A stretch of 63,896 nt of DNA, filler included, from an uncultured Myxococcia bacterium (GTDB lineage Bacteria > CAZTWC01): assembly GCA_964617105.1 (NCBI GenBank). It is 4 parts of 4 records of this genome, joined end to end, with 100 filler letters (N's around TTAATTAATTAA, not from the genome) between each part and the next. Parts side by side here need not be neighbours in the genome. Positions count along the whole stretch, not along the records: positions 16,711 to 33,315 come from CAZTWC010000058.1; 3 more parts are not named here. One strand, written 5' to 3'. The stretch's first letter is position 1, and each line of letters starts with the position of its first letter. The position numbers and the translations under genes are program-made. The notes beneath the pieces were generated by a model. It had not been told where the DNA came from. It was given only the letters and a program-made list of their open reading frames with translations, and did not search any database. Below are positions 1 to 63,896 of the stretch, in pieces.

Positions 1-3000
1 ATTCAAGCCGCTCTTGATCTGGCCACTTCAGGGTACAAGGTTTATCTGGTTGAGAAAACACCTACCATTGGCGGTAAAATGGCCCAACTCGATAAGACCT
101 TTCCCACCAATGACTGTTCCATGTGCATTGAATCGCCCAAGTTTATCGAATGTGACCGGCATCCCAACATCGAGATCCTAACCTATACCGAGGTGGACAA
201 GGTGGAGGGTGAGGCCGGAGATTTTAGAGTAACCTTGACCAAAAAACCCCGCTACATTATCGAGGATAAATGCACTGGCTGCACTACCTGTGTGGAATAT
301 TGCCCGGTTATGGTTCCCGATCCCTTCAATCAGGAGCTGTCTGGTAACAAGGCGGTCCACATCTATTTTTCCCAGGCAGTCCCCCTGGTTCCTTATATTG
401 ATCAGGAGTGTCTCTACCTAAAAGAGAAAAAATGTTCTATTTGTGTGGGAGTTTGCAAGAACAATGCCATAGATCTTCATCAAGAGGCTGAAAAGCAAGA
501 GATAAAAGTCGGAGCGATAGTCTTGTCTCCGGGCTATGCTGTATTTGATCCAAAGTTGAGGGGAGACTATGGGTACGGAAAGATTGAAAATGTGGTAACC
601 AGTCTTGATTTCGAGCGGCTTTTGTGCGCCACCGGACCACACGAAGGCGAGATATTGCGCCCTTCCGATAAAAAGCATCCTCACAAAATAGCCTGGATCC
701 ACTGTGTTGGTTCCAGACAGGTTATCGAGGGCGGCAACAGTTATTGTTCCTCGGTATGCTGCACCTATATTCAAAAGCAGGTGATCCTGGCCAAAGACCA
801 TGACGCTGAAACCCAGGCAACTATATTCCATAACGATATTCGTTCCTATGGCAAGGATTTTGAACGTTTCTACCAAAGAACGGAAAATCTTCCCGGGGTT
901 AAATTTATCAGAAGTTATGTGTCAATAGGAAAAGAGATTCCGGAAACCAAGAATGTAACTATCCGCTATGCCACGCCCGAAGATGGCGTTAAAGAGGAAG
1001 AATTTGATCTGGTGGTATTAGGGGTTGGAATGAACCCGCCTGCCAATGTGAAAGGGCTGGCCAAACAGTATGGTATTGAACTAACCTCTAACGGGTTTTG
1101 CCAAACCGATCCTTTCAATCCCATCCAGACCACTCGTCCGGGAGTATTTGTCACCGGGGCTTTCCAGGGTCCGGTGGATATCCCCGAGTCGGTTATGGCC
1201 GCCAGCGGAGCCAACGCCCTTACCGGCGAACTCCTCGATTACCGGCGCGGGAAGTTGGCCAAAGAGAGGATCTATCCGCGTGAAAGGGATGTTGGTGGCG
1301 AAGATGCCCGGGTGGGAGTTTTTGTCTGTCATTGCGGCGCCAATATCGGCAGGGTGGTTGATGTCCCTGCTGTAGTTGACTACTCTTTGACCCTGGACAA
1401 GGTGGTTCACGCCGAAGAGGGGTTGTTTGTTTGTTCTACCGATGCTGCCAAGCAAATATCGAACACCATTCGGGAAAAGGGTCTCAATCGTGTGGTAGTG
1501 GCAGCCTGTACACCAAGGACGCACGAACCGCTATTTCGGGACACCCTCCGGGAAGGGGGCATTAATCAGTATTTTTTCGAGATGGCCAATATTAGAGAAC
1601 ATTGCTCCTGGGTCCATTCCAAGCAAAAGGAGGAGGCTACCCATAAGGCAAAGGATATTGTTCGAATGTCAGTGGCTCGCGCCACCAATTTGGAGCCTTT
1701 ACAGGAGTTTGATCTTCCGGTCAACCGGTCTGCCCTGGTAGTGGGCGGAGGAATAGCTGGGATGACCAGTGCTCTGGGGTTGGCTAACCAGGGATTTGAG
1801 GTTCACCTGGTGGAAAAGGAAACCGGGTTGGGCGGATTGGCGCGAAGAATCTATTACACTCTGGAGGNNNNNNNNNNNNNNNNNNNNNNNAAGCATATTT
1901 GGGCGATCTGATCGGCAAGGTTTATCAGCATCCCCTGATCCATGTCTACCACAATGCTACTATTACCGATGTGTCTGGCTATGTGGGTAATTTTATCACC
2001 ACGGTGAAATCGGAAAGTATGGTAAACAAGATAGAACATGGCGCCGCCATCTTGGCTACCGGGGTTGAAGAATATAAACCCAACCAATATTTGTACGGGG
2101 AAAACCAGGGGGTGTTGACTCAGTTGGAACTGGAGGAGCAGATCAACAAAGCAGATCAGAAATTGCTCACCTGCCAGAGCCTGGTGATGATCCAATGTGT
2201 TGGTTGCCGGGAGCAAGATAGAAACTACTGCGCCCGGATTTGTTGCAGCCAGGCGGTCAAGAATGCCTTGAAACTGAAAGAGATAAATCCGCAAATGGAT
2301 ATCTATATTCTGTTTCAAGATATGAGAACCTATGGTTTTAGAGAAGACTATTACCGCGAAGCGGCCAATAAAGAGGTAAAGTTTATCCGCTGGGAACCGG
2401 ATGAGAAGCCCCGGGTAGAAACTGCCACCGAAGCGGGCAAACCGGGTTTACGGGTTTTGGTTCCAGATCCGGTTTTGGGCCAGAGGCTGGCGATAGATGC
2501 CGATTTGGTGGTTCTTTCGGCCGCTGCTGTTCCCTCACAGGGGAGTATGGAGGCAGCGCGATTATTCAAGGTGGCTACCAGTCCGGATGGGTTTTTCCAG
2601 GAGGCACATGTAAAATTAAGGCCAGTTGACTTTGCCGCTGATGGCGTTTTCCTGTGTGGAGCCGCCCACTATCCCAAACATATATCAGAAGCGATTGGCC
2701 AGGCCTATGGAGCAGCCGGCCGGGCCGCCACTCTACTCTCACAGGACACCGTTACCGCTTCCGGCTCGGTGTGCCAGGTAATTGAAAATAATTGCGTATC
2801 GTGCGGGGCATGTATTACCGCTTGTACCTATGGTGCTATCGAGTTTTGCGATACCGAAAAAGGGAAAAAGGCCAGGGTCAATCCGGTTCTCTGTAAAGGG
2901 GATGGCCTTTGCAATGCCAAGTGCCCCACCAAGGCGATAATTTTGAAACATTATACTGATGAAGAGATCTTTAATCAGATTGATGCTGCGTTTACTAACT

Positions 3001-3005
3001 TATAA
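1..3005 (+). CDS. bamE: HdrA-like FAD/4Fe-4S protein (BamE-like), 5'-truncated by the window edge and interrupted by N gap 1868-1890
   Basis: Frame is open from base 1 (IQAALDLATSGYKVYLVEK...GGKMAQLDKTFPTNDCSMC). HdrA motifs CVGSR, YCSSVCC, VFVCHCG, AACTPRTHE, second GGGIAG FAD site, EAHVKLRPVDF and C-terminal ferredoxin motifs. ORFs 79..1911 and 1899..3005 are one gene split by the gap. Confidence 0.85.
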
Positions 3006-3017
3006 GGAGAAGTAAAA

Positions 3018-3794
3018 ATGGGTGCAGGTGCTGAGTTCAAACCCAGGATCGTTGGCTTTTTGTGCAATTGGTGAGCGTATTCCGCTGCGGATCTGGCTGG
3101 AGTTTCCAGGCAACAATATACTACTGAGTTGAAAATTATCCGGGTCATGTGCACCGGCAGGGTGGATTTGGCCTTTATTTTACGGGCTTTCTTAAAAGGC
3201 GCTGATGGGGTATTTATCGGCGGTTGCTGGCCGGGTGAATGTCATTATATCACCGAAGGCAATTACGATGCCCTGGCCAATATGCACATATCCAGAAGGA
3301 TGCTGGAACTTATCGGGGTAAACCCCCAACGTTTGAGGTTGGAGTGGTTATCCGCCTCTGAAGGGAGCCGTTTTGCTGAAGTTATGAACGAGTTTGTCGA
3401 CCAGGTGAGAGAGTTTGGGCCGCTTGGCCAAGGTGAAGGCCTTGACCAGAAAGGGTTAAGGGGCAAACTTGAAGCAGTTGAAAGATTAATTCCTTATATA
3501 AAATTGGTGGAAAGGGAGAGGCTGAGAGTACCTTCCAAGTCAGAAGAGGCTTATAATGATTTTTACGCCAGCGACCAGGTAAACAGGTTGTTTGGCCAAT
3601 TAATTGCCGACAAATTGACCATTAGCCAAATTCTGTCGCTCCTGCGGGAAAAGCCTCTTTCAACTGGAGAGATATCAAAGTTGTTGAATTTGAATCCATC
3701 GGAAGTATCAAAGCAAATGAATAGTTCATCGAGGCAAGGATTGGTCAGGTACGATGTAGATAGCAATTGCTATACTTTGGCCATGGGAACTTGA
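3018..3794 (+). CDS. bamF: MvhD-like selenoprotein (BamF-like), Sec at codon 19, C-terminal winged-helix extension
   Basis: RBS AAGGAG, ATG 3018; MGAGAEFKPRIVGFLCNW-TGA(3072-3074)-AYSAADLAGVSR continues in frame into ORF 3129..3794 (VMCTGRVD, GGCWPGECHY). The TGA sits at the second Cys of the MvhD CNWC motif. Confidence 0.9.
3097..3109 (+). promoter_or_regulatory. Candidate bacterial SECIS hairpin
   Basis: CTGGA-GTT-TCCAG stem-loop; the loop G (3102) is 28 nt after the in-frame TGA, within the usual bacterial SECIS spacing. Confidence 0.55.
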
Positions 3795-3851
3795 TAGGAA
3801 AAAGCATTCCGAGTCAATGGATGCCGGGCAAAAAGAGGACTAATACGGGAT

Positions 3852-4304
3852 ATGAATAAAAAAAGGATCGATGAGATCATTGAAAAACATGGGGGAGAGG
3901 CTAGTTTGCTCATTCAAGTGCTTCTGGATATCCAGAAAGAGAATCAATGGCTCCCCAAAGAGGTCTTGACCAGAGTTAGCCAGAGATTAGAGGTCCCCTA
4001 TAATCAGATTGTTCATATTGCCACCTTTTATAAGGCGTTTAGCCTGGTTCCAAAAGGTCGCCACCAGGTCCATATATGTATGGGGACAGCCTGTCATGTT
4101 CGGGGTGCTACCCGGGTTCTCGACAAGGTGCAGGATGTGACCGGCCTTAAACCGGGTGAAACTGATCTGGATTTGAAGTTCAGCCTGGAAACGGTAAACT
4201 GCGTGGGTTGCTGTGCCCTGGGACCGGTGATGGAGATCGATGGGAAAACCCACGGCAAAATTTCGCCGTCTGAAACAGTAGACGTGTTAGAAAGTTATGA
4301 TTGA
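3852..4304 (+). CDS. bamG: NuoE-like 2Fe-2S subunit (BamG-like)
   Basis: ATFYKAF, ICMGTACHVRG, NCVGCCALGP. Confidence 0.85.
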   Translation: MNKKRIDEIIEKHGGEASLLIQVLLDIQKENQWLPKEVLTRVSQRLEVPYNQIVHIATFYKAFSLVPKGRHQVHICMGTACHVRGATRVLDKVQDVTGLKPGETDLDLKFSLETVNCVGCCALGPVMEIDGKTHGKISPSETVDVLESYD

Positions 4305-4339
4305 CGGCCAGTTAAGTTATAAGTGATTAAGGAAAGAAG

Positions 4340-6277
4340 ATGCCAAGGATAAATTCCCCTTCTGAGTTGGAAAAATTCAGGCAGGACATTTTGACCAAAA
4401 GGGATCCAAATAAGCCCTGTATTACCCTGTGTTCGGGCACTGCCTGTCATGCTACCGGCAGTGAACAAGTAGCCATTGCTATGGTCCAGGAGTTAGAGAA
4501 ACAAGGATTGAAGGGTGAGGTAGAGTTTAGAAGAACCGGTTGCCACGGCTTTTGTGAAAAAGGTCCCATTGTGGTTATTGACCCGGATGAGATCTGCTAT
4601 CTCCAGGTAGCGCCCCAGGACGTTCCCGAGATTATCGAACAAACTTTAAAGGGAAAGCAGGTTATAGAGCGGCTTATTTATGTTGATCCAACTACCGGCG
4701 AAAAAATCACCCATGAATCGGATATCCCCTTTTATAAGAACCAAAAACGGATGGTTTTTGCCCCCAACAGAAGAATAAACCCCGGAAGTATCGAGGATTA
4801 CCTGGCTATTGGCGGTTATCAGGCTCTGGCCAAAGCGCTTTTTAAAATGACATCTGAGAAGGTTATCTCTGAGATGAAAGCGGCGAATTTGCGGGGCCGG
4901 GGTGGAGGTGGATTTCCGGCTGGACAAAAGTGGGAATTTACTCGTAATGCACCCGGGGAACCGAAGTTCGTAGTGGTCAACTGCGATGAGGGTGACCCTG
5001 GCGCGTACATGGATAGATCGATTATGGAGGGGAATCCTTATGGTGTGCTAGAAGGCCTGATTGTCGGAGCCTATGCCATGGGCGCCAATCAGGGTTATAT
5101 TTATGTGCGTCAGGAGTATCCCCTGGCATTGAAGAACCTGAGCATAGCTTTGGAGCGGGCGGAGGAATGTGGTCTTTTAGGGAAAGATATCCTAGGCTCT
5201 GGATTCGATTTCAACCTTGAGGTACACCGGGGCGCCGGCGCCTTTGTATGTGGTGAAGAGACTGCTCTGCTCAAATCTTTGGAAGGCAAGGTTGGCGAGC
5301 CCAGACCGAGACCGCCCTATCCGGCGGTGAAAGGGCTTTGGGATAAGCCGACCAATATCAATAATGTGGAGACCTGGGCCACGGTTCCTTTGATTATCAA
5401 TAAAGGAGCGCAATTTTTTGCTTCCATCGGCACCGAGGACAGCAAGGGCACGAAGATATTTTCCCTGGTGGGCAAAATAGCCAATACCGGTCTGGTGGAA
5501 GTCCCTATGGGCATTACCCTGAGAGATATTATCTATAAGATAGGCGGCGGAGTACCGGGGGGCAAGAAGTTTAAAGCTGTCCAGACCGGGGGTCCGTCGG
5601 GCGGATGTATCCCCGAACAACTGTTGGATTTGAAAGTCGATTTTGACCAACTGACCCAGGCTGGCTCGATGATGGGGTCTGGCGGCATGATCGTCATGGA
5701 TGAAGACACCTGTATGGTTGATGTGGCCAGGTACTTTATCGACTTTCTTACCGATGAATCGTGCGGTAAATGTGTTCCTTGCCGTGAAGGGTTGAGGCAG
5801 ATGCACAAGATTCTCACCGATATCACCACTGGCAAGGGAAAAGAAAGCGATATTAAACTTTTAGAGAAATTGGCCGAGACCACCAGAGAGGGCTCTTTGT
5901 GTGCTCTGGGCAAGACTGCCCCCAACCCGTTTTTAAGCACCTTTCGTTATTTTAAAGAGGAGTATGAGGCCCACATCAAGGAGAAGAGGTGCCCGGCTTT
6001 ATCTTGCAAGGAGATGATCTCCTACTATATAGATCCGGATAAGTGCATGGCCTGTTTGATTTGCCTGAGACAGTGCCCGGATCAGGCGATTGACGGTGCC
6101 AAGAAGAAGATCCATATTATTGACCAGGAGAGATGCACAAATTGCGGAACTTGCCTGGAAGTTTGCCCCTCCCGCTTTGATGCCGTAAAGAAGATTTCCG
6201 GTCAGCCGGTTCCATCTCCTATCCCTGAAGAGCAAAGAATGATCAAGAAACCAAGTAAAAAGAGCAAACAGAAATGA
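4340..6277 (+). CDS. bamH: NuoF/HydB-like FMN/NADH-binding subunit (BamH-like)
   Basis: N-terminal thioredoxin-like 2Fe-2S (CSGTAC, TGCHGFCEKGP), LRGRGGGGFP, NCDEGDPGAYMDR, GAGAFVCGEETAL, ESCGKCVPCREG, two C-terminal 4Fe-4S motifs. Confidence 0.85.
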   Translation: MPRINSPSELEKFRQDILTKRDPNKPCITLCSGTACHATGSEQVAIAMVQELEKQGLKGEVEFRRTGCHGFCEKGPIVVIDPDEICYLQVAPQDVPEIIEQTLKGKQVIERLIYVDPTTGEKITHESDIPFYKNQKRMVFAPNRRINPGSIEDYLAIGGYQALAKALFKMTSEKVISEMKAANLRGRGGGGFPAGQKWEFTRNAPGEPKFVVVNCDEGDPGAYMDRSIMEGNPYGVLEGLIVGAYAMGANQGYIYVRQEYPLALKNLSIALERAEECGLLGKDILGSGFDFNLEVHRGAGAFVCGEETALLKSLEGKVGEPRPRPPYPAVKGLWDKPTNINNVETWATVPLIINKGAQFFASIGTEDSKGTKIFSLVGKIANTGLVEVPMGITLRDIIYKIGGGVPGGKKFKAVQTGGPSGGCIPEQLLDLKVDFDQLTQAGSMMGSGGMIVMDEDTCMVDVARYFIDFLTDESCGKCVPCREGLRQMHKILTDITTGKGKESDIKLLEKLAETTREGSLCALGKTAPNPFLSTFRYFKEEYEAHIKEKRCPALSCKEMISYYIDPDKCMACLICLRQCPDQAIDGAKKKIHIIDQERCTNCGTCLEVCPSRFDAVKKISGQPVPSPIPEEQRMIKKPSKKSKQK

Positions 6278-6861
6278 ACGAGATTTTTCTACAGATTGAT
6301 GGAAAAGAGATAACGGCCAAAGAAGGGATGACCATTCTGGAGGCAGCCCGCAGTGCGGGGATATCTATACCCACTCTATGTTACCACGAAAAACTGGAAT
6401 CTTTTGGAGGCTGCCGAATTTGCCTGGTGGAAGTAGAAGGCCGGACCGATCTGGTTGCTTCCTGCGTTTTCCCAGTGGCAGAAAACCTGAAGGTTCAAAC
6501 CCGTTCCGAGAAGATAGATAGAGTTCGGAAAACAATCTTGGAATTGCTTTTAGCCCACGCCCCCCATTCTCCCCAACTACAGGAATTGGCTGAGGAGTAT
6601 GGCGCAGACCAGGACCGCTTTGAAAAAGATCCCTCTTTTTGCATTCACTGTGGGCTATGTGTACGATACTGTGCGGAGGTCAAAAAAAAGAATGCAGTGG
6701 GATTTATTGACCGGGGAATACGGAAAGAGATCAGTTTTATCCCAGAAATTGCTTTAAAAGAGTGCAATATTTGCAAAGAATGTTTCCCTCTCTGCCCGAC
6801 ATCGTATCTCCAGGCGGCTTTTGTTTTAACTGAATCTTTAGCCTTCTCTTCTTTTGAGTAA
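6274..6861 (+). CDS. bamI: NuoG N-terminal-like Fe-S protein (BamI-like)
   Basis: IPTLCYH, GGCRICLVE, CIHCGLCVRYC, CNICKECFPLCP; ATGA overlap with the upstream gene. Confidence 0.8.
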   Translation: MNEIFLQIDGKEITAKEGMTILEAARSAGISIPTLCYHEKLESFGGCRICLVEVEGRTDLVASCVFPVAENLKVQTRSEKIDRVRKTILELLLAHAPHSPQLQELAEEYGADQDRFEKDPSFCIHCGLCVRYCAEVKKKNAVGFIDRGIRKEISFIPEIALKECNICKECFPLCPTSYLQAAFVLTESLAFSSFE

Positions 6862-6864
6862 ATA

Positions 6865-7680
6865 GTGACCATCAGAAAGAAAACCAAAACCTATCAAACC
6901 CAGAGTTTCGCTAGAGAGGGCAGTGAGACCAGATCTGCTATCGAATTGATCAGCGAGGAACCCTTTCTGATCCGTATCGATGACAAGCCATATTCAGTAG
7001 TAATGCGAACTCCCGGAGAAGAGGTGTTTCATGCGGCTGGATTCTGCCTGGGCGAGGGGATTGTAAACTCTCCCGATGATTTCAATACTATTGGATATGA
7101 TCAACATCAGGATCCAAATGTTATTGATATTTGGCTTAAACCAGAAAGGCACAATAAGATTTTCGACCGTCTGGAGAGAAAGTTTTTTGTCAGCCAGACC
7201 AGTTGTGGTATTTGCGGCAAAGAGTTGTTCAAGGACCTTCAACAGATATTAATGCCTCTGGAAATTTATTTTGAAGTTGGGCTGGACAGTTTAATCAAAT
7301 GCCGCAATCAATTATCCAAAAATCAGAAATTCTACCAGACTACCAGAGGCTCACACGCCGCCCTTCTCTTTGACGAGGATCTAAAGGAGATCGCTTTTGC
7401 CGAGGATGTAGGCCGGCATAATGCGCTCGATAAGGCTATTGGCCAGGCCTTTCTCAACAAAAAACTCTCTAATGCCCGTATTCTGTCTCTCTCTTCCCGG
7501 ACAAGTTATGAGTTGGTTCAAAAAGCGGCCAGAGCGCACCTACCAGTGATTATCAGTGACTCCAGACCCACCAGCCTGGCTGTTGAAATGGGGAAGGCCC
7601 TTAATATCACCATGACCTATCCTGCCAAAGAGTCTGAATTAGTAATAGTATGCGGTCAAAACCGCATCAAGAGAGCATAG
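6865..7680 (+). CDS. fdhD: FdhD sulfurtransferase
   Basis: VMRTPG, TSCGICGK, GSHAA, EDVGRHNALDK, PTSLAV. Confidence 0.9.
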   Translation: MTIRKKTKTYQTQSFAREGSETRSAIELISEEPFLIRIDDKPYSVVMRTPGEEVFHAAGFCLGEGIVNSPDDFNTIGYDQHQDPNVIDIWLKPERHNKIFDRLERKFFVSQTSCGICGKELFKDLQQILMPLEIYFEVGLDSLIKCRNQLSKNQKFYQTTRGSHAALLFDEDLKEIAFAEDVGRHNALDKAIGQAFLNKKLSNARILSLSSRTSYELVQKAARAHLPVIISDSRPTSLAVEMGKALNITMTYPAKESELVIVCGQNRIKRA

Positions 7681-7689
7681 AGTGTTAAA

Positions 7690-8298
7690 ATGAAAGCCAG
7701 TTACCTGGAATCGAGGGCAAAAAGCGAAAAGCGGGAGGCGATACTTCATGCAGCCTGGAAGCTTATTCGCCATTATGGATACAGTAAGACCACCATAGAC
7801 GACATTGCCAAACAGGCCGGGGTCGGCAAGGGTACGGTCTATCTCTACTTCAGATCCAAGACCGATATAATGCTGGCCTTGACCGATCTGACCAATCAGC
7901 GTATCACCCTTCGTTTAGAGCAGATAGCGAATGAAAACACCCCTCCGGCAGAGCGGCTTAGAGCCTGCGTACTCTACAGGATTATGACCCTGTTCGATCT
8001 GGTCAATCGCTATCCCCATAGCGAGGATGTAATAGCCTCCATACTTCCGGAAATTGTGGAAAGGCTGGACCGGTATGTTCGCCGTCATGGAGAGTTGTTG
8101 GGTCAAATAGTAGAAGAGGGATGTGCCAGTGGTATATTCGTTTCCGAGAATCCCCAGGCGACTGGCCAGTTGCTGGCCAGCCTGTTCGAGTTTATGACCC
8201 CGCCATATTACCGCTTTAAAACCAGAAAATCTCTGGAGCAATTTGCCACCCAGATAGTTGATTTAATGCTGGGTGGGTTGAAAAAACGTACACAATGA
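7690..8298 (+). CDS. TetR/AcrR family regulator
   Basis: GYSKTTIDDIAKQAGVGKGTVYLYFRSK HTH. Confidence 0.92.
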   Translation: MKASYLESRAKSEKREAILHAAWKLIRHYGYSKTTIDDIAKQAGVGKGTVYLYFRSKTDIMLALTDLTNQRITLRLEQIANENTPPAERLRACVLYRIMTLFDLVNRYPHSEDVIASILPEIVERLDRYVRRHGELLGQIVEEGCASGIFVSENPQATGQLLASLFEFMTPPYYRFKTRKSLEQFATQIVDLMLGGLKKRTQ

Positions 8299-8305
8299 AC
8301 CTTTT

Positions 8306-9076
8306 CTATACCCGGACTCCGCCAGTGACTTCAAGCACTACCCCGGTAACCAGGTCGCATTCTGTGATATAAAGGGCGCTTTGGGCAATCTCTTCCGGTT
8401 TTCCCAGCCGGCCGATGGGGATTTTTTTCTTGGCCTTCTCCAGGGCTTCCGGCTGCATTAGTTTCATTACCATCGGGGTGCCGACAAATCCAGGGGCTAT
8501 GCCTGCCACCCGGATACCATAGCGGCTTAACTCCTTGGACCAGGTAACGGTTAGGGCAGCAGCCCCGGCTTTGGCCGATGAGTAGTTACTCTGGCCGAAA
8601 TTGCCGTTTTTAGATATCGACGAAATGGGGATAATTACTCCGCCCCGGCCCTGTTTGACCATATGCCAGGCCGCTTCCCGCCCGGTAAGGAATATTCCGG
8701 TTAGGTTGATATCAATTACTGCCTGCCACTGCTCCAGAGACATTTTTTTGATTGGCTTCCGGGTCTGTTTATCGGTTTTAATCAGCAATCCATCCCGTAA
8801 AATCCCGGCGTTACATACAGCGATATCGATACCGCCATAGGTTTCGACCGCCTTTTCCATCAGTCCCACCACCTCGTTTTCAATGGCCACATTGCAGATG
8901 ATGCCAGTGGCTTCTCCGCCAGCGCTTTTGATTTTATCGATGGCCGCTTCGAGCCCCTCCTGGTTTAGATCGGCAGCCACCACTTTTGCCCCTCTGGAGG
9001 CAAAGAGTTCAGCCATAGCCAGACCCAGACCGGAAGCAGCGCCAGTGATAACAGCAGTTTTTCCTTGAATATCCAT
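8306..9076 (-). CDS. SDR family oxidoreductase (FabG-like)
   Basis: [25 protein letters not shown] (YxxxK). Confidence 0.9.
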
Positions 9077-9228
9077 TTTGAAACCTCCTTAAAAGTTGAT
9101 ATTTTTTAGTATAATCTAAAACACCAGCGGATATTTGGCAAGTTATTAGTACTGCGGCAACATTTAGGGATTACCTTCATTCTACACCACCAAAAGAGGC
9201 AGCGGCGGCACCGGATTGGGGTTGAACT

Positions 9229-9351
9229 ATGAACACCATCGCTAACTATAAAATTCTGGAAAAAATAAGTGAATCCCGCCAATCGGTTGTTTACCTGGGT
9301 CAGAAGGATGATGCGGATAGCCGGCTAATAAAGGTAAAATATCTTCCTTGA
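9229..9351 (+). pseudogene. Remnant N-terminus of a Ser/Thr kinase-domain protein
   Basis: 40-codon ORF MNTIANYKILEKISESRQSVVYLGQKDD...IKV resembles the start of STYK-AAA-ATPase hybrid kinases (Y-x-I-L-E-K-I-x-E-S-x-x-S-V-V-Y), then stops. Confidence 0.5.
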
Positions 9352-9430
9352 TTTTTCTTCCATAATTATTTATTCTTATCTACTTACTTTATAATATACA
9401 AACTTATTAGTAACTGCAGTGAACGTCAAC

Positions 9431-9462
9431 TGCGAGCCCGTGCCCGAGTGCGAGCCCGTGCC
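9431..9462. repeat. 14-bp direct repeat with 18-bp period
   Basis: TGCGAGCCCGTGCC at 9431-9444 and 9449-9462; GC-rich in an AT-rich intergenic region. Confidence 0.8.
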
Positions 9463-9484
9463 TTGGCGAAAATAGGAGCTAACC

Positions 9485-10255
9485 ATGAGTGACTATCAAT
9501 CTATTGAGTTTAAGGTTATTGACAGATGCGCCACCATCTCCTTGAACATGCCACCCTTAAATGTGCTCAATATCACGGCCATGCGGGAAATCGTCGATGC
9601 TCTCGACAGAGTTTACGCGATGGACGATATAATCTGCTTGATTTTCAGGGCCAATGGCAAAGCCTTTTCTGCTGGTGTCGATATTAAAGATCATACTGCA
9701 GACAAGGCGGAAGAGATGATCCATGTTTTTCATGCCATTTTTCGAAAGATGCTGGACATTGAATTGCCGATTATCGCGGCAGTCGAGGGAGCAGCTTTGG
9801 GCGGCGGCTGCGAGTTGGCCACTTTTTGTGATTTTATAGTTGCTACCCCCCGGGCCAAATTTGGGCAGCCGGAGATCAAAGTTGGAGTTTACCCTCCGAT
9901 TGCTGCTTTGATTTTCCCGAAGATTTTTGGTTTTTCCAAAGGTATGGAACTGGTGCTGTCAGGAGATATTATCGATGGTAAAACCGCCCAGGAGCTGGGA
10001 TTGATTAATGTGCTGGCAGAACCGGAAAATTTTCAAACTGCCCTGCAAGAGTTTGTCAAAAAAATTACTCCCACCAGTCCGATTATCCTCAAACATACCA
10101 AGCGGGCTATTCAGGCGGCCGATAAAAAGAAGTTTTTGGCTGAACTGAAGGCAGTTGAGTATATCTATCTGAATTCGCTAATGAAAACCGAAGACGCCCA
10201 TGAGGGACTGGCCGCCTTTATGGAAAAACGTAAACCAGAATGGAAGAATCGATAA
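9485..10255 (+). CDS. dch: Enoyl-CoA hydratase, likely cyclohexa-1,5-diene-1-carbonyl-CoA hydratase (Dch/BamR-like)
   Basis: PPLNVL, AFSAGVDIKDH, ALGGGCELA, FGQPEIKVGVYPP, YLNSLMKTEDAHEGL; located next to bam-like genes. Confidence 0.7.
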   Translation: MSDYQSIEFKVIDRCATISLNMPPLNVLNITAMREIVDALDRVYAMDDIICLIFRANGKAFSAGVDIKDHTADKAEEMIHVFHAIFRKMLDIELPIIAAVEGAALGGGCELATFCDFIVATPRAKFGQPEIKVGVYPPIAALIFPKIFGFSKGMELVLSGDIIDGKTAQELGLINVLAEPENFQTALQEFVKKITPTSPIILKHTKRAIQAADKKKFLAELKAVEYIYLNSLMKTEDAHEGLAAFMEKRKPEWKNR

Positions 10256-10340
10256 GAGCAGGGAGCAGGTTTCGGGGAGCCGGGATCAGCGATTAAAGAA
10301 TTAGGATGTACAAGAATTATTAAAAAATCGGTTGTAAAGA

Positions 10341-10565
10341 ATGGCAAAAGAGAAAAAAAATTATCAAATTACAGTGGATGAAAGATTGTGCGATGGTTGC
10401 CTGATCTGTGTTTCTTTCTGCAGGAAACAGGTTTATAGGCAGTCGGAGACTATTAACAGCAAAGGGGTTTACCCCTCATTGCCGGTAAATTCCAAAGAGT
10501 GCCGGCATTGTCGTTTTTGCGAATTTTTATGCCCGCAATTGGCTGTTTATATTGAAGAAGAGTGA
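10341..10565 (+). CDS. korD: 2x[4Fe-4S] delta subunit of 2-oxoacid:ferredoxin oxidoreductase
   Basis: CDGCLICVSFC and CRHCRFCEFLCP, directly upstream of the alpha subunit. Confidence 0.8.
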   Translation: MAKEKKNYQITVDERLCDGCLICVSFCRKQVYRQSETINSKGVYPSLPVNSKECRHCRFCEFLCPQLAVYIEEE

Positions 10566-10575
10566 GTATAATAGA

Positions 10576-11727
10576 ATGGATATCCGGACAAAATATTTAG
10601 ACAAAATCAAGGGTAAAAGCGATTTTATCCTCGGTGACGAAGCAGTGGCCTGGGGAGCGGTTTATGCTGGCTGCAACTATTTCGGCGCCTACCCGATCAC
10701 CCCGGCCACCGAAGTGGCAGAGATGATTGCCAACTTGCTGCCCAGAGTGGGTGGCTATTTTATGCAGATGGAGGACGAAATCGCCTCAATCGGTGCGGTG
10801 ATTGGTGCTGTCTGGGCTGGTGGCAAAGCGATGACCGCCACTTCGGGACCAGGTTTTTCCCTGATGCAGGAGAATATTGGCTACGGGGTGATGACCGAAA
10901 CGCCCCTGGTGATTGTTAATGTGCAGCGCTCCGGCCCATCCACTGGTCAGGCGACTAAACCTGCCCAGGGTGATGTGATGCAAGCCCGCTGGGGAACCCA
11001 TGGCGACCATGAAATAATCGCCCTGAGTCCATCTTCGATTGAAGAGTGTTTCTATATGACTATCGAGGCCTTTAATTTGGCCGAGAAATACCGGAATCCG
11101 GTGATTATTTTGTTGGATGGCCTACTGGGCCATATCCGCGAGCCCTTTACCTTTCCCGCTCCTGACCAGATTGATGTGGAACCACGAAAACAAGCCCAAC
11201 CTGGAGAGTTATCTTTTGGCGGCAGCCAGGTTCCCCCCATGATGGAGATTGGCAGCAAAGGCTGCGTGCATATCACCGGCTCCACCCACCTGGAAAACGG
11301 GATCAGAGATGTGGTGACCGAATCTGTTCATCGCCGCCTGGTTACCCGGCTGGTCGATAAAATTGCCAGTCAGCGTGAACAGTTGACCAATGTGGAGAGC
11401 CTGAAGGCAGAGAACAGTCAATTTTTAGTGATATCCTATGGCTCCACCGCCCGCCCGGCCCGGGGAGCAGTGGAAAAAGCCCGGCAACAGGGGCTCGATG
11501 TAGGCTTTGTTCGTTTAAAGACTATCTGGCCTTTTCCGCAGGACTATATTAGGCAAGTGGCCAAAAACTGCCAGGCTGTTTTAGTGCCGGAGATGAATTT
11601 AGGTCAATTGAACCGGGAGATAGAGCGGTTTGTGTCATGTCCGGTGGTGCCCCTTTCCAAAATCGGTGGTATCGGCCATAATATCGAGGAGATTTTTCAG
11701 GGGATCAAAAAATTAATTAATAACTAG
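10576..11727 (+). CDS. korA: 2-oxoacid:ferredoxin oxidoreductase alpha subunit
   Basis: YPITPATE, QMEDEIA, TATSGPGFSLMQE, QRSGPSTG, WGTHGDH. Confidence 0.88.
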   Translation: MDIRTKYLDKIKGKSDFILGDEAVAWGAVYAGCNYFGAYPITPATEVAEMIANLLPRVGGYFMQMEDEIASIGAVIGAVWAGGKAMTATSGPGFSLMQENIGYGVMTETPLVIVNVQRSGPSTGQATKPAQGDVMQARWGTHGDHEIIALSPSSIEECFYMTIEAFNLAEKYRNPVIILLDGLLGHIREPFTFPAPDQIDVEPRKQAQPGELSFGGSQVPPMMEIGSKGCVHITGSTHLENGIRDVVTESVHRRLVTRLVDKIASQREQLTNVESLKAENSQFLVISYGSTARPARGAVEKARQQGLDVGFVRLKTIWPFPQDYIRQVAKNCQAVLVPEMNLGQLNREIERFVSCPVVPLSKIGGIGHNIEEIFQGIKKLINN

Positions 11728-11816
11728 TTCAACTAGTAGTTCGCGTTCAAGAAGTCCCTTTGTCGCGAGAATTTGGATGAACTTAGATGCGAATTAAAAA
11801 ATAGAAAGGTTACATA

Positions 11817-12677
11817 ATGGAGATGCAACCGAAAGAAAACCAGAAACGGACGCCCATCTTTAAGTACTTGCGGGAGGATATTTTTCCCACTATCTTTTGT
11901 CCGGGGTGTGGTGGTGGCACGGTGTTAAACTGTTACGCCAGGGCAGTAGACGAGTTGGGACTCGATCTCGATAAGATGGTATCTGTGACTGGCATCGGCT
12001 GTTCATCCTGGATAGTCAGCCCCTATTTCAAATGCGACACCCTGCACACTACCCATGGCCGGGCTATAGCATTTGCCTCGGGCGTTCAGGTTATGAAGCC
12101 AGAGATGTCCACGGTGGTAATAGCCGGTGATGGCGATATCTCCGGGATTGGGGGCAACCATTTGATCCATGCCGCCCGCCGCAATATCAACCTCAAGGTT
12201 TTTTTAGTCAACAACTTTATCTATGCCATGACCGGCGGGCAGGTGGCACCCACCACTCCCCATGGAGTTCGCACTTCCACCACTCCCTATAATAATATCG
12301 AGTACCCGTTAAACATCTCCGAAATGGTTATTGCCGCTGGCGCCAATTATGTGGCCCGGTGGACCACTTATCACGTCTTTAACCTGGTTAAGGCGATGAA
12401 AAAAGCCTTGACCAAAAAAGGGTTTTGCCTGGTGGAGATTATCTCCCAATGCCCCACTGCTTATGGAAAATATATTCGCATGAGGGAAGCGGCCGATTTT
12501 CTCAAAGAGTTTTCCGAAAAATCGGTGCCCATTAAAAAGGCTAGAAAAATGGAAGAGGAGCAGTTGGAGGACAAAATTGTGGTAGGAACTCTGGTGGAAC
12601 GGAATCGGGAGGATTTTGTCACTGGACTGCAGAACCTAAACCGCCAGGTGCAGGAGAAGGAAGGATTGAGCCAATGA
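11817..12677 (+). CDS. korB: 2-oxoacid:ferredoxin oxidoreductase beta subunit (TPP-binding)
   Basis: FCPGCG, GIGCSS, HTTHGRA, GDGD...NN, YAMTGGQVAPT, SQCPT. Confidence 0.9.
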   Translation: MEMQPKENQKRTPIFKYLREDIFPTIFCPGCGGGTVLNCYARAVDELGLDLDKMVSVTGIGCSSWIVSPYFKCDTLHTTHGRAIAFASGVQVMKPEMSTVVIAGDGDISGIGGNHLIHAARRNINLKVFLVNNFIYAMTGGQVAPTTPHGVRTSTTPYNNIEYPLNISEMVIAAGANYVARWTTYHVFNLVKAMKKALTKKGFCLVEIISQCPTAYGKYIRMREAADFLKEFSEKSVPIKKARKMEEEQLEDKIVVGTLVERNREDFVTGLQNLNRQVQEKEGLSQ

Positions 12678-13210
12678 GAATACGTTTTGCCGGATTTGGT
12701 GGGCAGGGGATTGTCCTGTCCGGTTTGATAATTGGAGCCGCAGCTGGTCTGGAGGGGAAAAATGTGGTTCAAAACCAATCTTATGGTTCATCCGCCCGGG
12801 GCGGGTCCTGCACTAGTGAAGTGAGCATCTCTGCCACTGAAATCTATGAGTTGGAACCAGAGGAGTTTGATATTTTGTGCGCCATGAGCCAGGAGTCCTA
12901 TGACTCCTTTAGCAATCAATTGGTGGAGGGAGGACACCTGTTTATCGATCCCTCTTTAGTGAAAATAAAAGAGGGCGATCAGGAGCGTTATAAAATCTAT
13001 AGCCTGCCGGTAACCGATATGGCTCAAAAGAGATTCAACAATAAAATGGTGGCCAATGTGATTATGTTGGGACTTATCAATTCTGTACTCAAAGTGGTAA
13101 AAAAAGAGCATATCCAGGAAAAAATTGGCCAATATGTTCCGGCCAAAACTATTGATCTAAATCTAGAAGCCTTGGACTGCGGTTATAAAGGCTTGACTTC
13201 TGAAAATTAA
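12674..13210 (+). CDS. korC: 2-oxoacid:ferredoxin oxidoreductase gamma subunit
   Basis: AGFGGQG, QSYGSSARGG, ANVIMLG. Confidence 0.88.
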   Translation: MRIRFAGFGGQGIVLSGLIIGAAAGLEGKNVVQNQSYGSSARGGSCTSEVSISATEIYELEPEEFDILCAMSQESYDSFSNQLVEGGHLFIDPSLVKIKEGDQERYKIYSLPVTDMAQKRFNNKMVANVIMLGLINSVLKVVKKEHIQEKIGQYVPAKTIDLNLEALDCGYKGLTSEN

Positions 13211-13240
13211 CCATAAATTCCTAGTTACGAGGAGGTAACC

Positions 13241-14455
13241 ATGAGTAATGGTCTTACAATGTTTCCAAAAGCCAGAATTCCTTACGGCACATGGGGGAGC
13301 AGTTTTTTCCCCGCCTGGCAGACGTCACCTTTGGCTGAAATTAATATCGGTCAGTTCGCCGGCGAGGCCATGGGTCGAATTCTGGGCCTGCGTAAGGTGC
13401 CCAAGAGTAAACTCGATTATTTGATAATCGGTTCGACTATACCCTGGCACTGGAAGTTCTGGACTGCACCCATGGTATCCAGTTGTATGGGGCAGCGGCT
13501 GGCCGGTTATCACATGGAACAGGCCTGCGCTACTGGATTACAGGCCACTATCCTGGCGGCCGCCGAGGTAGACAGCGGTGCCAATGATGTGGTTGGAGTT
13601 TTGACTTTTGACCGCACTTCTGACTCACCGGTGGGCGTTTTTCCAGAGCGCCGTTCCTATGAGCGCACTATTGCCATCGGCGATGTGTGGGACAATTTTG
13701 GTTTTGATCCAGCCACTGAAAATGCGATGATCGCCACCGCGGGCAACGCCTCCAGAAAGTATAAACTCAGCCGCCAGGAGGTGGATGAACTGGCATATTA
13801 TCGCTATCAGCAATATTTTCAGGCCAAAGAATCGGGCATTTTGGATCGGGTGTTGGTCCCGTTTGAGATAATGAGTGCTCAAGGTAAACCCATGGGAAAA
13901 GTTGATGATGATCTGGGCGTCAGGCAGATCTCCATGTCTGCCTTAAGTGCCATGTTTGAATTGGATACCTGCGTTACTGGTGGCGGCCAGACTCATGCTT
14001 CGGATGGTATGGCCACCCTGTTGGTAACCACCCCGGAAAAGGCGGCGGAGTTAAGTCCCCGCCCAGAGATTGATATCAGTTTTATCGCCAAATGCGAAAT
14101 TCGGGTCGAACCATGCTATATGCCGGAGGCGCCGGCTAAAGCGGTGATGAAAATATTAGATCGAACCGGCTTGACTATGGACGATATGAAGGTGGTAAAA
14201 AATCACAACCCCTTTGCAGTAAACGATGCTATTTTTGCCAAACTGCTGAATTATGATTGGCACAAGATGAACAATACCGGCTGCCCGCTGGTCTGGGGCC
14301 ATCCCCAGGGACCGACCCTGACCAGAGTTGTAATCGAAGCCTTGGAAGAGGCGGTGGATTTGGGCGGTGGATATGTTTTGGTATTTGGCTGTGCAGCCGG
14401 GGATGTTGGCATTGCCGCTATTTTAAAAGTCGAAGAAGGAGGTACCAGGTCATGA
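13241..14455 (+). CDS. Thiolase (HNPF-type)
   Basis: QACATG nucleophile, HASDG, NHNPFA, WGHPQG, GCAAGDVG. Confidence 0.85.
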   Translation: MSNGLTMFPKARIPYGTWGSSFFPAWQTSPLAEINIGQFAGEAMGRILGLRKVPKSKLDYLIIGSTIPWHWKFWTAPMVSSCMGQRLAGYHMEQACATGLQATILAAAEVDSGANDVVGVLTFDRTSDSPVGVFPERRSYERTIAIGDVWDNFGFDPATENAMIATAGNASRKYKLSRQEVDELAYYRYQQYFQAKESGILDRVLVPFEIMSAQGKPMGKVDDDLGVRQISMSALSAMFELDTCVTGGGQTHASDGMATLLVTTPEKAAELSPRPEIDISFIAKCEIRVEPCYMPEAPAKAVMKILDRTGLTMDDMKVVKNHNPFAVNDAIFAKLLNYDWHKMNNTGCPLVWGHPQGPTLTRVVIEALEEAVDLGGGYVLVFGCAAGDVGIAAILKVEEGGTRS

Positions 14456-16539
14456 TGAAAACGATGAGACAACCAACCCTGGAAACTATGGGGCTGGGTA
14501 CTGTTTTGGAAATATTTAAAAATGGAAAATTGCCAAAAACCACATCCGAGTTAGTGGATGAAGTTTTTGGTCCAGCCGGAAATCGCGGCAGCCTGATTAT
14601 CTCTGGAGCCAATGGTATTGTCGGAGCAGGTAAATCGATGCAGTTCGGCACCCGTTTGCAACCCTATGATGTGCCCATAATCGCTCTCGATTTTCCTGGC
14701 GCCACCAATGGGATTGGTCAGCAGTACCAGGGTCTGGTCCGGGGTTTTGGTGCCGAACGGGCCACCGCTGTAATGAAGAATATTACTCAAATGTCCTATG
14801 ACGGCAAAACTCTGCCCGCCAAACTTAAAGATTATAATCCCCGCTTTTTGCTGGAGGCGATTCCAGAGATACTGGAGATCAAAAAGGATCACTATAAGAT
14901 TTTTCAAGATGCCTTTGAGGGGATCGAGATTCGTTCGGTCACCTCTGGTTTCCCCAAGTCTCAACTGGGAGTAGGCATTGCCCACCCCGCTTTTCCCCAT
15001 GAGATCAACAAGATTTGGGAAATAGTTGAAGATAAACCCTCGGCCATAACTCAGCTGCTATGGTCATTGGGGATGATCCCCCTCAAAGTGAGCGATGACT
15101 GGTCCTTTGTGCTGGATGTGCTGTTCTGTGGTATCACGCTGGCGGGAACCCGCTATCACCATGCCACCAATATGCCCTATTGGAAAATCGACAAATTTGT
15201 CCGCAAAATGTTTGGGCCCAATCCCTTTAGGGCTCACGATGCCATCGGTGCTCAGGGAGCCAATTTCCTCACCTGGTCATGTCTCCATCATTTGAGCAAA
15301 GTCTATGGCGATCTCTTTACCCCCACCAGAGAAATGGAGGAGCGGAAAGATAGCGGCCAAAATTGGTATCCCCTCAATCATTTCCGGCCGCTGGTCAACT
15401 GGCCTCTGGAGGATGATGATTTAGATGATTTCGAAGCCTGGATTCTTGGCCCCATATTCCAGATGGCAAGTTTGATGCTATCGGAAAAACGGGCTCACTT
15501 GACCAATATGAACGCCATCGGTGAACTCTGCGCCCAGTTTACCAAAGGTATTGTGGCCCTCACCCGCGATTATGGCTACGATTCTATTATGAAAGTGGTC
15601 AACGCTTATCATAAGTTTCATCCTGAGGCTGCCCAAAAAGCTTGGTACCCGGCGGTATTCGAAAATATGGGCCAGCCCGAGTGGCAACAGTTATATGTCA
15701 ATGCCGAGCACGATGGCCAGGCGGGCGTTTTAACCATTAGCAGGGAGAGTTACAATTGGGAGTTGGATGCTGAACTTAACCGGGCCATCGATTGGCTGAA
15801 GGCGGAAGGGATTAAACAGGTAATCGTGAGTGGTGATTTTCATCTCTCCACCCAAATGGTGGGAGCAGACACCACTGATTTCTATCCAGCCTTTACCGAT
15901 GCTCAAATGGCCCTTAAAATACCGGAGAGTTGGTCAAAAACTGCCCGGCGTCTGTATAATGAATTTGAAGTTTCAGTTGGAGTGGTAACCGGCAAACGCT
16001 GTTTGGGCGGCTTTTTAGAGTTGATGACCCACTGTCACTATCTGCTGGCTGACCAGAACGCCAGCCTGGGGATGCCGGAGGTTACCCTGCCGGTAGTGCC
16101 GGGCATGGAGGGATGTCACTGGCCATTAAGAAAGGCGGCCAAAGAGAACTGGCCAAAACTGTTTAACCTCTTGCTGACTGGTAAACCGGTCAGGGCCAAA
16201 GATGCAGTTGGTTGGCTAGTCGATTATGCCGGCTCCATGGAAGATACACTGCAGACCGCCTGGAAAATCGTCAGCGATAAGGGCCACGGTTTGCCCTTGC
16301 GCAAAGTGGAAGAGGGGCCATTGTCCGGGCTTCCCGATATTGGCAGCCTGGAGGCGGCTGATGATCCCGCTATGGAGAAAGCCAGAAAAGCGATATTTGA
16401 TACCATATGTGCCTCTACCGGTACTAAACTGTCAGATGCACTGGATGTTCAGGCTAAATGTTCGGCCGATTTTATGCAGAGTAAACATTGTCTTAATGGT
16501 GTTATTGGCGCTATGTATAAGAAAACCACTAGGGTGTAA
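14452..16539 (+). CDS. 3-hydroxyacyl-CoA dehydrogenase-like / enoyl-CoA hydratase-like fusion
   Basis: N-terminal Rossmann GANGIVG, LEAIPEILEIKK, SVTSG, HPAFPH..WEIV; C-terminal crotonase CLGGFLEL, GMPEVTLPVVPG. ATGA overlap with thiolase. Confidence 0.75.
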   Translation: MMKTMRQPTLETMGLGTVLEIFKNGKLPKTTSELVDEVFGPAGNRGSLIISGANGIVGAGKSMQFGTRLQPYDVPIIALDFPGATNGIGQQYQGLVRGFGAERATAVMKNITQMSYDGKTLPAKLKDYNPRFLLEAIPEILEIKKDHYKIFQDAFEGIEIRSVTSGFPKSQLGVGIAHPAFPHEINKIWEIVEDKPSAITQLLWSLGMIPLKVSDDWSFVLDVLFCGITLAGTRYHHATNMPYWKIDKFVRKMFGPNPFRAHDAIGAQGANFLTWSCLHHLSKVYGDLFTPTREMEERKDSGQNWYPLNHFRPLVNWPLEDDDLDDFEAWILGPIFQMASLMLSEKRAHLTNMNAIGELCAQFTKGIVALTRDYGYDSIMKVVNAYHKFHPEAAQKAWYPAVFENMGQPEWQQLYVNAEHDGQAGVLTISRESYNWELDAELNRAIDWLKAEGIKQVIVSGDFHLSTQMVGADTTDFYPAFTDAQMALKIPESWSKTARRLYNEFEVSVGVVTGKRCLGGFLELMTHCHYLLADQNASLGMPEVTLPVVPGMEGCHWPLRKAAKENWPKLFNLLLTGKPVRAKDAVGWLVDYAGSMEDTLQTAWKIVSDKGHGLPLRKVEEGPLSGLPDIGSLEAADDPAMEKARKAIFDTICASTGTKLSDALDVQAKCSADFMQSKHCLNGVIGAMYKKTTRV

Positions 16540-16544
16540 TAGTC

Positions 16545-16599
16545 GGGCGACGATTGCGGCGCATCTGCGTTGTTGCCGGTGTCAATTAAATCCTCGACG
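16545..16599 (+). repeat. Dispersed REP/MITE-like element, copy 1 (at contig end)
   Basis: GGGCGACGATTGCGGCGCATCTGCGTTGTTGCC-N11-AATCCTCGACG, matching 63842-63896. Confidence 0.85.
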
Positions 16600-16610
16600 T
16601 ATTATTCATA

Positions 16611-16710
16611 NNNNNNNNNNNNNNNNNNNNNNNNNNNNNNNNNNNNNNNNNNNNTTAATTAATTAANNNNNNNNNNNNNNNNNNNNNNNNNNNNNNNNNN
16701 NNNNNNNNNN
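16611..16710. other. Artificial contig linker
   Basis: N44-TTAATTAATTAA-N44 (stops in all six frames). Confidence 0.97.
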
Positions 16711-18405
16711 ATCGAACTTATCCGCTTTGGCAAGAAAATTGGCTATCATGCAATTCAAACTATAACCAATGGCCGCCTGTTCAGTTACCAGGCTTTTCTT
16801 ACTCAATGTATAGAGGCTGGTTTGAGCGAGATCACCTTTTCTCTCCATGGACATAATCCGGCTTTGCATGATTATTTGACCGGTGTACCCGGATCATTCA
16901 AACAAGCGCTGCAAGGACTTGATAATGTTCTTAAAGATAACCGGGTCATTGTCAACATTGATATTTGCATCAACCGTCAAAATATCCCATTTTTGCCAGA
17001 GATATTGGCCTTTTTTCATAACCGGGGGGTAAATGAGTTTGATCTCCTCTTTCCTGTCCCCTTTGGCAGTGCCTGGCAGGGGCACAACCGAGCCAAAATC
17101 TTTTACCCAATCCAGGATTATTGCCAACCCATTAATGCTGCCATAAACCTGGCTAAAGAGAACCATTTTCAAATCTGGTTTAATCGTTTCCCCCCCCCAT
17201 ATCTGGAGGGTAACGAAGATTTGATCCAGAGTCCGCTCAAATTGCGGGATGAGGTGCGAGGGCGTTTTGAAGAGTTAAATTTCTGGCTGCAAAGAGGAAT
17301 TACCATTAGTTGCTGTCAGGAGGAGCGCTGTGAGCACTGCTATATCCAAAATTTCTGTCAATACCTAAAAACTATACGCAGCCAATATCTTAACCAGGAG
17401 ATTGATGGGATAAAAATCGATCTCAGGCAATCTGAACAAAATGGAATGGACCTTAATCAATACCAGTATAAATACCTCTGGCTAAAGGCAAAAAATCTCC
17501 AACAACTAACAGATATAATTGTTGGCTTTGATTTGACCGATTCAAATTCAAAACTTATCTTCCAACTTGATGATTACACCGGCTTTTGTCAACTGCTGCA
17601 CCATTTTCCCATAGATATTGCCAGACTGGAGCGGGTTTACCTGTCCAAAAAAAGTGATATTGAAACCTTGCTGTCTAAAAACAACGATATTGAATTATTG
17701 CTGTCAAAAAATCCAAACTTTAGGTTATATATTTTTCTCAGTCAAGCAACTGCCGATTTTTTTCAAAAGGGACCTGGCTCAGAACAGTTACCCCTGGTGC
17801 GAAATGGATCAGGCCAAAAACAGTTGCCTCTAGTGCTGGTAAAGAGAAATTCCCTGGATACCCAGGGCTACAATTGCTTTGACCTTAACCAATTTTTCCA
17901 AAATCACTCCTTCTCCAGTCTGGCCACTGAAAATATCCCTCCCTGTATTGGCGGAAAAATCCCCCATAAACGCCTGAACATTTTAGATAGTTCTATTTTA
18001 GCAGGGAAAAGCAATGATCTGAGCGAAAAAGAGAAATCCGCGGTAACTGAAACCAGTAATGACCAAAATAAAAAACCAATCACCGTGGGCGACCCCGCTT
18101 TTTTAAAGGGTATGAGAAAATTTGGCTCCAAATACAGCCCAGAGATGCTTAGTAAAAATCGGTTTGCCCCCCTTGATCTGTTTGCCTTAACCGAGCAATA
18201 TATTGGAGAGCATTACTACAGTAAAAGTATTCGCTGTCAAACCTGTAGTTATAATAATCAATGTGAAGGAATGCATATATCGTATATTAGCAAGATGGGC
18301 TATAAGGTGCTTCAGCCAGAACCAAGAAATTCGAGCACGGATGACAAACGTCCGTCCGAACGTCTAGAGAATTTGGATTTAGCCGAATTCGAACAGGATA
18401 GATAA
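16711..18405 (+). CDS. Radical SAM protein, 5'-truncated by contig edge
   Basis: Frame open from 16711 (IELIRFGKKIGYHAIQTITNGRLFSY...EITFSLHGHNPALHDYLTGVPGSFKQAL), a radical SAM barrel pattern; auxiliary Cys motifs CEHCYIQNFC and CQTCSYNNQCEG. The CxxxCxxC motif would lie beyond the edge. Confidence 0.75.
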   Translation: MELIRFGKKIGYHAIQTITNGRLFSYQAFLTQCIEAGLSEITFSLHGHNPALHDYLTGVPGSFKQALQGLDNVLKDNRVIVNIDICINRQNIPFLPEILAFFHNRGVNEFDLLFPVPFGSAWQGHNRAKIFYPIQDYCQPINAAINLAKENHFQIWFNRFPPPYLEGNEDLIQSPLKLRDEVRGRFEELNFWLQRGITISCCQEERCEHCYIQNFCQYLKTIRSQYLNQEIDGIKIDLRQSEQNGMDLNQYQYKYLWLKAKNLQQLTDIIVGFDLTDSNSKLIFQLDDYTGFCQLLHHFPIDIARLERVYLSKKSDIETLLSKNNDIELLLSKNPNFRLYIFLSQATADFFQKGPGSEQLPLVRNGSGQKQLPLVLVKRNSLDTQGYNCFDLNQFFQNHSFSSLATENIPPCIGGKIPHKRLNILDSSILAGKSNDLSEKEKSAVTETSNDQNKKPITVGDPAFLKGMRKFGSKYSPEMLSKNRFAPLDLFALTEQYIGEHYYSKSIRCQTCSYNNQCEGMHISYISKMGYKVLQPEPRNSSTDDKRPSERLENLDLAEFEQDR

Positions 18406-19341
18406 ATGGCCAATATCGGTTACATACAGGTGGTGGGTTACTGTAATCATACCTGTGGCTTTTGTTCTTGTAACGGCACTACTGAACGCCATAGTGTTGA
18501 TGAAGTCAAATATATTATAGGTGATTTTGCCCAGCGAAACTACTTTGGCATTGTCTTGACCGGCGGTGAGCCAACCCTGCATCCCGATCTTCCCTTAATG
18601 GTAAAATATGGCCGGCAGCAGGGGCTCCATGTGCGCATCATCTCCAATGGAAAAACTTTGGCAGACCCAGATTACGCCAGAATACTTGGAGATGCGGGGC
18701 TGCAACTGGTCCACATCTCCATCTATTCTGTCCGGGCAGAAATTGAACGCCAATTGAGAGGAGTTGAAGGATCCATTGACCTGGCCTGCAGAGCCATTGA
18801 AAACTGTCACCAACAGGGGATAGATGTCCAGATAAATACGGTAATCAACAAGTTAAACGCCAATCACCTGGAGGAGAATGTCAGTTTTCTGGTCCAGAAG
18901 TACCCCTTTTTAAATCACTTTGTCTGGAATAATATTGACCCCTCTATGGGCAAAGCAGTAGATACCAAAGAGCGCTATCTCTCCAGCCTGGCAGATATGG
19001 AGTTATCACTCTATAACTCGCTTAAATTTTTAGATGAAAGCAACCGGACCTTTCGGGTAGAGAAAGTACCTCTCTGTTATATGACCGATTATGCCTGGGC
19101 CAGCACAGAAACCCGCAAAATTGTCAAAGAAGAGGAGCGGATAGTCCATTTTATCTTCAACCGCGACACCATTCGCCAGCGAAAGTGGGAATACCGCCAC
19201 TACGAACCCTGTGAGATCTGTCATCTAAACACTATCTGCGCCGGACTTTACCATCGAGGCGAGGGCTATGACCCAACCGAGTTGCACCCCCTGTTTATCC
19301 CGACGGCTCCGATAGTTGATAAGATTTTAAAGTTATGTTGA
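18406..19341 (+). CDS. Radical SAM protein with C-terminal Cys-rich auxiliary motif
   Basis: CNHTCGFC, LTGGEPTLHP, ISNG, VPLCYM, CEICHLNTICAG. Confidence 0.9.
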   Translation: MANIGYIQVVGYCNHTCGFCSCNGTTERHSVDEVKYIIGDFAQRNYFGIVLTGGEPTLHPDLPLMVKYGRQQGLHVRIISNGKTLADPDYARILGDAGLQLVHISIYSVRAEIERQLRGVEGSIDLACRAIENCHQQGIDVQINTVINKLNANHLEENVSFLVQKYPFLNHFVWNNIDPSMGKAVDTKERYLSSLADMELSLYNSLKFLDESNRTFRVEKVPLCYMTDYAWASTETRKIVKEEERIVHFIFNRDTIRQRKWEYRHYEPCEICHLNTICAGLYHRGEGYDPTELHPLFIPTAPIVDKILKLC

Positions 19342-19355
19342 TTGCCAGATCACAT

Positions 19356-19392
19356 TTGACTTACACATTCTTATGTGTTAACATTTGTGTAA
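19356..19392 (+). promoter_or_regulatory. Sigma70 promoter and palindromic operator of vapBC
   Basis: TTGACT-17-TAACAT; ACACAT-TCTT-ATGTGT palindrome in the spacer and outer TTACACA...TGTGTAA inverted repeat. Confidence 0.65.
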
Positions 19393-19398
19393 AAGGAG

Positions 19399-19602
19399 AT
19401 GTTCATGGCAACCAATTTAGCATTAGACGATAGTTTAATAGTAAAAGCTCAAAAAATCGGGCAGCACAAAACCAAAAAAGAAGCAGTTACTGCAGCGTTA
19501 AAAGAATACATTGCCCGCAAAAAACAATTAGAAATAATTGATTTATTTGGTACTATAGATTTTGATGAGAGTTTTGATTATAAAAAGGCTCGAAAAAGAT
19601 GA
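19399..19602 (+). CDS. vapB: VapB-type (RHH) antitoxin
   Basis: MATNLALDDSLI...KTKKEAVTAALKEYI; ATGA overlap with a PIN-domain gene. Confidence 0.85.
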   Translation: MFMATNLALDDSLIVKAQKIGQHKTKKEAVTAALKEYIARKKQLEIIDLFGTIDFDESFDYKKARKR

Positions 19603-19991
19603 AAATCTTAGTTGATACTTGTATCTGGTCTCTGGTGCTCAGAAAAAAAACTCCGGATTTAAATCTCACTAAAAAATTAGAAGATTTTATTTCTGATGGT
19701 AGAGTTGTAATTATTGGTCCAATAAGACAAGAACTTCTCTCAGGCCTTTCAAATCAATCTCAATTCACTAAATTGAAGCAGTTCCTCTCTTCTTTTAAAG
19801 ATACTAATCTAAAAACCGAGCATTTTGTTAGAGCAGCTGAATTCAGTAATTTATGTCGTAAAAATGGGATTCAAGGTTCAACAACCGATTTTTTAATTTG
19901 TGCAGTTGCAGATATTGAAAAACTGTCTATCTTTACCACCGATAATGACTTCAATAATTACAAAAGGTATCTAAAAATAAAACTTATCTAA
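19599..19991 (+). CDS. vapC: VapC PIN-domain toxin
   Basis: ILVDTCIW, IRQELLSG, DFLICA, IFTTDNDF. Confidence 0.9.
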   Translation: MKILVDTCIWSLVLRKKTPDLNLTKKLEDFISDGRVVIIGPIRQELLSGLSNQSQFTKLKQFLSSFKDTNLKTEHFVRAAEFSNLCRKNGIQGSTTDFLICAVADIEKLSIFTTDNDFNNYKRYLKIKLI

Positions 19992-20010
19992 TCCCCCAAT
20001 GGAAAAATAT

Positions 20011-21225
20011 ATGAGCATAGTTAAAATCGCCTGGAGAAATGTGTGGCGGAATCAGCGGCGCACCTTGATAACTGTGGCAGCCATGAGCCTGGCACTAACG
20101 GTTATGATCCTCTATTCCGGCCTGGTGAGAGGATATATGAAGGAGATGGAAAGTAAACTGTTGAACCTTGAATTGGGTGATATCCAAATATTTGCTCCCC
20201 AGTATAAGGAGATGCCCTCAATATACAAAAAAATAGATGAGCACACCGCTCTGCTGGATAAATTGCATGGCCAGGGATTTCTTGCTACAGCCCGATTATT
20301 GGGTGGTGGCCTGGGGGCCTCCAATCAAAACTCTGCTGGGGTTATATTCCTGGGTCTGGAAGTTGAAAATGATGCCAAAGTGAGCCAGATATACCAGCAT
20401 GTTATCAAGGGAAAATGGCTGGATCCCAGTCGTCCAAAAGAGGTGGTGGTGGGACGACGGCTGGCCCGCAACCTGGGGTTAAAAGAGGGAGATGAATTAA
20501 TGGTTCTCTCCCAGGGAGCTGATGGCAGTATGGCGAATGATATCTTTATTATCAGGGGCATCCTCAAAGGGATCAGCCAGGCTGCTGACCGGAGCGGGGT
20601 GTTTATGACCGCTGCAGCATTCAGGGAATTGATGGTCTTTCCCAGGGGGGTCCACCAGGTGATAGTTCGGCGGCCGGAAAATTTGCCTCTGAACATGGCT
20701 AAAATAGAGGTGGACAAGTTAGCCCCGGGGCAGGATGTAAAAACCTGGCGCCAGTTGATGCCAACTATAGCATCCATGCTTGCCAATGCCAAAAGTGTTA
20801 TGATGGTTATGTCCTTAATTGTGTATATCTCCATCGCCATTGTTATCCTAAACGCAATGTTGATGGCGGTTTTCGAAAGAATCAGGGAACTTGGGGTGTT
20901 AAAAGCCCTGGGGATGAAGCCTCTTTCGGTTTTTCTAATGATTTTTACCGAGAGTTTTATCCAGGTGCTGTTGGCGGTTCTTCTGGGATTGACTTTCTCC
21001 CTGCCCGGGGTCTGGTATTTGTCAACTGCAGGGATCAACCTGGAAAGCATGAGTGGTTTTTCTGCCCACGGATTAGCCTGGGATCCTATTTGGAAAGCCC
21101 AATTTAATTCTCAAACTTTCCAGGCTCCAGTGATCACTTTAGTGATTATAGTCTGCCTGGCGGTAATCTATCCGGCTATTAAAGCCGCCTTGATAAAACC
21201 GGTTAAAGCAATTAGTCATCAATAA
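20011..21225 (+). CDS. ABC transporter permease, LolC/FtsX family
   Basis: AWRNVWRNQRRT, VFERIRELGVLKALG, 1+3 TM topology. Confidence 0.9.
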   Translation: MSIVKIAWRNVWRNQRRTLITVAAMSLALTVMILYSGLVRGYMKEMESKLLNLELGDIQIFAPQYKEMPSIYKKIDEHTALLDKLHGQGFLATARLLGGGLGASNQNSAGVIFLGLEVENDAKVSQIYQHVIKGKWLDPSRPKEVVVGRRLARNLGLKEGDELMVLSQGADGSMANDIFIIRGILKGISQAADRSGVFMTAAAFRELMVFPRGVHQVIVRRPENLPLNMAKIEVDKLAPGQDVKTWRQLMPTIASMLANAKSVMMVMSLIVYISIAIVILNAMLMAVFERIRELGVLKALGMKPLSVFLMIFTESFIQVLLAVLLGLTFSLPGVWYLSTAGINLESMSGFSAHGLAWDPIWKAQFNSQTFQAPVITLVIIVCLAVIYPAIKAALIKPVKAISHQ

Positions 21226-21244
21226 TGGTTGGTGGGGGAATATT

Positions 21245-22492
21245 ATGAACAGCATGAGTCTTGCTTCCATGGCCTGGCGCAATTTATGGCGCAACCGGCG
21301 CCGCACCCTGATAACCCTGGTGGGTATTGCAGTGGGCACTGGGTTGGCTATCCTGTTTACCGGTCTTGGAGATGACACCTACGGCAAAATGATCGAACTG
21401 GCGGCCAAAATGGGGGGCGGACATGTTACCATTCAACATGCCGAATATATTGATAATCCCTCCACGAAAAACTATATCAAGGGGATTGGCAAAAAAACCG
21501 CTCTGGCCATGGCCAATCAGAAGGTGAAAAAAGTCAGTCCCAGGATTACTGGTTTTGCCATGTTGTCCACAGCCCGAGACAGCCATGGAGCCTTGATAAT
21601 GGCCTTTGACCCTCAAAAAGAAGACAAAAAAACCCTGACTTTTAAAGAAGCAATGGTTAAGGGATCTTTTTTTAATTCCCGGCATGACAAGGGGATCATT
21701 CTGGGTAAACGGCTGGCAGAGATTTTGCAAGTTAAACTGGGCCGCAAGGTGGTTTACACCATGTCGGATAAAAATGGCGAGATGGTCAGCGGCCTGGCCA
21801 GGGTTCGTGGTTATATCAGCACTGGAGTTGCCAGCCTGGATTCCAATATCTGCCTGCTAACCCTGGATTCTATACGTAAGGTGGTGGGATTAGGTAAAGA
21901 TGAAGCCACCCAGTTGGCAATTTTTATTAGTGATCAGCGTATTAGCAGCCGGGTGGCAAACCAACTGTCCCCCAACCTCAAGAAAGGAATCGTTGCCCTG
22001 GCCTGGCACCAAGTGCAGCCGGAATTGGCCGGATTTATCTCCATGAAGGTTTCTGGCACGGTTTTCTTTGAAATTATCATCATGCTGCTGGTAGCGGCTG
22101 GGATTTTTAACACTATTTTTGTTAGCGTAATGGAGCGGTTGCGAGAGTTTGGTATCCTGATGGCCCTTGGTTTCAGCCCAGCCAAACTGTTTATTTTAGT
22201 GACCTGGGAAAGTTTGTGGCTGGGAATTACCGGGCTGATAGCTTCCGCATTAATTACTGCCTGGCCTTACCATTATCTGAACACCAAAGGGATAGATCTA
22301 ACCGCCATGGTAGGGAAGGGCGGCACTGAAATATCGGGTGTGGCGGTGGACCCCATTATGAGAGTGAGCATCTATCCGGAAAATGCTTTGATAATTGGCC
22401 TGGTGGTGCTGGGAGCCACTTTACTATCTGGTATCTATCCCGCCTGGAAAGCGGGCAGGGTGGAGCCGGTAGAAGCGATAAAATTAGTATAA
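21245..22492 (+). CDS. ABC transporter permease, LolE/FtsX family
   Basis: AWRNLWRNRRRT, VMERLREFGILMALG, YPAWKA. Confidence 0.9.
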   Translation: MNSMSLASMAWRNLWRNRRRTLITLVGIAVGTGLAILFTGLGDDTYGKMIELAAKMGGGHVTIQHAEYIDNPSTKNYIKGIGKKTALAMANQKVKKVSPRITGFAMLSTARDSHGALIMAFDPQKEDKKTLTFKEAMVKGSFFNSRHDKGIILGKRLAEILQVKLGRKVVYTMSDKNGEMVSGLARVRGYISTGVASLDSNICLLTLDSIRKVVGLGKDEATQLAIFISDQRISSRVANQLSPNLKKGIVALAWHQVQPELAGFISMKVSGTVFFEIIIMLLVAAGIFNTIFVSVMERLREFGILMALGFSPAKLFILVTWESLWLGITGLIASALITAWPYHYLNTKGIDLTAMVGKGGTEISGVAVDPIMRVSIYPENALIIGLVVLGATLLSGIYPAWKAGRVEPVEAIKLV

Positions 22493-22535
22493 TAAATATT
22501 AAGAACTACCATAATGTCATAATAAGGAGATAATT

Positions 22536-23240
22536 TTGGAATTATCGACAGAGCAACCGGTTATCCAGATGAAAAAAGTGGATAAAATCTATTGGCAAGG
22601 GGATGTTCAGGTACAGGCCTTGAAAGAGATAAGCCTGGAAGTAAGTAAAGGCGAGTTTACCGCCATTTGCGGCCCTTCCGGATCGGGAAAAACTACTATC
22701 CTCAACCTCATAGGAGCCCTGGACAGCCCATCTTCGGGAGATATTTTACTGGAAGGGATAAACTTGAGCCAACAGAGCCGCTCCCGCCTCAGTCACCTGC
22801 GGTGCCACCGGATAGGTTTTGTTTTTCAAGCCTACAACCTGGTGCCGGTTTTAACCGCCTTTGAAAATGCGGAAGTGGTGCTCTCTTTGCAGAATATAGC
22901 CCGGCCGGAGCGCACCAAGCGGGTGATGGATTTGCTGGCCGAAGTTGGATTGGAGGGGATGGAGCATCGCCGCCCTCATCAACTATCGGGCGGACAACAG
23001 CAGCGAGTGGCCATTGCCAGGGCTATTGCCGCCAACCCGGCAGTGGTGCTGGCTGATGAGCCCACTGCCAATGTGGATTCTGAAACCGCTGAACATCTTT
23101 TGGATATTATGGAGCGCCTGAACCAAACCCTTCAAAAGACCTTTATCTTTTCCACCCACGATCCCCGGGTGATGAAGCGGGCCAGACGCATTATTCACCT
23201 TAAAGACGGCCGGATTGACCGGGTCGATTGTCAGGGCTGA
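22536..23240 (+). CDS. ABC ATP-binding protein, LolD-like
   Basis: GPSGSGKT, LSGGQQQRVAIARA, LADEPTAN, STHD. Confidence 0.93.
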   Translation: MELSTEQPVIQMKKVDKIYWQGDVQVQALKEISLEVSKGEFTAICGPSGSGKTTILNLIGALDSPSSGDILLEGINLSQQSRSRLSHLRCHRIGFVFQAYNLVPVLTAFENAEVVLSLQNIARPERTKRVMDLLAEVGLEGMEHRRPHQLSGGQQQRVAIARAIAANPAVVLADEPTANVDSETAEHLLDIMERLNQTLQKTFIFSTHDPRVMKRARRIIHLKDGRIDRVDCQG

Positions 23241-23242
23241 CA

Positions 23243-24529
23243 GTGAACACTATCTATTTCAGAGTCTTTATCAGAATCTTATTCCTGGCTATGGTAATAA
23301 CCACCATCTTAACCTCTCCATGCCAGGCTTTGGTCAATTTCTCCGGAAAATATTTGCGGGCCGACCTGGTGTTAAGCCAGCGGCTGAGCGGGGCATGGTT
23401 AGATTTTCCTGAGTATCAATATTTTCAAAATCTGGGTGATGATAATCTGGGAGCATCAATAACCAGGATACTAATCGATGGCGTCATTGGTGATTCCGTG
23501 AGTTTTGAGGCAAATATTTACGCTGACCTGGCAAAAATGCCCGACACCAGGTCCAGTCAGATCATGGGAGGGGCAGCCGTACTCTCATCTCCCTATAGAA
23601 CCCCTTTTTTATCTCACCGTTTTTGGGAAAGAGAAAATTTCCAAGGAGAGGTGGGCATTGACCGGCTGGCAATCTTTTGGAACCAAAATCCATGGACTCT
23701 CTCCCTGGGCCGGTTTACGGTCAATTACAGTGTAACCTCAATCTTTACTCCAAATGATTTTTTTGCCCCCTTTTCTGTTGCAGCAGTTAACAAAGTTTAC
23801 AAACCTGGAGTGGATGCCGCTCGAATAGTCCTGGAATTGGGAACGCTCTCCTCCCTGGAGATTATAGGCGTAATGGGCACTGACCAGCAAAATGTAAAAC
23901 CAGCCTGGGATGATGCCGCCCTCCTGGGTCGGGGCAGCACGGTTGTGGAAGATATCCATCTGGCTCTTATGGGTGGCAGGCTTGCTCAACGCTGGATAAT
24001 GGGTGGCTCAATTCAGGGCGAATCTGGTCCGGTTAATATTCGAACCGAAGGTCACGCCGGACGCTCCGATAGCAATCCAAAAGAGACATTTGTCCATCTG
24101 GCGGCCGGGCTGGACACCACTTTCAATTGGCAAAACTCCGGTGTGGGGATGGAATATGCTTTTTTCTCGGACCGGGCAAAAAATAGTGCCGATTATTTAG
24201 ATGAGGCCTTTCATCTACTGCCAGACCAGGGCTTATTTTTAGCCCGCCACTACCTGGGATTTTGGGGTGGATTGGATCTTTCTGCCCTCGCCAGGCTGAA
24301 CAACAGTTGGATTGTCAACCTTATAGACAGGTCCGGTCTGGTGACGGTTATGCTAATTTACAGTTTGGGAGATGAACTGGAGTTGGTTGCCGGGGCTTTA
24401 ACCAGTTGGGGAAAAACCGGGCCAGTTAACTCATTAAATCGGGTTGTAAACCAGATATCAGCCCTTGCTTATAGTGAATACGGCTATATGCCCAGGATGT
24501 TGTTCCTGGAAATCAGAACATATTTTTAG
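23243..24529 (+). CDS. Exported, probable outer-membrane beta-barrel protein
   Basis: Signal peptide, GIDRLAI..LSLGRF, F.PNDFFAPF, KPGVDA, C-terminal Phe (LEIRTYF). Confidence 0.65.
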   Translation: MNTIYFRVFIRILFLAMVITTILTSPCQALVNFSGKYLRADLVLSQRLSGAWLDFPEYQYFQNLGDDNLGASITRILIDGVIGDSVSFEANIYADLAKMPDTRSSQIMGGAAVLSSPYRTPFLSHRFWERENFQGEVGIDRLAIFWNQNPWTLSLGRFTVNYSVTSIFTPNDFFAPFSVAAVNKVYKPGVDAARIVLELGTLSSLEIIGVMGTDQQNVKPAWDDAALLGRGSTVVEDIHLALMGGRLAQRWIMGGSIQGESGPVNIRTEGHAGRSDSNPKETFVHLAAGLDTTFNWQNSGVGMEYAFFSDRAKNSADYLDEAFHLLPDQGLFLARHYLGFWGGLDLSALARLNNSWIVNLIDRSGLVTVMLIYSLGDELELVAGALTSWGKTGPVNSLNRVVNQISALAYSEYGYMPRMLFLEIRTYF

Positions 24530-24705
24530 CCTGCCGGCGACTGTTCGCAGACATCCATTTTTTGGTAGATCGCTTCAAATATATCGGTAATACGCAAAAC
24601 TCCCATGGTTATAACTCCGGTCCTTACCAATAGCGAATTGTGCTCTCTGGTAATCAACCGGTGGATGGCCGCAACCAGGGAACCACCGCCTGGGAAGGAA
24701 TGCAA
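24526..24705 (-). pseudogene. C-terminal remnant of a CBS-domain protein
   Basis: Translates SLVAAIHRLITREHNSLLVRTGVITMGVLRITDIFEAIYQKMDVC (single CBS repeat); in-frame TAG upstream at 24715-24717 and no N-terminal half. Confidence 0.55.
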
Positions 24706-24801
24706 ATCGCTAAACTAAGTCAAGATTGGATGGGGTGAAGCAACTATTGACTACTCTTGGGATTCTGGACATGTCGATTGGCTCTTAGGTGAGGTCTATT
24801 G

Positions 24802-26112
24802 TTATTGGTTGCTATTGGCCACTTTTTTGCAGGCTAAAACATAGATCACGCTGGAGAGACGGTTCAATCCGTGAAGTATCGCCTCCTTTTGGCGGCCCGA
24901 CAAATGCGGCGCTCCCTGGTCAAAAACCTCCAGCGCAGTCAACTCCACCTCCCGGCTGTATGCTCTCAGCAGGTTGAGTTTGGCGGCTGTCTTTCCAAGG
25001 GAGTGATGGGGCATCAAATAACCAACCTGCAAATATTTTTGGGTATTGTGGGAGATTTCTCTCATCTCATCTGCTGAAAGGCCGCCAACCTCTAATTGGG
25101 GAGGCATGGTGCCCTTGATCTCTGCCCCCATTAGTTTGCGGGCATAGTCCAGCACCTCTTTTAAGTCCTGGATTATTTCTGGCTGGTCCTCCTCCTGGGC
25201 GGCGATTTGAGCATCAATAATATAGGCTTGTAAAAGATCCAGTTTTCCTCTCAGTTTGATGACCGGTTCACTTTTTCTTACCAAAGAGTGGTTATCAAAT
25301 AGATGGGTAAAATCCTCTGGCTTTTCAGTTACCGACATCCCGCTGTAAAAAAGGATATATTGGCTAAAATCAGGTTTTTCTTTCTCTTTGATCCGGCTGG
25401 TGCTGGTTTTTAATCTGGCGTCTATTTGCCGGATTCTCTCTTCTGCATCATGGCCGGGTTCAAAACGATGGGGATGAGCCGCCAATTCCAACACCGTCTC
25501 CTGAAAGGCTTTGGCCGCAGCCTGGCAGGCGCAGAGGTCGCCTTTTAACAAAGCGCCGGCAAAATTGGTCTCTGAGGGGGGCGGATAATACTCGGCCATA
25601 TTAACCTGGGCAACCTTCAAAGCAGCATCGATCCCCAGGATAGCCTCGATGGGCGGGGCGATCAAATAGGCCAAAGGCTCACCAGGTGAAATACCAGCTA
25701 TTTTTGATAAATAATGGCCAGTGCTGCTGAGCACATGGGGGAAAAAAGTCAGAGAGTTGGTCTCATCAGCTGAATAGAACCAGGCGCTCTCTTCCAGATA
25801 ATCGCTGGTGGCTCGGATGCCGCTGGCTAAAATATCGGGGTCCTGGGCAGCCAAAATACCGATAATCTCGCCGGAAAAAGGTCCTGATGCATAATCAGAG
25901 CCTGCATAGAAACTCCTGGCGTAAACCACCTCCACCTCTGCCTCCTTGGTTCCTTGATCCAGGGCGGCGTAAAGTGAGTCATCAATGGTGCTGGTGATCA
26001 TGCCGATACAGGATTGTTCCGGTTTCAACTCCAGCACTTTGGCCAACTCCGGCTGCACACTGGTGATGGTGCGGACACTTAAAATTTCAGCTTTTATAGG
26101 TTCCAGAATCAT
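24802..26112 (-). CDS. eutL-eutT: EutL (BMC-T shell protein)-EutT (corrinoid adenosyltransferase) fusion, 436 aa
   Basis: ATG 26112 overlaps the eutC stop (ATGA). First ~215 aa carry EutL motifs (ALDQGTK, VVYARSFYAG, SGPFSGEIIG, LAYLIAPPIEA, PPSETNFAGALL). The C-half carries EutT motifs (KPEDFTHL, IKLRGKLD, ISHNTQKY, LNLLRAYSREVEL, LNRLSS). No stop or gap between them. Confidence 0.85.
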   Translation of the reverse strand: MILEPIKAEILSVRTITSVQPELAKVLELKPEQSCIGMITSTIDDSLYAALDQGTKEAEVEVVYARSFYAGSDYASGPFSGEIIGILAAQDPDILASGIRATSDYLEESAWFYSADETNSLTFFPHVLSSTGHYLSKIAGISPGEPLAYLIAPPIEAILGIDAALKVAQVNMAEYYPPPSETNFAGALLKGDLCACQAAAKAFQETVLELAAHPHRFEPGHDAEERIRQIDARLKTSTSRIKEKEKPDFSQYILFYSGMSVTEKPEDFTHLFDNHSLVRKSEPVIKLRGKLDLLQAYIIDAQIAAQEEDQPEIIQDLKEVLDYARKLMGAEIKGTMPPQLEVGGLSADEMREISHNTQKYLQVGYLMPHHSLGKTAAKLNLLRAYSREVELTALEVFDQGAPHLSGRQKEAILHGLNRLSSVIYVLACKKVANSNQ

Positions 26113-27101
26113 TTCGCACTCCCAGAAGAAGACAATCCAAGGCCGGATGTGCGCTGGGCTAAAATCTTCAGGGTCAGGTTTTTGATCTCTTCCACCGCTG
26201 CCGGGATATCTGTGCCTTTGCGGTGAATATTGGAAATCATGGAACGGTTGGCCTCGGTTATACTCTTCTGTTTTAGGTACAAGGCGTAACAACCCATACT
26301 TTCTGCCGACTTCAGGCCCGGCCTTTCACCCACCAGCATTAGCACCACCTCTGCGTTGACCAGTTTACCGATCTGATCGCCCACTATCACCCGGGAATTT
26401 TCCACAAAACAGACAGTTCCCAGGGAGATATTATCTTTGGCAAGCGTAGCCATCAAGGCAGGCAGCAGGGTAGGGAGGTTGGTATTTATGGCAGTGGAAC
26501 TTAAGCCATCTCCAACTACAATCTGCACCTGCGCCCCTTTTTTTAAACTGCTCTGAACTTTTTTTACCGATTCAGCCGATAACTCCCGGCCCAAATCGGG
26601 GCGACGCAAAAAGATAGCCATATCTTCAGCCGCAGATTTAAGCGGCACCACCTGCATTTGCTGCAGCATCTCTTCTGAAACCTTGGAATGAACCGCATCC
26701 CTGGCCGCCGCATGATCAGCCAAGAACTTAAACAGTACGGAGGATGGATAGCGGCAACCGCATCGCCCAATCTGCAAACGAGCCGGGGTGGTTGACAGGT
26801 ACCCGGGCAAATCACGAACCGGTTTCCATGGTTTATATGGCCTCTGCATGGGGATTTCAATTTTCTTGCCCAGCCAGTTCAGCACTTTTTTGCTAAGCAG
26901 ATCCTCTGCCAAAACCGGCTGCTCTCCCAAAATATCTCCAGCCCTAACTCCGGACAAGTTGACCGATCCCATTGCCGTCCCCTTTCCAGAAGTTCCGCCA
27001 ATACTGTTCTCATCTACCGAAAAAACAGCTGCCTTGGTGTCGCTCACATCAAAATCGCTAAGCACTTTTTTGACAATATCTTTTATCTCTTGCGGCTGCA
27101 A
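26109..27101 (-). CDS. eutC: Ethanolamine ammonia-lyase small subunit with N-terminal extension
   Basis: TPARLQIGRCG, DHAAARDAV, LRRPDLGR, DGLSS, GERPGL, ISNIH. Confidence 0.93.
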   Translation of the reverse strand: MQPQEIKDIVKKVLSDFDVSDTKAAVFSVDENSIGGTSGKGTAMGSVNLSGVRAGDILGEQPVLAEDLLSKKVLNWLGKKIEIPMQRPYKPWKPVRDLPGYLSTTPARLQIGRCGCRYPSSVLFKFLADHAAARDAVHSKVSEEMLQQMQVVPLKSAAEDMAIFLRRPDLGRELSAESVKKVQSSLKKGAQVQIVVGDGLSSTAINTNLPTLLPALMATLAKDNISLGTVCFVENSRVIVGDQIGKLVNAEVVLMLVGERPGLKSAESMGCYALYLKQKSITEANRSMISNIHRKGTDIPAAVEEIKNLTLKILAQRTSGLGLSSSGSAK

Positions 27102-27115
27102 TGAATACTCTCCTG

Positions 27116-28466
27116 TTACAAAAATATCCCCAAATGGCCAGCCATGCTGGTAAGGCGGCCGTTTTCCATCAGCCCCATCCGCTCCAGCCAGGTTTCAAAT
27201 TCCGGTGTGGGCCTTAGCCCTAATATCTCCCGGATGGCGGCATTATCATGAAAACTGGTGCTCTGATAGTTGAGCATAATATCATCGCCCATGGGCAAAC
27301 CCATGAAAAAATTTACTCCAGCCGACCCCAAAAGTATGGCTAAATTCTCCAGGTCGTTTTGGTCCATCTGCATATGGTTGGTATAGCAAACATCACAACC
27401 CATGGGAATCCCGTGCATCTTCCCCATAAAATGATCCTCCAAACCGGCTCTGATCACCTGTTTGCTGTCATATAGATATTCCGGGCCGATAAAACCAACC
27501 ACTGTGTTGACCAAAAAAGGCTTATACTGCCGGGCCAGTCCATAACAGCGCGCCTCCATCACCAATTGATCTGATCCATGGTGAGTTGCCGAGGACAGTT
27601 CCGAGCCCTGGCCGGTTTCAAAATAGAGTAAATTGGGCCCTTTGGCAGTGCTCAACTCCTGAATCATGGCCTGACATTCAGCCAGCATCTGGTTATTTAT
27701 CCCAAAAGCATTGTTGCCCTTTTCGCTGCCCGCAATACTCTGGAACATTATATCCATAGGCGCTCCGGCCTGCAGCACTTTCATCTGGGTGGTGATATGG
27801 GCCAAACAGCAAATCTGGGTGGGGACTTGAAAACTTCTGGTAAAATTAAAAAGATTCTCCAATATTGCCCTGGTGCTCTCCTCGGTATCAATGACCGGGT
27901 TAACCCCAATTAAAGCATCACCAGAGCCAAAAGAAAGTCCCTCCATGGTAGAGGCAATTATAGCATCAGGATGGTCGGTGGTATGGTTGGGCTGTAGCCT
28001 GACGCCCAGGCGGCCAGCCAGTCCCATGGTGGTGTTGGCATGGGTAATCACCCTGATTTTCGAGGCCGCACTTACCAGGTCCAGGTTGGACATCAATTTG
28101 GCCAGGGCAGCGATACATTCGCTGGTAAGGCCCCGGCCCAGGGTCAACAGATCCTGACCAGAAACATCCCGATCCAGAACATATTCCCGCAATTGGCCAA
28201 TGGTAAAGGACTTGAACCTCTCATATACCGCCATATCTAAATTATCATCGATTATCCTGGTTACTTCGTCCTCCTGGTAGGGAACAACTGGATGGTTCCG
28301 GATCTCCTCCACCAGCACATCGGCCNNNNNNNNNNCTTTCAGTGGCGTTTTTGGCGGCCACACCAGCCAGTTGATCTCCGGATTTCTCTTCGTTGGCCTT
28401 GGCCAGAACCTCTTTCAGACTATGGAACTGCCAACTCTTACCGCCTAGTAGAGTTTTTAATTTCAA
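27116..28466 (-). CDS. eutB: Ethanolamine ammonia-lyase large subunit (frame break at N gap 28326-28335)
   Basis: VLAKANEEKSGDQLAGVAA, RLQPNHTTD, GDALIGVNP, YFETGQGSELS, RAGLEDHFMGK, MGCDVCYTNH, DIMLNYQSTSFHD. Confidence 0.95.
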
Positions 28467-28628
28467 TCGAATATTCCTCCCTGGGAGCGCATCTATCAGA
28501 CACTATCTAATTTTTTATTCCATTTTATATAGAAAGTCAATGAGTTGATTGGAAAGGGGGATAGTCTAAAACCTATGGTGAAAATGTAAATATTCCAATT
28601 TGAAATTCTAATGTTGCAAAAAATATAC

Positions 28629-28661
28629 GTGAAAAAAAACTACACTGTGAAATAAAACTAC
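28629..28661. promoter_or_regulatory. 15-bp direct repeat, possible activator binding sites
   Basis: GTGAAAAAAAACTAC and GTGAAATAAAACTAC, 18-bp period, about 145 bp upstream of a -24/-12 motif. Confidence 0.4.
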
Positions 28662-28803
28662 GAAATTCCGCTAATATTTTCATTTATATGAAGATTTATA
28701 ATCGGACCAACTATTTCGGTATAATGTATTAGAAGGCCATTTTTAGCCTCTTAACCACCACCTCACATCTATTTCGACAATATCTCACGAACAAATGGCG
28801 ACC

Positions 28804-28819
28804 TGGCTCGTTTCTTGCA
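28804..28819 (+). promoter_or_regulatory. Putative sigma54 -24/-12 promoter
   Basis: TGGCTCG-TTTC-TTGCA, one mismatch to TGGCACG-N4-TTGCW. Confidence 0.6.
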
Positions 28820-29044
28820 TATTAATAAACAAATTTTTACTTATACTATATAGTTCATCCTATAGTCTTTAGTTGAAAACACTATTATCGGTAATAAATT
28901 TGCTACTCCAGTGATTACAATGTAATATGCTGACATAGTTGGCCCGGCATTTGTAGAGGTAATAACCAGGTTACTTTTCGGATATGAACTAACTATTTCA
29001 GGACAACTATTTTTTTAATGAAAATTTACTATTAGTTACTAAAC

Positions 29045-30370
29045 ATGACTCAATCTAAAATTCAAAACCGGGAAATTTCTCAACAGTTGCTCCAAAGAGA
29101 GAAACCCATTCTTTCACCTGGGATCCAAAATATCTCCATCCTGGCTCAGATGGCCCTTGAAAAAGGGGAGGGAGCGATTTTACAGGATGTGGAAGGCAAC
29201 CGGATCATCGACTTTTTCGCCGGGGTAGGAGTAGCCAGCGTGGGGCACGGTCATCCGCACCTGGCCAAAATGATTTCAGAGCAGGCTTCTCGATTTATGG
29301 CCACCAGTTTTTGCAGTTCCAGCCGGGTGGAATATCTGGAAGCCCTGGCTGAAATTCTGCCGGAAAAAACTAGACGGGTACAACTCTATTCCAGCGGCGC
29401 CGAAGCGGTTGAAGCCGCCTTGCGTCTGGCTCGTTGTTATACCAAAAAATACGAAGTAATCTCTTTTTGGGGTGGTTTCCACGGTAAAACCGCCGGGGTA
29501 TTACCTTTGATGGGCAGCAATTTCAAGCACCAGTTAGGTCCCCAGGGGATTGGCTGCCATATTATGCCCAATGCCGACTGCTCCCAGTGTCCCTTTAAAT
29601 TGGAGTATCCTGATTGCGGCCTCTTGTGCGCTCAGTTCGTGGAAGATGCCATTAAAAGGCAGACTTTCGGCAGTCTGGCCGCCATTATTGTAGAACCAAT
29701 CCAGGGCACTGAAGGCAATATAGTTCCCCCGGATGGATATCTGCCCGCTCTGGCCGAGATTGCCCGCCGCCATGATATGGTATTTATCCTGGATGAAATG
29801 ATCACCGGTTTTGGACGCACAGGAAAGATGTTTGGCCACCAACACTTTGATGTAACCCCAGATATTATGACTTTGGGCAAAGGTATGGGCGCCGGTTTTC
29901 CGGTAACAGGCCTGGTTTCCAGTGAGGATATTGTCAATGCCAAACCCTTTTCCAATCCATCTTTCTCCTCCTCCAGCTACGGCGGTAATCCATTAGCCTG
30001 TGCCGCAGGTAAAGGGGTATTGGATATTATTCAAAAACAGGATTTGGTGGCCAACTCAAAAACTATGGGCGATAGGATTCTATCCAGTCTTAAAGAGATG
30101 AAAAACAGATTCCCCTTTATTGGTCGCATCCAGGGCAAAGGATTGATGATTGGCGTTGATTTGGTAGAAGATCAACAAACCGGAAAACTAGCCTCCTCGA
30201 AAAAATGTCAGTGGCTGTTTAAACAGACCATAAAAAGAGGACTTTTAACTATGAACTATACCCCCAGGTGGAGAATTAATCCTCCCCTGGTAATCAATGA
30301 ATCTCAAGTGGACAGAGGGTTGGAAATAATAGAGGAAGTGTTTGATTCATTTAAATTAAAATTTTTTTAA
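29045..30370 (+). CDS. Class III PLP aminotransferase
   Basis: SSGAEAVEAALR, GFHGKT, EPIQGTEG, DEMITGFGRTG, DIMTLGKG, YGGNP. Confidence 0.92.
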   Translation: MTQSKIQNREISQQLLQREKPILSPGIQNISILAQMALEKGEGAILQDVEGNRIIDFFAGVGVASVGHGHPHLAKMISEQASRFMATSFCSSSRVEYLEALAEILPEKTRRVQLYSSGAEAVEAALRLARCYTKKYEVISFWGGFHGKTAGVLPLMGSNFKHQLGPQGIGCHIMPNADCSQCPFKLEYPDCGLLCAQFVEDAIKRQTFGSLAAIIVEPIQGTEGNIVPPDGYLPALAEIARRHDMVFILDEMITGFGRTGKMFGHQHFDVTPDIMTLGKGMGAGFPVTGLVSSEDIVNAKPFSNPSFSSSSYGGNPLACAAGKGVLDIIQKQDLVANSKTMGDRILSSLKEMKNRFPFIGRIQGKGLMIGVDLVEDQQTGKLASSKKCQWLFKQTIKRGLLTMNYTPRWRINPPLVINESQVDRGLEIIEEVFDSFKLKFF

Positions 30371-30431
30371 TGCGTGATGGTGGAGCGGGTAGTTGGTCAA
30401 AATACCAGCAATAACCTTTCAGGAGAAAACC

Positions 30432-31568
30432 ATGAAATCGACAAAAATTAACAAAAAAATGCGCGGCGCTATTATCGGTTACGGCTCTATTGCCCAACGA
30501 GGACATGCACCAGCCTACCGTAAAATGGAAGACGTGGAAATTGTAGCCGTGGCAGATATTCAAATGTCCAGATTAAAAGCCGCCCGAGAAGATTTTGGCG
30601 ACATCAATTGCTATGTGGATTATAAAGAATTACTGGTAGCAGAGGAGTTGGATTTTGTGGATATCGCCACCTCGCCTCATGTTCATGGCTCCATCTCTAT
30701 GACAGCCAACAATCTGGGAATTCATGTACTCTGTGAAAAACCTATTACTACCTCCACTTATGAAGCCAAACGGGTAATTAATAACGCCCTGAAAAACCAG
30801 GTCGTCTTTTTTCCCTGCCACAACTACAAACACGCCCCCATTATTAAGGCTGCCACCAAACTGATCAGAGAAGGCGCCATTGGTAATGTCAGCCAGATTA
30901 CCATGCAGACTTTCAGGACCGATCATGCCCACGGAACTCCCGACTGGATCCCTGATTGGCGGCGGACCAGAAAATATTCCGGAGGTGGAATCGGTATGGA
31001 TCACGGTAGCCACAGCCTCTATTTGGCTTTTATGTGGATGGGACATTTTCCCGACTCTCTCACCTGCCACGCCTTTCGTAAAAACAAGAAATACGATGTA
31101 GAAGACAATGTTATGGCCACTCTGGAGTTTGAAAACGGCACCACTAACCTGATGCTCACCTGGACCGCCGGCTCCCGAAAAGTTATGTATAGTATCCAGG
31201 GCGACAAGGGCTCCATTTATGTGAATGAAGATAAAATGGAACTGGTGCAAAACGGCCGCAGCAAGTTAGTTGATATCCGCTCCGATTTTGACGACTCCTC
31301 TCACACCACCTGGTTTACCTCACTGTTCCACGAATTCCAGAATGCTATCGACAAAGAGATAACCATCAATCCTCATGTGATAGAAGCCTATATGTGCGTA
31401 CAAACCATCGAAAAGATGTATGAATCTGCGTACAACCACTGTGAAGATACTACCGTTCCCATGCCTTACTTCTCCATACCTGAACAAAAAATCCATTGGG
31501 ATTTAGAACCACAGTTGTTGCCAGATATAGACAATGTCAAGGAGCACAGCAATAACCTGAGTATTTGA
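30432..31568 (+). CDS. Gfo/Idh/MocA family oxidoreductase
   Basis: IIGYGSIA, HVLCEKP, SGGGIGMDHGSH. Confidence 0.9.
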   Translation: MKSTKINKKMRGAIIGYGSIAQRGHAPAYRKMEDVEIVAVADIQMSRLKAAREDFGDINCYVDYKELLVAEELDFVDIATSPHVHGSISMTANNLGIHVLCEKPITTSTYEAKRVINNALKNQVVFFPCHNYKHAPIIKAATKLIREGAIGNVSQITMQTFRTDHAHGTPDWIPDWRRTRKYSGGGIGMDHGSHSLYLAFMWMGHFPDSLTCHAFRKNKKYDVEDNVMATLEFENGTTNLMLTWTAGSRKVMYSIQGDKGSIYVNEDKMELVQNGRSKLVDIRSDFDDSSHTTWFTSLFHEFQNAIDKEITINPHVIEAYMCVQTIEKMYESAYNHCEDTTVPMPYFSIPEQKIHWDLEPQLLPDIDNVKEHSNNLSI

Positions 31569-31570
31569 TC

Positions 31571-33031
31571 ATGCCAACTACCGTTGTTATCGATTTCCGT
31601 GGAATCAACCGGCCACTGTTAGACACCAATAAAAACCAGCGAGATTACAAGGGATTGGAAAAAGTTTGTGGCCTATCCCTTTTGATCAGAAATCTACTGC
31701 TCTTTCAACGAAAAGGTTACCAATCTTTTCTGCTGCTGGCTGGAAAAGAGAGTATAGACTTACTGCAAAAAGAACTATTGGAAACCAATTCTCCATATCC
31801 CCCGGTCCAGATTATAGAATCTAATGGAGAAGACCTCTATTTTCTAAAAGATCATTTCGACCAAACAAAAGATAAACCGGTCCAGAACTCTTTTCTCTAC
31901 TGGCCGGGAGCCTTGACTTTCGGTCGTTTTTTACCCGATTTCGTCCAACAATCGAATATAGATCTGGTTTCAGCGCTGGTTGGAAATAGTTCAGAAGACT
32001 ATTTCCCCATTGGTGATCTTGGCCTCCAAAATGGTGAAAAATTTACCGGGGCCTTTATTGCTTCCATAGATAAATTTACCCCAGAAATAAACTCACCCCA
32101 AAAATTACTCCTTCATTACGGTAATCAGAACCAATTGCAGTTAATTTCCGAAAAAGAGAAAACCTGGCAAATACTTTTTCGCCACCAGCAGCGTGAAGTT
32201 GCAGAAAAAGAGTTGCTCTTTTCCCTGCGCAAGCCTGCCGATGGACTTACCGCCAGATATGACCGCCACATCTCTTTATATTTCAGCAAAAAAATAATGC
32301 ACACCAATCTCTCCCCCAATTTCTTTACTATATTTTCACTGGGGCTGGGAATACTGGCAGGTATAATCGCCTCTTTCGGCGGTTATTTCTATATGCTGAT
32401 CGGGGCTTTGCTCTTTCAAACAAATTCGATTTTAGACGGCATAGACGGCGAGATAGCCAGAGCCAAACTATTGGAGTCAAAATTGGGTGAATGGTTGGAT
32501 ACCATCGGCGATGATCTGTCCAACCTGGTATTTTTAGTTTTACTCAATGTGGGACTCAGCAAAACCATCACCTGGCTGCCGCCGGAACTATTCATTGTAC
32601 TTGCCTGGGTAACCGGTATCTGTTTTACTTTTGGACAATTGCAACAGTATTCTTTTGTTCACTTTACCCTTGGGTCTGGAGATATCAATAGTTTCGTGCT
32701 GCCCCATGTTTATTTTGATCAGCAAAACAATTCTGAAAAAACTACAAATTCAACTCAATTCAGCCAAAATGAAAATGTAAATGACCTAAAAACCCTAACA
32801 GAAGGAAATATGGGGTGGAAAAATTCATCTGGTATTGATAGAATACTTTTTTACCTTAAATATTTAGTTAAAAGGGACACTTTCACCCTGGCTATCACAA
32901 TTTTGGCAATAGTGGGACAACTCTGGTTGGTGGCCCTGGGCGGCGCCGTGGCAGCGGTTTGTGTTTTCGCAGTTATCTCCTTCTCAAACCTGTTGGCCTT
33001 GCGAACCCGATATAGACGTTTAAAAGTTTAA
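31571..33031 (+). CDS. CDP-alcohol phosphotransferase with degenerate N-terminal nucleotidyltransferase-like domain
   Basis: SPNFFT and DGIDGEIARAKLLESKLGEWLDTIGD signature; N-terminal VCGLSLLIRNL. Confidence 0.85.
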   Translation: MPTTVVIDFRGINRPLLDTNKNQRDYKGLEKVCGLSLLIRNLLLFQRKGYQSFLLLAGKESIDLLQKELLETNSPYPPVQIIESNGEDLYFLKDHFDQTKDKPVQNSFLYWPGALTFGRFLPDFVQQSNIDLVSALVGNSSEDYFPIGDLGLQNGEKFTGAFIASIDKFTPEINSPQKLLLHYGNQNQLQLISEKEKTWQILFRHQQREVAEKELLFSLRKPADGLTARYDRHISLYFSKKIMHTNLSPNFFTIFSLGLGILAGIIASFGGYFYMLIGALLFQTNSILDGIDGEIARAKLLESKLGEWLDTIGDDLSNLVFLVLLNVGLSKTITWLPPELFIVLAWVTGICFTFGQLQQYSFVHFTLGSGDINSFVLPHVYFDQQNNSEKTTNSTQFSQNENVNDLKTLTEGNMGWKNSSGIDRILFYLKYLVKRDTFTLAITILAIVGQLWLVALGGAVAAVCVFAVISFSNLLALRTRYRRLKV

Positions 33032-33089
33032 ACCTATCGGCAGAGCCCAATTAACTGGCAATAAACCTTGACCCTGTAGATAGGTAATT

Positions 33090-33315
33090 ATGACTAAAGC
33101 TATTTTGTTCGACTATGGTGGAACCCTGGATTCAGAGGGATGGCACTGGTCCAGCCAATTTTTTCAGGCTATCACCAAATATCTTCCCAACCTGGAAAGA
33201 AAAGTTGTAGATAGGGCATTTCTCCAGGCAGATGGTGAACTCTACAATGAACCGGAAGTAGTTTCATTTGGACTTTTTGCCCATATCAAACGCCATTGGG
33301 AAATAATGGCTTCCA
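33090..33315 (+). CDS. HAD family hydrolase, 3'-truncated
   Basis: AILFDYGGTLDSEG motif I; runs into the contig end. Confidence 0.75.
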
Positions 33316-33415
33316 NNNNNNNNNNNNNNNNNNNNNNNNNNNNNNNNNNNNNNNNNNNNTTAATTAATTAANNNNNNNNNNNNNNNNNNNNNNNNNNNNN
33401 NNNNNNNNNNNNNNN
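33316..33415. other. Artificial contig linker
   Basis: N44-TTAATTAATTAA-N44. Confidence 0.97.
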
Positions 33416-35378
33416 CACCGATTTCGTCAATGGGATACTGTCGGTGTTGAACCATTACCGATTCTAAACGTTCCCGGCCAAAATAATCTTCATTTTGGTC
33501 AACCACCTCGATTATTCCATCCGAATAAAACAATACCTTATCACCTGGTTGCAGTTCCATGCTATATTCTTCATACTTGGCCTCAGCGAATATTCCAATG
33601 GGTAGGCCACCACCTTCCAGCCTTTTGACATCANNNNNNNNNNNNNNNNNNNNNNNNNNNNNNNNNNNNNNNNNNNNNNNNNNTGGAGGAGGATGACCGG
33701 CATTGGTCCAGGTCAACCTCCGGGTATTTTCATTATATACCGCATAAAATCCGGTTATAAAGTCGTCGGTAATAATGGTTTGGCACAGATCTTTATTTAA
33801 CAGATTAATCACTTCGGTGGGTGGTAAATTCTGTTTACTTTGGTAATGAAAAGACATCTTCAGCATAGCGGTAATAAAAGTAGCGGAAAATCCGTGTCCC
33901 GATACATCGGCGGACAAGATTCCCCAATCACCATTGCCCAACTGTATTACATCATAATAATCGCCCCCCAGGTAGTAGGAGGGGATATACTTTGAATATA
34001 GGTTGGCGTTTTTAATATTGGAAAAATGGGTGGGGATCAATCCTCGCTGGATGGCGGCTGCAGTTTCCAGGTCATCCATAATTTGCTGGTTTAAATGGGC
34101 TAAAGATTTGTTTTTTTGTATAATGGTTTTTTGCAGGGACACCAGCCTCAATCCGGTTTGGACTCTGGCATTCAATTCTTTGATATTGAAAGGTTTAGTT
34201 ATGTAGTCATCAGCCCCCATTTCAAAGCCTGACATTTTATCTTCAACGCTGCGTTGTGAAGTAAGTAAGATAAAATATGTTTCATCACCAATTTTTGAGT
34301 TTTTGACCATACGGCACAATTTTAAGCCGTCTATTTTGGGCATAACCACGTCTGAAAGCACCAGGTCGGGTTTGTATTCTTTTATTTTGGTAAGTCCATC
34401 GGCGCCATCGATAGCCTCAAAAACAGAGTATCCTTCGGTATTCATGGCGGCGATAACTTTTTCCCTTATCCCTCTTGAATCATCAATGACCAGAATTTTC
34501 AGGTCGTGTTTTTCAATATTAAGATCCTGATTCTTGCTTGATCTTGGTTTAGGTGCATTATCTAGTTTTTTTATCAGGGTTGCTTCGTTACCAATTTCAT
34601 TAAAGAGTAATTGATCCATAAAAGTCATGGCTAAAAACAGTCCGCGGCCTTTTTTTTCTCCTCCTATCCTTTTTCCACCAAATTCGGGTGTTTTACTGTG
34701 CTTAAATCCTTTTCCCTGGTCAGAAATGGTGCATGTGAAGGATTTGTATTTATACTCCGCATCTATGGTGACCTTTTTAGTGTGGTCATTCTGGTTGCCG
34801 TGCACAATGGCATTATTCAAAACAGCCTGGATGGCCATTCTCATTTTTTGCACCTCGTTTTCCTGGCAAATTTCCAGTTTGGTCATGTGCTGAACCAGGT
34901 ATTGAGATATTTCTGGAACCAGCTCTACTTTCGAGGGGATCTCCAGGTGGCGTTTATCATGGATAAAAGGTGAAACCAGTTTCATCCTCTCTGCGGTAAG
35001 GCGTTTCTCCAGAGAATTTTTAACTAGTGCGCTGAGTTCCCCTTTTTCAAAGGGTTTGACGAGAAAACTATCAGCGCCATTATTCAGGCAAGATATCATG
35101 GTATCAACTGCGGTTTGTTTTGAGGTCATAATCACCGGTAGGTCATTTCTGATTTTTTTCGCTCTTTTGAGTATTTGCAAACCGTCCTTTTCGTGCAAGT
35201 CAATATCGCATATCATCAATTCAAAATTTTCCGCCAGTAGTAAATCGCTAGCGTATTTGGAATTGTCCGATACAATTACCTTAAAACCCTCTTCTTCAAG
35301 TGCCTCTTTAAAATAATCACACCAATAGACTTCGCTATCTACCACAAATATTGTATACTTTTTATTTTCCAATTTCAT
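33416..35378 (-). CDS. REC-HATPase(RsbW-like)-REC-PP2C(SpoIIE) multidomain protein, 3'-truncated
   Basis: Two receivers (ICDID, LSDVVMP), NAIVHGN/ISDQGKGF/GRGLFL, GGDYY/ADVSGHG/NAGHP/YSDGI. Confidence 0.85.
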
Positions 35379-37114
35379 TGAAAGTCCTTTAATATCAATT
35401 GAACTTTTTTATTTCCTTTCCAGGTATTTATTTGCGGAGAAAAAACCATTGCCCGGGAATTGGTGATGGCTGTTTTTCTATTGCCCATGCTAAAGCCAAT
35501 CCCATCAATAGTAATTGCTCTTTGCCGGTTTTCCTGTTCTTGAAATAATGAGAATTTTAAGTGGTTGTTATTGAGATTATAGATATCTCCTACTTTGACA
35601 CCTTTTACCATAACCAGTGGATTCCGGTTACCAACACCATGAGGCTCCAACCTGGCTAATTCATCCATCCTGTCCATGCTCAAATCTTCCAGTTTTACCA
35701 GAGCATCGATTTCCAGGCTTGGCACCATCTCTTGACGTTTAATCTGAGTCGAGATAGTCAGGTCGAAACTTTGCCGAAATTGCTGGAACATCTCCATTTT
35801 GATGCTTAAACCCGCGGCAATTTCATGTCCGCCAAATTTAATCAGCAAATCGGAACATTGGCTTAATCCTTTATAGAGATCTATCCCCTTTATTCCTCTG
35901 GCAGAGCCCCGGCCAAGTTCATCTTCTTCAGAGATCAATACTGTAGGGAGGTAAAACTTGTCAACCAATTTAGAGGCAGCAATACCAACTATTCCCTGGT
36001 GCCATTTAGAGGAAGCCATAACCAGTGAATGACCCTCCAGCCAATGTGCATTTTTCTCAATTATAGCCATTGCATCTTCAACAATCAACCGCTCCGCATC
36101 TTGCCTTTTTTTATTGTAATCATCCAGATGAAGGGCTATCTGGTTAGCGGTTTCAGCATTATCACTAATGAGCAACTCTACCGCTAAATTTGCCTCGGCC
36201 ATCCTGCCAGCCGCATTTATTCGCGGAGCCAACCGAAAACTTACCTGACCGGCGGTTAGAGCATCTTCCCGTAAATTGGTGATCTCTTTTAAGGCTACAA
36301 TTCCGGGACGTTGGCTTTTACTCAACTCAATCAGGCCGAATTTGGCCAGAATCCGGTTTTGTCCGCGCAAAGGAACCATATCGGCAATAGTGCCCAGGGC
36401 AACCAAATCCAGGTATTTTTTCAGGTTTGGCGGGTTTCTATCCTGGAAAAAATTCTGTTGAAAAAGAAAACGGCGTAAAGCCTGCAGAAGGTTGAAAACC
36501 AATCCCACGGCCGCGTAATTTTTAAACTGACTGTTACAACCCGATTGCAAAGGATGAATAATAGCCTCGGCTCTTGGGGTTTGATCTATCTGGTGATGAT
36601 CAATAATAATCAAATCGAGGTTGTTTTCATACAGGTATTGGCTCTCTTTAATACTGGAAATACCATTGTCAACCGTAATCACCAGTCCTTTGCCCATGCG
36701 GGATTTAATTTTATCTATGGCTTGATTGCTGAGTCCGTAACCTTCCTTAAAACGGGAAGGGATATAGTATTCCACCCGGGCTCCGAGGTTTTTTAAAAAC
36801 AGATAGAGGCAAACCACCGAGGTTACCCCGTCTGCATCGTAGTCACCATATATAGTGATTGGTTCCTGATAACGCAGGGCTCGGTGTATCCTAACCACTG
36901 CTCTGTCCATATCTTTAAAGGAAAAGGGATCAATCAGGTCATCCAGGGAAACATTGAGAAAACTGTTGATTATCTCTTCACTGGCCATTTGACGGTTTAA
37001 CAGGAGTTGAGTCATCAGTGGGGAAAGTCCAAATTTTTTAGACAGAGAATCTACTTGAGTTGTATTTTTAGGGGCCACAGACCATTTTTTTGGGAGATTT
37101 ATTTCAGCAGTCAA
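35375..37114 (-). CDS. recJ: ssDNA exonuclease RecJ
   Basis: YGDYDADG, ITVDNG, IDHH, LGTIADMVPL, PRINAAGR, GSARG, FGGH..AAG. Confidence 0.96.
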   Translation of the reverse strand: MTAEINLPKKWSVAPKNTTQVDSLSKKFGLSPLMTQLLLNRQMASEEIINSFLNVSLDDLIDPFSFKDMDRAVVRIHRALRYQEPITIYGDYDADGVTSVVCLYLFLKNLGARVEYYIPSRFKEGYGLSNQAIDKIKSRMGKGLVITVDNGISSIKESQYLYENNLDLIIIDHHQIDQTPRAEAIIHPLQSGCNSQFKNYAAVGLVFNLLQALRRFLFQQNFFQDRNPPNLKKYLDLVALGTIADMVPLRGQNRILAKFGLIELSKSQRPGIVALKEITNLREDALTAGQVSFRLAPRINAAGRMAEANLAVELLISDNAETANQIALHLDDYNKKRQDAERLIVEDAMAIIEKNAHWLEGHSLVMASSKWHQGIVGIAASKLVDKFYLPTVLISEEDELGRGSARGIKGIDLYKGLSQCSDLLIKFGGHEIAAGLSIKMEMFQQFRQSFDLTISTQIKRQEMVPSLEIDALVKLEDLSMDRMDELARLEPHGVGNRNPLVMVKGVKVGDIYNLNNNHLKFSLFQEQENRQRAITIDGIGFSMGNRKTAITNSRAMVFSPQINTWKGNKKVQLILKDFQ

Positions 37115-37153
37115 TGTCTTGCCCGTATCCTTAAATTAATTCTTGGTAAACTA

Positions 37154-38290
37154 TCATTTGGCGATTCCAAATCTCCGGCGAAAAAAGATATAGACTGGAC
37201 TGGCAATAAAAATAGATGAATAGGTTCCCACCAATACACCGATTAACAATGCCATAGAGAAATCGTGAATAATACTACCGCCGAACATTAGCAGTGCTGT
37301 AACCACAAGCAGGGTGGTTACAGAGGTCAGCAGGGTGCGGCTGAGAGTTTGGTTTACGCTGGTATTTACCATTTTTTCCAGGGTGTCGTTTTTGTATTTG
37401 ACAGTATTGTCCCTAATTCGATCAAAAAGAACCACGGTATCGTTAAGAGAATAACCAACAATTGTAAGCAGAGCGGCAATAATAGGTAAATCGAACTCCT
37501 TGCCGATGATAATAAAAATCCCTACTGTGATCAGCACATCATGAACCAGTGCCGCGACAGCACCAGGAGCAAAAAAAGCATCAAAACGGAAGGCTATATA
37601 GAGCAGAATAAAAAACAGGGTTGCCAAAATGGCCAGTATACCATCGTCCCGCAACTGCGCTCCAACCTTTGGTCCTACGAATTCCACCCGTTCAATACTA
37701 ATGGTGGTGTCTTTAAATAAGGTTTTTAATTGTTTTTCTATAAAGGAGGCTACGCCCATAGGGGCGATTTGGAACTCTTGCATGGCTACGGTTCCAAATT
37801 CTTTGATGTCTGAGTTTTCGATGCCGGCAGAGGTCAACAATTCATCCATTTTAGTAGGGTCAATTTTTTCCATCCCATCCTTGAATCGGATGGAAAAAAA
37901 ATTGTTGTTCGGATTGAAAATGTAGCGTTCGATATTTTCGTTCCCATAGGTTTTATAGAGGTTATCTTTAAAACTATCCGCCATCTTGCCGGTGGTTAAG
38001 GTGGTTTCCGAAACCTTAACCAGAATCTCGAATCCCTCTTCGTCTCCAAAATTTTGCACATCCGGGGCAATAAAGTTCATTTGCTCCAATTCACTTCTGA
38101 TCCTGCCCACTTCAACCTTTTTTCCGAATTTAACCTGGATCATGGTGCCGCCACGAAAATCGGTGCCTAATTTTGGACCGATCACTATAGCAATGATAAT
38201 GCTCAAAAAAACCAGGCTGCTCGATACAATTAAAAACTGTTTCCGGCGGCCGATAAAATTAATATTTATGTTTTGGGGAACTATCCTCAT
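37154..38290 (-). CDS. secF: Protein translocase subunit SecF
   Basis: GTDFRGG, VGPKVG, ALVHDV, GYSLNDTVVLFDRIR, GTYSSIFIASP. Confidence 0.96.
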   Translation of the reverse strand: MRIVPQNININFIGRRKQFLIVSSSLVFLSIIIAIVIGPKLGTDFRGGTMIQVKFGKKVEVGRIRSELEQMNFIAPDVQNFGDEEGFEILVKVSETTLTTGKMADSFKDNLYKTYGNENIERYIFNPNNNFFSIRFKDGMEKIDPTKMDELLTSAGIENSDIKEFGTVAMQEFQIAPMGVASFIEKQLKTLFKDTTISIERVEFVGPKVGAQLRDDGILAILATLFFILLYIAFRFDAFFAPGAVAALVHDVLITVGIFIIIGKEFDLPIIAALLTIVGYSLNDTVVLFDRIRDNTVKYKNDTLEKMVNTSVNQTLSRTLLTSVTTLLVVTALLMFGGSIIHDFSMALLIGVLVGTYSSIFIASPVYIFFRRRFGIAK

Positions 38291-38312
38291 ATTATTAACT
38301 CCAGGATCCTAT

Positions 38313-40049
38313 TTATATGGATAAACGTTTTACTCTCTTAGACGAAGCGATTAACTCGAAGACCAGCCGGGTAACCACTAAAGCGGTAAACATAGAGGAG
38401 ATAATCCCTATACACAGGGTTACTGCAAATCCTCTAATGGGACCAGAACCGTATTGGTATAGCACTATGCCAGCAATCAAAGTGGTAATGTTAGCGTCAA
38501 AGATGGCGGTAAAGGCTTTGGAAAAACCATTGTTCACTACTGTTTGAGGCGGAGGCGGTTTGTCTGACCGCATCTCTTCTCTTAGTCTTTCAAAAATAAT
38601 CACATTGGCATCCACCGCCATACCCAGGGTCAATACGATACCAGCTAGTCCTGGCAAGGTGAGAGTGGCCTCGAAACCGGCCAAAATAGCCATGATGAAT
38701 ACCAGATTGAGAGCCAGTGCTAAATTGGCTATCATCCCGGCCATTTTGTAATAAATGACCATAAAGATTAGCACAATTATAGCACCAATCATAATTGATC
38801 TGGTGCCCTTCTCAATTGAATCCATCCCCAGGGTAGGTCCAACCGTCCTCTCCTCCAGAATTTCGATAGGAGCGGGAAGGGCGCCGGCTTTTAGGACAAT
38901 AGCCATGTCCTGGGCATCTTTTAACAATTCCTGGTAGGATTTTAAACTGCCCAAAGTGATTTGAGCCCGGCCATGGGGAATTCTCTCATTGATAACCGGG
39001 GCTGAATCGACAATGCCGTCCAGTACAATGGCCATTCGGCGTTTGACATTATCGCCGGTTACTTTGGCGAACAATTTGGAGCCGGCTTTGTCAAATTCGA
39101 GGCTGACATAGGGTTGATTGCGTTCCTGATTGATTAAGACTTCAGCGTTAACCAGGTAGTCGCCGGTAAGGTCTGCCCGGTTTTTAAAAATATAGGTGCG
39201 GTAAGAGACTTTAAGATTTTTCTCTTCCTTTTGGTATGCTACTTGATGGGTATCAGGAATTTTGTCTTTTAGGAAATCTTGAATGGCCTTTTTATCGGTT
39301 CCTTGTAAAAAGGCTTCAGTTATCTGGCGATCATCCTTGCCACTATAAGTGTAATAGTCTAATTTTATCCCTTTGGGCAACTCCTCTTTTTTTATTTTTT
39401 TAATAAAGTCAACTTCATCTTCAACAATCTTAAACTCCAATTGGGCGGTTCGACCCAGCAGGTTTTTGGCCCGATCAGGATCTTCCACACCTGGCAACTG
39501 CACCAGCACCTGGTTATCACCTCTCTTTTGTATAGTTGGCTCAGAAACCCCGAATTGGTCAATGCGGTTACGCAAAGTTTTAATAGTTTGTTCCACCGCG
39601 TTTTTGCTGATTTTATCAATAAACTCGGGAACCATAGAAACTATAACTTCCATTCCCCGGGTTAAATCGATTTGGAATCGGGAGTCTTGGTTGATTATTT
39701 CCGACTTAAACTTGTCTAAATTGTCCTGGTCAGGAAAGGTTAGGGAGAGTTTGCTCTGCCCCCTTTTGACCGTCACCTGGGAGAATTTAATTTTTTCAGC
39801 ATTGAGCACCTCTTTCATCTCGTTAACTGTGAGGTCTATTTTGTCACGCACAGCCTTGTCGATATCAACTCCCAACACCATATGGATTCCGCCTTGCAGA
39901 TCCAGTCCCAATTTGAACCCTTTATTGATTTTGTCTTTAAACCAAACCGGCATTTTGTCCGTCCCCATAATTGAAGGGAGTAGGTATACTATTGCCGCTA
40001 AAAACAGGACAACTATGGAAAAGGTTTTCCACCACCATTTTTTCGTCAT
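38313..40049 (-). CDS. secD: Protein translocase subunit SecD
   Basis: LGLDLQGG, RIDQFGVSEP, AGALPAP, GMAVDANVIIFER, DANITT. Confidence 0.96.
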   Translation of the reverse strand: MTKKWWWKTFSIVVLFLAAIVYLLPSIMGTDKMPVWFKDKINKGFKLGLDLQGGIHMVLGVDIDKAVRDKIDLTVNEMKEVLNAEKIKFSQVTVKRGQSKLSLTFPDQDNLDKFKSEIINQDSRFQIDLTRGMEVIVSMVPEFIDKISKNAVEQTIKTLRNRIDQFGVSEPTIQKRGDNQVLVQLPGVEDPDRAKNLLGRTAQLEFKIVEDEVDFIKKIKKEELPKGIKLDYYTYSGKDDRQITEAFLQGTDKKAIQDFLKDKIPDTHQVAYQKEEKNLKVSYRTYIFKNRADLTGDYLVNAEVLINQERNQPYVSLEFDKAGSKLFAKVTGDNVKRRMAIVLDGIVDSAPVINERIPHGRAQITLGSLKSYQELLKDAQDMAIVLKAGALPAPIEILEERTVGPTLGMDSIEKGTRSIMIGAIIVLIFMVIYYKMAGMIANLALALNLVFIMAILAGFEATLTLPGLAGIVLTLGMAVDANVIIFERLREEMRSDKPPPPQTVVNNGFSKAFTAIFDANITTLIAGIVLYQYGSGPIRGFAVTLCIGIISSMFTALVVTRLVFELIASSKRVKRLSI

Positions 40050-40068
40050 TAAATTCTCCTTGCAGATC

Positions 40069-40419
40069 TCAAGAACCCTGAGTGGTATTTTTAGAATTTT
40101 GATTATTGTTTTTCAGGCTGGTAACATGACTGCGTAGCATTTTTATCTTCACTTTGTCGGCGATTTCCAAGGTGACTGTGGTTTTATTGTCGGAAATGGC
40201 CGTTATTCGACCCAGGATCCCACTTTGGGTGATCACCTCATCACCCCTTTGTAAATGGTCAAGCATCTCTTGATGGGCTTTTTGTTGTTTACGTTGCGGC
40301 CGCAGCATAATAAAATAGATAACCACAAAAATTAGAATAATAGGGGCAAACTGAACCAGGGCACTGGGTTCAGCTTCACTTTGGGATTGGCTAATGACTA
40401 GTTGATATAGTTGGAACAA
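40069..40419 (-). CDS. yajC: Preprotein translocase subunit YajC
   Basis: YFIMLRPQRKQQK, GDEVITQSGILG; upstream of secD. Confidence 0.95.
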   Translation of the reverse strand: MFQLYQLVISQSQSEAEPSALVQFAPIILIFVVIYFIMLRPQRKQQKAHQEMLDHLQRGDEVITQSGILGRITAISDNKTTVTLEIADKVKIKMLRSHVTSLKNNNQNSKNTTQGS

Positions 40420-40703
40420 TTAAAACACTCCTTTTTTGAAAAATTAAAACGAGATAAATCTATATAACAAATATTTCCTTGCTAATCAATAGTAATTTTG
40501 CCTATTACCAAAGATTTGAAAAGAGCAGGAAAAAGGAGAAAATTGGCGCAGAATGTAAACAAATAATTAAAAAATCAGTGAATTTCCAAATTGAGTGCAA
40601 GAATAAACTTGCTACCAGCCAAGAAAAGTTATATATATTGTAGTGTTATATATTACGAAGTTATTTTTGTAAGCGTCCTTAGGTAATATTATTGGGAGTT
40701 ATT

Positions 40704-42029
40704 ATGAAGAAGATGGTGGTAAAAGTATCTCTGCCAATTTTGTTTACATTTATGCTTATGCTGCATTTAATTGGTTGTGGTAAGGAAGAGCATAAAGATA
40801 TCTCTTTCTCTTTTGAACTACCGAAAGATTTTTCCTCTCTAACTACTCTTAAGGAAAAGTTGGAGTTTAAATTGATAGAAAATCTTACTGGCAAAGTGGT
40901 TAAGAGCAAACGGCAGGAGATCGATCCCGGTAACAAGTATTTCGATGTAGTACTGGACAGAATTCCCTTTGGACAATACCGGGTGTTGATCACTATTCTG
41001 GTAGAGAGCAACCTGAGGGAAGTGCACCTTACCCAGGTGGAAAAATTTATCACCATCGACTCATCTTACGACTTGCTGCTGGTACAGCCGGAAGACTTTA
41101 TTGCTGCTATTACCAAGTTTGACAATGACCAGGATGGATACAGCAATCTGCGGGAGGTGATGATGGGGAGTGACCCCGATTATTACAATAGTATGCCGAG
41201 CAATATAATCGTGGTGCCGGATCACACTTGTACCATCAAAAATGCGCTGATGGTGGCCAGGTCTGGTGACATCATCAAGGTAAAGTTCAACAATGAAAAA
41301 TGTACAGGAATTAAGGGAGAAACCGGTTACGCTGATTTTGTCGATATTAATGTGGATCACCTTACTCTGGAGGCTATGCAGCCCTGGGTGCGGATTAAAC
41401 GGGCATTGGAAGGCAGGCAGAACAAAACCGATTTCAGGCCCTTTATCCGAGTGGAAAACAGACAGAATGTAACTATCCGGGGATTTCATTTTCTGCAAGG
41501 CAATTGTGTGGATCAGAACGGGGCTGCTATCCAGTTGAAAAATGCAGAAAATGTTTTAATAGAGAACAATCTTTTTTCCGACAACACCGCCCCTTTTGGC
41601 GGTGCTATAGGTTTGGATACCTCTTCCGCCACCATAAAGCACAATACTTTTTATAAGAATAAAGCCAGTAATAATGGAACGGTTATCGCTCAGGAAGGAA
41701 GAGGGAAGAACTTAGTGATAGAGAGTAATGTTTTTTACGGTAATGGTAATGAAACCACGGTGCTGGTGCCAAACAACCGAAATAAAACCGGCCTGTTCGA
41801 TTTGTTGGTTGGGACAATTCCCAAGTATAATTACAACCTGTTTTGGGCTGATGGTATGTCCCAATGTTCTTTTCCATTGACTGAGATAAAAATTGGGGGC
41901 CAGAACAATCTATGTGAACAGCCGCATTTTCTTAATGCCAAGCAGCATGATTTCAGGCTATCCAGTAGTTCTCCGGGCAAAAATGGGGGGGCTGATGGAA
42001 AAGACATGGGAGTAATTAGTACCTATTAG
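40704..42029 (+). CDS. Lipoprotein with right-handed beta-helix domain
   Basis: Lipobox LIGC, DNDQDGYSN Ca-binding-like motif, Asn-ladder repeats (IENNLFSDN, IKHNTFYKN), DFRLSSSSPG...DMG. Confidence 0.7.
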   Translation: MKKMVVKVSLPILFTFMLMLHLIGCGKEEHKDISFSFELPKDFSSLTTLKEKLEFKLIENLTGKVVKSKRQEIDPGNKYFDVVLDRIPFGQYRVLITILVESNLREVHLTQVEKFITIDSSYDLLLVQPEDFIAAITKFDNDQDGYSNLREVMMGSDPDYYNSMPSNIIVVPDHTCTIKNALMVARSGDIIKVKFNNEKCTGIKGETGYADFVDINVDHLTLEAMQPWVRIKRALEGRQNKTDFRPFIRVENRQNVTIRGFHFLQGNCVDQNGAAIQLKNAENVLIENNLFSDNTAPFGGAIGLDTSSATIKHNTFYKNKASNNGTVIAQEGRGKNLVIESNVFYGNGNETTVLVPNNRNKTGLFDLLVGTIPKYNYNLFWADGMSQCSFPLTEIKIGGQNNLCEQPHFLNAKQHDFRLSSSSPGKNGGADGKDMGVISTY

Positions 42030-42168
42030 ATTTTTAAAGAATTTGAACAGGCAGACCTGGAAAAAAATAACTGGAAATGGTATAATATTAGATTCTGTGG
42101 ATGAATAAAGAGCCTATCCAGATGGATATTTACAGAGTTCCTCGAGGGGAATTTACTTAGGAGGCGTT

Positions 42169-42537
42169 GTGGCAAATCGACAACCAACCGTTTTAGTAGT
42201 TGACGACTCCATGCTGATGAGGAGAAAACTGATCAGTATCTTGGAAGAAAATGGTTATAAAATTATCGGAGAGGCGACAAATGGAATTGAGGCCTTGAAA
42301 AAGTATCGAGAGTTTATGCCCAATCTGGTTACCTTGGATATTTTGATGCCGATTAGAGATGGTTTTTTCGCTCTTCGGGAGATTAGAAAATTTGATCCTG
42401 TTGCTAAGGTGGTGATGGTTTCATCCACCCTTACCAAGGAAAAGATTAATGATGCCATGAAAATGGGCGCCTCTAATTTTTTACTCAAACCTTTTAATGC
42501 CGAACAATTAATAAATGTGGTAAAAAGCGTGGTATAA
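42169..42537 (+). CDS. CheY-like single-domain response regulator
   Basis: VLVVDDS, LVTLDILMP..DG, KPF. Confidence 0.9.
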   Translation: MANRQPTVLVVDDSMLMRRKLISILEENGYKIIGEATNGIEALKKYREFMPNLVTLDILMPIRDGFFALREIRKFDPVAKVVMVSSTLTKEKINDAMKMGASNFLLKPFNAEQLINVVKSVV

Positions 42538-43380
42538 TTATTGTCCCTTTCTTTTTCGATATTCTTCTCTTCTTATTTTTTCAATCCTATACAAATAATA
42601 GTAACAAATCCCTCCAATTGGCAGCAGCAACAGGCTGATTACTTGAGAGGTGGAGAGCAGGCCGTTTAAGTGGATGCCTCGTTGTATGTCGCCGCGAAGA
42701 AATTCTAGAAAAAATCTGGTAACTGGATAGATGATTAAAAGCAGGGCAAAAGTTTGGCCGGGATAGTTCTGCCGTTTTCTGAACCACAAGAGAAAAAAGA
42801 AAATAAGGGTGGCGTTTAATGATGAGTATAATTGCACCGGGTGTAGGTGAACGCCCTGAAGGTCAGGGGGAGAATTGGGAAAGATAACTCCCAGGGGAAT
42901 TTGAGTAGGGATTCCAAAGCAGCAGCCAGCTAAAAAACAGCCGATCCGGCCTATTGCCAGACCCAGCATAACCATGGGGGCGTATAGATCCAGCATTGGC
43001 CATTTATCCAGGTTTTTGCGTTTCAAATAGATCATACTCACTATCACAGCCACTATCAATCCACCATACCAGACATAGCCGCCTTCAGAAAAACGGAATA
43101 GATGCCAGGGGTCGCGACTGAACAGATCCACTACCCCGGTCACCATTTTGCCGTCCGATGTCTTGTGGTTGGTGGCTTCAAATAGGCAGTGTCCCAGTTT
43201 TGAGCCCAAAAGGGCGGAAATTATAATAATTATACCAAAGTCAAAGATCTCCACCAGCCTCATCCCTTCCCTTTTAGCCAGGTAGGTGGCCAGTATGACA
43301 GCGCAGAAATAGCCGAGAAAGCTGAAAACAAAATAGGAGGGGATTTTGATGTCGAGTATTTGCAAGAGAGTTGGATACAT
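42538..43380 (-). CDS. lgt: Prolipoprotein diacylglyceryl transferase
   Basis: WYGG, GRIGCFLAGCCFG, HPVQLY, RFFLEFLRGD. Confidence 0.93.
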   Translation of the reverse strand: MYPTLLQILDIKIPSYFVFSFLGYFCAVILATYLAKREGMRLVEIFDFGIIIIISALLGSKLGHCLFEATNHKTSDGKMVTGVVDLFSRDPWHLFRFSEGGYVWYGGLIVAVIVSMIYLKRKNLDKWPMLDLYAPMVMLGLAIGRIGCFLAGCCFGIPTQIPLGVIFPNSPPDLQGVHLHPVQLYSSLNATLIFFFLLWFRKRQNYPGQTFALLLIIYPVTRFFLEFLRGDIQRGIHLNGLLSTSQVISLLLLPIGGICYYYLYRIEKIRREEYRKRKGQ

Positions 43381-43443
43381 AGTATAGTGTTGTCACAAAC
43401 TTTGATTTTTTGCAATACGCGGATAGGAAAAGAGAGGTTCATT

Positions 43444-45114
43444 ATGAGAAAGTTGGTGGAATGTGTGCCCAATATCAGTGAGGGGAGAAACCGGGAAATT
43501 ATTGATGCAGTGGTAGAGGAGATCTGCAGTACTAAGGGAGCAACTCTGCTGGATGTAGATCCAGGGGCTGACACCAATCGGACAGTAATAACTTTTGTGG
43601 GAGAACCTGACCCGGTGGTGGAGGCGGCTTTTAAAGTTATCAAAAAAGCGGGAGAGTTGATAGATATGTCTCAGCATAAGGGTGCTCACGCCAGGCACGG
43701 CGCTACCGATGTGTGCCCTTTTGTGCCGGTAGCCAACATCACCATGGAGGAGTGTGCGCAACTGGCTGGAAAATTGGGGGCCAGGGTAGGGGAGGAGTTG
43801 GAGATTCCCATCTATCTTTACGAATATGCCGCTGCCATGCCAGAGAGAAAAAATTTGGCCCAGGTGCGTCAGGGTGAATATGAAGCCTTATCTAAAAAGT
43901 TGGGCAAACCAGAGTGGAAGCCAGATTTTGGGCTCAATGAATGGAACCAGCGGGTGGCTAAAACCGGAGCCACCAATATTGGCGCCCGGGAATTTTTAAT
44001 CGCCTACAATGTTAACCTCAATTCCAAAATGAAGAGTCATGCCCACAATATTGCTCTCAATATCAGGGAAAAGGGGCGTTGGGCCAGGGGAGAAGATGGT
44101 AAAATCAGGCGGGATGCCCAGGGCAAAAAAATGAGGAATCAGGGGGTCTTTAAAGAGTGCAAAGCGGTGGGCTGGGTGTTGGAAGAGCACAATTTGAGCC
44201 AGATATCCATTAACCTCACCAATCATAAAATTACCTCCATGCACCAGGTTTTTGACGAATGCTGCCGCCAGGCCCAGGAAAAAGGGTTGCGGATTACAGG
44301 TTCCGAGGTGGTGGGACTGGTGCCTCTGGATGCTATTTTGGAGGCTGCCGATTATTACCTGAAAAAAATGGGAATAGGAAGCGGTTATCCCCAGGAGGAG
44401 TTGATCGACATCGCGGTCCGTTCCCTGGGCTTGGATGACTTCAATCCCTTTGATCCCCAGAAAAAAATAATCGAATATGCTATCGGCGAACGTTTCGGGC
44501 CTTTGGCTCAGCAAAAGGTGTCTGCTTTTTGCGACCAGGTTTCCACCGATTCTCCGGCACCGGGAGGCGGTTCAGTGGCAGCCCTGTGTGGCTCTCTATC
44601 CGCCTCACTGGCGGCCATGGTTGTCAATCTGTCAGAGGGGAAGAAAGAGTATCGGGATGTTATGCCTCAGTTGCGGGAAAATGCGGCTTTAGCGCAGCGG
44701 TTAAAAGATGACTTATTGTTGGATATCGATAGAGACACCGAGTCTTTCAACCGGGTAATGGAGGCCTTTAAAGCCCCCAAAGCAACCCGTAAACAGGCGG
44801 TAGAGGAGGCCAACAAAGGAGCCACCCTGGTACCGCTAAAGGTGATGGAACGGGCATTGGAGAGTTTAAAAACTGCGCTTTTATCGGCGCAAAAAGGTAA
44901 TAAAAATTCTATTTCCGATGCTGGAGTGGCGGGATGGTGCGGACTGGCTGCCGCAGAGGGCGCCTATTTAAATGTTAAAATAAATCTCACCGGTATTTTT
45001 GATGAGAAATTCAAGCAAGAAATAAGGGAAAAGAGCGGCATACTAATAAAAAATGCGCAGCAACTGAATGCCCAGGTGCAGGAGGTGGTAACCAGAGAGT
45101 TGGAGAAACTTTGA
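43444..45114 (+). CDS. ftcD: Glutamate formimidoyltransferase / formimidoyltetrahydrofolate cyclodeaminase
   Basis: ECVPNISEGR, NRTVIT, GATDVCPF, GAREFLIAYN, SPAPGGGSVAA, NVKINL. Confidence 0.93.
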   Translation: MRKLVECVPNISEGRNREIIDAVVEEICSTKGATLLDVDPGADTNRTVITFVGEPDPVVEAAFKVIKKAGELIDMSQHKGAHARHGATDVCPFVPVANITMEECAQLAGKLGARVGEELEIPIYLYEYAAAMPERKNLAQVRQGEYEALSKKLGKPEWKPDFGLNEWNQRVAKTGATNIGAREFLIAYNVNLNSKMKSHAHNIALNIREKGRWARGEDGKIRRDAQGKKMRNQGVFKECKAVGWVLEEHNLSQISINLTNHKITSMHQVFDECCRQAQEKGLRITGSEVVGLVPLDAILEAADYYLKKMGIGSGYPQEELIDIAVRSLGLDDFNPFDPQKKIIEYAIGERFGPLAQQKVSAFCDQVSTDSPAPGGGSVAALCGSLSASLAAMVVNLSEGKKEYRDVMPQLRENAALAQRLKDDLLLDIDRDTESFNRVMEAFKAPKATRKQAVEEANKGATLVPLKVMERALESLKTALLSAQKGNKNSISDAGVAGWCGLAAAEGAYLNVKINLTGIFDEKFKQEIREKSGILIKNAQQLNAQVQEVVTRELEKL

Positions 45115-45149
45115 AGGTTAACAATACGATAGAGTGGTGGTGGCAATGA

Positions 45150-48100
45150 TTATTGCGCTGTCGGTGTTTGAATGGTAAGGGTGCGGTTTTTTAAATCTAC
45201 CTCCACCTGGGAGAGCAATTCGGCGGTGGACAGTGGCTTTTGAGGATCGCTGAAGGCAATGCCGAAGTTTACCTCTAACTGTTTTTGGGGATGTTTGTGG
45301 TTATGCGTGGTGAGATTTTGGTTTATCCGGGCTAAAATGTGGGAATGATTTTCTTTGGATAGAACCATAGTTAAAATTGCCACCCGGTGTTTGTCCAAGG
45401 AGATCAGCCGGTCAGCATCACGGATACTGTGTTTTAAGACACTGACAAGTTCTATGATCTCCGGTTTTTGGTCGGTAATGGTCTTAAGTTCCACTAAAAA
45501 TAATCCCATCAGCCGACGGTTTTCATTGGCCAAACCCATCTGTTCTTTAATCAGCAATGAGAAGGCGTTTTGGCTGGGAAGATTGGTTTCCCTGTCTATA
45601 AACTCCAGGTTATCAGCGTCTTTTGGTTCCTCTTTTTTGCCAATAGGTAACGAGATGGTGAAGCGAGCGCCAATATCGGTATTTTCTACATTCAAATGGC
45701 CGTCCATATTCTTTTCGATTATGGTTTTGGACATATATAGACCAATGCCGGTTCCCTGGCCCTGTTCTTTGGTGGTAAAGTAGGGCTCAAATATTCTGCC
45801 GATAATTTCCTCGTCTATGCCACCGGCATTGTCGTTGACACTAACGCAGGCAATTTTCTGGTTAACACCAAGAACAATTTTTATTAGCGGTTCTTTTACC
45901 TGCTTTTCTAACAGGGCGTCTTTGGCATTGTTTATTAAGTTGAACAGCACCTGTTCGTATTCGTTGGGATAACCCCAGATTTGAATATCTTCCTCCACTT
46001 TGATTTGAACTTCGATGAAATTGTTTTTTAAGGCTGCGCCAATTATATTGAGGGCATTGTTTAGAGATTTTTCCAGGCTAAATTCTTTCTTGATTTTGTC
46101 CGGTTTGAAGAAGTTTCTGAAATCGTCTATGGTTTTGGACATGTGGAAAGTTATTTGCTTGGCGTCTTCAACCACCTGGTCCAGATATGGTTTATCCAGT
46201 ACACCATCTTCAAAGGCGTATTTAATATCCTGCATAATGGCTCCCCAGGACGATAGGGGTTGTCGCCACTGGTGGGCAATATTGCCAATCATCTCGCCCA
46301 TTGAGGCGAGTTTGCTGGTCTGGATTAGTTGAGATTGAGTCTCTTTTAATTTTTGGTGAGCAAGATTGAGTTCATCATAGGCGCGTCCCAGCAACTCTTT
46401 TTTGCTTTTTTCTGCTTTTACCATGGCCTGGGTCAAGGCTATCTCTTGCTCTTTTTTGGCCTCCACTTTTTGCCGGGTTATCTCTTTGCTCAACTCGATT
46501 CTAGTTAACAGGGCCCTGACTCTCAAAATTAACTCGTCAAAGATAATGGGTTTGGCCAGGTAGTCATCGGCTCCCAGTTCCAGCCCCAGCAGCCGGTCTT
46601 CCTGGGAGGCGCGGGCAGTGACAATAATTATCGGCAAATCACACAGGGAGTGGTCGGCTCTGATCTCTTTTAATACATCTTCGCCAGATACTTCAGGCAT
46701 CATCAAATCCAGCAGCAACAAGTCAGGGCTTTGCCTGCGGACCTGTTCCAGCGCGTCCCGACCGCCATAAGAGGGGTTTACTTGAAAACCACAGGAGGTT
46801 AAAACCGATGCTAAGACCTCTACGTTAATTTCATTGTCATCAACCACCAGGATAGTGTATTTTTCATTTTCAGAATTATAAAGATAGGTTACCTCATCGG
46901 TTGCTGGCATGGTATCCTGGAAGGTGTCATCCGGTTTGCTGGTTTCAGTTGACTGGCTATCCAGTTGCCATGGTTCCAGCAGTTCAGATTCCGGTGGAGT
47001 GTCGGCAATATCAATGTTTTTCTGGGCCGGGATTATAACCGAAAAAGTGGAACCCAGGCTAACCTCCGAATCCACTGCTATTTTTCCCTCCATTAAATCC
47101 ACTAATTTTTTCACCAGGGTAAGTCCCAGCCCGGTTCCCTCGAAAGAGCGGCGTGAATTTCCCTCCACCTGCTTAAATTCCTGGAAAATTTTTGATAATT
47201 GCTCCTTTGGGATGCCGATACCAGTATCCTGGACTTTGATGCACAACTCTTTTTGGTCAGTTAAGGCAAGGGACAGGATGATCTGGTTATTTCTAATTGG
47301 TTGGCTGAATTTAAAGGCATTGCTTAAAAGATTTCTTAAAATAGCGATTATTTTTTTCTGGTCACCAATAAAAAAGTGTTCCTTTTTTTCATCAAAAAGG
47401 CGGTTGATTTGGAAAGTGGCGTTCTTTTTTTCCAGCAGTAATCCCTGGGCCAGGAGATCGCTTTCCTGGATTAATTGCTCTATTGCTATCCGGCTGTTGG
47501 TTTGCTCTAGCGTGCCCCGTTTGGAGCAGGCCAGATCCAATATGGTATTTACCTGAATTTTTAGCGATTCAGCCAAATGTTTTATTTTGCCTATTTGCTC
47601 TGAGGCGTTAGATGAGATCTGTCCCATTTTCCCATGTTGCAGAAGGTAGGAAAAACCGATTATTCCGTTTAGAGGCGTCCTTAATTCGTGTGATGTATTG
47701 TGGAAGAAGATGGTTCTTTCCTTCTCCTGTTCCAAGATTTTATCATAGGCTTGTTCCAGTTGTTGATTCGCAGCACTCAATTTTACATTGAGATCTTCTG
47801 CCTGTTGGTGGGCATTGGCGAACAGCCGGGCCAAAATGGCGCTTTGGGCAAAGATAAAGGCTACAAAACCGTAAGGAGTCATAAATGCGGTGTGGATAAT
47901 ACCGCGGACATATAGAATATCGTTGATAATCATTAGGAAAAAAATGATAAAACCGCTCAATGATATCAAGGCCCCAGGGCGGTGATGTTTGACGGCCCGA
48001 CCTAAGTGCCAGCAAATCAGCGGGCCAAATATTGGAAATAGAAGGTGATAATAGTTTAGAGATTGGGAAAATATCCGGGTGGGGGTAACAATTACCAACA

Positions 48101-49160
48101 GGATAAATGGCAGTGAAATTCCCCACAGAATCTTCTCTATCCAGCGGTTAAACTCTTTTTTGAACACCTGGCACAGAAAAGAGATAAACATTGGGCCACC
48201 GCAATAGATGGTTAAATATTCGATTTTAAAGCAAAACTCAAACCAGAGTGTAGATGGATGAGGGAGCAGTTCAGAGGCAAACTTGTCGCTAAAAAAAAGG
48301 CGAAGAAATATATCCAGGCAAAAAAAGCTGAAGATTAGGCTGGCCCAATCGTTTTTGCGGGCGAAAAACAAGCCCAAATGGTAAATAAACATGATCAGCA
48401 GCACTCCCAGTACCAAAAAGGCTACTGATCTGGTTTGAATCATTTCTGAGTTTAAATCGCTTACTCTGCCCAGTTGGACAGATTCCCATATTCCACCTTT
48501 GCTATGGTGATAGTTGGAAACATGTACCATGATGTAGTTTACAGGTTCATGGTTGGAGATAGTGGCAATAGCAGACAGATTCTGTGGTTTTGCTTTCTGG
48601 GAAGTGGTAGCGATGATCCCCCGCTTAAGTAACGGAGAAGCAGTGCTCGATGCGGTATTTTCGGCGGCCGAATCTGGGTTTTTAGTTGAGGCGCCCGGGA
48701 GAAAATAGAGGTTGTAGGCAGTGCCAGCGCCTACAAATTTTATTGCCAATTTTCCCTGATCAGCCTCTTTGAGGCCATTTATGGTGAGAAGATAGGTGGC
48801 AAATCCTTCTCCTTTGATGGCAGGTAGGCTTTTTTCCTGGTTTAATTTCGGTTGGAACCCGTTCCAGATTCCTGGCACCTGGACATAGTCGGGCTTGAAA
48901 TGGTTATATTGGCCAGCCAGGAAAGATTTGGGGGTAAAAAAACGGTTCCAAAAAAACGTCCATTCTCCGTGCAAATTCAGGGGGCCGTTTTTAGTAAAAT
49001 CCCAGTTTTTAACATCTAGCACACCCTTAATTACCTGGGGTGGTGTTTTTTTCGAATCTTTATCATTGCAGGAGAACATCACCAGAGTTACCAACAACAA
49101 AAGGGCAATTATTCTCCAGAAAGCCCGGTTGAAGGTGAAGGTTTGCCGATTAATGTTCAT
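45150..49160 (-). CDS. Hybrid sensor kinase: 7TM-DISM, HisKA-HATPase, REC, HisKA-HATPase, degenerate GGDEF
   Basis: LHGEWTFFW extracellular domain, 7 TM segments, SHELRTPL, GTGLGL, LLDLMMP, IAHQWRQPL, FEPYFTTK..GTGIGL, C-terminal DRETNLP. Confidence 0.88.
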   Translation of the reverse strand: MNINRQTFTFNRAFWRIIALLLLVTLVMFSCNDKDSKKTPPQVIKGVLDVKNWDFTKNGPLNLHGEWTFFWNRFFTPKSFLAGQYNHFKPDYVQVPGIWNGFQPKLNQEKSLPAIKGEGFATYLLTINGLKEADQGKLAIKFVGAGTAYNLYFLPGASTKNPDSAAENTASSTASPLLKRGIIATTSQKAKPQNLSAIATISNHEPVNYIMVHVSNYHHSKGGIWESVQLGRVSDLNSEMIQTRSVAFLVLGVLLIMFIYHLGLFFARKNDWASLIFSFFCLDIFLRLFFSDKFASELLPHPSTLWFEFCFKIEYLTIYCGGPMFISFLCQVFKKEFNRWIEKILWGISLPFILLVIVTPTRIFSQSLNYYHLLFPIFGPLICWHLGRAVKHHRPGALISLSGFIIFFLMIINDILYVRGIIHTAFMTPYGFVAFIFAQSAILARLFANAHQQAEDLNVKLSAANQQLEQAYDKILEQEKERTIFFHNTSHELRTPLNGIIGFSYLLQHGKMGQISSNASEQIGKIKHLAESLKIQVNTILDLACSKRGTLEQTNSRIAIEQLIQESDLLAQGLLLEKKNATFQINRLFDEKKEHFFIGDQKKIIAILRNLLSNAFKFSQPIRNNQIILSLALTDQKELCIKVQDTGIGIPKEQLSKIFQEFKQVEGNSRRSFEGTGLGLTLVKKLVDLMEGKIAVDSEVSLGSTFSVIIPAQKNIDIADTPPESELLEPWQLDSQSTETSKPDDTFQDTMPATDEVTYLYNSENEKYTILVVDDNEINVEVLASVLTSCGFQVNPSYGGRDALEQVRRQSPDLLLLDLMMPEVSGEDVLKEIRADHSLCDLPIIIVTARASQEDRLLGLELGADDYLAKPIIFDELILRVRALLTRIELSKEITRQKVEAKKEQEIALTQAMVKAEKSKKELLGRAYDELNLAHQKLKETQSQLIQTSKLASMGEMIGNIAHQWRQPLSSWGAIMQDIKYAFEDGVLDKPYLDQVVEDAKQITFHMSKTIDDFRNFFKPDKIKKEFSLEKSLNNALNIIGAALKNNFIEVQIKVEEDIQIWGYPNEYEQVLFNLINNAKDALLEKQVKEPLIKIVLGVNQKIACVSVNDNAGGIDEEIIGRIFEPYFTTKEQGQGTGIGLYMSKTIIEKNMDGHLNVENTDIGARFTISLPIGKKEEPKDADNLEFIDRETNLPSQNAFSLLIKEQMGLANENRRLMGLFLVELKTITDQKPEIIELVSVLKHSIRDADRLISLDKHRVAILTMVLSKENHSHILARINQNLTTHNHKHPQKQLEVNFGIAFSDPQKPLSTAELLSQVEVDLKNRTLTIQTPTAQ

Positions 49161-49361
49161 ATTTGAAGTAAGAGTTTAAACTGTTGATAAAAATAATTCT
49201 AATGTAAAATATTATAACTTAAAAAATTGAGAAAAGGGAAACTTTTTTAGTTTGAAAAAGATCAACAAATTGGATAGTATCTTACCAGAAAAGTGGAAAT
49301 AAACTGGGATTGAAACCCTGGTATTCTTTTCGTTTCTAAACATTTTATGGAGGTTTTAATC

Positions 49362-49822
49362 ATGGAGATTAATGGAAAGACAGCATTGGTTACCGGCGGC
49401 GGATCCGGTCTTGGCCTGGCTATGGCTGAGAGTTATGCTCAAAAGGGAGCAAGAGTGATAATTGTCGATATCAACCAGGAAGGATTGAATGCGGCGGCGG
49501 ACAAAATTAAATCAGCCGGCGGCGAGGTCACGGCCATCCACTGTAACGTGGCAGTAGAGGATGAGGTAGAGAAGATGGTCAGCCAGGCAGCGGCAACCTA
49601 CGATGGAATCGATATTGCGGTTTTGTGCGCCGGGATATTACGCGATGGTCTGTTGATCAAGGTGGACAGAGAAACCAAAAAACCGGTGAAAAAGATGTCT
49701 CTTCAGCAGTGGCAGTCGGTTATTGATGTCAATCTTACTGGTGTATTTCTTACCGGCCGCGAAGTTGCCTGGCAGATGGTCCAGCAGGGCAGGGGAGGAG
49801 TAATAATCCCCATATCTTCGGT
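49362..49822 (+). CDS. SDR family oxidoreductase, 3'-truncated; close paralog of 8306..9076
   Basis: [37 protein letters not shown]. Confidence 0.88.
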
Positions 49823-49922
49823 NNNNNNNNNNNNNNNNNNNNNNNNNNNNNNNNNNNNNNNNNNNNTTAATTAATTAANNNNNNNNNNNNNNNNNNNNNN
49901 NNNNNNNNNNNNNNNNNNNNNN
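49823..49922. other. Artificial contig linker
   Basis: N44-TTAATTAATTAA-N44. Confidence 0.97.
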
Positions 49923-50011
49923 ACAATATTTTATGATTTTCATAATGGTAAAGTTTTGCTATATTTTTTTGGAGAGTTATCGAAAATAGCAAATCACCCC
50001 GGGGTTGTCAA

Positions 50012-50353
50012 ATGATTGCGGTAAACAACACCAATAAGCGAGTTTTAGCCCAGGACTGTCAGGCTGCCTATAGTTTTTGGCGTCGCTTAAAGGGACTGCT
50101 GGGGAGGAGGTGTTTGCCGGAAAACTGCGGACTCCATTTGAAACCCTGCAATTCCATCCATACCTTTTGGATGCGATTCTCCATAGACGCCATATTTTTA
50201 GATAAAAACCAGCGGATCGTGGCTCTTTACCGGAATCTCAAACCATGGCGTTTAACCAGAATAGTCTGGTCAGCCCATTCGGTGCTGGAGATCCCTGCTG
50301 GAAGCATAGAAGAGAAGGGCTGTCGCCTGGCCGATGGGCTAGAGTTTCGATAA
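50012..50353 (+). CDS. DUF192 family protein
   Basis: RLKGLLGR, PCNSIHTFWMRFSIDAIFLD, SVLEIPAG. Confidence 0.85.
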   Translation: MIAVNNTNKRVLAQDCQAAYSFWRRLKGLLGRRCLPENCGLHLKPCNSIHTFWMRFSIDAIFLDKNQRIVALYRNLKPWRLTRIVWSAHSVLEIPAGSIEEKGCRLADGLEFR

Positions 50354-50413
50354 GATGACGATATTATGGCAGTTTTTTGGTGGGTAATTTTAATTAAATC
50401 TTATTTGTTGTCG

Positions 50414-51280
50414 CTAAAAATATATAATCAAGTAATAGCCGATAATCCAGCCGATAATGCTGGACTGGATCCATTTGTCTTTGATCAGCACCTCGGTTGG
50501 AGAGCCGCTGTTTTGCGTGACCATAGTTATCTGCAGATACCTGATAATGCCGAAAATTACAAAAATTACGGTTAGATATATGTTGTCACTGCCAAATTTG
50601 GTGATGATTTCCGGAGTTACGCTGTACATCAGGTAAGAAACAATGGTTACTGAAGCCATAATCACCATAGAGGCGTTTAAAAATTCCAGGTTATAACCAT
50701 CCACCGACCGGCGGGTTTTCTTTTCTTTTTTAATATAGATCAGCACATCATCCCGCCGCTTGGCCAGGGCTAAAAACAGGGCCAGCAGAAAAGTCATCAT
50801 TACAATCCACATGGATAGTTCAATAGTGCAGATGATAGAACCAACAAAAAGCCTGATCACAAAGCCGATGGCGATAATAAACACGTCGATAATGGGCTGG
50901 TGCTTTAGTTTCAAACTGTAACTAATATTAAGTAATAGATAGGCGGCAATCAGCATTGCTGCCGAATAATTTAGAAGCACCGCTAATCCTAAACCAGCGG
51001 CAATTAGTAAAAAGGCCATGTACAGAGCGGTTGAGGTGGATACCCTGCCACTGGCCAGAGGGCGGTTTTTTTTGGTTGGATGCTGGCGGTCATCCTCCAG
51101 GTCACAATAGTCGTTAAAAATATAGATGGCGCTGGCAATAAAAGAGAAGGCTATAAAAATTAGCAAGGTTCTGGTTAAAAGGGTTGGTTCAAACAGTCGG
51201 GCAGCAAAAAAAGGGGGGGCGAAAATAAACAGGTTTTTCAAATAGTGATGTGGCCGAAGGAGCAGGAAGTAATGCTTCAT
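50414..51280 (-). CDS. UbiA-family polyprenyl-phosphate phosphoribosyltransferase-like protein
   Basis: LRPHHYLKN, YIFNDYCDLEDDRQHPTKKNRPLASG, YSLKLK, GFVIR, LAKRR, SPTEVL. Confidence 0.85.
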   Translation of the reverse strand: MKHYFLLLRPHHYLKNLFIFAPPFFAARLFEPTLLTRTLLIFIAFSFIASAIYIFNDYCDLEDDRQHPTKKNRPLASGRVSTSTALYMAFLLIAAGLGLAVLLNYSAAMLIAAYLLLNISYSLKLKHQPIIDVFIIAIGFVIRLFVGSIICTIELSMWIVMMTFLLALFLALAKRRDDVLIYIKKEKKTRRSVDGYNLEFLNASMVIMASVTIVSYLMYSVTPEIITKFGSDNIYLTVIFVIFGIIRYLQITMVTQNSGSPTEVLIKDKWIQSSIIGWIIGYYLIIYF

Positions 51281-51327
51281 TTTCTGATTGTATGAAATCA
51301 TTGTTTTTTTGTCAAAATAATTCAAAT

Positions 51328-53085
51328 TTACTTTCTTGCATATTCAAAGATCAGGTAACGGCCGAAATAGGGGTCTTGGAAAGTTTTAACCTTCTGGTAA
51401 TTTTTTTCGATATAGCGTTTAAACCCGGGCAGGTTATAAAATCCCCTTCTCTGTCCGGCAATAATAAATTTGGGCTGCTGTAGGGCTATTTTGTTCAAAC
51501 ACTGTTCCACCGTGGTAGTTTTTGAGCGAAAGCGCATGGAATTGGTGTCGGCGAAATCAGCACTGATTTTACGGTCAGATAATAGAGCCACCAGGGGAGC
51601 CGTAGTGGAGTCACCGAATATGGTTTGGTCAGGCAGGGAGTTGGTTTTTACATATTGGGCCATCTGGGGGGCAATAGTCAGATAACGGCTTTCGTGCCAG
51701 AGGTAGTAGTTGACGCCCAGGTAAAATTTGCTGATAGTGCGGCCCTGGGGCCAAAAGAGTTTTTTGAACACCTGGTTTAGATATCCCAGAGGAGGTGAAT
51801 TCTGCCAGTTATAATAACTGGTGGTGCCTTTTAGTCGTTTGAAATAACTAAGTTGCTGCTGAGAATAGTTACGCACCAGGGGTAGCATCGTCAAGATAAA
51901 CAACCAAAATGCTAAAAAAGCGACCCACCTGAGCCGGAACCTTTGAGGGCGGTTTTTTTCTCTTTTACCTTTATATGTTGTAATGCTTCTATATAGTTTT
52001 ACCCGTTCTTGCCCATAAAGCCAAATTGCCCAAAAACTGGAGGCAGCCAGTAAACTGAGAGCAGGAAAGGGAAGTAAATAATAGAAGTGGAAAGTTCTTT
52101 TTAAAGACCAGATAAACACCAGGTAGCCCAGAGCAAAAAGCCAGCAGGCCAAGATCAGGGCGTGAGAACGGTTTTGGCTCTTAAGTAACTTTTGTCTGAA
52201 AGCAGAAAGGCTTTTCAACCCGGCATTAAAATGCCTGGTATTCTTTTGGTTTTTAAAGGGCTGGGTTTTTGGGGTAGTGCGATCAGATGAGAACCAACCG
52301 GTTATCTTTAAAATAATTATTGGCAAGGTGAGGAGCAAGGCGTGGAAGAGCCAGGGGTTGTGAAATAGGACACTGTTGAACATCTTCAGGTTGGAGCCGC
52401 CTATACCAGGTTTGTTAAAGTGGTAGAGATAGACCGGTTCCAGGTATGAGTAGCCGAAAACTAAGATGAACACCAGGTTTGTTCCCAGTAGCATTCCGAA
52501 AAAGGCCAGGGTGGCCCTTTTACTTTTGGCCGGATCAGCTATGAAAAGCAGAGTTAAAGCCATCAAGGCTCCCGGCATAATATAGAAGCCGGTAAGGGCG
52601 CCGCAGGCCAGTAAAAGACCGCTGGTTATCTCCTGGCGGTGAATTACCAGCAGGTAGAGGGCCAATACCATAAAAAAGATGGCGATATTGATGCCGGTGC
52701 AGTGAGATGAGGCCCGGAGAAGATCATGGCTGCCAAAATAAAAGAGGGCGGTTAAAACGGCTGTACCTTCACCCCATATGCGCCTGGCCATAGAACTTAT
52801 TAGCAGTCCGCTGGAAAAGGCTGCCAGCAGAGGAATCGTCTTGGCCAGAATAAAACTATATCCGAAAATTTTAAAAAAGATGGCCAATACAAATAAATGA
52901 AAGGGAGGATGGGCAAAGAAAAAATGTTTATAGGGCAATACTCCCTGGGAAACCCTGTGGGCCAGGTAAAAATAGATGTTTTCATCAGAAACCGCGTAGC
53001 GCAGGCCGTAGGCTTTGAGAAGCAAAAACAGGAAGGCCAAAAGGAAAATTGTTCCCCGGCAGAATATGGGCCAATGTTTATTCAT
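51328..53085 (-). CDS. GT-C (ArnT/PMT-like) membrane glycosyltransferase
   Basis: SDENIY, GVLPYKHFFFAHPP, many TM helices, HFYYLL, C-terminal periplasmic domain. Confidence 0.75.
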   Translation of the reverse strand: MNKHWPIFCRGTIFLLAFLFLLLKAYGLRYAVSDENIYFYLAHRVSQGVLPYKHFFFAHPPFHLFVLAIFFKIFGYSFILAKTIPLLAAFSSGLLISSMARRIWGEGTAVLTALFYFGSHDLLRASSHCTGINIAIFFMVLALYLLVIHRQEITSGLLLACGALTGFYIMPGALMALTLLFIADPAKSKRATLAFFGMLLGTNLVFILVFGYSYLEPVYLYHFNKPGIGGSNLKMFNSVLFHNPWLFHALLLTLPIIILKITGWFSSDRTTPKTQPFKNQKNTRHFNAGLKSLSAFRQKLLKSQNRSHALILACWLFALGYLVFIWSLKRTFHFYYLLPFPALSLLAASSFWAIWLYGQERVKLYRSITTYKGKREKNRPQRFRLRWVAFLAFWLFILTMLPLVRNYSQQQLSYFKRLKGTTSYYNWQNSPPLGYLNQVFKKLFWPQGRTISKFYLGVNYYLWHESRYLTIAPQMAQYVKTNSLPDQTIFGDSTTAPLVALLSDRKISADFADTNSMRFRSKTTTVEQCLNKIALQQPKFIIAGQRRGFYNLPGFKRYIEKNYQKVKTFQDPYFGRYLIFEYARK

Positions 53086-53240
53086 TATCGTAGGAATGCT
53101 ATTTCATGAAAGTAAATTGTTTCAAAAATGTTGCTTGATTAAGAACCGCTACAGTATATCATAACAATAATAATGATTATTGAAAAAAATATACGTCACA
53201 TTTTCTTTGCCGTCTGAGTATATAGGGTAGGATATACAAT

Positions 53241-53810
53241 ATGGATGCAACCGTAATTCATACCATGCCGGAAATTAAAGATGGCAATATTACTGACGAA
53301 AAGTTGTTGGCTCAATATATTGAAGGTGACCAGAAGTCTATGACTATTTTGGTCAAGCGCTATGAAGAGCGGGCTTTTAGGGTGGCTTTTCGTTATTGTT
53401 GTAATAGAGAACTGGCTCTGGATGCAGTGCAGGAAGCGTTTATCCGGGTGCTTAAACACGGCCGAAAGTTTAAGCGGCGCAGAAAATTTTCCTCATGGTT
53501 TTTTACTATCCTTTTAAACCGGTTGAAAACTCTGTTGACCAGAGAAAAAAAGAGTACTAATCTCCTCCAATCGGTCGAGGCGATTCCAGCCCATGACAGA
53601 GGCCGGGAGGAAAGGAATCTGGAGCAGCAGATTGCCTTGAAAGAGGCTTTGAGCAGGTTGACCCGGGAGCAGCAGAAGGTGATAAGTTTACGTTTGGACG
53701 CGGACTTGTCTTATAGAGAAATAGGTAAAGTTTTATCCACCACACCCGAAGCGGCCAGAGCCCTGTATTACCGCGGGGTAAAAAAATTAAAACAAGAATT
53801 TCGTGGTTGA
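53241..53810 (+). CDS. ECF sigma factor
   Basis: DAVQEAFI, FSSWFFTI, LSYREIGKVL (regions 2 and 4). Confidence 0.9.
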   Translation: MDATVIHTMPEIKDGNITDEKLLAQYIEGDQKSMTILVKRYEERAFRVAFRYCCNRELALDAVQEAFIRVLKHGRKFKRRRKFSSWFFTILLNRLKTLLTREKKSTNLLQSVEAIPAHDRGREERNLEQQIALKEALSRLTREQQKVISLRLDADLSYREIGKVLSTTPEAARALYYRGVKKLKQEFRG

Positions 53811-53862
53811 GGGGTATTGGGAGGAAAACTCTTTAGGAGTTACAGTTTTTTACGAGGTTACC

Positions 53863-54363
53863 ATGGATGACCTGAAAGATATTGAACAGATTTACCGGCA
53901 GGCTGGAGCAACGCTATCGCTCTCTGAGAGGGCTAGCCTCCGGCGCAATATTACCGCTGCACTTAATCCATCTCGAAATTCATGGATTAGGCTTATGGCC
54001 CTGGCAGCCACTCTGGTTTTGATAGTGGCAACGGTCATTTTTTACCGGTATAGCAGCCTCCCGGACAAGATAGGCCAGGTAGCGGGAGGGATGGAGAACG
54101 TTTCTCTGGAGCTAAATGATGAAAATTACTATTTTGACCAGGTTTGGGGGCAGGATTTGAGTGATTGGGAAAATAGTTCCAGCCCCATTTCTCAAGAAAC
54201 GGTTCAGAAGGTAATTGCCTCCTTGATGGAGGGATTCGCTTCGTTGACATCTGATGAAGATACCTTTTTCGAATACCTGGAAGAACCTGAAGATATTGAA
54301 CCGGTGTTGTTAGCCTTGATTTTAGATGACACTAATAATCACAACCACTTAGTAAAGGAGTGA
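53863..54363 (+). CDS. Putative single-TM anti-sigma factor
   Basis: Follows the ECF gene; one TM (LMALAATLVLIVATVIFY) and an acidic periplasmic tail. Confidence 0.6.
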   Translation: MDDLKDIEQIYRQAGATLSLSERASLRRNITAALNPSRNSWIRLMALAATLVLIVATVIFYRYSSLPDKIGQVAGGMENVSLELNDENYYFDQVWGQDLSDWENSSSPISQETVQKVIASLMEGFASLTSDEDTFFEYLEEPEDIEPVLLALILDDTNNHNHLVKE

Positions 54364-54366
54364 AAG

Positions 54367-54969
54367 ATGAAGATTTATCAAAAACTCGCGGTAATTTGTC
54401 TGTTTATTTGGTTAGCCGGCCCGGTTTACGCCCAGATGGGTGGCCATGGTGGCGGAATGGGGGGAGATTGCCCGATGGCAGGAAAAATGCACGGCAAAGG
54501 GCATGGTCATCATAACAAAAAAATGTGGAAAGAACGGCACCAAATGATAAAAAAGGTCAGGGAAAAGATCCTCAATGAAAAATTGGGACTTAAGGGAGAA
54601 AAATTGGCTGCAGTGAAAAAAATATTCGCTCAAACCGATGAACAGTTCAAAACCGTTAAAAAAGAGAAACATAAGATTATAAAAACCTTGCACCAGATGG
54701 TCAAAGAGGGTAAAGCCGATGATAAACAAATAACCTCCCTGATCGATAAATTGCTGGCGTCCAAGAAAAAGATACACCAACTACAGCATGATCAGATTGT
54801 TAAAATTCGTCAGATTTTGTCACCCCAGGAACAGGCAAGATTTATTTTGAGTATCCCCCGTATCCACAAGTCCATTCACCGGAGGATGTTGATAAAACGC
54901 CAAAAAATGCTGAAAAGACATCTGAAAGAGGTTGATAGTCAGTTAGAGGCAGAGAAGGAACATAAATAG
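54367..54969 (+). CDS. Spy/CpxP/ZraP-like periplasmic protein
   Basis: Signal peptide, His/Met/Gly-rich N-terminus, helical body, ILSPQEQ (LTxxQ-like). Confidence 0.75.
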   Translation: MKIYQKLAVICLFIWLAGPVYAQMGGHGGGMGGDCPMAGKMHGKGHGHHNKKMWKERHQMIKKVREKILNEKLGLKGEKLAAVKKIFAQTDEQFKTVKKEKHKIIKTLHQMVKEGKADDKQITSLIDKLLASKKKIHQLQHDQIVKIRQILSPQEQARFILSIPRIHKSIHRRMLIKRQKMLKRHLKEVDSQLEAEKEHK

Positions 54970-55024
54970 TTGGCGGTTTACCGGTGAAGTAGTTTAGAAC
55001 CCCCCCCCTAAAAAAAATCTCAAA

Positions 55025-55053
55025 TTGACTATATTTGAATCTGATGATATACT
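55025..55053 (+). promoter_or_regulatory. Sigma70 promoter
   Basis: TTGACT-17-TATACT with extended -10 TG. Confidence 0.55.
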
Positions 55054-55113
55054 AAAACTTCCTATCTGAGATTTTTTAAGTATTAGACAATTTTTTAATA
55101 TTGGAGGGGGATT

Positions 55114-56280
55114 ATGAATCCAATTACCAAGACTAAATCTAAGTTGCTATTGCTGTTTACGGCTTTATTGGTTTTTTCTCTGCCGGGATTATGGGGTTGC
55201 GATGATGATGTGGAGTTGATAGAAGCCTTTATCCCCAAAGAGATGATCGACCAGTGGTACCAGACCGAGCAATCCATGATCGATGTGCTGTGGGTTATCG
55301 ATAATTCGGGCAGTATGATGGAGGAGCAGAACAAACTGGCCGCTAATTTCGATAAGTTTATCCACACCCTCACCAAAGCCAAGGTGGATTATCATGTAGG
55401 GGTTATAACCACTGATACTAACAGTAAGACTCAGGTGGGAATTCTTCAGGGTAATCCCCGGGTGATCAAAAAGAGTGACATGGGTGATGCGGCCGCTATC
55501 TCTGCTTTTGCCCAGAATGTCAAGGTAGGTGTTAAGGGTTCGGCCCAGGAAAAGGGGATGGAAGCCGCCAAATTGCTGTTGGAAAAAGAAAACATCAAAT
55601 GCCTTGACAATACCGGGAAAAATCCAGCCGGTTGTTTTTTGCGCCCCGAAGCTGCTCTATTCATTATCTTTGTTAGCGATGAGGATGATCAGTCTTTTGG
55701 AGAAATCGAGTGGTACTGGCGTTTTTTCAAACAGTTGAAGGTGCTTGGCAACGATAATCTGGTGATTATTTCCGCAGTGGTGGCTATCGATATCAGCAAG
55801 TGCAGGAAGGCTCAGGGCTCCACGGGCAACGAGGAGCAAGGCGATAGATATGTGAAATTGGCCGAGGTATCCAATTTTGAAGCCGCTGACCTGTGTGACG
55901 AAAACTATAACGCCACCCTGCAAAAATTGGGTTTTACCGCCAGTGGACTAAAGCGGCGGTTGCCTTTGACCCGCAAGCCCAAAATGGGTGAACCGGTAAT
56001 TGTGAACATAAAATATCGCTGTTCTCTGCGGGACACCATGGATATTATTGAGGGATATCATAACAAAAATATCAGGGCCCGGTGCCAGATACAGTGCGAT
56101 CCCACTAAGGACCCCAGGACAGAATATGGTATCTCCTGTCTAATCGACCAAAAGACGGGCAGTATCATTGATGGCTGGATTTATGAGAGTAAGCAAAACA
56201 CCATCTATTTTGACGGTGACGCTATACCCGGACCTGGCAGCATGGTAGAGGTCAAATACTTCACCCTGACAAACTATTGA
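55114..56280 (+). CDS. VWA-domain lipoprotein (CglB-like type)
   Basis: Lipobox LWGC, MIDAS DVLWVIDNSGSM, VGVITTD, FLRPEA, VSDEDD. Confidence 0.8.
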   Translation: MNPITKTKSKLLLLFTALLVFSLPGLWGCDDDVELIEAFIPKEMIDQWYQTEQSMIDVLWVIDNSGSMMEEQNKLAANFDKFIHTLTKAKVDYHVGVITTDTNSKTQVGILQGNPRVIKKSDMGDAAAISAFAQNVKVGVKGSAQEKGMEAAKLLLEKENIKCLDNTGKNPAGCFLRPEAALFIIFVSDEDDQSFGEIEWYWRFFKQLKVLGNDNLVIISAVVAIDISKCRKAQGSTGNEEQGDRYVKLAEVSNFEAADLCDENYNATLQKLGFTASGLKRRLPLTRKPKMGEPVIVNIKYRCSLRDTMDIIEGYHNKNIRARCQIQCDPTKDPRTEYGISCLIDQKTGSIIDGWIYESKQNTIYFDGDAIPGPGSMVEVKYFTLTNY

Positions 56281-56408
56281 GACGGAACTTCTTAATCTAA
56301 AGTCTAACGTAACTGGCAACTACCGACATATTATTACCGCGATTTAATAGCGAGGAAATAAAGATGAAATACAATGCAGATAGAGGATCACATTGCAGTA
56401 AAAAAGAG

Positions 56409-57290
56409 ATGGTTCGAAAAATAGCAACCGGATTGTTGATAATCGGCCTGACAATTTTATTTTTGGGCGGATGCGGCTCCGAAGAAGTTAGTTCCGGTTT
56501 TTGCGATGCCGACTCCGATTGCCCCTCTGGCATGACCTGTGACCGAGAGTTGCAGACCTGTAAATGTTATAGCGATGAAGCCTGCGCGGTGGGAGAGGTA
56601 TGCAACTTGCGAACCGGCCATTGTCAACTTCGTCCCAACTGTCACAGTAATTCTGATTGCAAGGAGCAGAATGCCATTTGCGACAGCAAAACCGGCGCCT
56701 GCATCCCCAGCAATGTATGCACTCAAGATATTCATTGCGAATTTGGCCAACAAGGCTCTTATTGCCAAATCGCTACGGGCAACAAGTCGGGAAAATGTAC
56801 CCCTGGCTGTACCGAAAGTTATCATTGTCCTCTGGGGCAAGGTCCTGGTTCGCGTTATGTTTGCTCCAACGGCCAATGTGCAGTGGGTTGCAAAGATAAC
56901 TCCTACTGCAGTTGGAAAAAAATCTGTAGTGTAAAATCCAAAACCTGTATGCAAAATCCCCGGCCCGACGATTACTGCAAGCCCTGCAACAGCCCGTTGC
57001 AGTGCACCTCTTTGGGTAGTGGGGCCGAATGTGTGTCGTTAGGTGGATTCGGGCAGACCTCTTGTGGTTTTCCCTGCAATCCGACCATGGGTAATAATGC
57101 CTGCCCGGGCGAGTTCTCTTGCCTTCCCATCCTCTATATTCCTTGTCCAATGCTGCAAGGCTGTCCGGCCGGGAGCAAGTGTGTGCCCCTGAGCCAGGGT
57201 TCCATGTATGACGTGTGTGTGGATAAAACGACCGGAGATCCGGTGATTAAGTCTAATAATTGTTTTCCATCAAATGGTATCTGCAAGTAG
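56409..57290 (+). CDS. Cys-rich repeat lipoprotein
   Basis: Lipobox LGGC followed by about 38 Cys in repeated four-Cys units. Confidence 0.8.
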   Translation: MVRKIATGLLIIGLTILFLGGCGSEEVSSGFCDADSDCPSGMTCDRELQTCKCYSDEACAVGEVCNLRTGHCQLRPNCHSNSDCKEQNAICDSKTGACIPSNVCTQDIHCEFGQQGSYCQIATGNKSGKCTPGCTESYHCPLGQGPGSRYVCSNGQCAVGCKDNSYCSWKKICSVKSKTCMQNPRPDDYCKPCNSPLQCTSLGSGAECVSLGGFGQTSCGFPCNPTMGNNACPGEFSCLPILYIPCPMLQGCPAGSKCVPLSQGSMYDVCVDKTTGDPVIKSNNCFPSNGICK

Positions 57291-57447
57291 TAAAATTCGG
57301 ATGCATCTTCATTAGCTTACATTGCAGGTCATCCCTTTTGGGATGTTGCAATTCATTGCTGGCAGTACGCTCGATAGCCTTAAATTTTGGAACGTTAATA
57401 TCGTTAAAAAGAGTTTTGGTTTCTTTGCATTGAAATGATTTTATCAT
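57253..57447 (-). pseudogene. higB: Truncated HigB-like toxin with no antitoxin
   Basis: MIKSFQCKETKTLF..VPKFKAIERTA is a HigB N-terminus; similarity ends after ~29 aa and no higA follows. Confidence 0.65.
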
Positions 57448-57488
57448 ATTACAATACTATTACGTAATGCGTAATAGTATTGTAATAT
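57446..57488. repeat. Perfect 19-bp inverted repeat with 5-nt loop
   Basis: ATATTACAATACTATTACG-TAATG-CGTAATAGTATTGTAATAT. Confidence 0.95.
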
Positions 57489-57548
57489 TGTCAAAGGTGG
57501 AGGAGATGAGTAGCAGGATTAGTTCAAAAGTAGAGGGCTGGAAGAGAA

Positions 57549-58115
57549 CTACATGAGTTGCTCTAAGAGTTTTGCTTTTCTACTCTTCATTTTTATTAAA
57601 ACTTCCACCCCATCTTCACCTTTTTGATTATCGATGGCTTCGATCACCTGCTCGATATCGGAAATATCCTCCCGGTCTTTATCTCTAAGGCTGTTCAGCA
57701 TGGAGTTGAAAATGTCGAAGAAATCTTTTAACTCATCATGTTTTCTTAAGGGTCTAACATCGGGGTATTGACCGCGGGCAATAGAATTTAGGTGGCGACT
57801 TATCACCAAGAGAGGACCGGCTATCCGGTGAGTAACGAGAACGCCGTAGATGGTGAGGGCTACCCCCATGGCAATAATAAAGGCCACAATATAATACAGT
57901 ACTCTGGTATCATATTTTGCCACTTCGGCAGCCATTACCTGTCCTATATTGAGGAGTTCAGTGTTTTCCACATGGGCTCTATAGAGGAAGAATCCCAGGA
58001 TAATGGATATTCCCATTCCTACTCCCACGATAAGGGCGGTGTATTTTAACTGGAAGTCTCTATCCACTACATAAATACGGCGCCTGATCTTTTGATCGTT
58101 ATTGTTGTCATCCAT
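57549..58115 (-). CDS. Two-TM HAMP-domain membrane protein
   Basis: RRIYVVDRDFQLKY, two TMs, THRIAGPL, LRKHDELKDF. Confidence 0.75.
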   Translation of the reverse strand: MDDNNNDQKIRRRIYVVDRDFQLKYTALIVGVGMGISIILGFFLYRAHVENTELLNIGQVMAAEVAKYDTRVLYYIVAFIIAMGVALTIYGVLVTHRIAGPLLVISRHLNSIARGQYPDVRPLRKHDELKDFFDIFNSMLNSLRDKDREDISDIEQVIEAIDNQKGEDGVEVLIKMKSRKAKLLEQLM

Positions 58116-58332
58116 GGAAACTTTACCCCCAAGTTGAATTGCCTGATAAAGGCTATGAAATAAAAGAACTTCATCTAAAAAAATTTTAAAAAGGATAAAA
58201 TATTACCACTATTTTTGCAAGCAAAAAATAACCGGTGAGTTTTTAGGTAACTTATGGTAGAAATATATCAGTAGTAATGGTTATTTTTAGATTCCAGTAA
58301 AATTTTTTCTCAGATATTTCAGGAGATGGCTT

Positions 58333-59154
58333 ATGATTAAGAAGATTATAATAGTCAAGTGCTTGTTGGTATTGATATTGATTGTCTGGAGTTGCGCTTC
58401 GACACAAAAAGGGAAACCCCAGGTCATTGGCCAGACAAATCAAAAATTACCGCCCAATGTAATAATTGATAGTCATAAAATTGATAAAATGGTTTCTATA
58501 TCTTCTTTTCAACAGGAAAAAGTAGTGAAACACCAGGTTAGCGCAGATTTACGGTTCAATAAAAAGTTTGTCGGCGGTATAAGCCTGATGGTTTCCACTA
58601 CTGGAAAATTGGTCGATGGCACTTCTAAGCATGTGAATATCCGTTTTGACCTGGAAGATATCATTGAAGGGCAGCGTATACCTTTTACTCACAACTTTGG
58701 TAAAGAATTTATCAGTATTCAAGGGGTTCAGATTCCCAAAGTCACAGAATTGATCAAATCCTATATTCCTGCCGAGGAATATGCCCAGTTTATTAAAACT
58801 GGTAATTTTCAGGAGTTGGATAAAAAAGAAAAAATTGCCGACCAGGAGTTTAAACAAAAAGGGAGTATTCTGGAACCGGGCAATATAACGGTGGAGAACT
58901 TTTCCTCCCAAAAAATAGCCTATAACCTGGCTGCCTTTGACCTGGTCACCCAAAAAGATTTCACTAGCGATACGGTTTTGACTTTTACTCTGTATAACCA
59001 GAAGGGGGGTATAGTCTATCTATCAGTATGGCAGAAGTTTGGGGGCTTGAAACCGGGACAGACCGAAAAAATAGTAATTAATGACTTGAACGAGGGTGGC
59101 AACACTCAATTGAAAGATGCTACGGTAGTTAAATTAACTAAAATCGAGCTGTAG
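58333..59154 (+). CDS. Hypothetical lipoprotein
   Basis: 273-aa ORF with RBS and lipobox-like IVWSC. Confidence 0.6.
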   Translation: MIKKIIIVKCLLVLILIVWSCASTQKGKPQVIGQTNQKLPPNVIIDSHKIDKMVSISSFQQEKVVKHQVSADLRFNKKFVGGISLMVSTTGKLVDGTSKHVNIRFDLEDIIEGQRIPFTHNFGKEFISIQGVQIPKVTELIKSYIPAEEYAQFIKTGNFQELDKKEKIADQEFKQKGSILEPGNITVENFSSQKIAYNLAAFDLVTQKDFTSDTVLTFTLYNQKGGIVYLSVWQKFGGLKPGQTEKIVINDLNEGGNTQLKDATVVKLTKIEL

Positions 59155-59168
59155 TAGTACAACCTATT

Positions 59169-60284
59169 TTAAGCTATTTTGGTCAACTCTTTTAATTTGT
59201 CTAAGAAACTTTTCCGGACCGGATGGGCATCAGGTTTTGATATTTCCTCAAATTTATTTAACAATCGTTTCTGTTCCCGGTTGAGGTTGGTGGGTGTTTC
59301 AATTACTACTTTCACCAGTTGATCTCCGCGTTTGTCCTGCTTTCCTCTTCCTTTTCCTACTCCTTTTCCTTGCAATCGCAGGGTTGTACCACTTTGGATA
59401 CCAGGTTTGACGGTAATTTTTACTTTGCCGTCAACAGTTGGAACTTCTATTTTATTACCCAGGGCTGCCGAGGCAAAAGAGATGGGCACTTCACAGAATA
59501 TATCCTTTTCTTTTCTGGTGAAAAAGGGATGTTCTTGCACCGTTACATCTATAAAAAGATCGCCGGCTTCGCCCCCTTTTTTTCCAGTTCCGCCCTCTCC
59601 ATTAATTTTCAACCTGGCGGCATCTTTTACCCCATCAGGGATTTTGACGGTGATATACCGGGCGCCGGGTATTTTTCCTTTTCCCTGGCATTTGGGGCAA
59701 GGATCGATAATTAATGTCCCCTGTCCCTGGCAATCAGGGCATTTTCTGGGAACATTGAAAAATCCTTGCTGCACTTGAACTTGGCCGCTGCCTCCGCAGG
59801 TTTTACATTGATTTTTGCTTTTTTTGGTCCTGGCACCGCTGCCTCCACATTGGGAGCATTTAATCTCTGCCTTGAGGGATATCTCTTTTTCGCAACCGTT
59901 TATAGCCTCTTCAAAAGAGAGGTTGACCTGGCATTTCAGATCTGCCCCTTTAACGCCGCCTCTTTTTTTAGAACTGGAAAAATAATCTCCGAAGATCTCT
60001 TTAAAGAGACTGTCATGATCAATATCTTCCTCAGGTTCAGGCTCTGATTTACCATTTTTTGATTGCCAATTGGCGCCATAAAGATCGTATTTTTTTCTCT
60101 TTTGGCTGTCTTTCAACACCTGGTAGGCTTCGCATATTTGTTTGAATTTTTCTTCTGCCCGGGGATTATCGGGATTTTTATCTGGATGGTATTGTAGCGC
60201 TAGTCTTTTAAATGCACTCTTGATCTCTTTTTCAGGTGCATTGCGGTTGACACCTAAAGCAGCATAGTAATTTTTACTGGCCAT
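59169..60284 (-). CDS. dnaJ: Chaperone DnaJ
   Basis: HPD J-domain, four CxxCxGxG repeats, C-terminal domain. Confidence 0.95.
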
Positions 60285-62076
60285 ATATTTTTTTTGCCGC
60301 CTGGTAGACAATTTGTTCCAGTTCTTCGGCAATCACTTTTAAGTTTTCTACCTCTTTTTTGGCTAAAAGTTGTTTGCCCTGTTCAACCAGAAGGTTCACC
60401 TTCTCTATCTCTTCGGTGCTCATTACCTTGGAATATTCATCAACTGCCCGTTGAGTTGTGTATAGAAGTCCATCTACCCGGTTCAAAAATACGCTGTTCT
60501 CTTTTTTGCGTTGGTCTTCTTGTTGATAACTATGGGCATCTTCTATAATTGTTTCAATCTCATTCTCAGTGAGGCCAGAGGTTGCCTTCACTTGCACGGA
60601 TTGTTTTTTACCGGTTCCCAAATCCTTGGCGGAAACACCAACAATTCCGTTAGCATCTATTTCGAAATTCACCTTGATTTGCGGGACTCCTCTGGGTGCC
60701 GGAGGTATGCCGTCCAGAACGAAATGGGCCAAAGACTTGTTGTCCGCTGCTATGGGACGTTCACCCTGCAGAACATGGATGTTGACAAAATTTTGATTGT
60801 CGGCGGCCGTGGAAAAGATTTGGCCCCGGCGGGTAGGAATAGTGGTATTGCGTTCTATCAATTTGGTGAATACGCCGCCGGCGGTTTCAACCCCCAGGCT
60901 AAGGGGAGTAACATCTAAAAGCAGGAGATCGGATACTTCTCCCGAGAGAACACCACCCTGGATGGCGGCGCCAATAGCCACCACCTCATCGGGATTGACA
61001 CTTTTATTGGGGGGCTTCTTAAAAAAGGCGGTTACTTTTTCTTGTATTTTGGGCATTCGGGTCATGCCCCCCACCAGGATCACTTCATCGATATCTTCGG
61101 GCTTCAAATTAGCATCGGAAAGGGCCTGTCCACAGGGTACAATGGTGTTATCCACCAACTCACTGGTCATACTTTCCAACTTAGCACGGCTAAGTACTAC
61201 ATTGAGATGCTTGGGGCCGGTTTCATCAGAAGTGATAAAAGGGAGGTTAATGTCGGTCATGGTAGTGGATGAGAGTTCGTGTTTAGCTTTTTCTGCCGCG
61301 TCTTTTAACCGCTGCAGGGCCATCTTGTCTTGTTTCAAGTCTTTACCGTGTTTTTCCAGATATTCATCCAACAGGTATTGCACTATAGCGGTATCAAAAT
61401 CTTCTCCGCCCAGGTGAGTATTCCCGCAGGTTGATTTAACTTGGAATACACCGCTTTTCAACTCCAGAATCGATATGTCGAAGGTGCCGCCACCCAGGTC
61501 ATAGATGGCAACTTTAAGGTTTTTCTGGTTGTTCAATCCATAAGAGAGAGCGGCTGCGGTAGGTTCGTTGATAATACGTGATACATTCAAACCTGCGATT
61601 TTACCGGCATCTTTAGTCGCCTGCCTTTGACTGTCGTCAAAATAGGCGGGAACAGTAATAACTGCATCGGTTACCGGTTCGTTGAGAAAATCCTCGGCGC
61701 TTTGTTTCATTTTTTGTAGAATAAAGGCAGATATTTCGGCTGGACTATGGCTTTTGTCTTGCACTTCTACCCAGGCATCACCGTTTTCGGAAGGGATAAT
61801 GTTAAAGGGAAAAGTAGCGGAGGATTTGGTAATCTCATCGGAAAGAGCCTTTTTGCCAATAAACCGTTTTACCCCGTAGATGGTATTTTCCGGATTGGTG
61901 ACAGATTGTCTTTTAGCCACTTGCCCAACCAGTCGTTCGTTGTTATCGAGAAAAGCCACCATGGAAGGGGTGGTTCTGCTTCCCTCCGGATTAGGAATAA
62001 CAGTTGGTTCACCACCTGTTAAAACAGCGACACAGGAGTTGGTGGTTCCCAGATCAATTCCGATAACTTTGCTCAT
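60274..62076 (-). CDS. dnaK: Chaperone DnaK (short C-terminus)
   Basis: [44 protein letters not shown]. Confidence 0.96.
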
Positions 62077-62108
62077 AAGGTTTTCCCAATCAGTTAGATA
62101 ATTATAAG

Positions 62109-63149
62109 TTAAGAATAATCTCCAATAAGTTTGGATAATATTTTAGCGGTAAAATTTACCATGGGGATAATACGGCCGTAATCCATTCTTTTGGGACCGA
62201 TAACTCCCAGTGTACCTAACACCTGGTTATCTTGCCTATATTTTGCGGTTACCAGACTGCAGTCGGAAATCTCTTTTGAGCCGGACTCACTACCAATAAA
62301 AATTTGAATTTCTGAGGTATTGGTGGTGGCATCTAAAAGAGAGATCAGTTTTTTTCGCTCCTGCAAGGTTTTCATCAGTTGTTTAAGTTTGTCCAGGTCA
62401 GCGAATTCGGGTAAATCAATAATATTGTATTGACCGTTAATAAACAGTTCCGCCATCTGGTAATTTTCATCGGACAAGATTATGTTTCCCAGGGCAAGAG
62501 CCTTGTTTATCATGGAATTACAGGTGGTTTCCTCTTTACGCATCTCATGTAAGATGGTAGTTCGCACCTGGGCGATGGAAAGTCCTCCCATCACCTGGTT
62601 GAGATAATTTTCCATCCGTTTCAATTCACTGGAGTTTAAATCAAAATCGATGGCGATAAATTTATTATTAACCAGGCCAGAGTGGGTGACCAGGATAACC
62701 AGGTAGTTATTGCTATGCAAATGGACAAATTCTATATGTTTAAAAATATTTTCGTCCACCTTGGGAGCCAGGATTATGCCTACGAATTGGCTGAGACTGC
62801 TTAAAATGTCGGAAGTCAATTTCATCAGAGATGGGATATCTTTGCTGGAAAATTTATACTTTCTGATGATTAACTCTTTTTCTTTTGCGGAGATATCACT
62901 GGCCGTGAGCAAACTATCCACATAAAACCGAAAACCTTTCTCGGTTGGTTGCCGTCCGGCGGAAACATGGGGCTTCTGTATCAGTCCCATATCTGAAAGG
63001 TCAGCCATTACATTACGGATAGTAGCCGCCGAAAGATTAAAAGGATACTGGCTTACAATAGTTTTTGAACCTACAGGTTCACCTGTAAAAATATACTCAT
63101 CAATAATCGCTTTGAGGATGTTTTTATATCGAGGGTCTAAATTTTCCAT
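62109..63149 (-). CDS. hrcA: Heat-inducible repressor HrcA
   Basis: [40 protein letters not shown]. Confidence 0.95.
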
Positions 63150-63254
63150 GGAGATTATGGCCTGCCGGAATTTAACCAAATAAAACCAAAGTGGTTTATA
63201 TTAACATAAAGTACAGTTTTTTTTCAAGTAACTTCTGGAAAGAGCAAAAAGCCC

Positions 63255-63300
63255 TTGCTATAATGAGAGTTGGTCTGTATAGTGAGTGAATGCTCATTCA
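63255..63300 (+). promoter_or_regulatory. Sigma70 promoter with overlapping TetR/FadR-like palindromic operator
   Basis: TTGCTA-17-TATAGT (63255-63283), then TGAGTGA-ATGC-TCATTCA (63283-63300). Confidence 0.55.
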
Positions 63301-63379
63301 TTTTATTTTCCCAGGTTCTGCTTTTGCTATGGATAATTTGTATGTCATGGTAAAAGCCTAACGAGTTAGGAGTTGTGTT

Positions 63380-63835
63380 ATGGAAAAATATACCCTGGAA
63401 GAACTTCCTATTAACGTTTTGATGTCTGCTTTGCCCCATCTAGTAAAAGGTGAGGTGGATGAAACCTATATCTACAACTTGATAGTAAACGATGATGATA
63501 CTGATCGGGTTGCCCAGAATGAATACTGGTTAAAAATCGAAAAGGGAGATTGTACTTATGGGGAGGGACATCTGGATGATCCGGAATCCACACTCTTTAC
63601 AGTAAAAAGGGGCGGGTTGGATACGCTTATCGCCTTTCAGGTTCACGGTATGAAAGCCGCTATGAATGCTATGATGCTGGGCTATATCACTGCCTCCAAT
63701 ATTAAAAAAGCAGAAGCCTGGTTTAGACTCCTGGATATCGGTGAAGATGAACTGGTAGAAGCCTTGAAAAAGGCTGGCTATGAAATAACCGATACTGATA
63801 TGGATATATTTGAGGATTTAAAACTAGAAGATTAA
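63380..63835 (+). CDS. SCP2 sterol/acyl-carrier-like protein
   Basis: YWLKIEKGDCTYGEGHLDDP...AAMNAMMLGYI pattern; strong RBS. Confidence 0.55.
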   Translation: MEKYTLEELPINVLMSALPHLVKGEVDETYIYNLIVNDDDTDRVAQNEYWLKIEKGDCTYGEGHLDDPESTLFTVKRGGLDTLIAFQVHGMKAAMNAMMLGYITASNIKKAEAWFRLLDIGEDELVEALKKAGYEITDTDMDIFEDLKLED

Positions 63836-63841
63836 GGATGA

Positions 63842-63896
63842 GGGCGACGATTGCGGCGCATCTGCGTTGTTGCCCAAAACTATTTAATCCTCGACG
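63842..63896 (+). repeat. Dispersed REP/MITE-like element, copy 2 (at window end)
   Basis: 33 identical nt + 11 variable nt + 11 identical nt relative to 16545-16599. Confidence 0.85.

Follow-up and report, generated by a model that had tools for sequence, protein, structure and literature searches.

Does the reading frame at positions 24802-26112 (minus strand) encode a genuine two-domain protein, and if so, why would a shell protein of a bacterial microcompartment carry a cofactor enzyme? The window, i.e. the whole stretch of 63,896 nucleotides that was analyzed, consists of four contigs joined with N44-TTAATTAATTAA-N44 spacers, so the true genomic context of this gene is limited to positions 16711-33315 (16.6 kb). 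The gene, eutL::ATR, is the last of an operon and runs in a single frame of 436 aa from an ATG at 26112 to a stop codon at 24804-24802 (counted within the coordinates above); a GGGAG box lies upstream of the start, and this start codon and the stop codon of eutC overlap as ATGA. A first-pass annotation, which gave no strand, had read it as a fusion of the shell protein EutL to the adenosyltransferase EutT. Its interpretation found support as regards the fusion and the tethering of the enzyme to the shell, and none as regards a metal-free enzyme class and a self-built cage. The explanation that we consider probable is that the fusion is a bifunctional shell protein of a portable EUT module, which adds ethanolamine ammonia-lyase to a shell encoded elsewhere.

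Residues 1-216 (25465-26112, minus strand; domain proper 5-216) make up a tandem, permuted BMC domain of the EutL type, as identified by profile, PDB and Foldseek matches. A variable, charged linker with low pLDDT follows (residues 217-257, positions 25342-25464), and the remainder (residues 258-436, positions 24805-25341) is an EutT/PduO-like ATP:corrinoid adenosyltransferase (ATR) core according to Pfam, NCBIfam and structure models. The profile scan proposed in the first-pass annotation matched both domains: BMC was found in two stretches (E 2.4e-10), and PF01923 (Cob_adeno_trans) matched residues 269-428 with E 3.3e-14 and 53.7 bits against a gathering cutoff of 24, covering profile positions 11-169 of 171. 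The frame is uninterrupted, as had been claimed, and the charged segment noted between the domains could be located at residues 220-246. The linker block has a pLDDT of 76-51, with a single helix predicted at 223-243. Among 115 fused proteins, the spacing between P214 and K264, both invariant, ranges from 29 to 56 residues (median 42), with 49 in the window.

That a sequencing error merged two neighboring genes is exceedingly improbable. What speaks for such an artefact is the source, a low-coverage metagenome bin with a word depth of about 2-5 and scaffold gaps. Against it, the search for the same architecture returned both Pfam domains in one protein of 392-476 aa in 117 of the 120 homologue clusters listed, and the identical single-ORF arrangement recurs in 40 independent loci. 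Contigs from public runs of two studies, one of which runs may be the window's own source, were moreover free of any mismatch over 24933-25398 and 25373-25614, which jointly span both domain boundaries. Some bins, e.g. 25668-25788, had no read cover and were given no weight either way; among the runs listed there was no RNA run. The sole apparent split, in G133, turned out to be a scaffold gap with duplicated flanks and was rejected as a natural division of the fusion. The EutL-ATR fusion is thereby confirmed as a real gene and not an assembly artefact.

Neither is it rare: 29 out of 401 sampled Myxococcota genomes encode it. It is thus widespread, and automatically named in databases, without being described in the searchable text. 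Literature searches found no paper characterising an EutL-ATR fusion, in agreement with the initial statement that no characterised one was known, and no characterised natural fusion of an enzyme to a shell protein. The 115 fused proteins (43-57% identity) share 54 invariant columns, including K56, K166 and 16 ATR residues, and by this alignment both halves are under purifying selection. The window's own protein has at best 57% identity to any homologue and sits on a long terminal branch (0.55), and the GC content of the window is 44.8%, while the remaining 40 fused loci range from 50 to 76%. By these sequence measures the window is an outlier among fused loci, which we count against the explanation proposed here.

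The EutL half passed the cutoff of the NCBIfam EutL model NF011934 (residues 2-216, 286.8 bits versus 198) and stayed just below that of TIGR04502 (299 versus 300 bits). It matched the EutL structure 4edi in the PDB with E 8.8e-66, and Foldseek superposed it on 4fdz/4edi with TM 0.97, an rmsd of 1.3 Å and 51% identity, i.e. an EutL fold with two BMC domains per chain, so the full tandem domain had been correctly recognized. K56 and K166, invariant in all 115 fused proteins, sit in two D-x-x-x-K-A-A edge motifs, and the EutL half would assemble into shell-tiling trimers, a property on which these edge lysines bear indirectly. In comparison with EutL of E. coli and C. perfringens (PDB 4edi, 3gfh, 3i82), the 51% identity being to the latter, the edge-lysine motifs are kept and the gene is likewise placed directly 3' of eutBC. 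The differences are a 220-residue C-terminal extension bearing the enzyme domain, a position in a separate EutL clade (SH-aLRT 96) of satellite-module proteins, and the lack of nearby BMC-H or BMC-P genes in fused loci. BMC domains that anchor another module have precedents, as far as the accessible parts of the sources tell, in EutK with its helix-turn-helix domain (PMC5821096), in BMC-H proteins with C-terminal extensions of up to 200 residues, and in engineered shell-cargo fusions where permuted PduA served luminal targeting (PMC6109187). Unlike these, the present fusion appends a complete, conserved enzyme core to a BMC-T protein.

In ordinary EUT loci, EutL and EutT are encoded by two different genes, just as the first-pass annotation held, and EutT, an enzyme of the same pathway, was the best NCBIfam match of the C-terminal half (NF011595, residues 260-432, E 2.3e-25). 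The match covered profile positions 86-250 of 267 only and reached 89.1 bits, below the cutoff of 226. The PduO-type equivalog TIGR00636 was also missed, at 22.1 bits versus 108.45. Both shortfalls (89 versus 226 and 22 versus 108) are counted against our explanation. The motif CC-x2-C was found in none of the 115 aligned fused proteins, so it was correctly noted that the C-terminal half lacks an H-x11-CC-x2-C metal motif. The conclusion drawn from this, that the domain looks like the metal-free class, found no support. In all nine stand-alone EutT frames taken from EUT loci, an N-terminal region of 75-100 aa precedes the core, and this region houses the cysteine motif in those that have one. 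The fusion has no such region, and the motif is absent because EutL and the linker replace all of it. A metal-free EutT class in Listeria and other Firmicutes, beside the metal-containing class of Salmonella, was reportedly described by Costa & Escalante-Semerena in 2018.

When eight stand-alone EutT proteins from ordinary EUT loci were added to the alignment, 14 ATR columns remained invariant, and all of these are kept in the fusion, among them K264, T269, K280, R288, D292, H355, R383, R387, E390, N417 and S420. The conserved columns include the patterns R-x3-R-x2-E and N-R-x-S, which we take to be cofactor or ATP-site motifs of PduO/MMAB. This retention suggests that the fused core is a catalytically active ATP:corrinoid adenosyltransferase; it could be inactive if catalysis needed the N-terminal region that stand-alone EutT proteins have. 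Besides the fused ATR (50-60 bits), five of five fusion genomes contain a PduO-type housekeeping gene, which scores 139-175 bits in its complete copies; in G001, the latter is a 54-bit fragment only, located at a contig end. Myxococcota with an unfused satellite EutL had the housekeeping ATR only (5/5 genomes). By these gene counts, the fused ATR is a second, dedicated ATR of the fusion genomes.

The ATR domain was modeled with a pLDDT of 95.6. Among the best 50 Foldseek ranks there were only PduO-type ATRs, an uncharacterised archaeal protein, or designed cages and scaffolds (TM 0.5-0.74), none of them at E ≤ 0.001 (all E ≥ 0.0011), so the ranking is informative and the scores are weak. The best structural neighbors are PduO-type adenosyltransferases (TM 0.6-0.74), and in the model the core has their helical-bundle fold, in spite of a very low sequence similarity (14-24% identity and the low TIGR00636 score given above). 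Three copies of residues 255-436 gave a cyclic trimer with an ipSAE of 0.94 versus 0.01 for the best control, passing a mark that in calibration 20 of 30 proteins with solved structures of same-chain pairs attained, as did one of 23 with single-chain structures. This pass may reflect only the likeness to PduO-type enzymes, because structures of these have already been solved. The runs shared at least 54% of their contacts, with a partner pLDDT of at least 83, and the interface packs helix 285-306 against 368-391; it contains G289, D292, R383 and R387 and adjoins R288 and E390. PduO-type adenosyltransferases (L. reuteri PduO, human MMAB, M. tuberculosis) are trimeric, with active sites located at the subunit interfaces, and the modeled trimer with conserved Arg, Asp and Glu at its interface may resemble them in this respect. 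It differs from EutT, which has been reported as a dimer. The first-pass annotation had reckoned with a mismatch between a trimeric shell domain and a dimeric enzyme; with a PduO-type fold and a cyclic trimer in the models, the predicted ATR symmetry instead matches that of the EutL trimer.

Both the invariant columns and the interface bear on whether the ATR-like core might be a non-catalytic adaptor that binds cobalamin or docks EutBC, recruiting the lyase or holding the cofactor at the EutL tile. All 14 invariant columns are retained, and conserved residues line the modeled interface, where the active sites of PduO-type enzymes lie, which makes an adaptor a rather unlikely alternative. It would fit the missing N-terminal region, present in all nine stand-alone EutT frames, and the scores that fall short of both curated cutoffs, for EutT and for PduO, as well as the implication of EutL and PduB in shell-cargo association in the accessible parts of two sources (PMC12487888; bioRxiv 10.1101/2021.10.27.466122).

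Two genes precede the fusion on the minus strand. eutC (26109-27101, 330 aa, TTG start; PF05985, E 1.5e-75) begins with an amphipathic helix resembling an encapsulation peptide (residues 1-17); a linker of about 85 aa connects this helix to the EutC domain (103-323). eutB (27116-28466; PF06751, E 2.6e-188) contains a 10-N scaffold gap at 28326-28335, which interrupts the gene; its start, probably the TTG at 28466, which a GGAGG box precedes, was read by eye. The N-terminal helix of EutC recurs in 18 of 18 examined fused loci and in the window as D-x-x-x-(L/I)-x-x-(L/I/M)-(V/I)-(R/K)-x-x-(V/L). The adjacency of the fusion to eutBC extends to its relatives: EutC lies directly upstream of the fusion in 36 of 40 loci, the other four having less than 1.3 kb of upstream sequence, and the order eutB-eutC-fusion was seen by Pfam in one further locus (L003) and by tblastn in six of seven additional Myxococcota loci. 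No EutA was found next to eutB, either in the window or in the loci L003 and L005, and a full EutA was found in none of 15 genomes, which had fragments of 42-57 residues (19-31 bits) elsewhere or no match; as regards the exit of spent cofactor from EutBC, this counts against the explanation proposed here. Rfam gave no matches in the window at gathering thresholds, hence no B12 riboswitch was called, a tRNA search found none, and promoter and terminator scans of 24450-29100 stayed at chance level (8 versus 7.1 expected and 5 versus 4.9 expected, respectively). A neighboring aminotransferase has a best identity of 57%, with named matches in Kofleriaceae, Myxococcales, 'Deltaproteobacteria', Methylomirabilota and NC10.

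Where, then, is the remainder of the shell? BMC-H or BMC-P genes were found near the fusion in none of 40 fused loci, 16 of which had 3 kb or more of sequence on each side, whereas 24 of 24 unfused EutL loci with such flanks had one. Elsewhere in the fusion genomes, BMC-P (vertex) genes were present in ten of ten tested and BMC-H in five of five, and in G003 and G005 the main BMC locus also holds a match to the Aldedh family. To equate fused loci with satellites and unfused ones with main EUT loci proved too simple: related EutL genes without an ATR occur in about 70 of the 401 Myxococcota genomes, and the eight such loci that were fetched were all without nearby shell genes as well. This implies that the ATR is dispensable for modules of this kind.

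Sutter et al. 2021 (PMC8217296) described satellite 'EUT modules', comprising EutA/B/C and EutL, for the HO, SPU3 and SPU6 microcompartments. The fusion loci agree with these in combining eutB and eutC with an EutL-type BMC-T(sp), in lying, in the related genomes tested, apart from a main locus with BMC-H and BMC-P, and in occurring in Myxococcota; they differ in that EutA was not found and in that EutL bears an ATR. With no nearby shell gene, vertex genes elsewhere in the related genomes and an encapsulation-peptide-like EutC N-terminus, eutB-eutC-eutL::ATR is in effect a satellite EUT module. Neither 'adenosyltransferase' nor 'EutT' occurs in the main text of that paper, whose Supplementary Fig. 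4 or locus diagrams may draw the fusion.

For the window's own organism, a resident shell is deduced from these relatives. The first-pass annotation had suggested a cage or sheet without other shell proteins, in which EutL-ATR alone would organize EutBC. EutL by itself is able to form sheets, and the 64 kb of the window, of which only 16.6 kb are true context, yielded no BMC-H, BMC-P or further shell gene. The vertex and BMC-H genes of the related genomes, the trimeric ATR model, which makes a symmetry mismatch unlikely, and the EutC N-terminus, which points to encapsulation, tell against such a scaffold, and we regard it as very improbable.

Under the favored explanation, that of a shell tile carrying its own cofactor enzyme, the bulk shell (BMC-H, BMC-P and other BMC-T) and the aldehyde dehydrogenase would be supplied from elsewhere in the genome, and EutBC would enter the compartment via the N-terminus of EutC. 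The EutL part, a trimeric pseudohexamer, would tile into a facet, with the ATR core hanging on the flexible C-terminal linker of about 30-55 residues, and the three ATR domains of each such tile could form one PduO-like trimer that matches its C3 symmetry. The genetic fusion would stand in for an encapsulation peptide and set the ATR:EutL ratio to 1:1. Positioned on the luminal (convex) face, the ATR would re-adenosylate cob(I/II)alamin with ATP and so keep EutBC supplied with AdoCbl. This placement is probable by analogy: according to the accessible part of PMC6109187, permuted BMC domains have their termini on the convex face, across from where those of canonical domains lie, and this face is regarded as luminal; in that of bioRxiv 10.1101/2021.10.27.466122, PduB, likewise a BMC-T(sp) protein, is considered to touch the enzymatic core with its N-terminus. 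An ATR tethered to a shell tile and serving EutBC, as first proposed, is the most economical reading.

The tile could also face the other way. An ATR trimer on the cytosolic face would then adenosylate cytosolic cob(I)alamin and pass the AdoCbl to the lumen by way of the gated EutL pore, which comes close to the picture drawn in the first-pass annotation. The cytosol is rich in ATP and reductant, and Thompson and coworkers are said to have obtained a cobalamin-bound EutL structure in 2014. Such a structure is cited in the reference list of PMC5821096, the accessible part of which also relays the postulate that the large EutL pore admits AdoCbl. Both the convex placement of permuted termini, as given in PMC6109187, and the cytosolic housekeeping PduO-type ATR of each fusion genome, which would make a second cytosolic ATR redundant, speak against an outward orientation, and we hold it to be unlikely.

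About equally doubtful is a pore-coupled variant of the tile with its own enzyme, in which the ATR trimer would sit coaxially under the gated EutL pore, capture the corrinoid there, adenosylate it, and hand AdoCbl directly to EutBC. Human MMAB hands AdoCbl directly to its mutase. If this variant were true, the ATR would need no encapsulation peptide, the EutA reactivase would be unnecessary too, and the three-gene module would be a minimal, horizontally portable kit that turns an unrelated microcompartment into an ethanolamine organelle.

The fusion touches on several questions in microcompartment biology, namely how a large cofactor is supplied and recycled within a closed shell, in which orientation shell proteins are built in, and what fixes the stoichiometry of cargo. 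The side that bears the ATR would reveal how EutL is oriented in vivo. A sequence search of the PDB gave no EutT chain, and therefore the EutT-like core of about 180 aa, which folds with high confidence in the models, may help toward a first structure of this type. The compact three-gene module further suggests a portable route to B12-dependent activity in a heterologous shell. Lastly, the fusion indicates that the encapsulation of an ATR was solved in evolution by covalent tethering, the same trick that engineers use for loading shells.

The gene that joins a EutL-type BMC domain to an EutT/PduO-like adenosyltransferase (ATR) core is a single open reading frame of 436 aa, running from an ATG at 26112 to a stop codon at 24804-24802; the coordinates of the first-pass annotation stand, with the minus strand as an added detail. 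A GGGAG box lies 5' of the ATG, which overlaps the stop of the upstream gene as ATGA. Pfam identified two BMC stretches and a Cob_adeno_trans domain at residues 269-428 (E 3.3e-14). The NCBIfam EutL model (NF011934) matched residues 2-216 with 286.8 bits against a cutoff of 198, while the EutT model matched residues 260-432 through profile positions 86-250 of 267 only, with 89 bits, below its cutoff of 226. Directly upstream in the same operon is eutC (PF05985, E 1.5e-75), itself preceded by eutB (PF06751, E 2.6e-188); the fusion is the operon's last gene and the next gene downstream is convergent. The longest eutB reading frame looks truncated because a 10-N gap at 28326-28335 breaks its 5' end, and the likely start is the TTG at 28466, which is preceded by a GGAGG box. 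The fusion sits on a 16,605-bp contig (16711-33315), one of four contigs of the bin that are concatenated in the window with N44-TTAATTAATTAA-N44 spacers at 16611-16710, 33316-33415 and 49823-49922, so that gene neighborhood across these joints is meaningless. The protein search gives 16,605 bp, too, as the length of the longest contig with this protein. Apart from the eutB gap, further N runs lie at 1868-1890 and 33634-33683. Word depth in four public runs rose from about 2-5x over the operon to 6-38x in the intergenic stretch 24700-24784, just 3' of the fusion stop, where a single fixed C>T and a single 1-base deletion were also seen and contigs diverge at 24784/24785. The stretch is single-copy in the window and is not a tRNA; it looks like a short element common to other, more abundant genomes or places.

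The EutL-ATR fusion was confirmed as real, conserved and widespread. A homologue search gave 406 hits at E <= 1e-3, and in 117 of the best 120 clusters listed a single protein, 392-476 aa long and 44-59% identical to the window protein, combined PF00936 with PF01923. The source databases label these two-domain homologues only as EutL, while the ESM Atlas contains a 68-member cluster, commonest in Myxococcota, automatically named "BMC/Cobalamin adenosyltransferase domain-containing protein". Myxococcota MAGs of a species-genome collection supplied five full-length copies, and 80 fetched metagenome loci another 35. An even sample of 401 Myxococcota genomes yielded 99 with a match, 28 of them with both halves in one open frame and 70 with the EutL part alone; in one more genome, G133, the only break in the fusion is a scaffold gap flanked by duplicated sequence. 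A natural split gene was ruled out for this copy (locus L110, ~10113-10371 of G133:C9), as the run of about 100 N in its linker is a scaffolding overlap, with the same 18-19 residues encoded on either side in different frames. Two studies of marine or seawater metagenomes provided public contigs that are identical to the window at 24933-25398, spanning the ATR/linker boundary, and at 25373-25614, spanning the linker/EutL boundary, although one of the matching runs is possibly the window's own source. Domain scan, homologues and junction-spanning contigs together uphold the fusion in one reading frame proposed in the first-pass annotation. The further suggestion that such a fusion might be both widespread and described holds for the first part only, since no published account was found by literature search or in the main text of the BMC locus catalog (Sutter et al. 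2021, PMC8217296), the part of that paper searched, in which the words "adenosyltransferase" and "EutT" are absent.

The N-terminal half is an ordinary EutL, with 51% identity to that of C. perfringens and a match to 4edi at E 8.8e-66. In a full-length AlphaFold model (mean pLDDT 91.9) it superposes on EutL structures with a TM of 0.97 and an rmsd of 1.3 A. K56 and K166, in the two D-x-x-x-K-A-A motifs, are invariant in 115 aligned fused proteins; in the catalog preprint, the KAAN motif is given as an inter-hexamer interface motif. The linker was modelled with low confidence (block pLDDT 76-51) and spans 29-56 residues between the invariant P214 and K264.

EutT has its own gene in ordinary EUT loci, placed a few kb downstream of the EutL gene. 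All nine stand-alone EutT frames examined carry 75-100 extra residues before the core, opening with an I-(I/V)-T-E-x-x-L-R ... T-P-(S/A)-A pattern, and four of the nine contain a C-x2-C stretch. Within this region, an N-terminal segment of some 50 aa, I-(I/V)-T-E-x-x-L-R ... (L/I)-(T/S)-P-(S/A)-A, is conserved across the genes of loci L006, L012, L013, L058, L074-L076, L084 and L085; the C-x2-C stretch occurs in the high-GC genes and L058, and is absent from the other low-GC ones. The fusion lacks the whole N-terminal region, and EutL plus linker stands in its place. CC-x2-C was found in none of 115 fused proteins, because that region has been lost; its absence, from which the first-pass annotation had assigned the protein to the metal-free class, is thus no sign of membership in the Listeria "metal-free" class. 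The ATR core is constrained in the same way as free EutT, with fourteen columns (K264, T269, L271, K280, R288, D292, L317, H355, L379, R383, R387, E390, N417 and S420, numbered as in the window protein) invariant across 31 fused and eight free sequences. R-x3-R-x2-E and N-R-L-S are hallmark motifs of PduO/MMAB enzymes.

Modelled alone, the C-terminal half reached a pLDDT of 95.6. Its structural neighbors in the best 50 ranks, at TM 0.5-0.74 and with every E-value at least 0.0011, were PduO-type adenosyltransferases (human MMAB, L. reuteri, M. tuberculosis, B. thailandensis and PH0671), an uncharacterized archaeal protein and designed cages or scaffolds; a sequence search of the PDB found no EutT structure. 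Three copies of residues 255-436, modelled with a 115-row alignment, scored 0.94 as a trimer against 0.01 for the best control, a mark reached in calibration by 20 of 30 proteins solved as one-chain pairs and one of 23 solved as single chains. Contact agreement between runs was at least 54% and partner pLDDT at least 83. In the modelled ring, helix 285-306 of each copy packs against residues 368-391 of its neighbor; this cyclic interface holds G289, D292, R383 and R387, with R288 and E390 adjoining. PduO-type enzymes with solved structures are trimeric, and the trimer score may only reflect likeness to these. Taken at face value, the model would join a C3 enzyme to a C3 tile with no symmetry mismatch, which would remove the basis of the earlier idea of a cage built without other shell proteins, an idea that the results do not support.

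EutC lies directly upstream of the fusion in 36 of 40 fused loci, the other four having too little upstream sequence. The order eutB-eutC-fusion was identified by Pfam in the locus L003 and with an in-frame EutB query in six of seven further Myxococcota loci. No BMC-H or BMC-P gene was found in any of the 40 fused loci, 16 of which have 3 kb or more of sequence on each side, nor in the window with one query of each class, while all 24 unfused EutL loci with comparable flanks hold one. Relatives nevertheless encode the shell elsewhere in their genomes: PF03319 matched 3-8 times per genome in all ten fusion genomes tested, and BMC-H and further BMC-T genes were present in five of five. In each of the first five, three or four BMC-P matches also stand side by side; the catalog preprint describes such a BMC-P triplet as characteristic of HO-type loci. 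The main locus of two fusion genomes (G003 and G005) also contains, flanked by its BMC-T and BMC-P genes, a match to the aldehyde dehydrogenase family, an enzyme that would consume acetaldehyde from EutBC. The arrangement matches the "EUT modules" of Sutter et al. 2021, with EutBC and EutL encoded apart from the main shell locus, but differs in that no EutA was found and that EutL also occurs with an ATR. EutA was not found beside eutB in the window, L003 or L005, and in 15 genomes gave no match or only fragments of 42-57 residues elsewhere (19-31 bits); EutA-independent lyases are known, EutBC of Acinetobacter baumannii among them (PMC9426561). PF01923 occurs in two genes of the fusion genomes, a housekeeping PduO-type gene and the fused one, but only in the housekeeping gene of genomes with an unfused satellite module, making the fused ATR an extra, dedicated copy.

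The Myxococcota satellite module occurs in two forms, with plain EutL or EutL-ATR. Phylogenetic analysis of 98 EutL domains placed the satellite-type proteins (37 fused, eight unfused from Myxococcota and that of locus L097) and 52 EutL of ordinary EUT loci on opposite sides of a branch supported at SH-aLRT 96. The eight unfused proteins form one clade (95), nested among the fused ones with weak support, and both one gain of the ATR with losses and two gains are possible. The 270-aa EutL of L097 (785-1597), which lies inside the fused group, ends in a short Arg/Gly/Pro-rich tail and has no ATR, probably through secondary loss; the gene after it appears by eye to encode a small-conductance mechanosensitive channel. 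Four of the eight unfused Myxococcota satellite loci (L099-L102, from G143, G063, G014 and G108) have EutC and EutL together, and a cutoff as loose as E 10 brought up no EutB in the 20 kb fetched for them; the upstream gene in L101 is ABC-F ATPase-like.

The window's organism is an outlier among the fusion carriers, with a GC content of 44.8% against 50-76% for all other fused loci and a terminal branch of 0.55 in the EutL tree. EutB of the window shares 63-74% identity with those of fused modules and 52-57% with those of unfused Myxococcota modules. The public runs carrying its sequence come from marine or seawater metagenomes. Three genes transcribed divergently from the eut operon (29045-33031, plus strand) encode a class-III aminotransferase (best identity 57%; named matches in Kofleriaceae, Myxococcales, "Deltaproteobacteria", Methylomirabilota and NC10), a GFO/IDH/MocA oxidoreductase and a 488-aa protein, which may form a cluster for an amino-inositol-like head group or solute. 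The C-terminal half of the 488-aa protein is a CDP-alcohol phosphatidyltransferase, and its match to inositol-phosphate cytidylyltransferase/DIPP synthase is partial (94 vs 580 bits). Flanked by a radical-SAM gene and a MacB-type ABC exporter (two FtsX permeases and an ATPase), at 19399-19991 on the plus strand, are paired genes for VapB, an antitoxin of 67 aa, and VapC, a PIN-domain protein of 130 aa, which overlap by stop and start. A different contig encodes a 1336-aa hybrid sensor kinase (45150-49160, minus strand) with 7TMR-DISM, HisKA, two HATPase_c and receiver domains.

Lastly, the window's EutC starts with M-QPQEIKDIVKKVLSDF, followed by about 85 residues and the catalytic domain, and an amphipathic N-terminal helix of the same kind, e.g. 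MDEKELRELVRAVV, was found in all 18 fused loci examined. This helix presumably resembles the EutC encapsulation peptide of Salmonella, and it is the only window-derived evidence for encapsulation of EutBC in this organism. The termini of permuted BMC domains lie on the convex face, opposite to canonical ones, and this face is taken as luminal in recombinant shells (PMC6109187); PduB, of the same class as EutL, is considered to touch the enzymatic core with its N-terminus (bioRxiv 10.1101/2021.10.27.466122). As the main rival, the ATR could be an outward-facing loader at the pore, but these placements of the termini point instead to an ATR that most likely hangs into the lumen. The fusion is best understood as the EutL tile of a satellite EUT module with a captured, trimmed EutT-like adenosyltransferase, which would most likely act as a shell-anchored, probably luminal enzyme that regenerates AdoCbl for EutBC.
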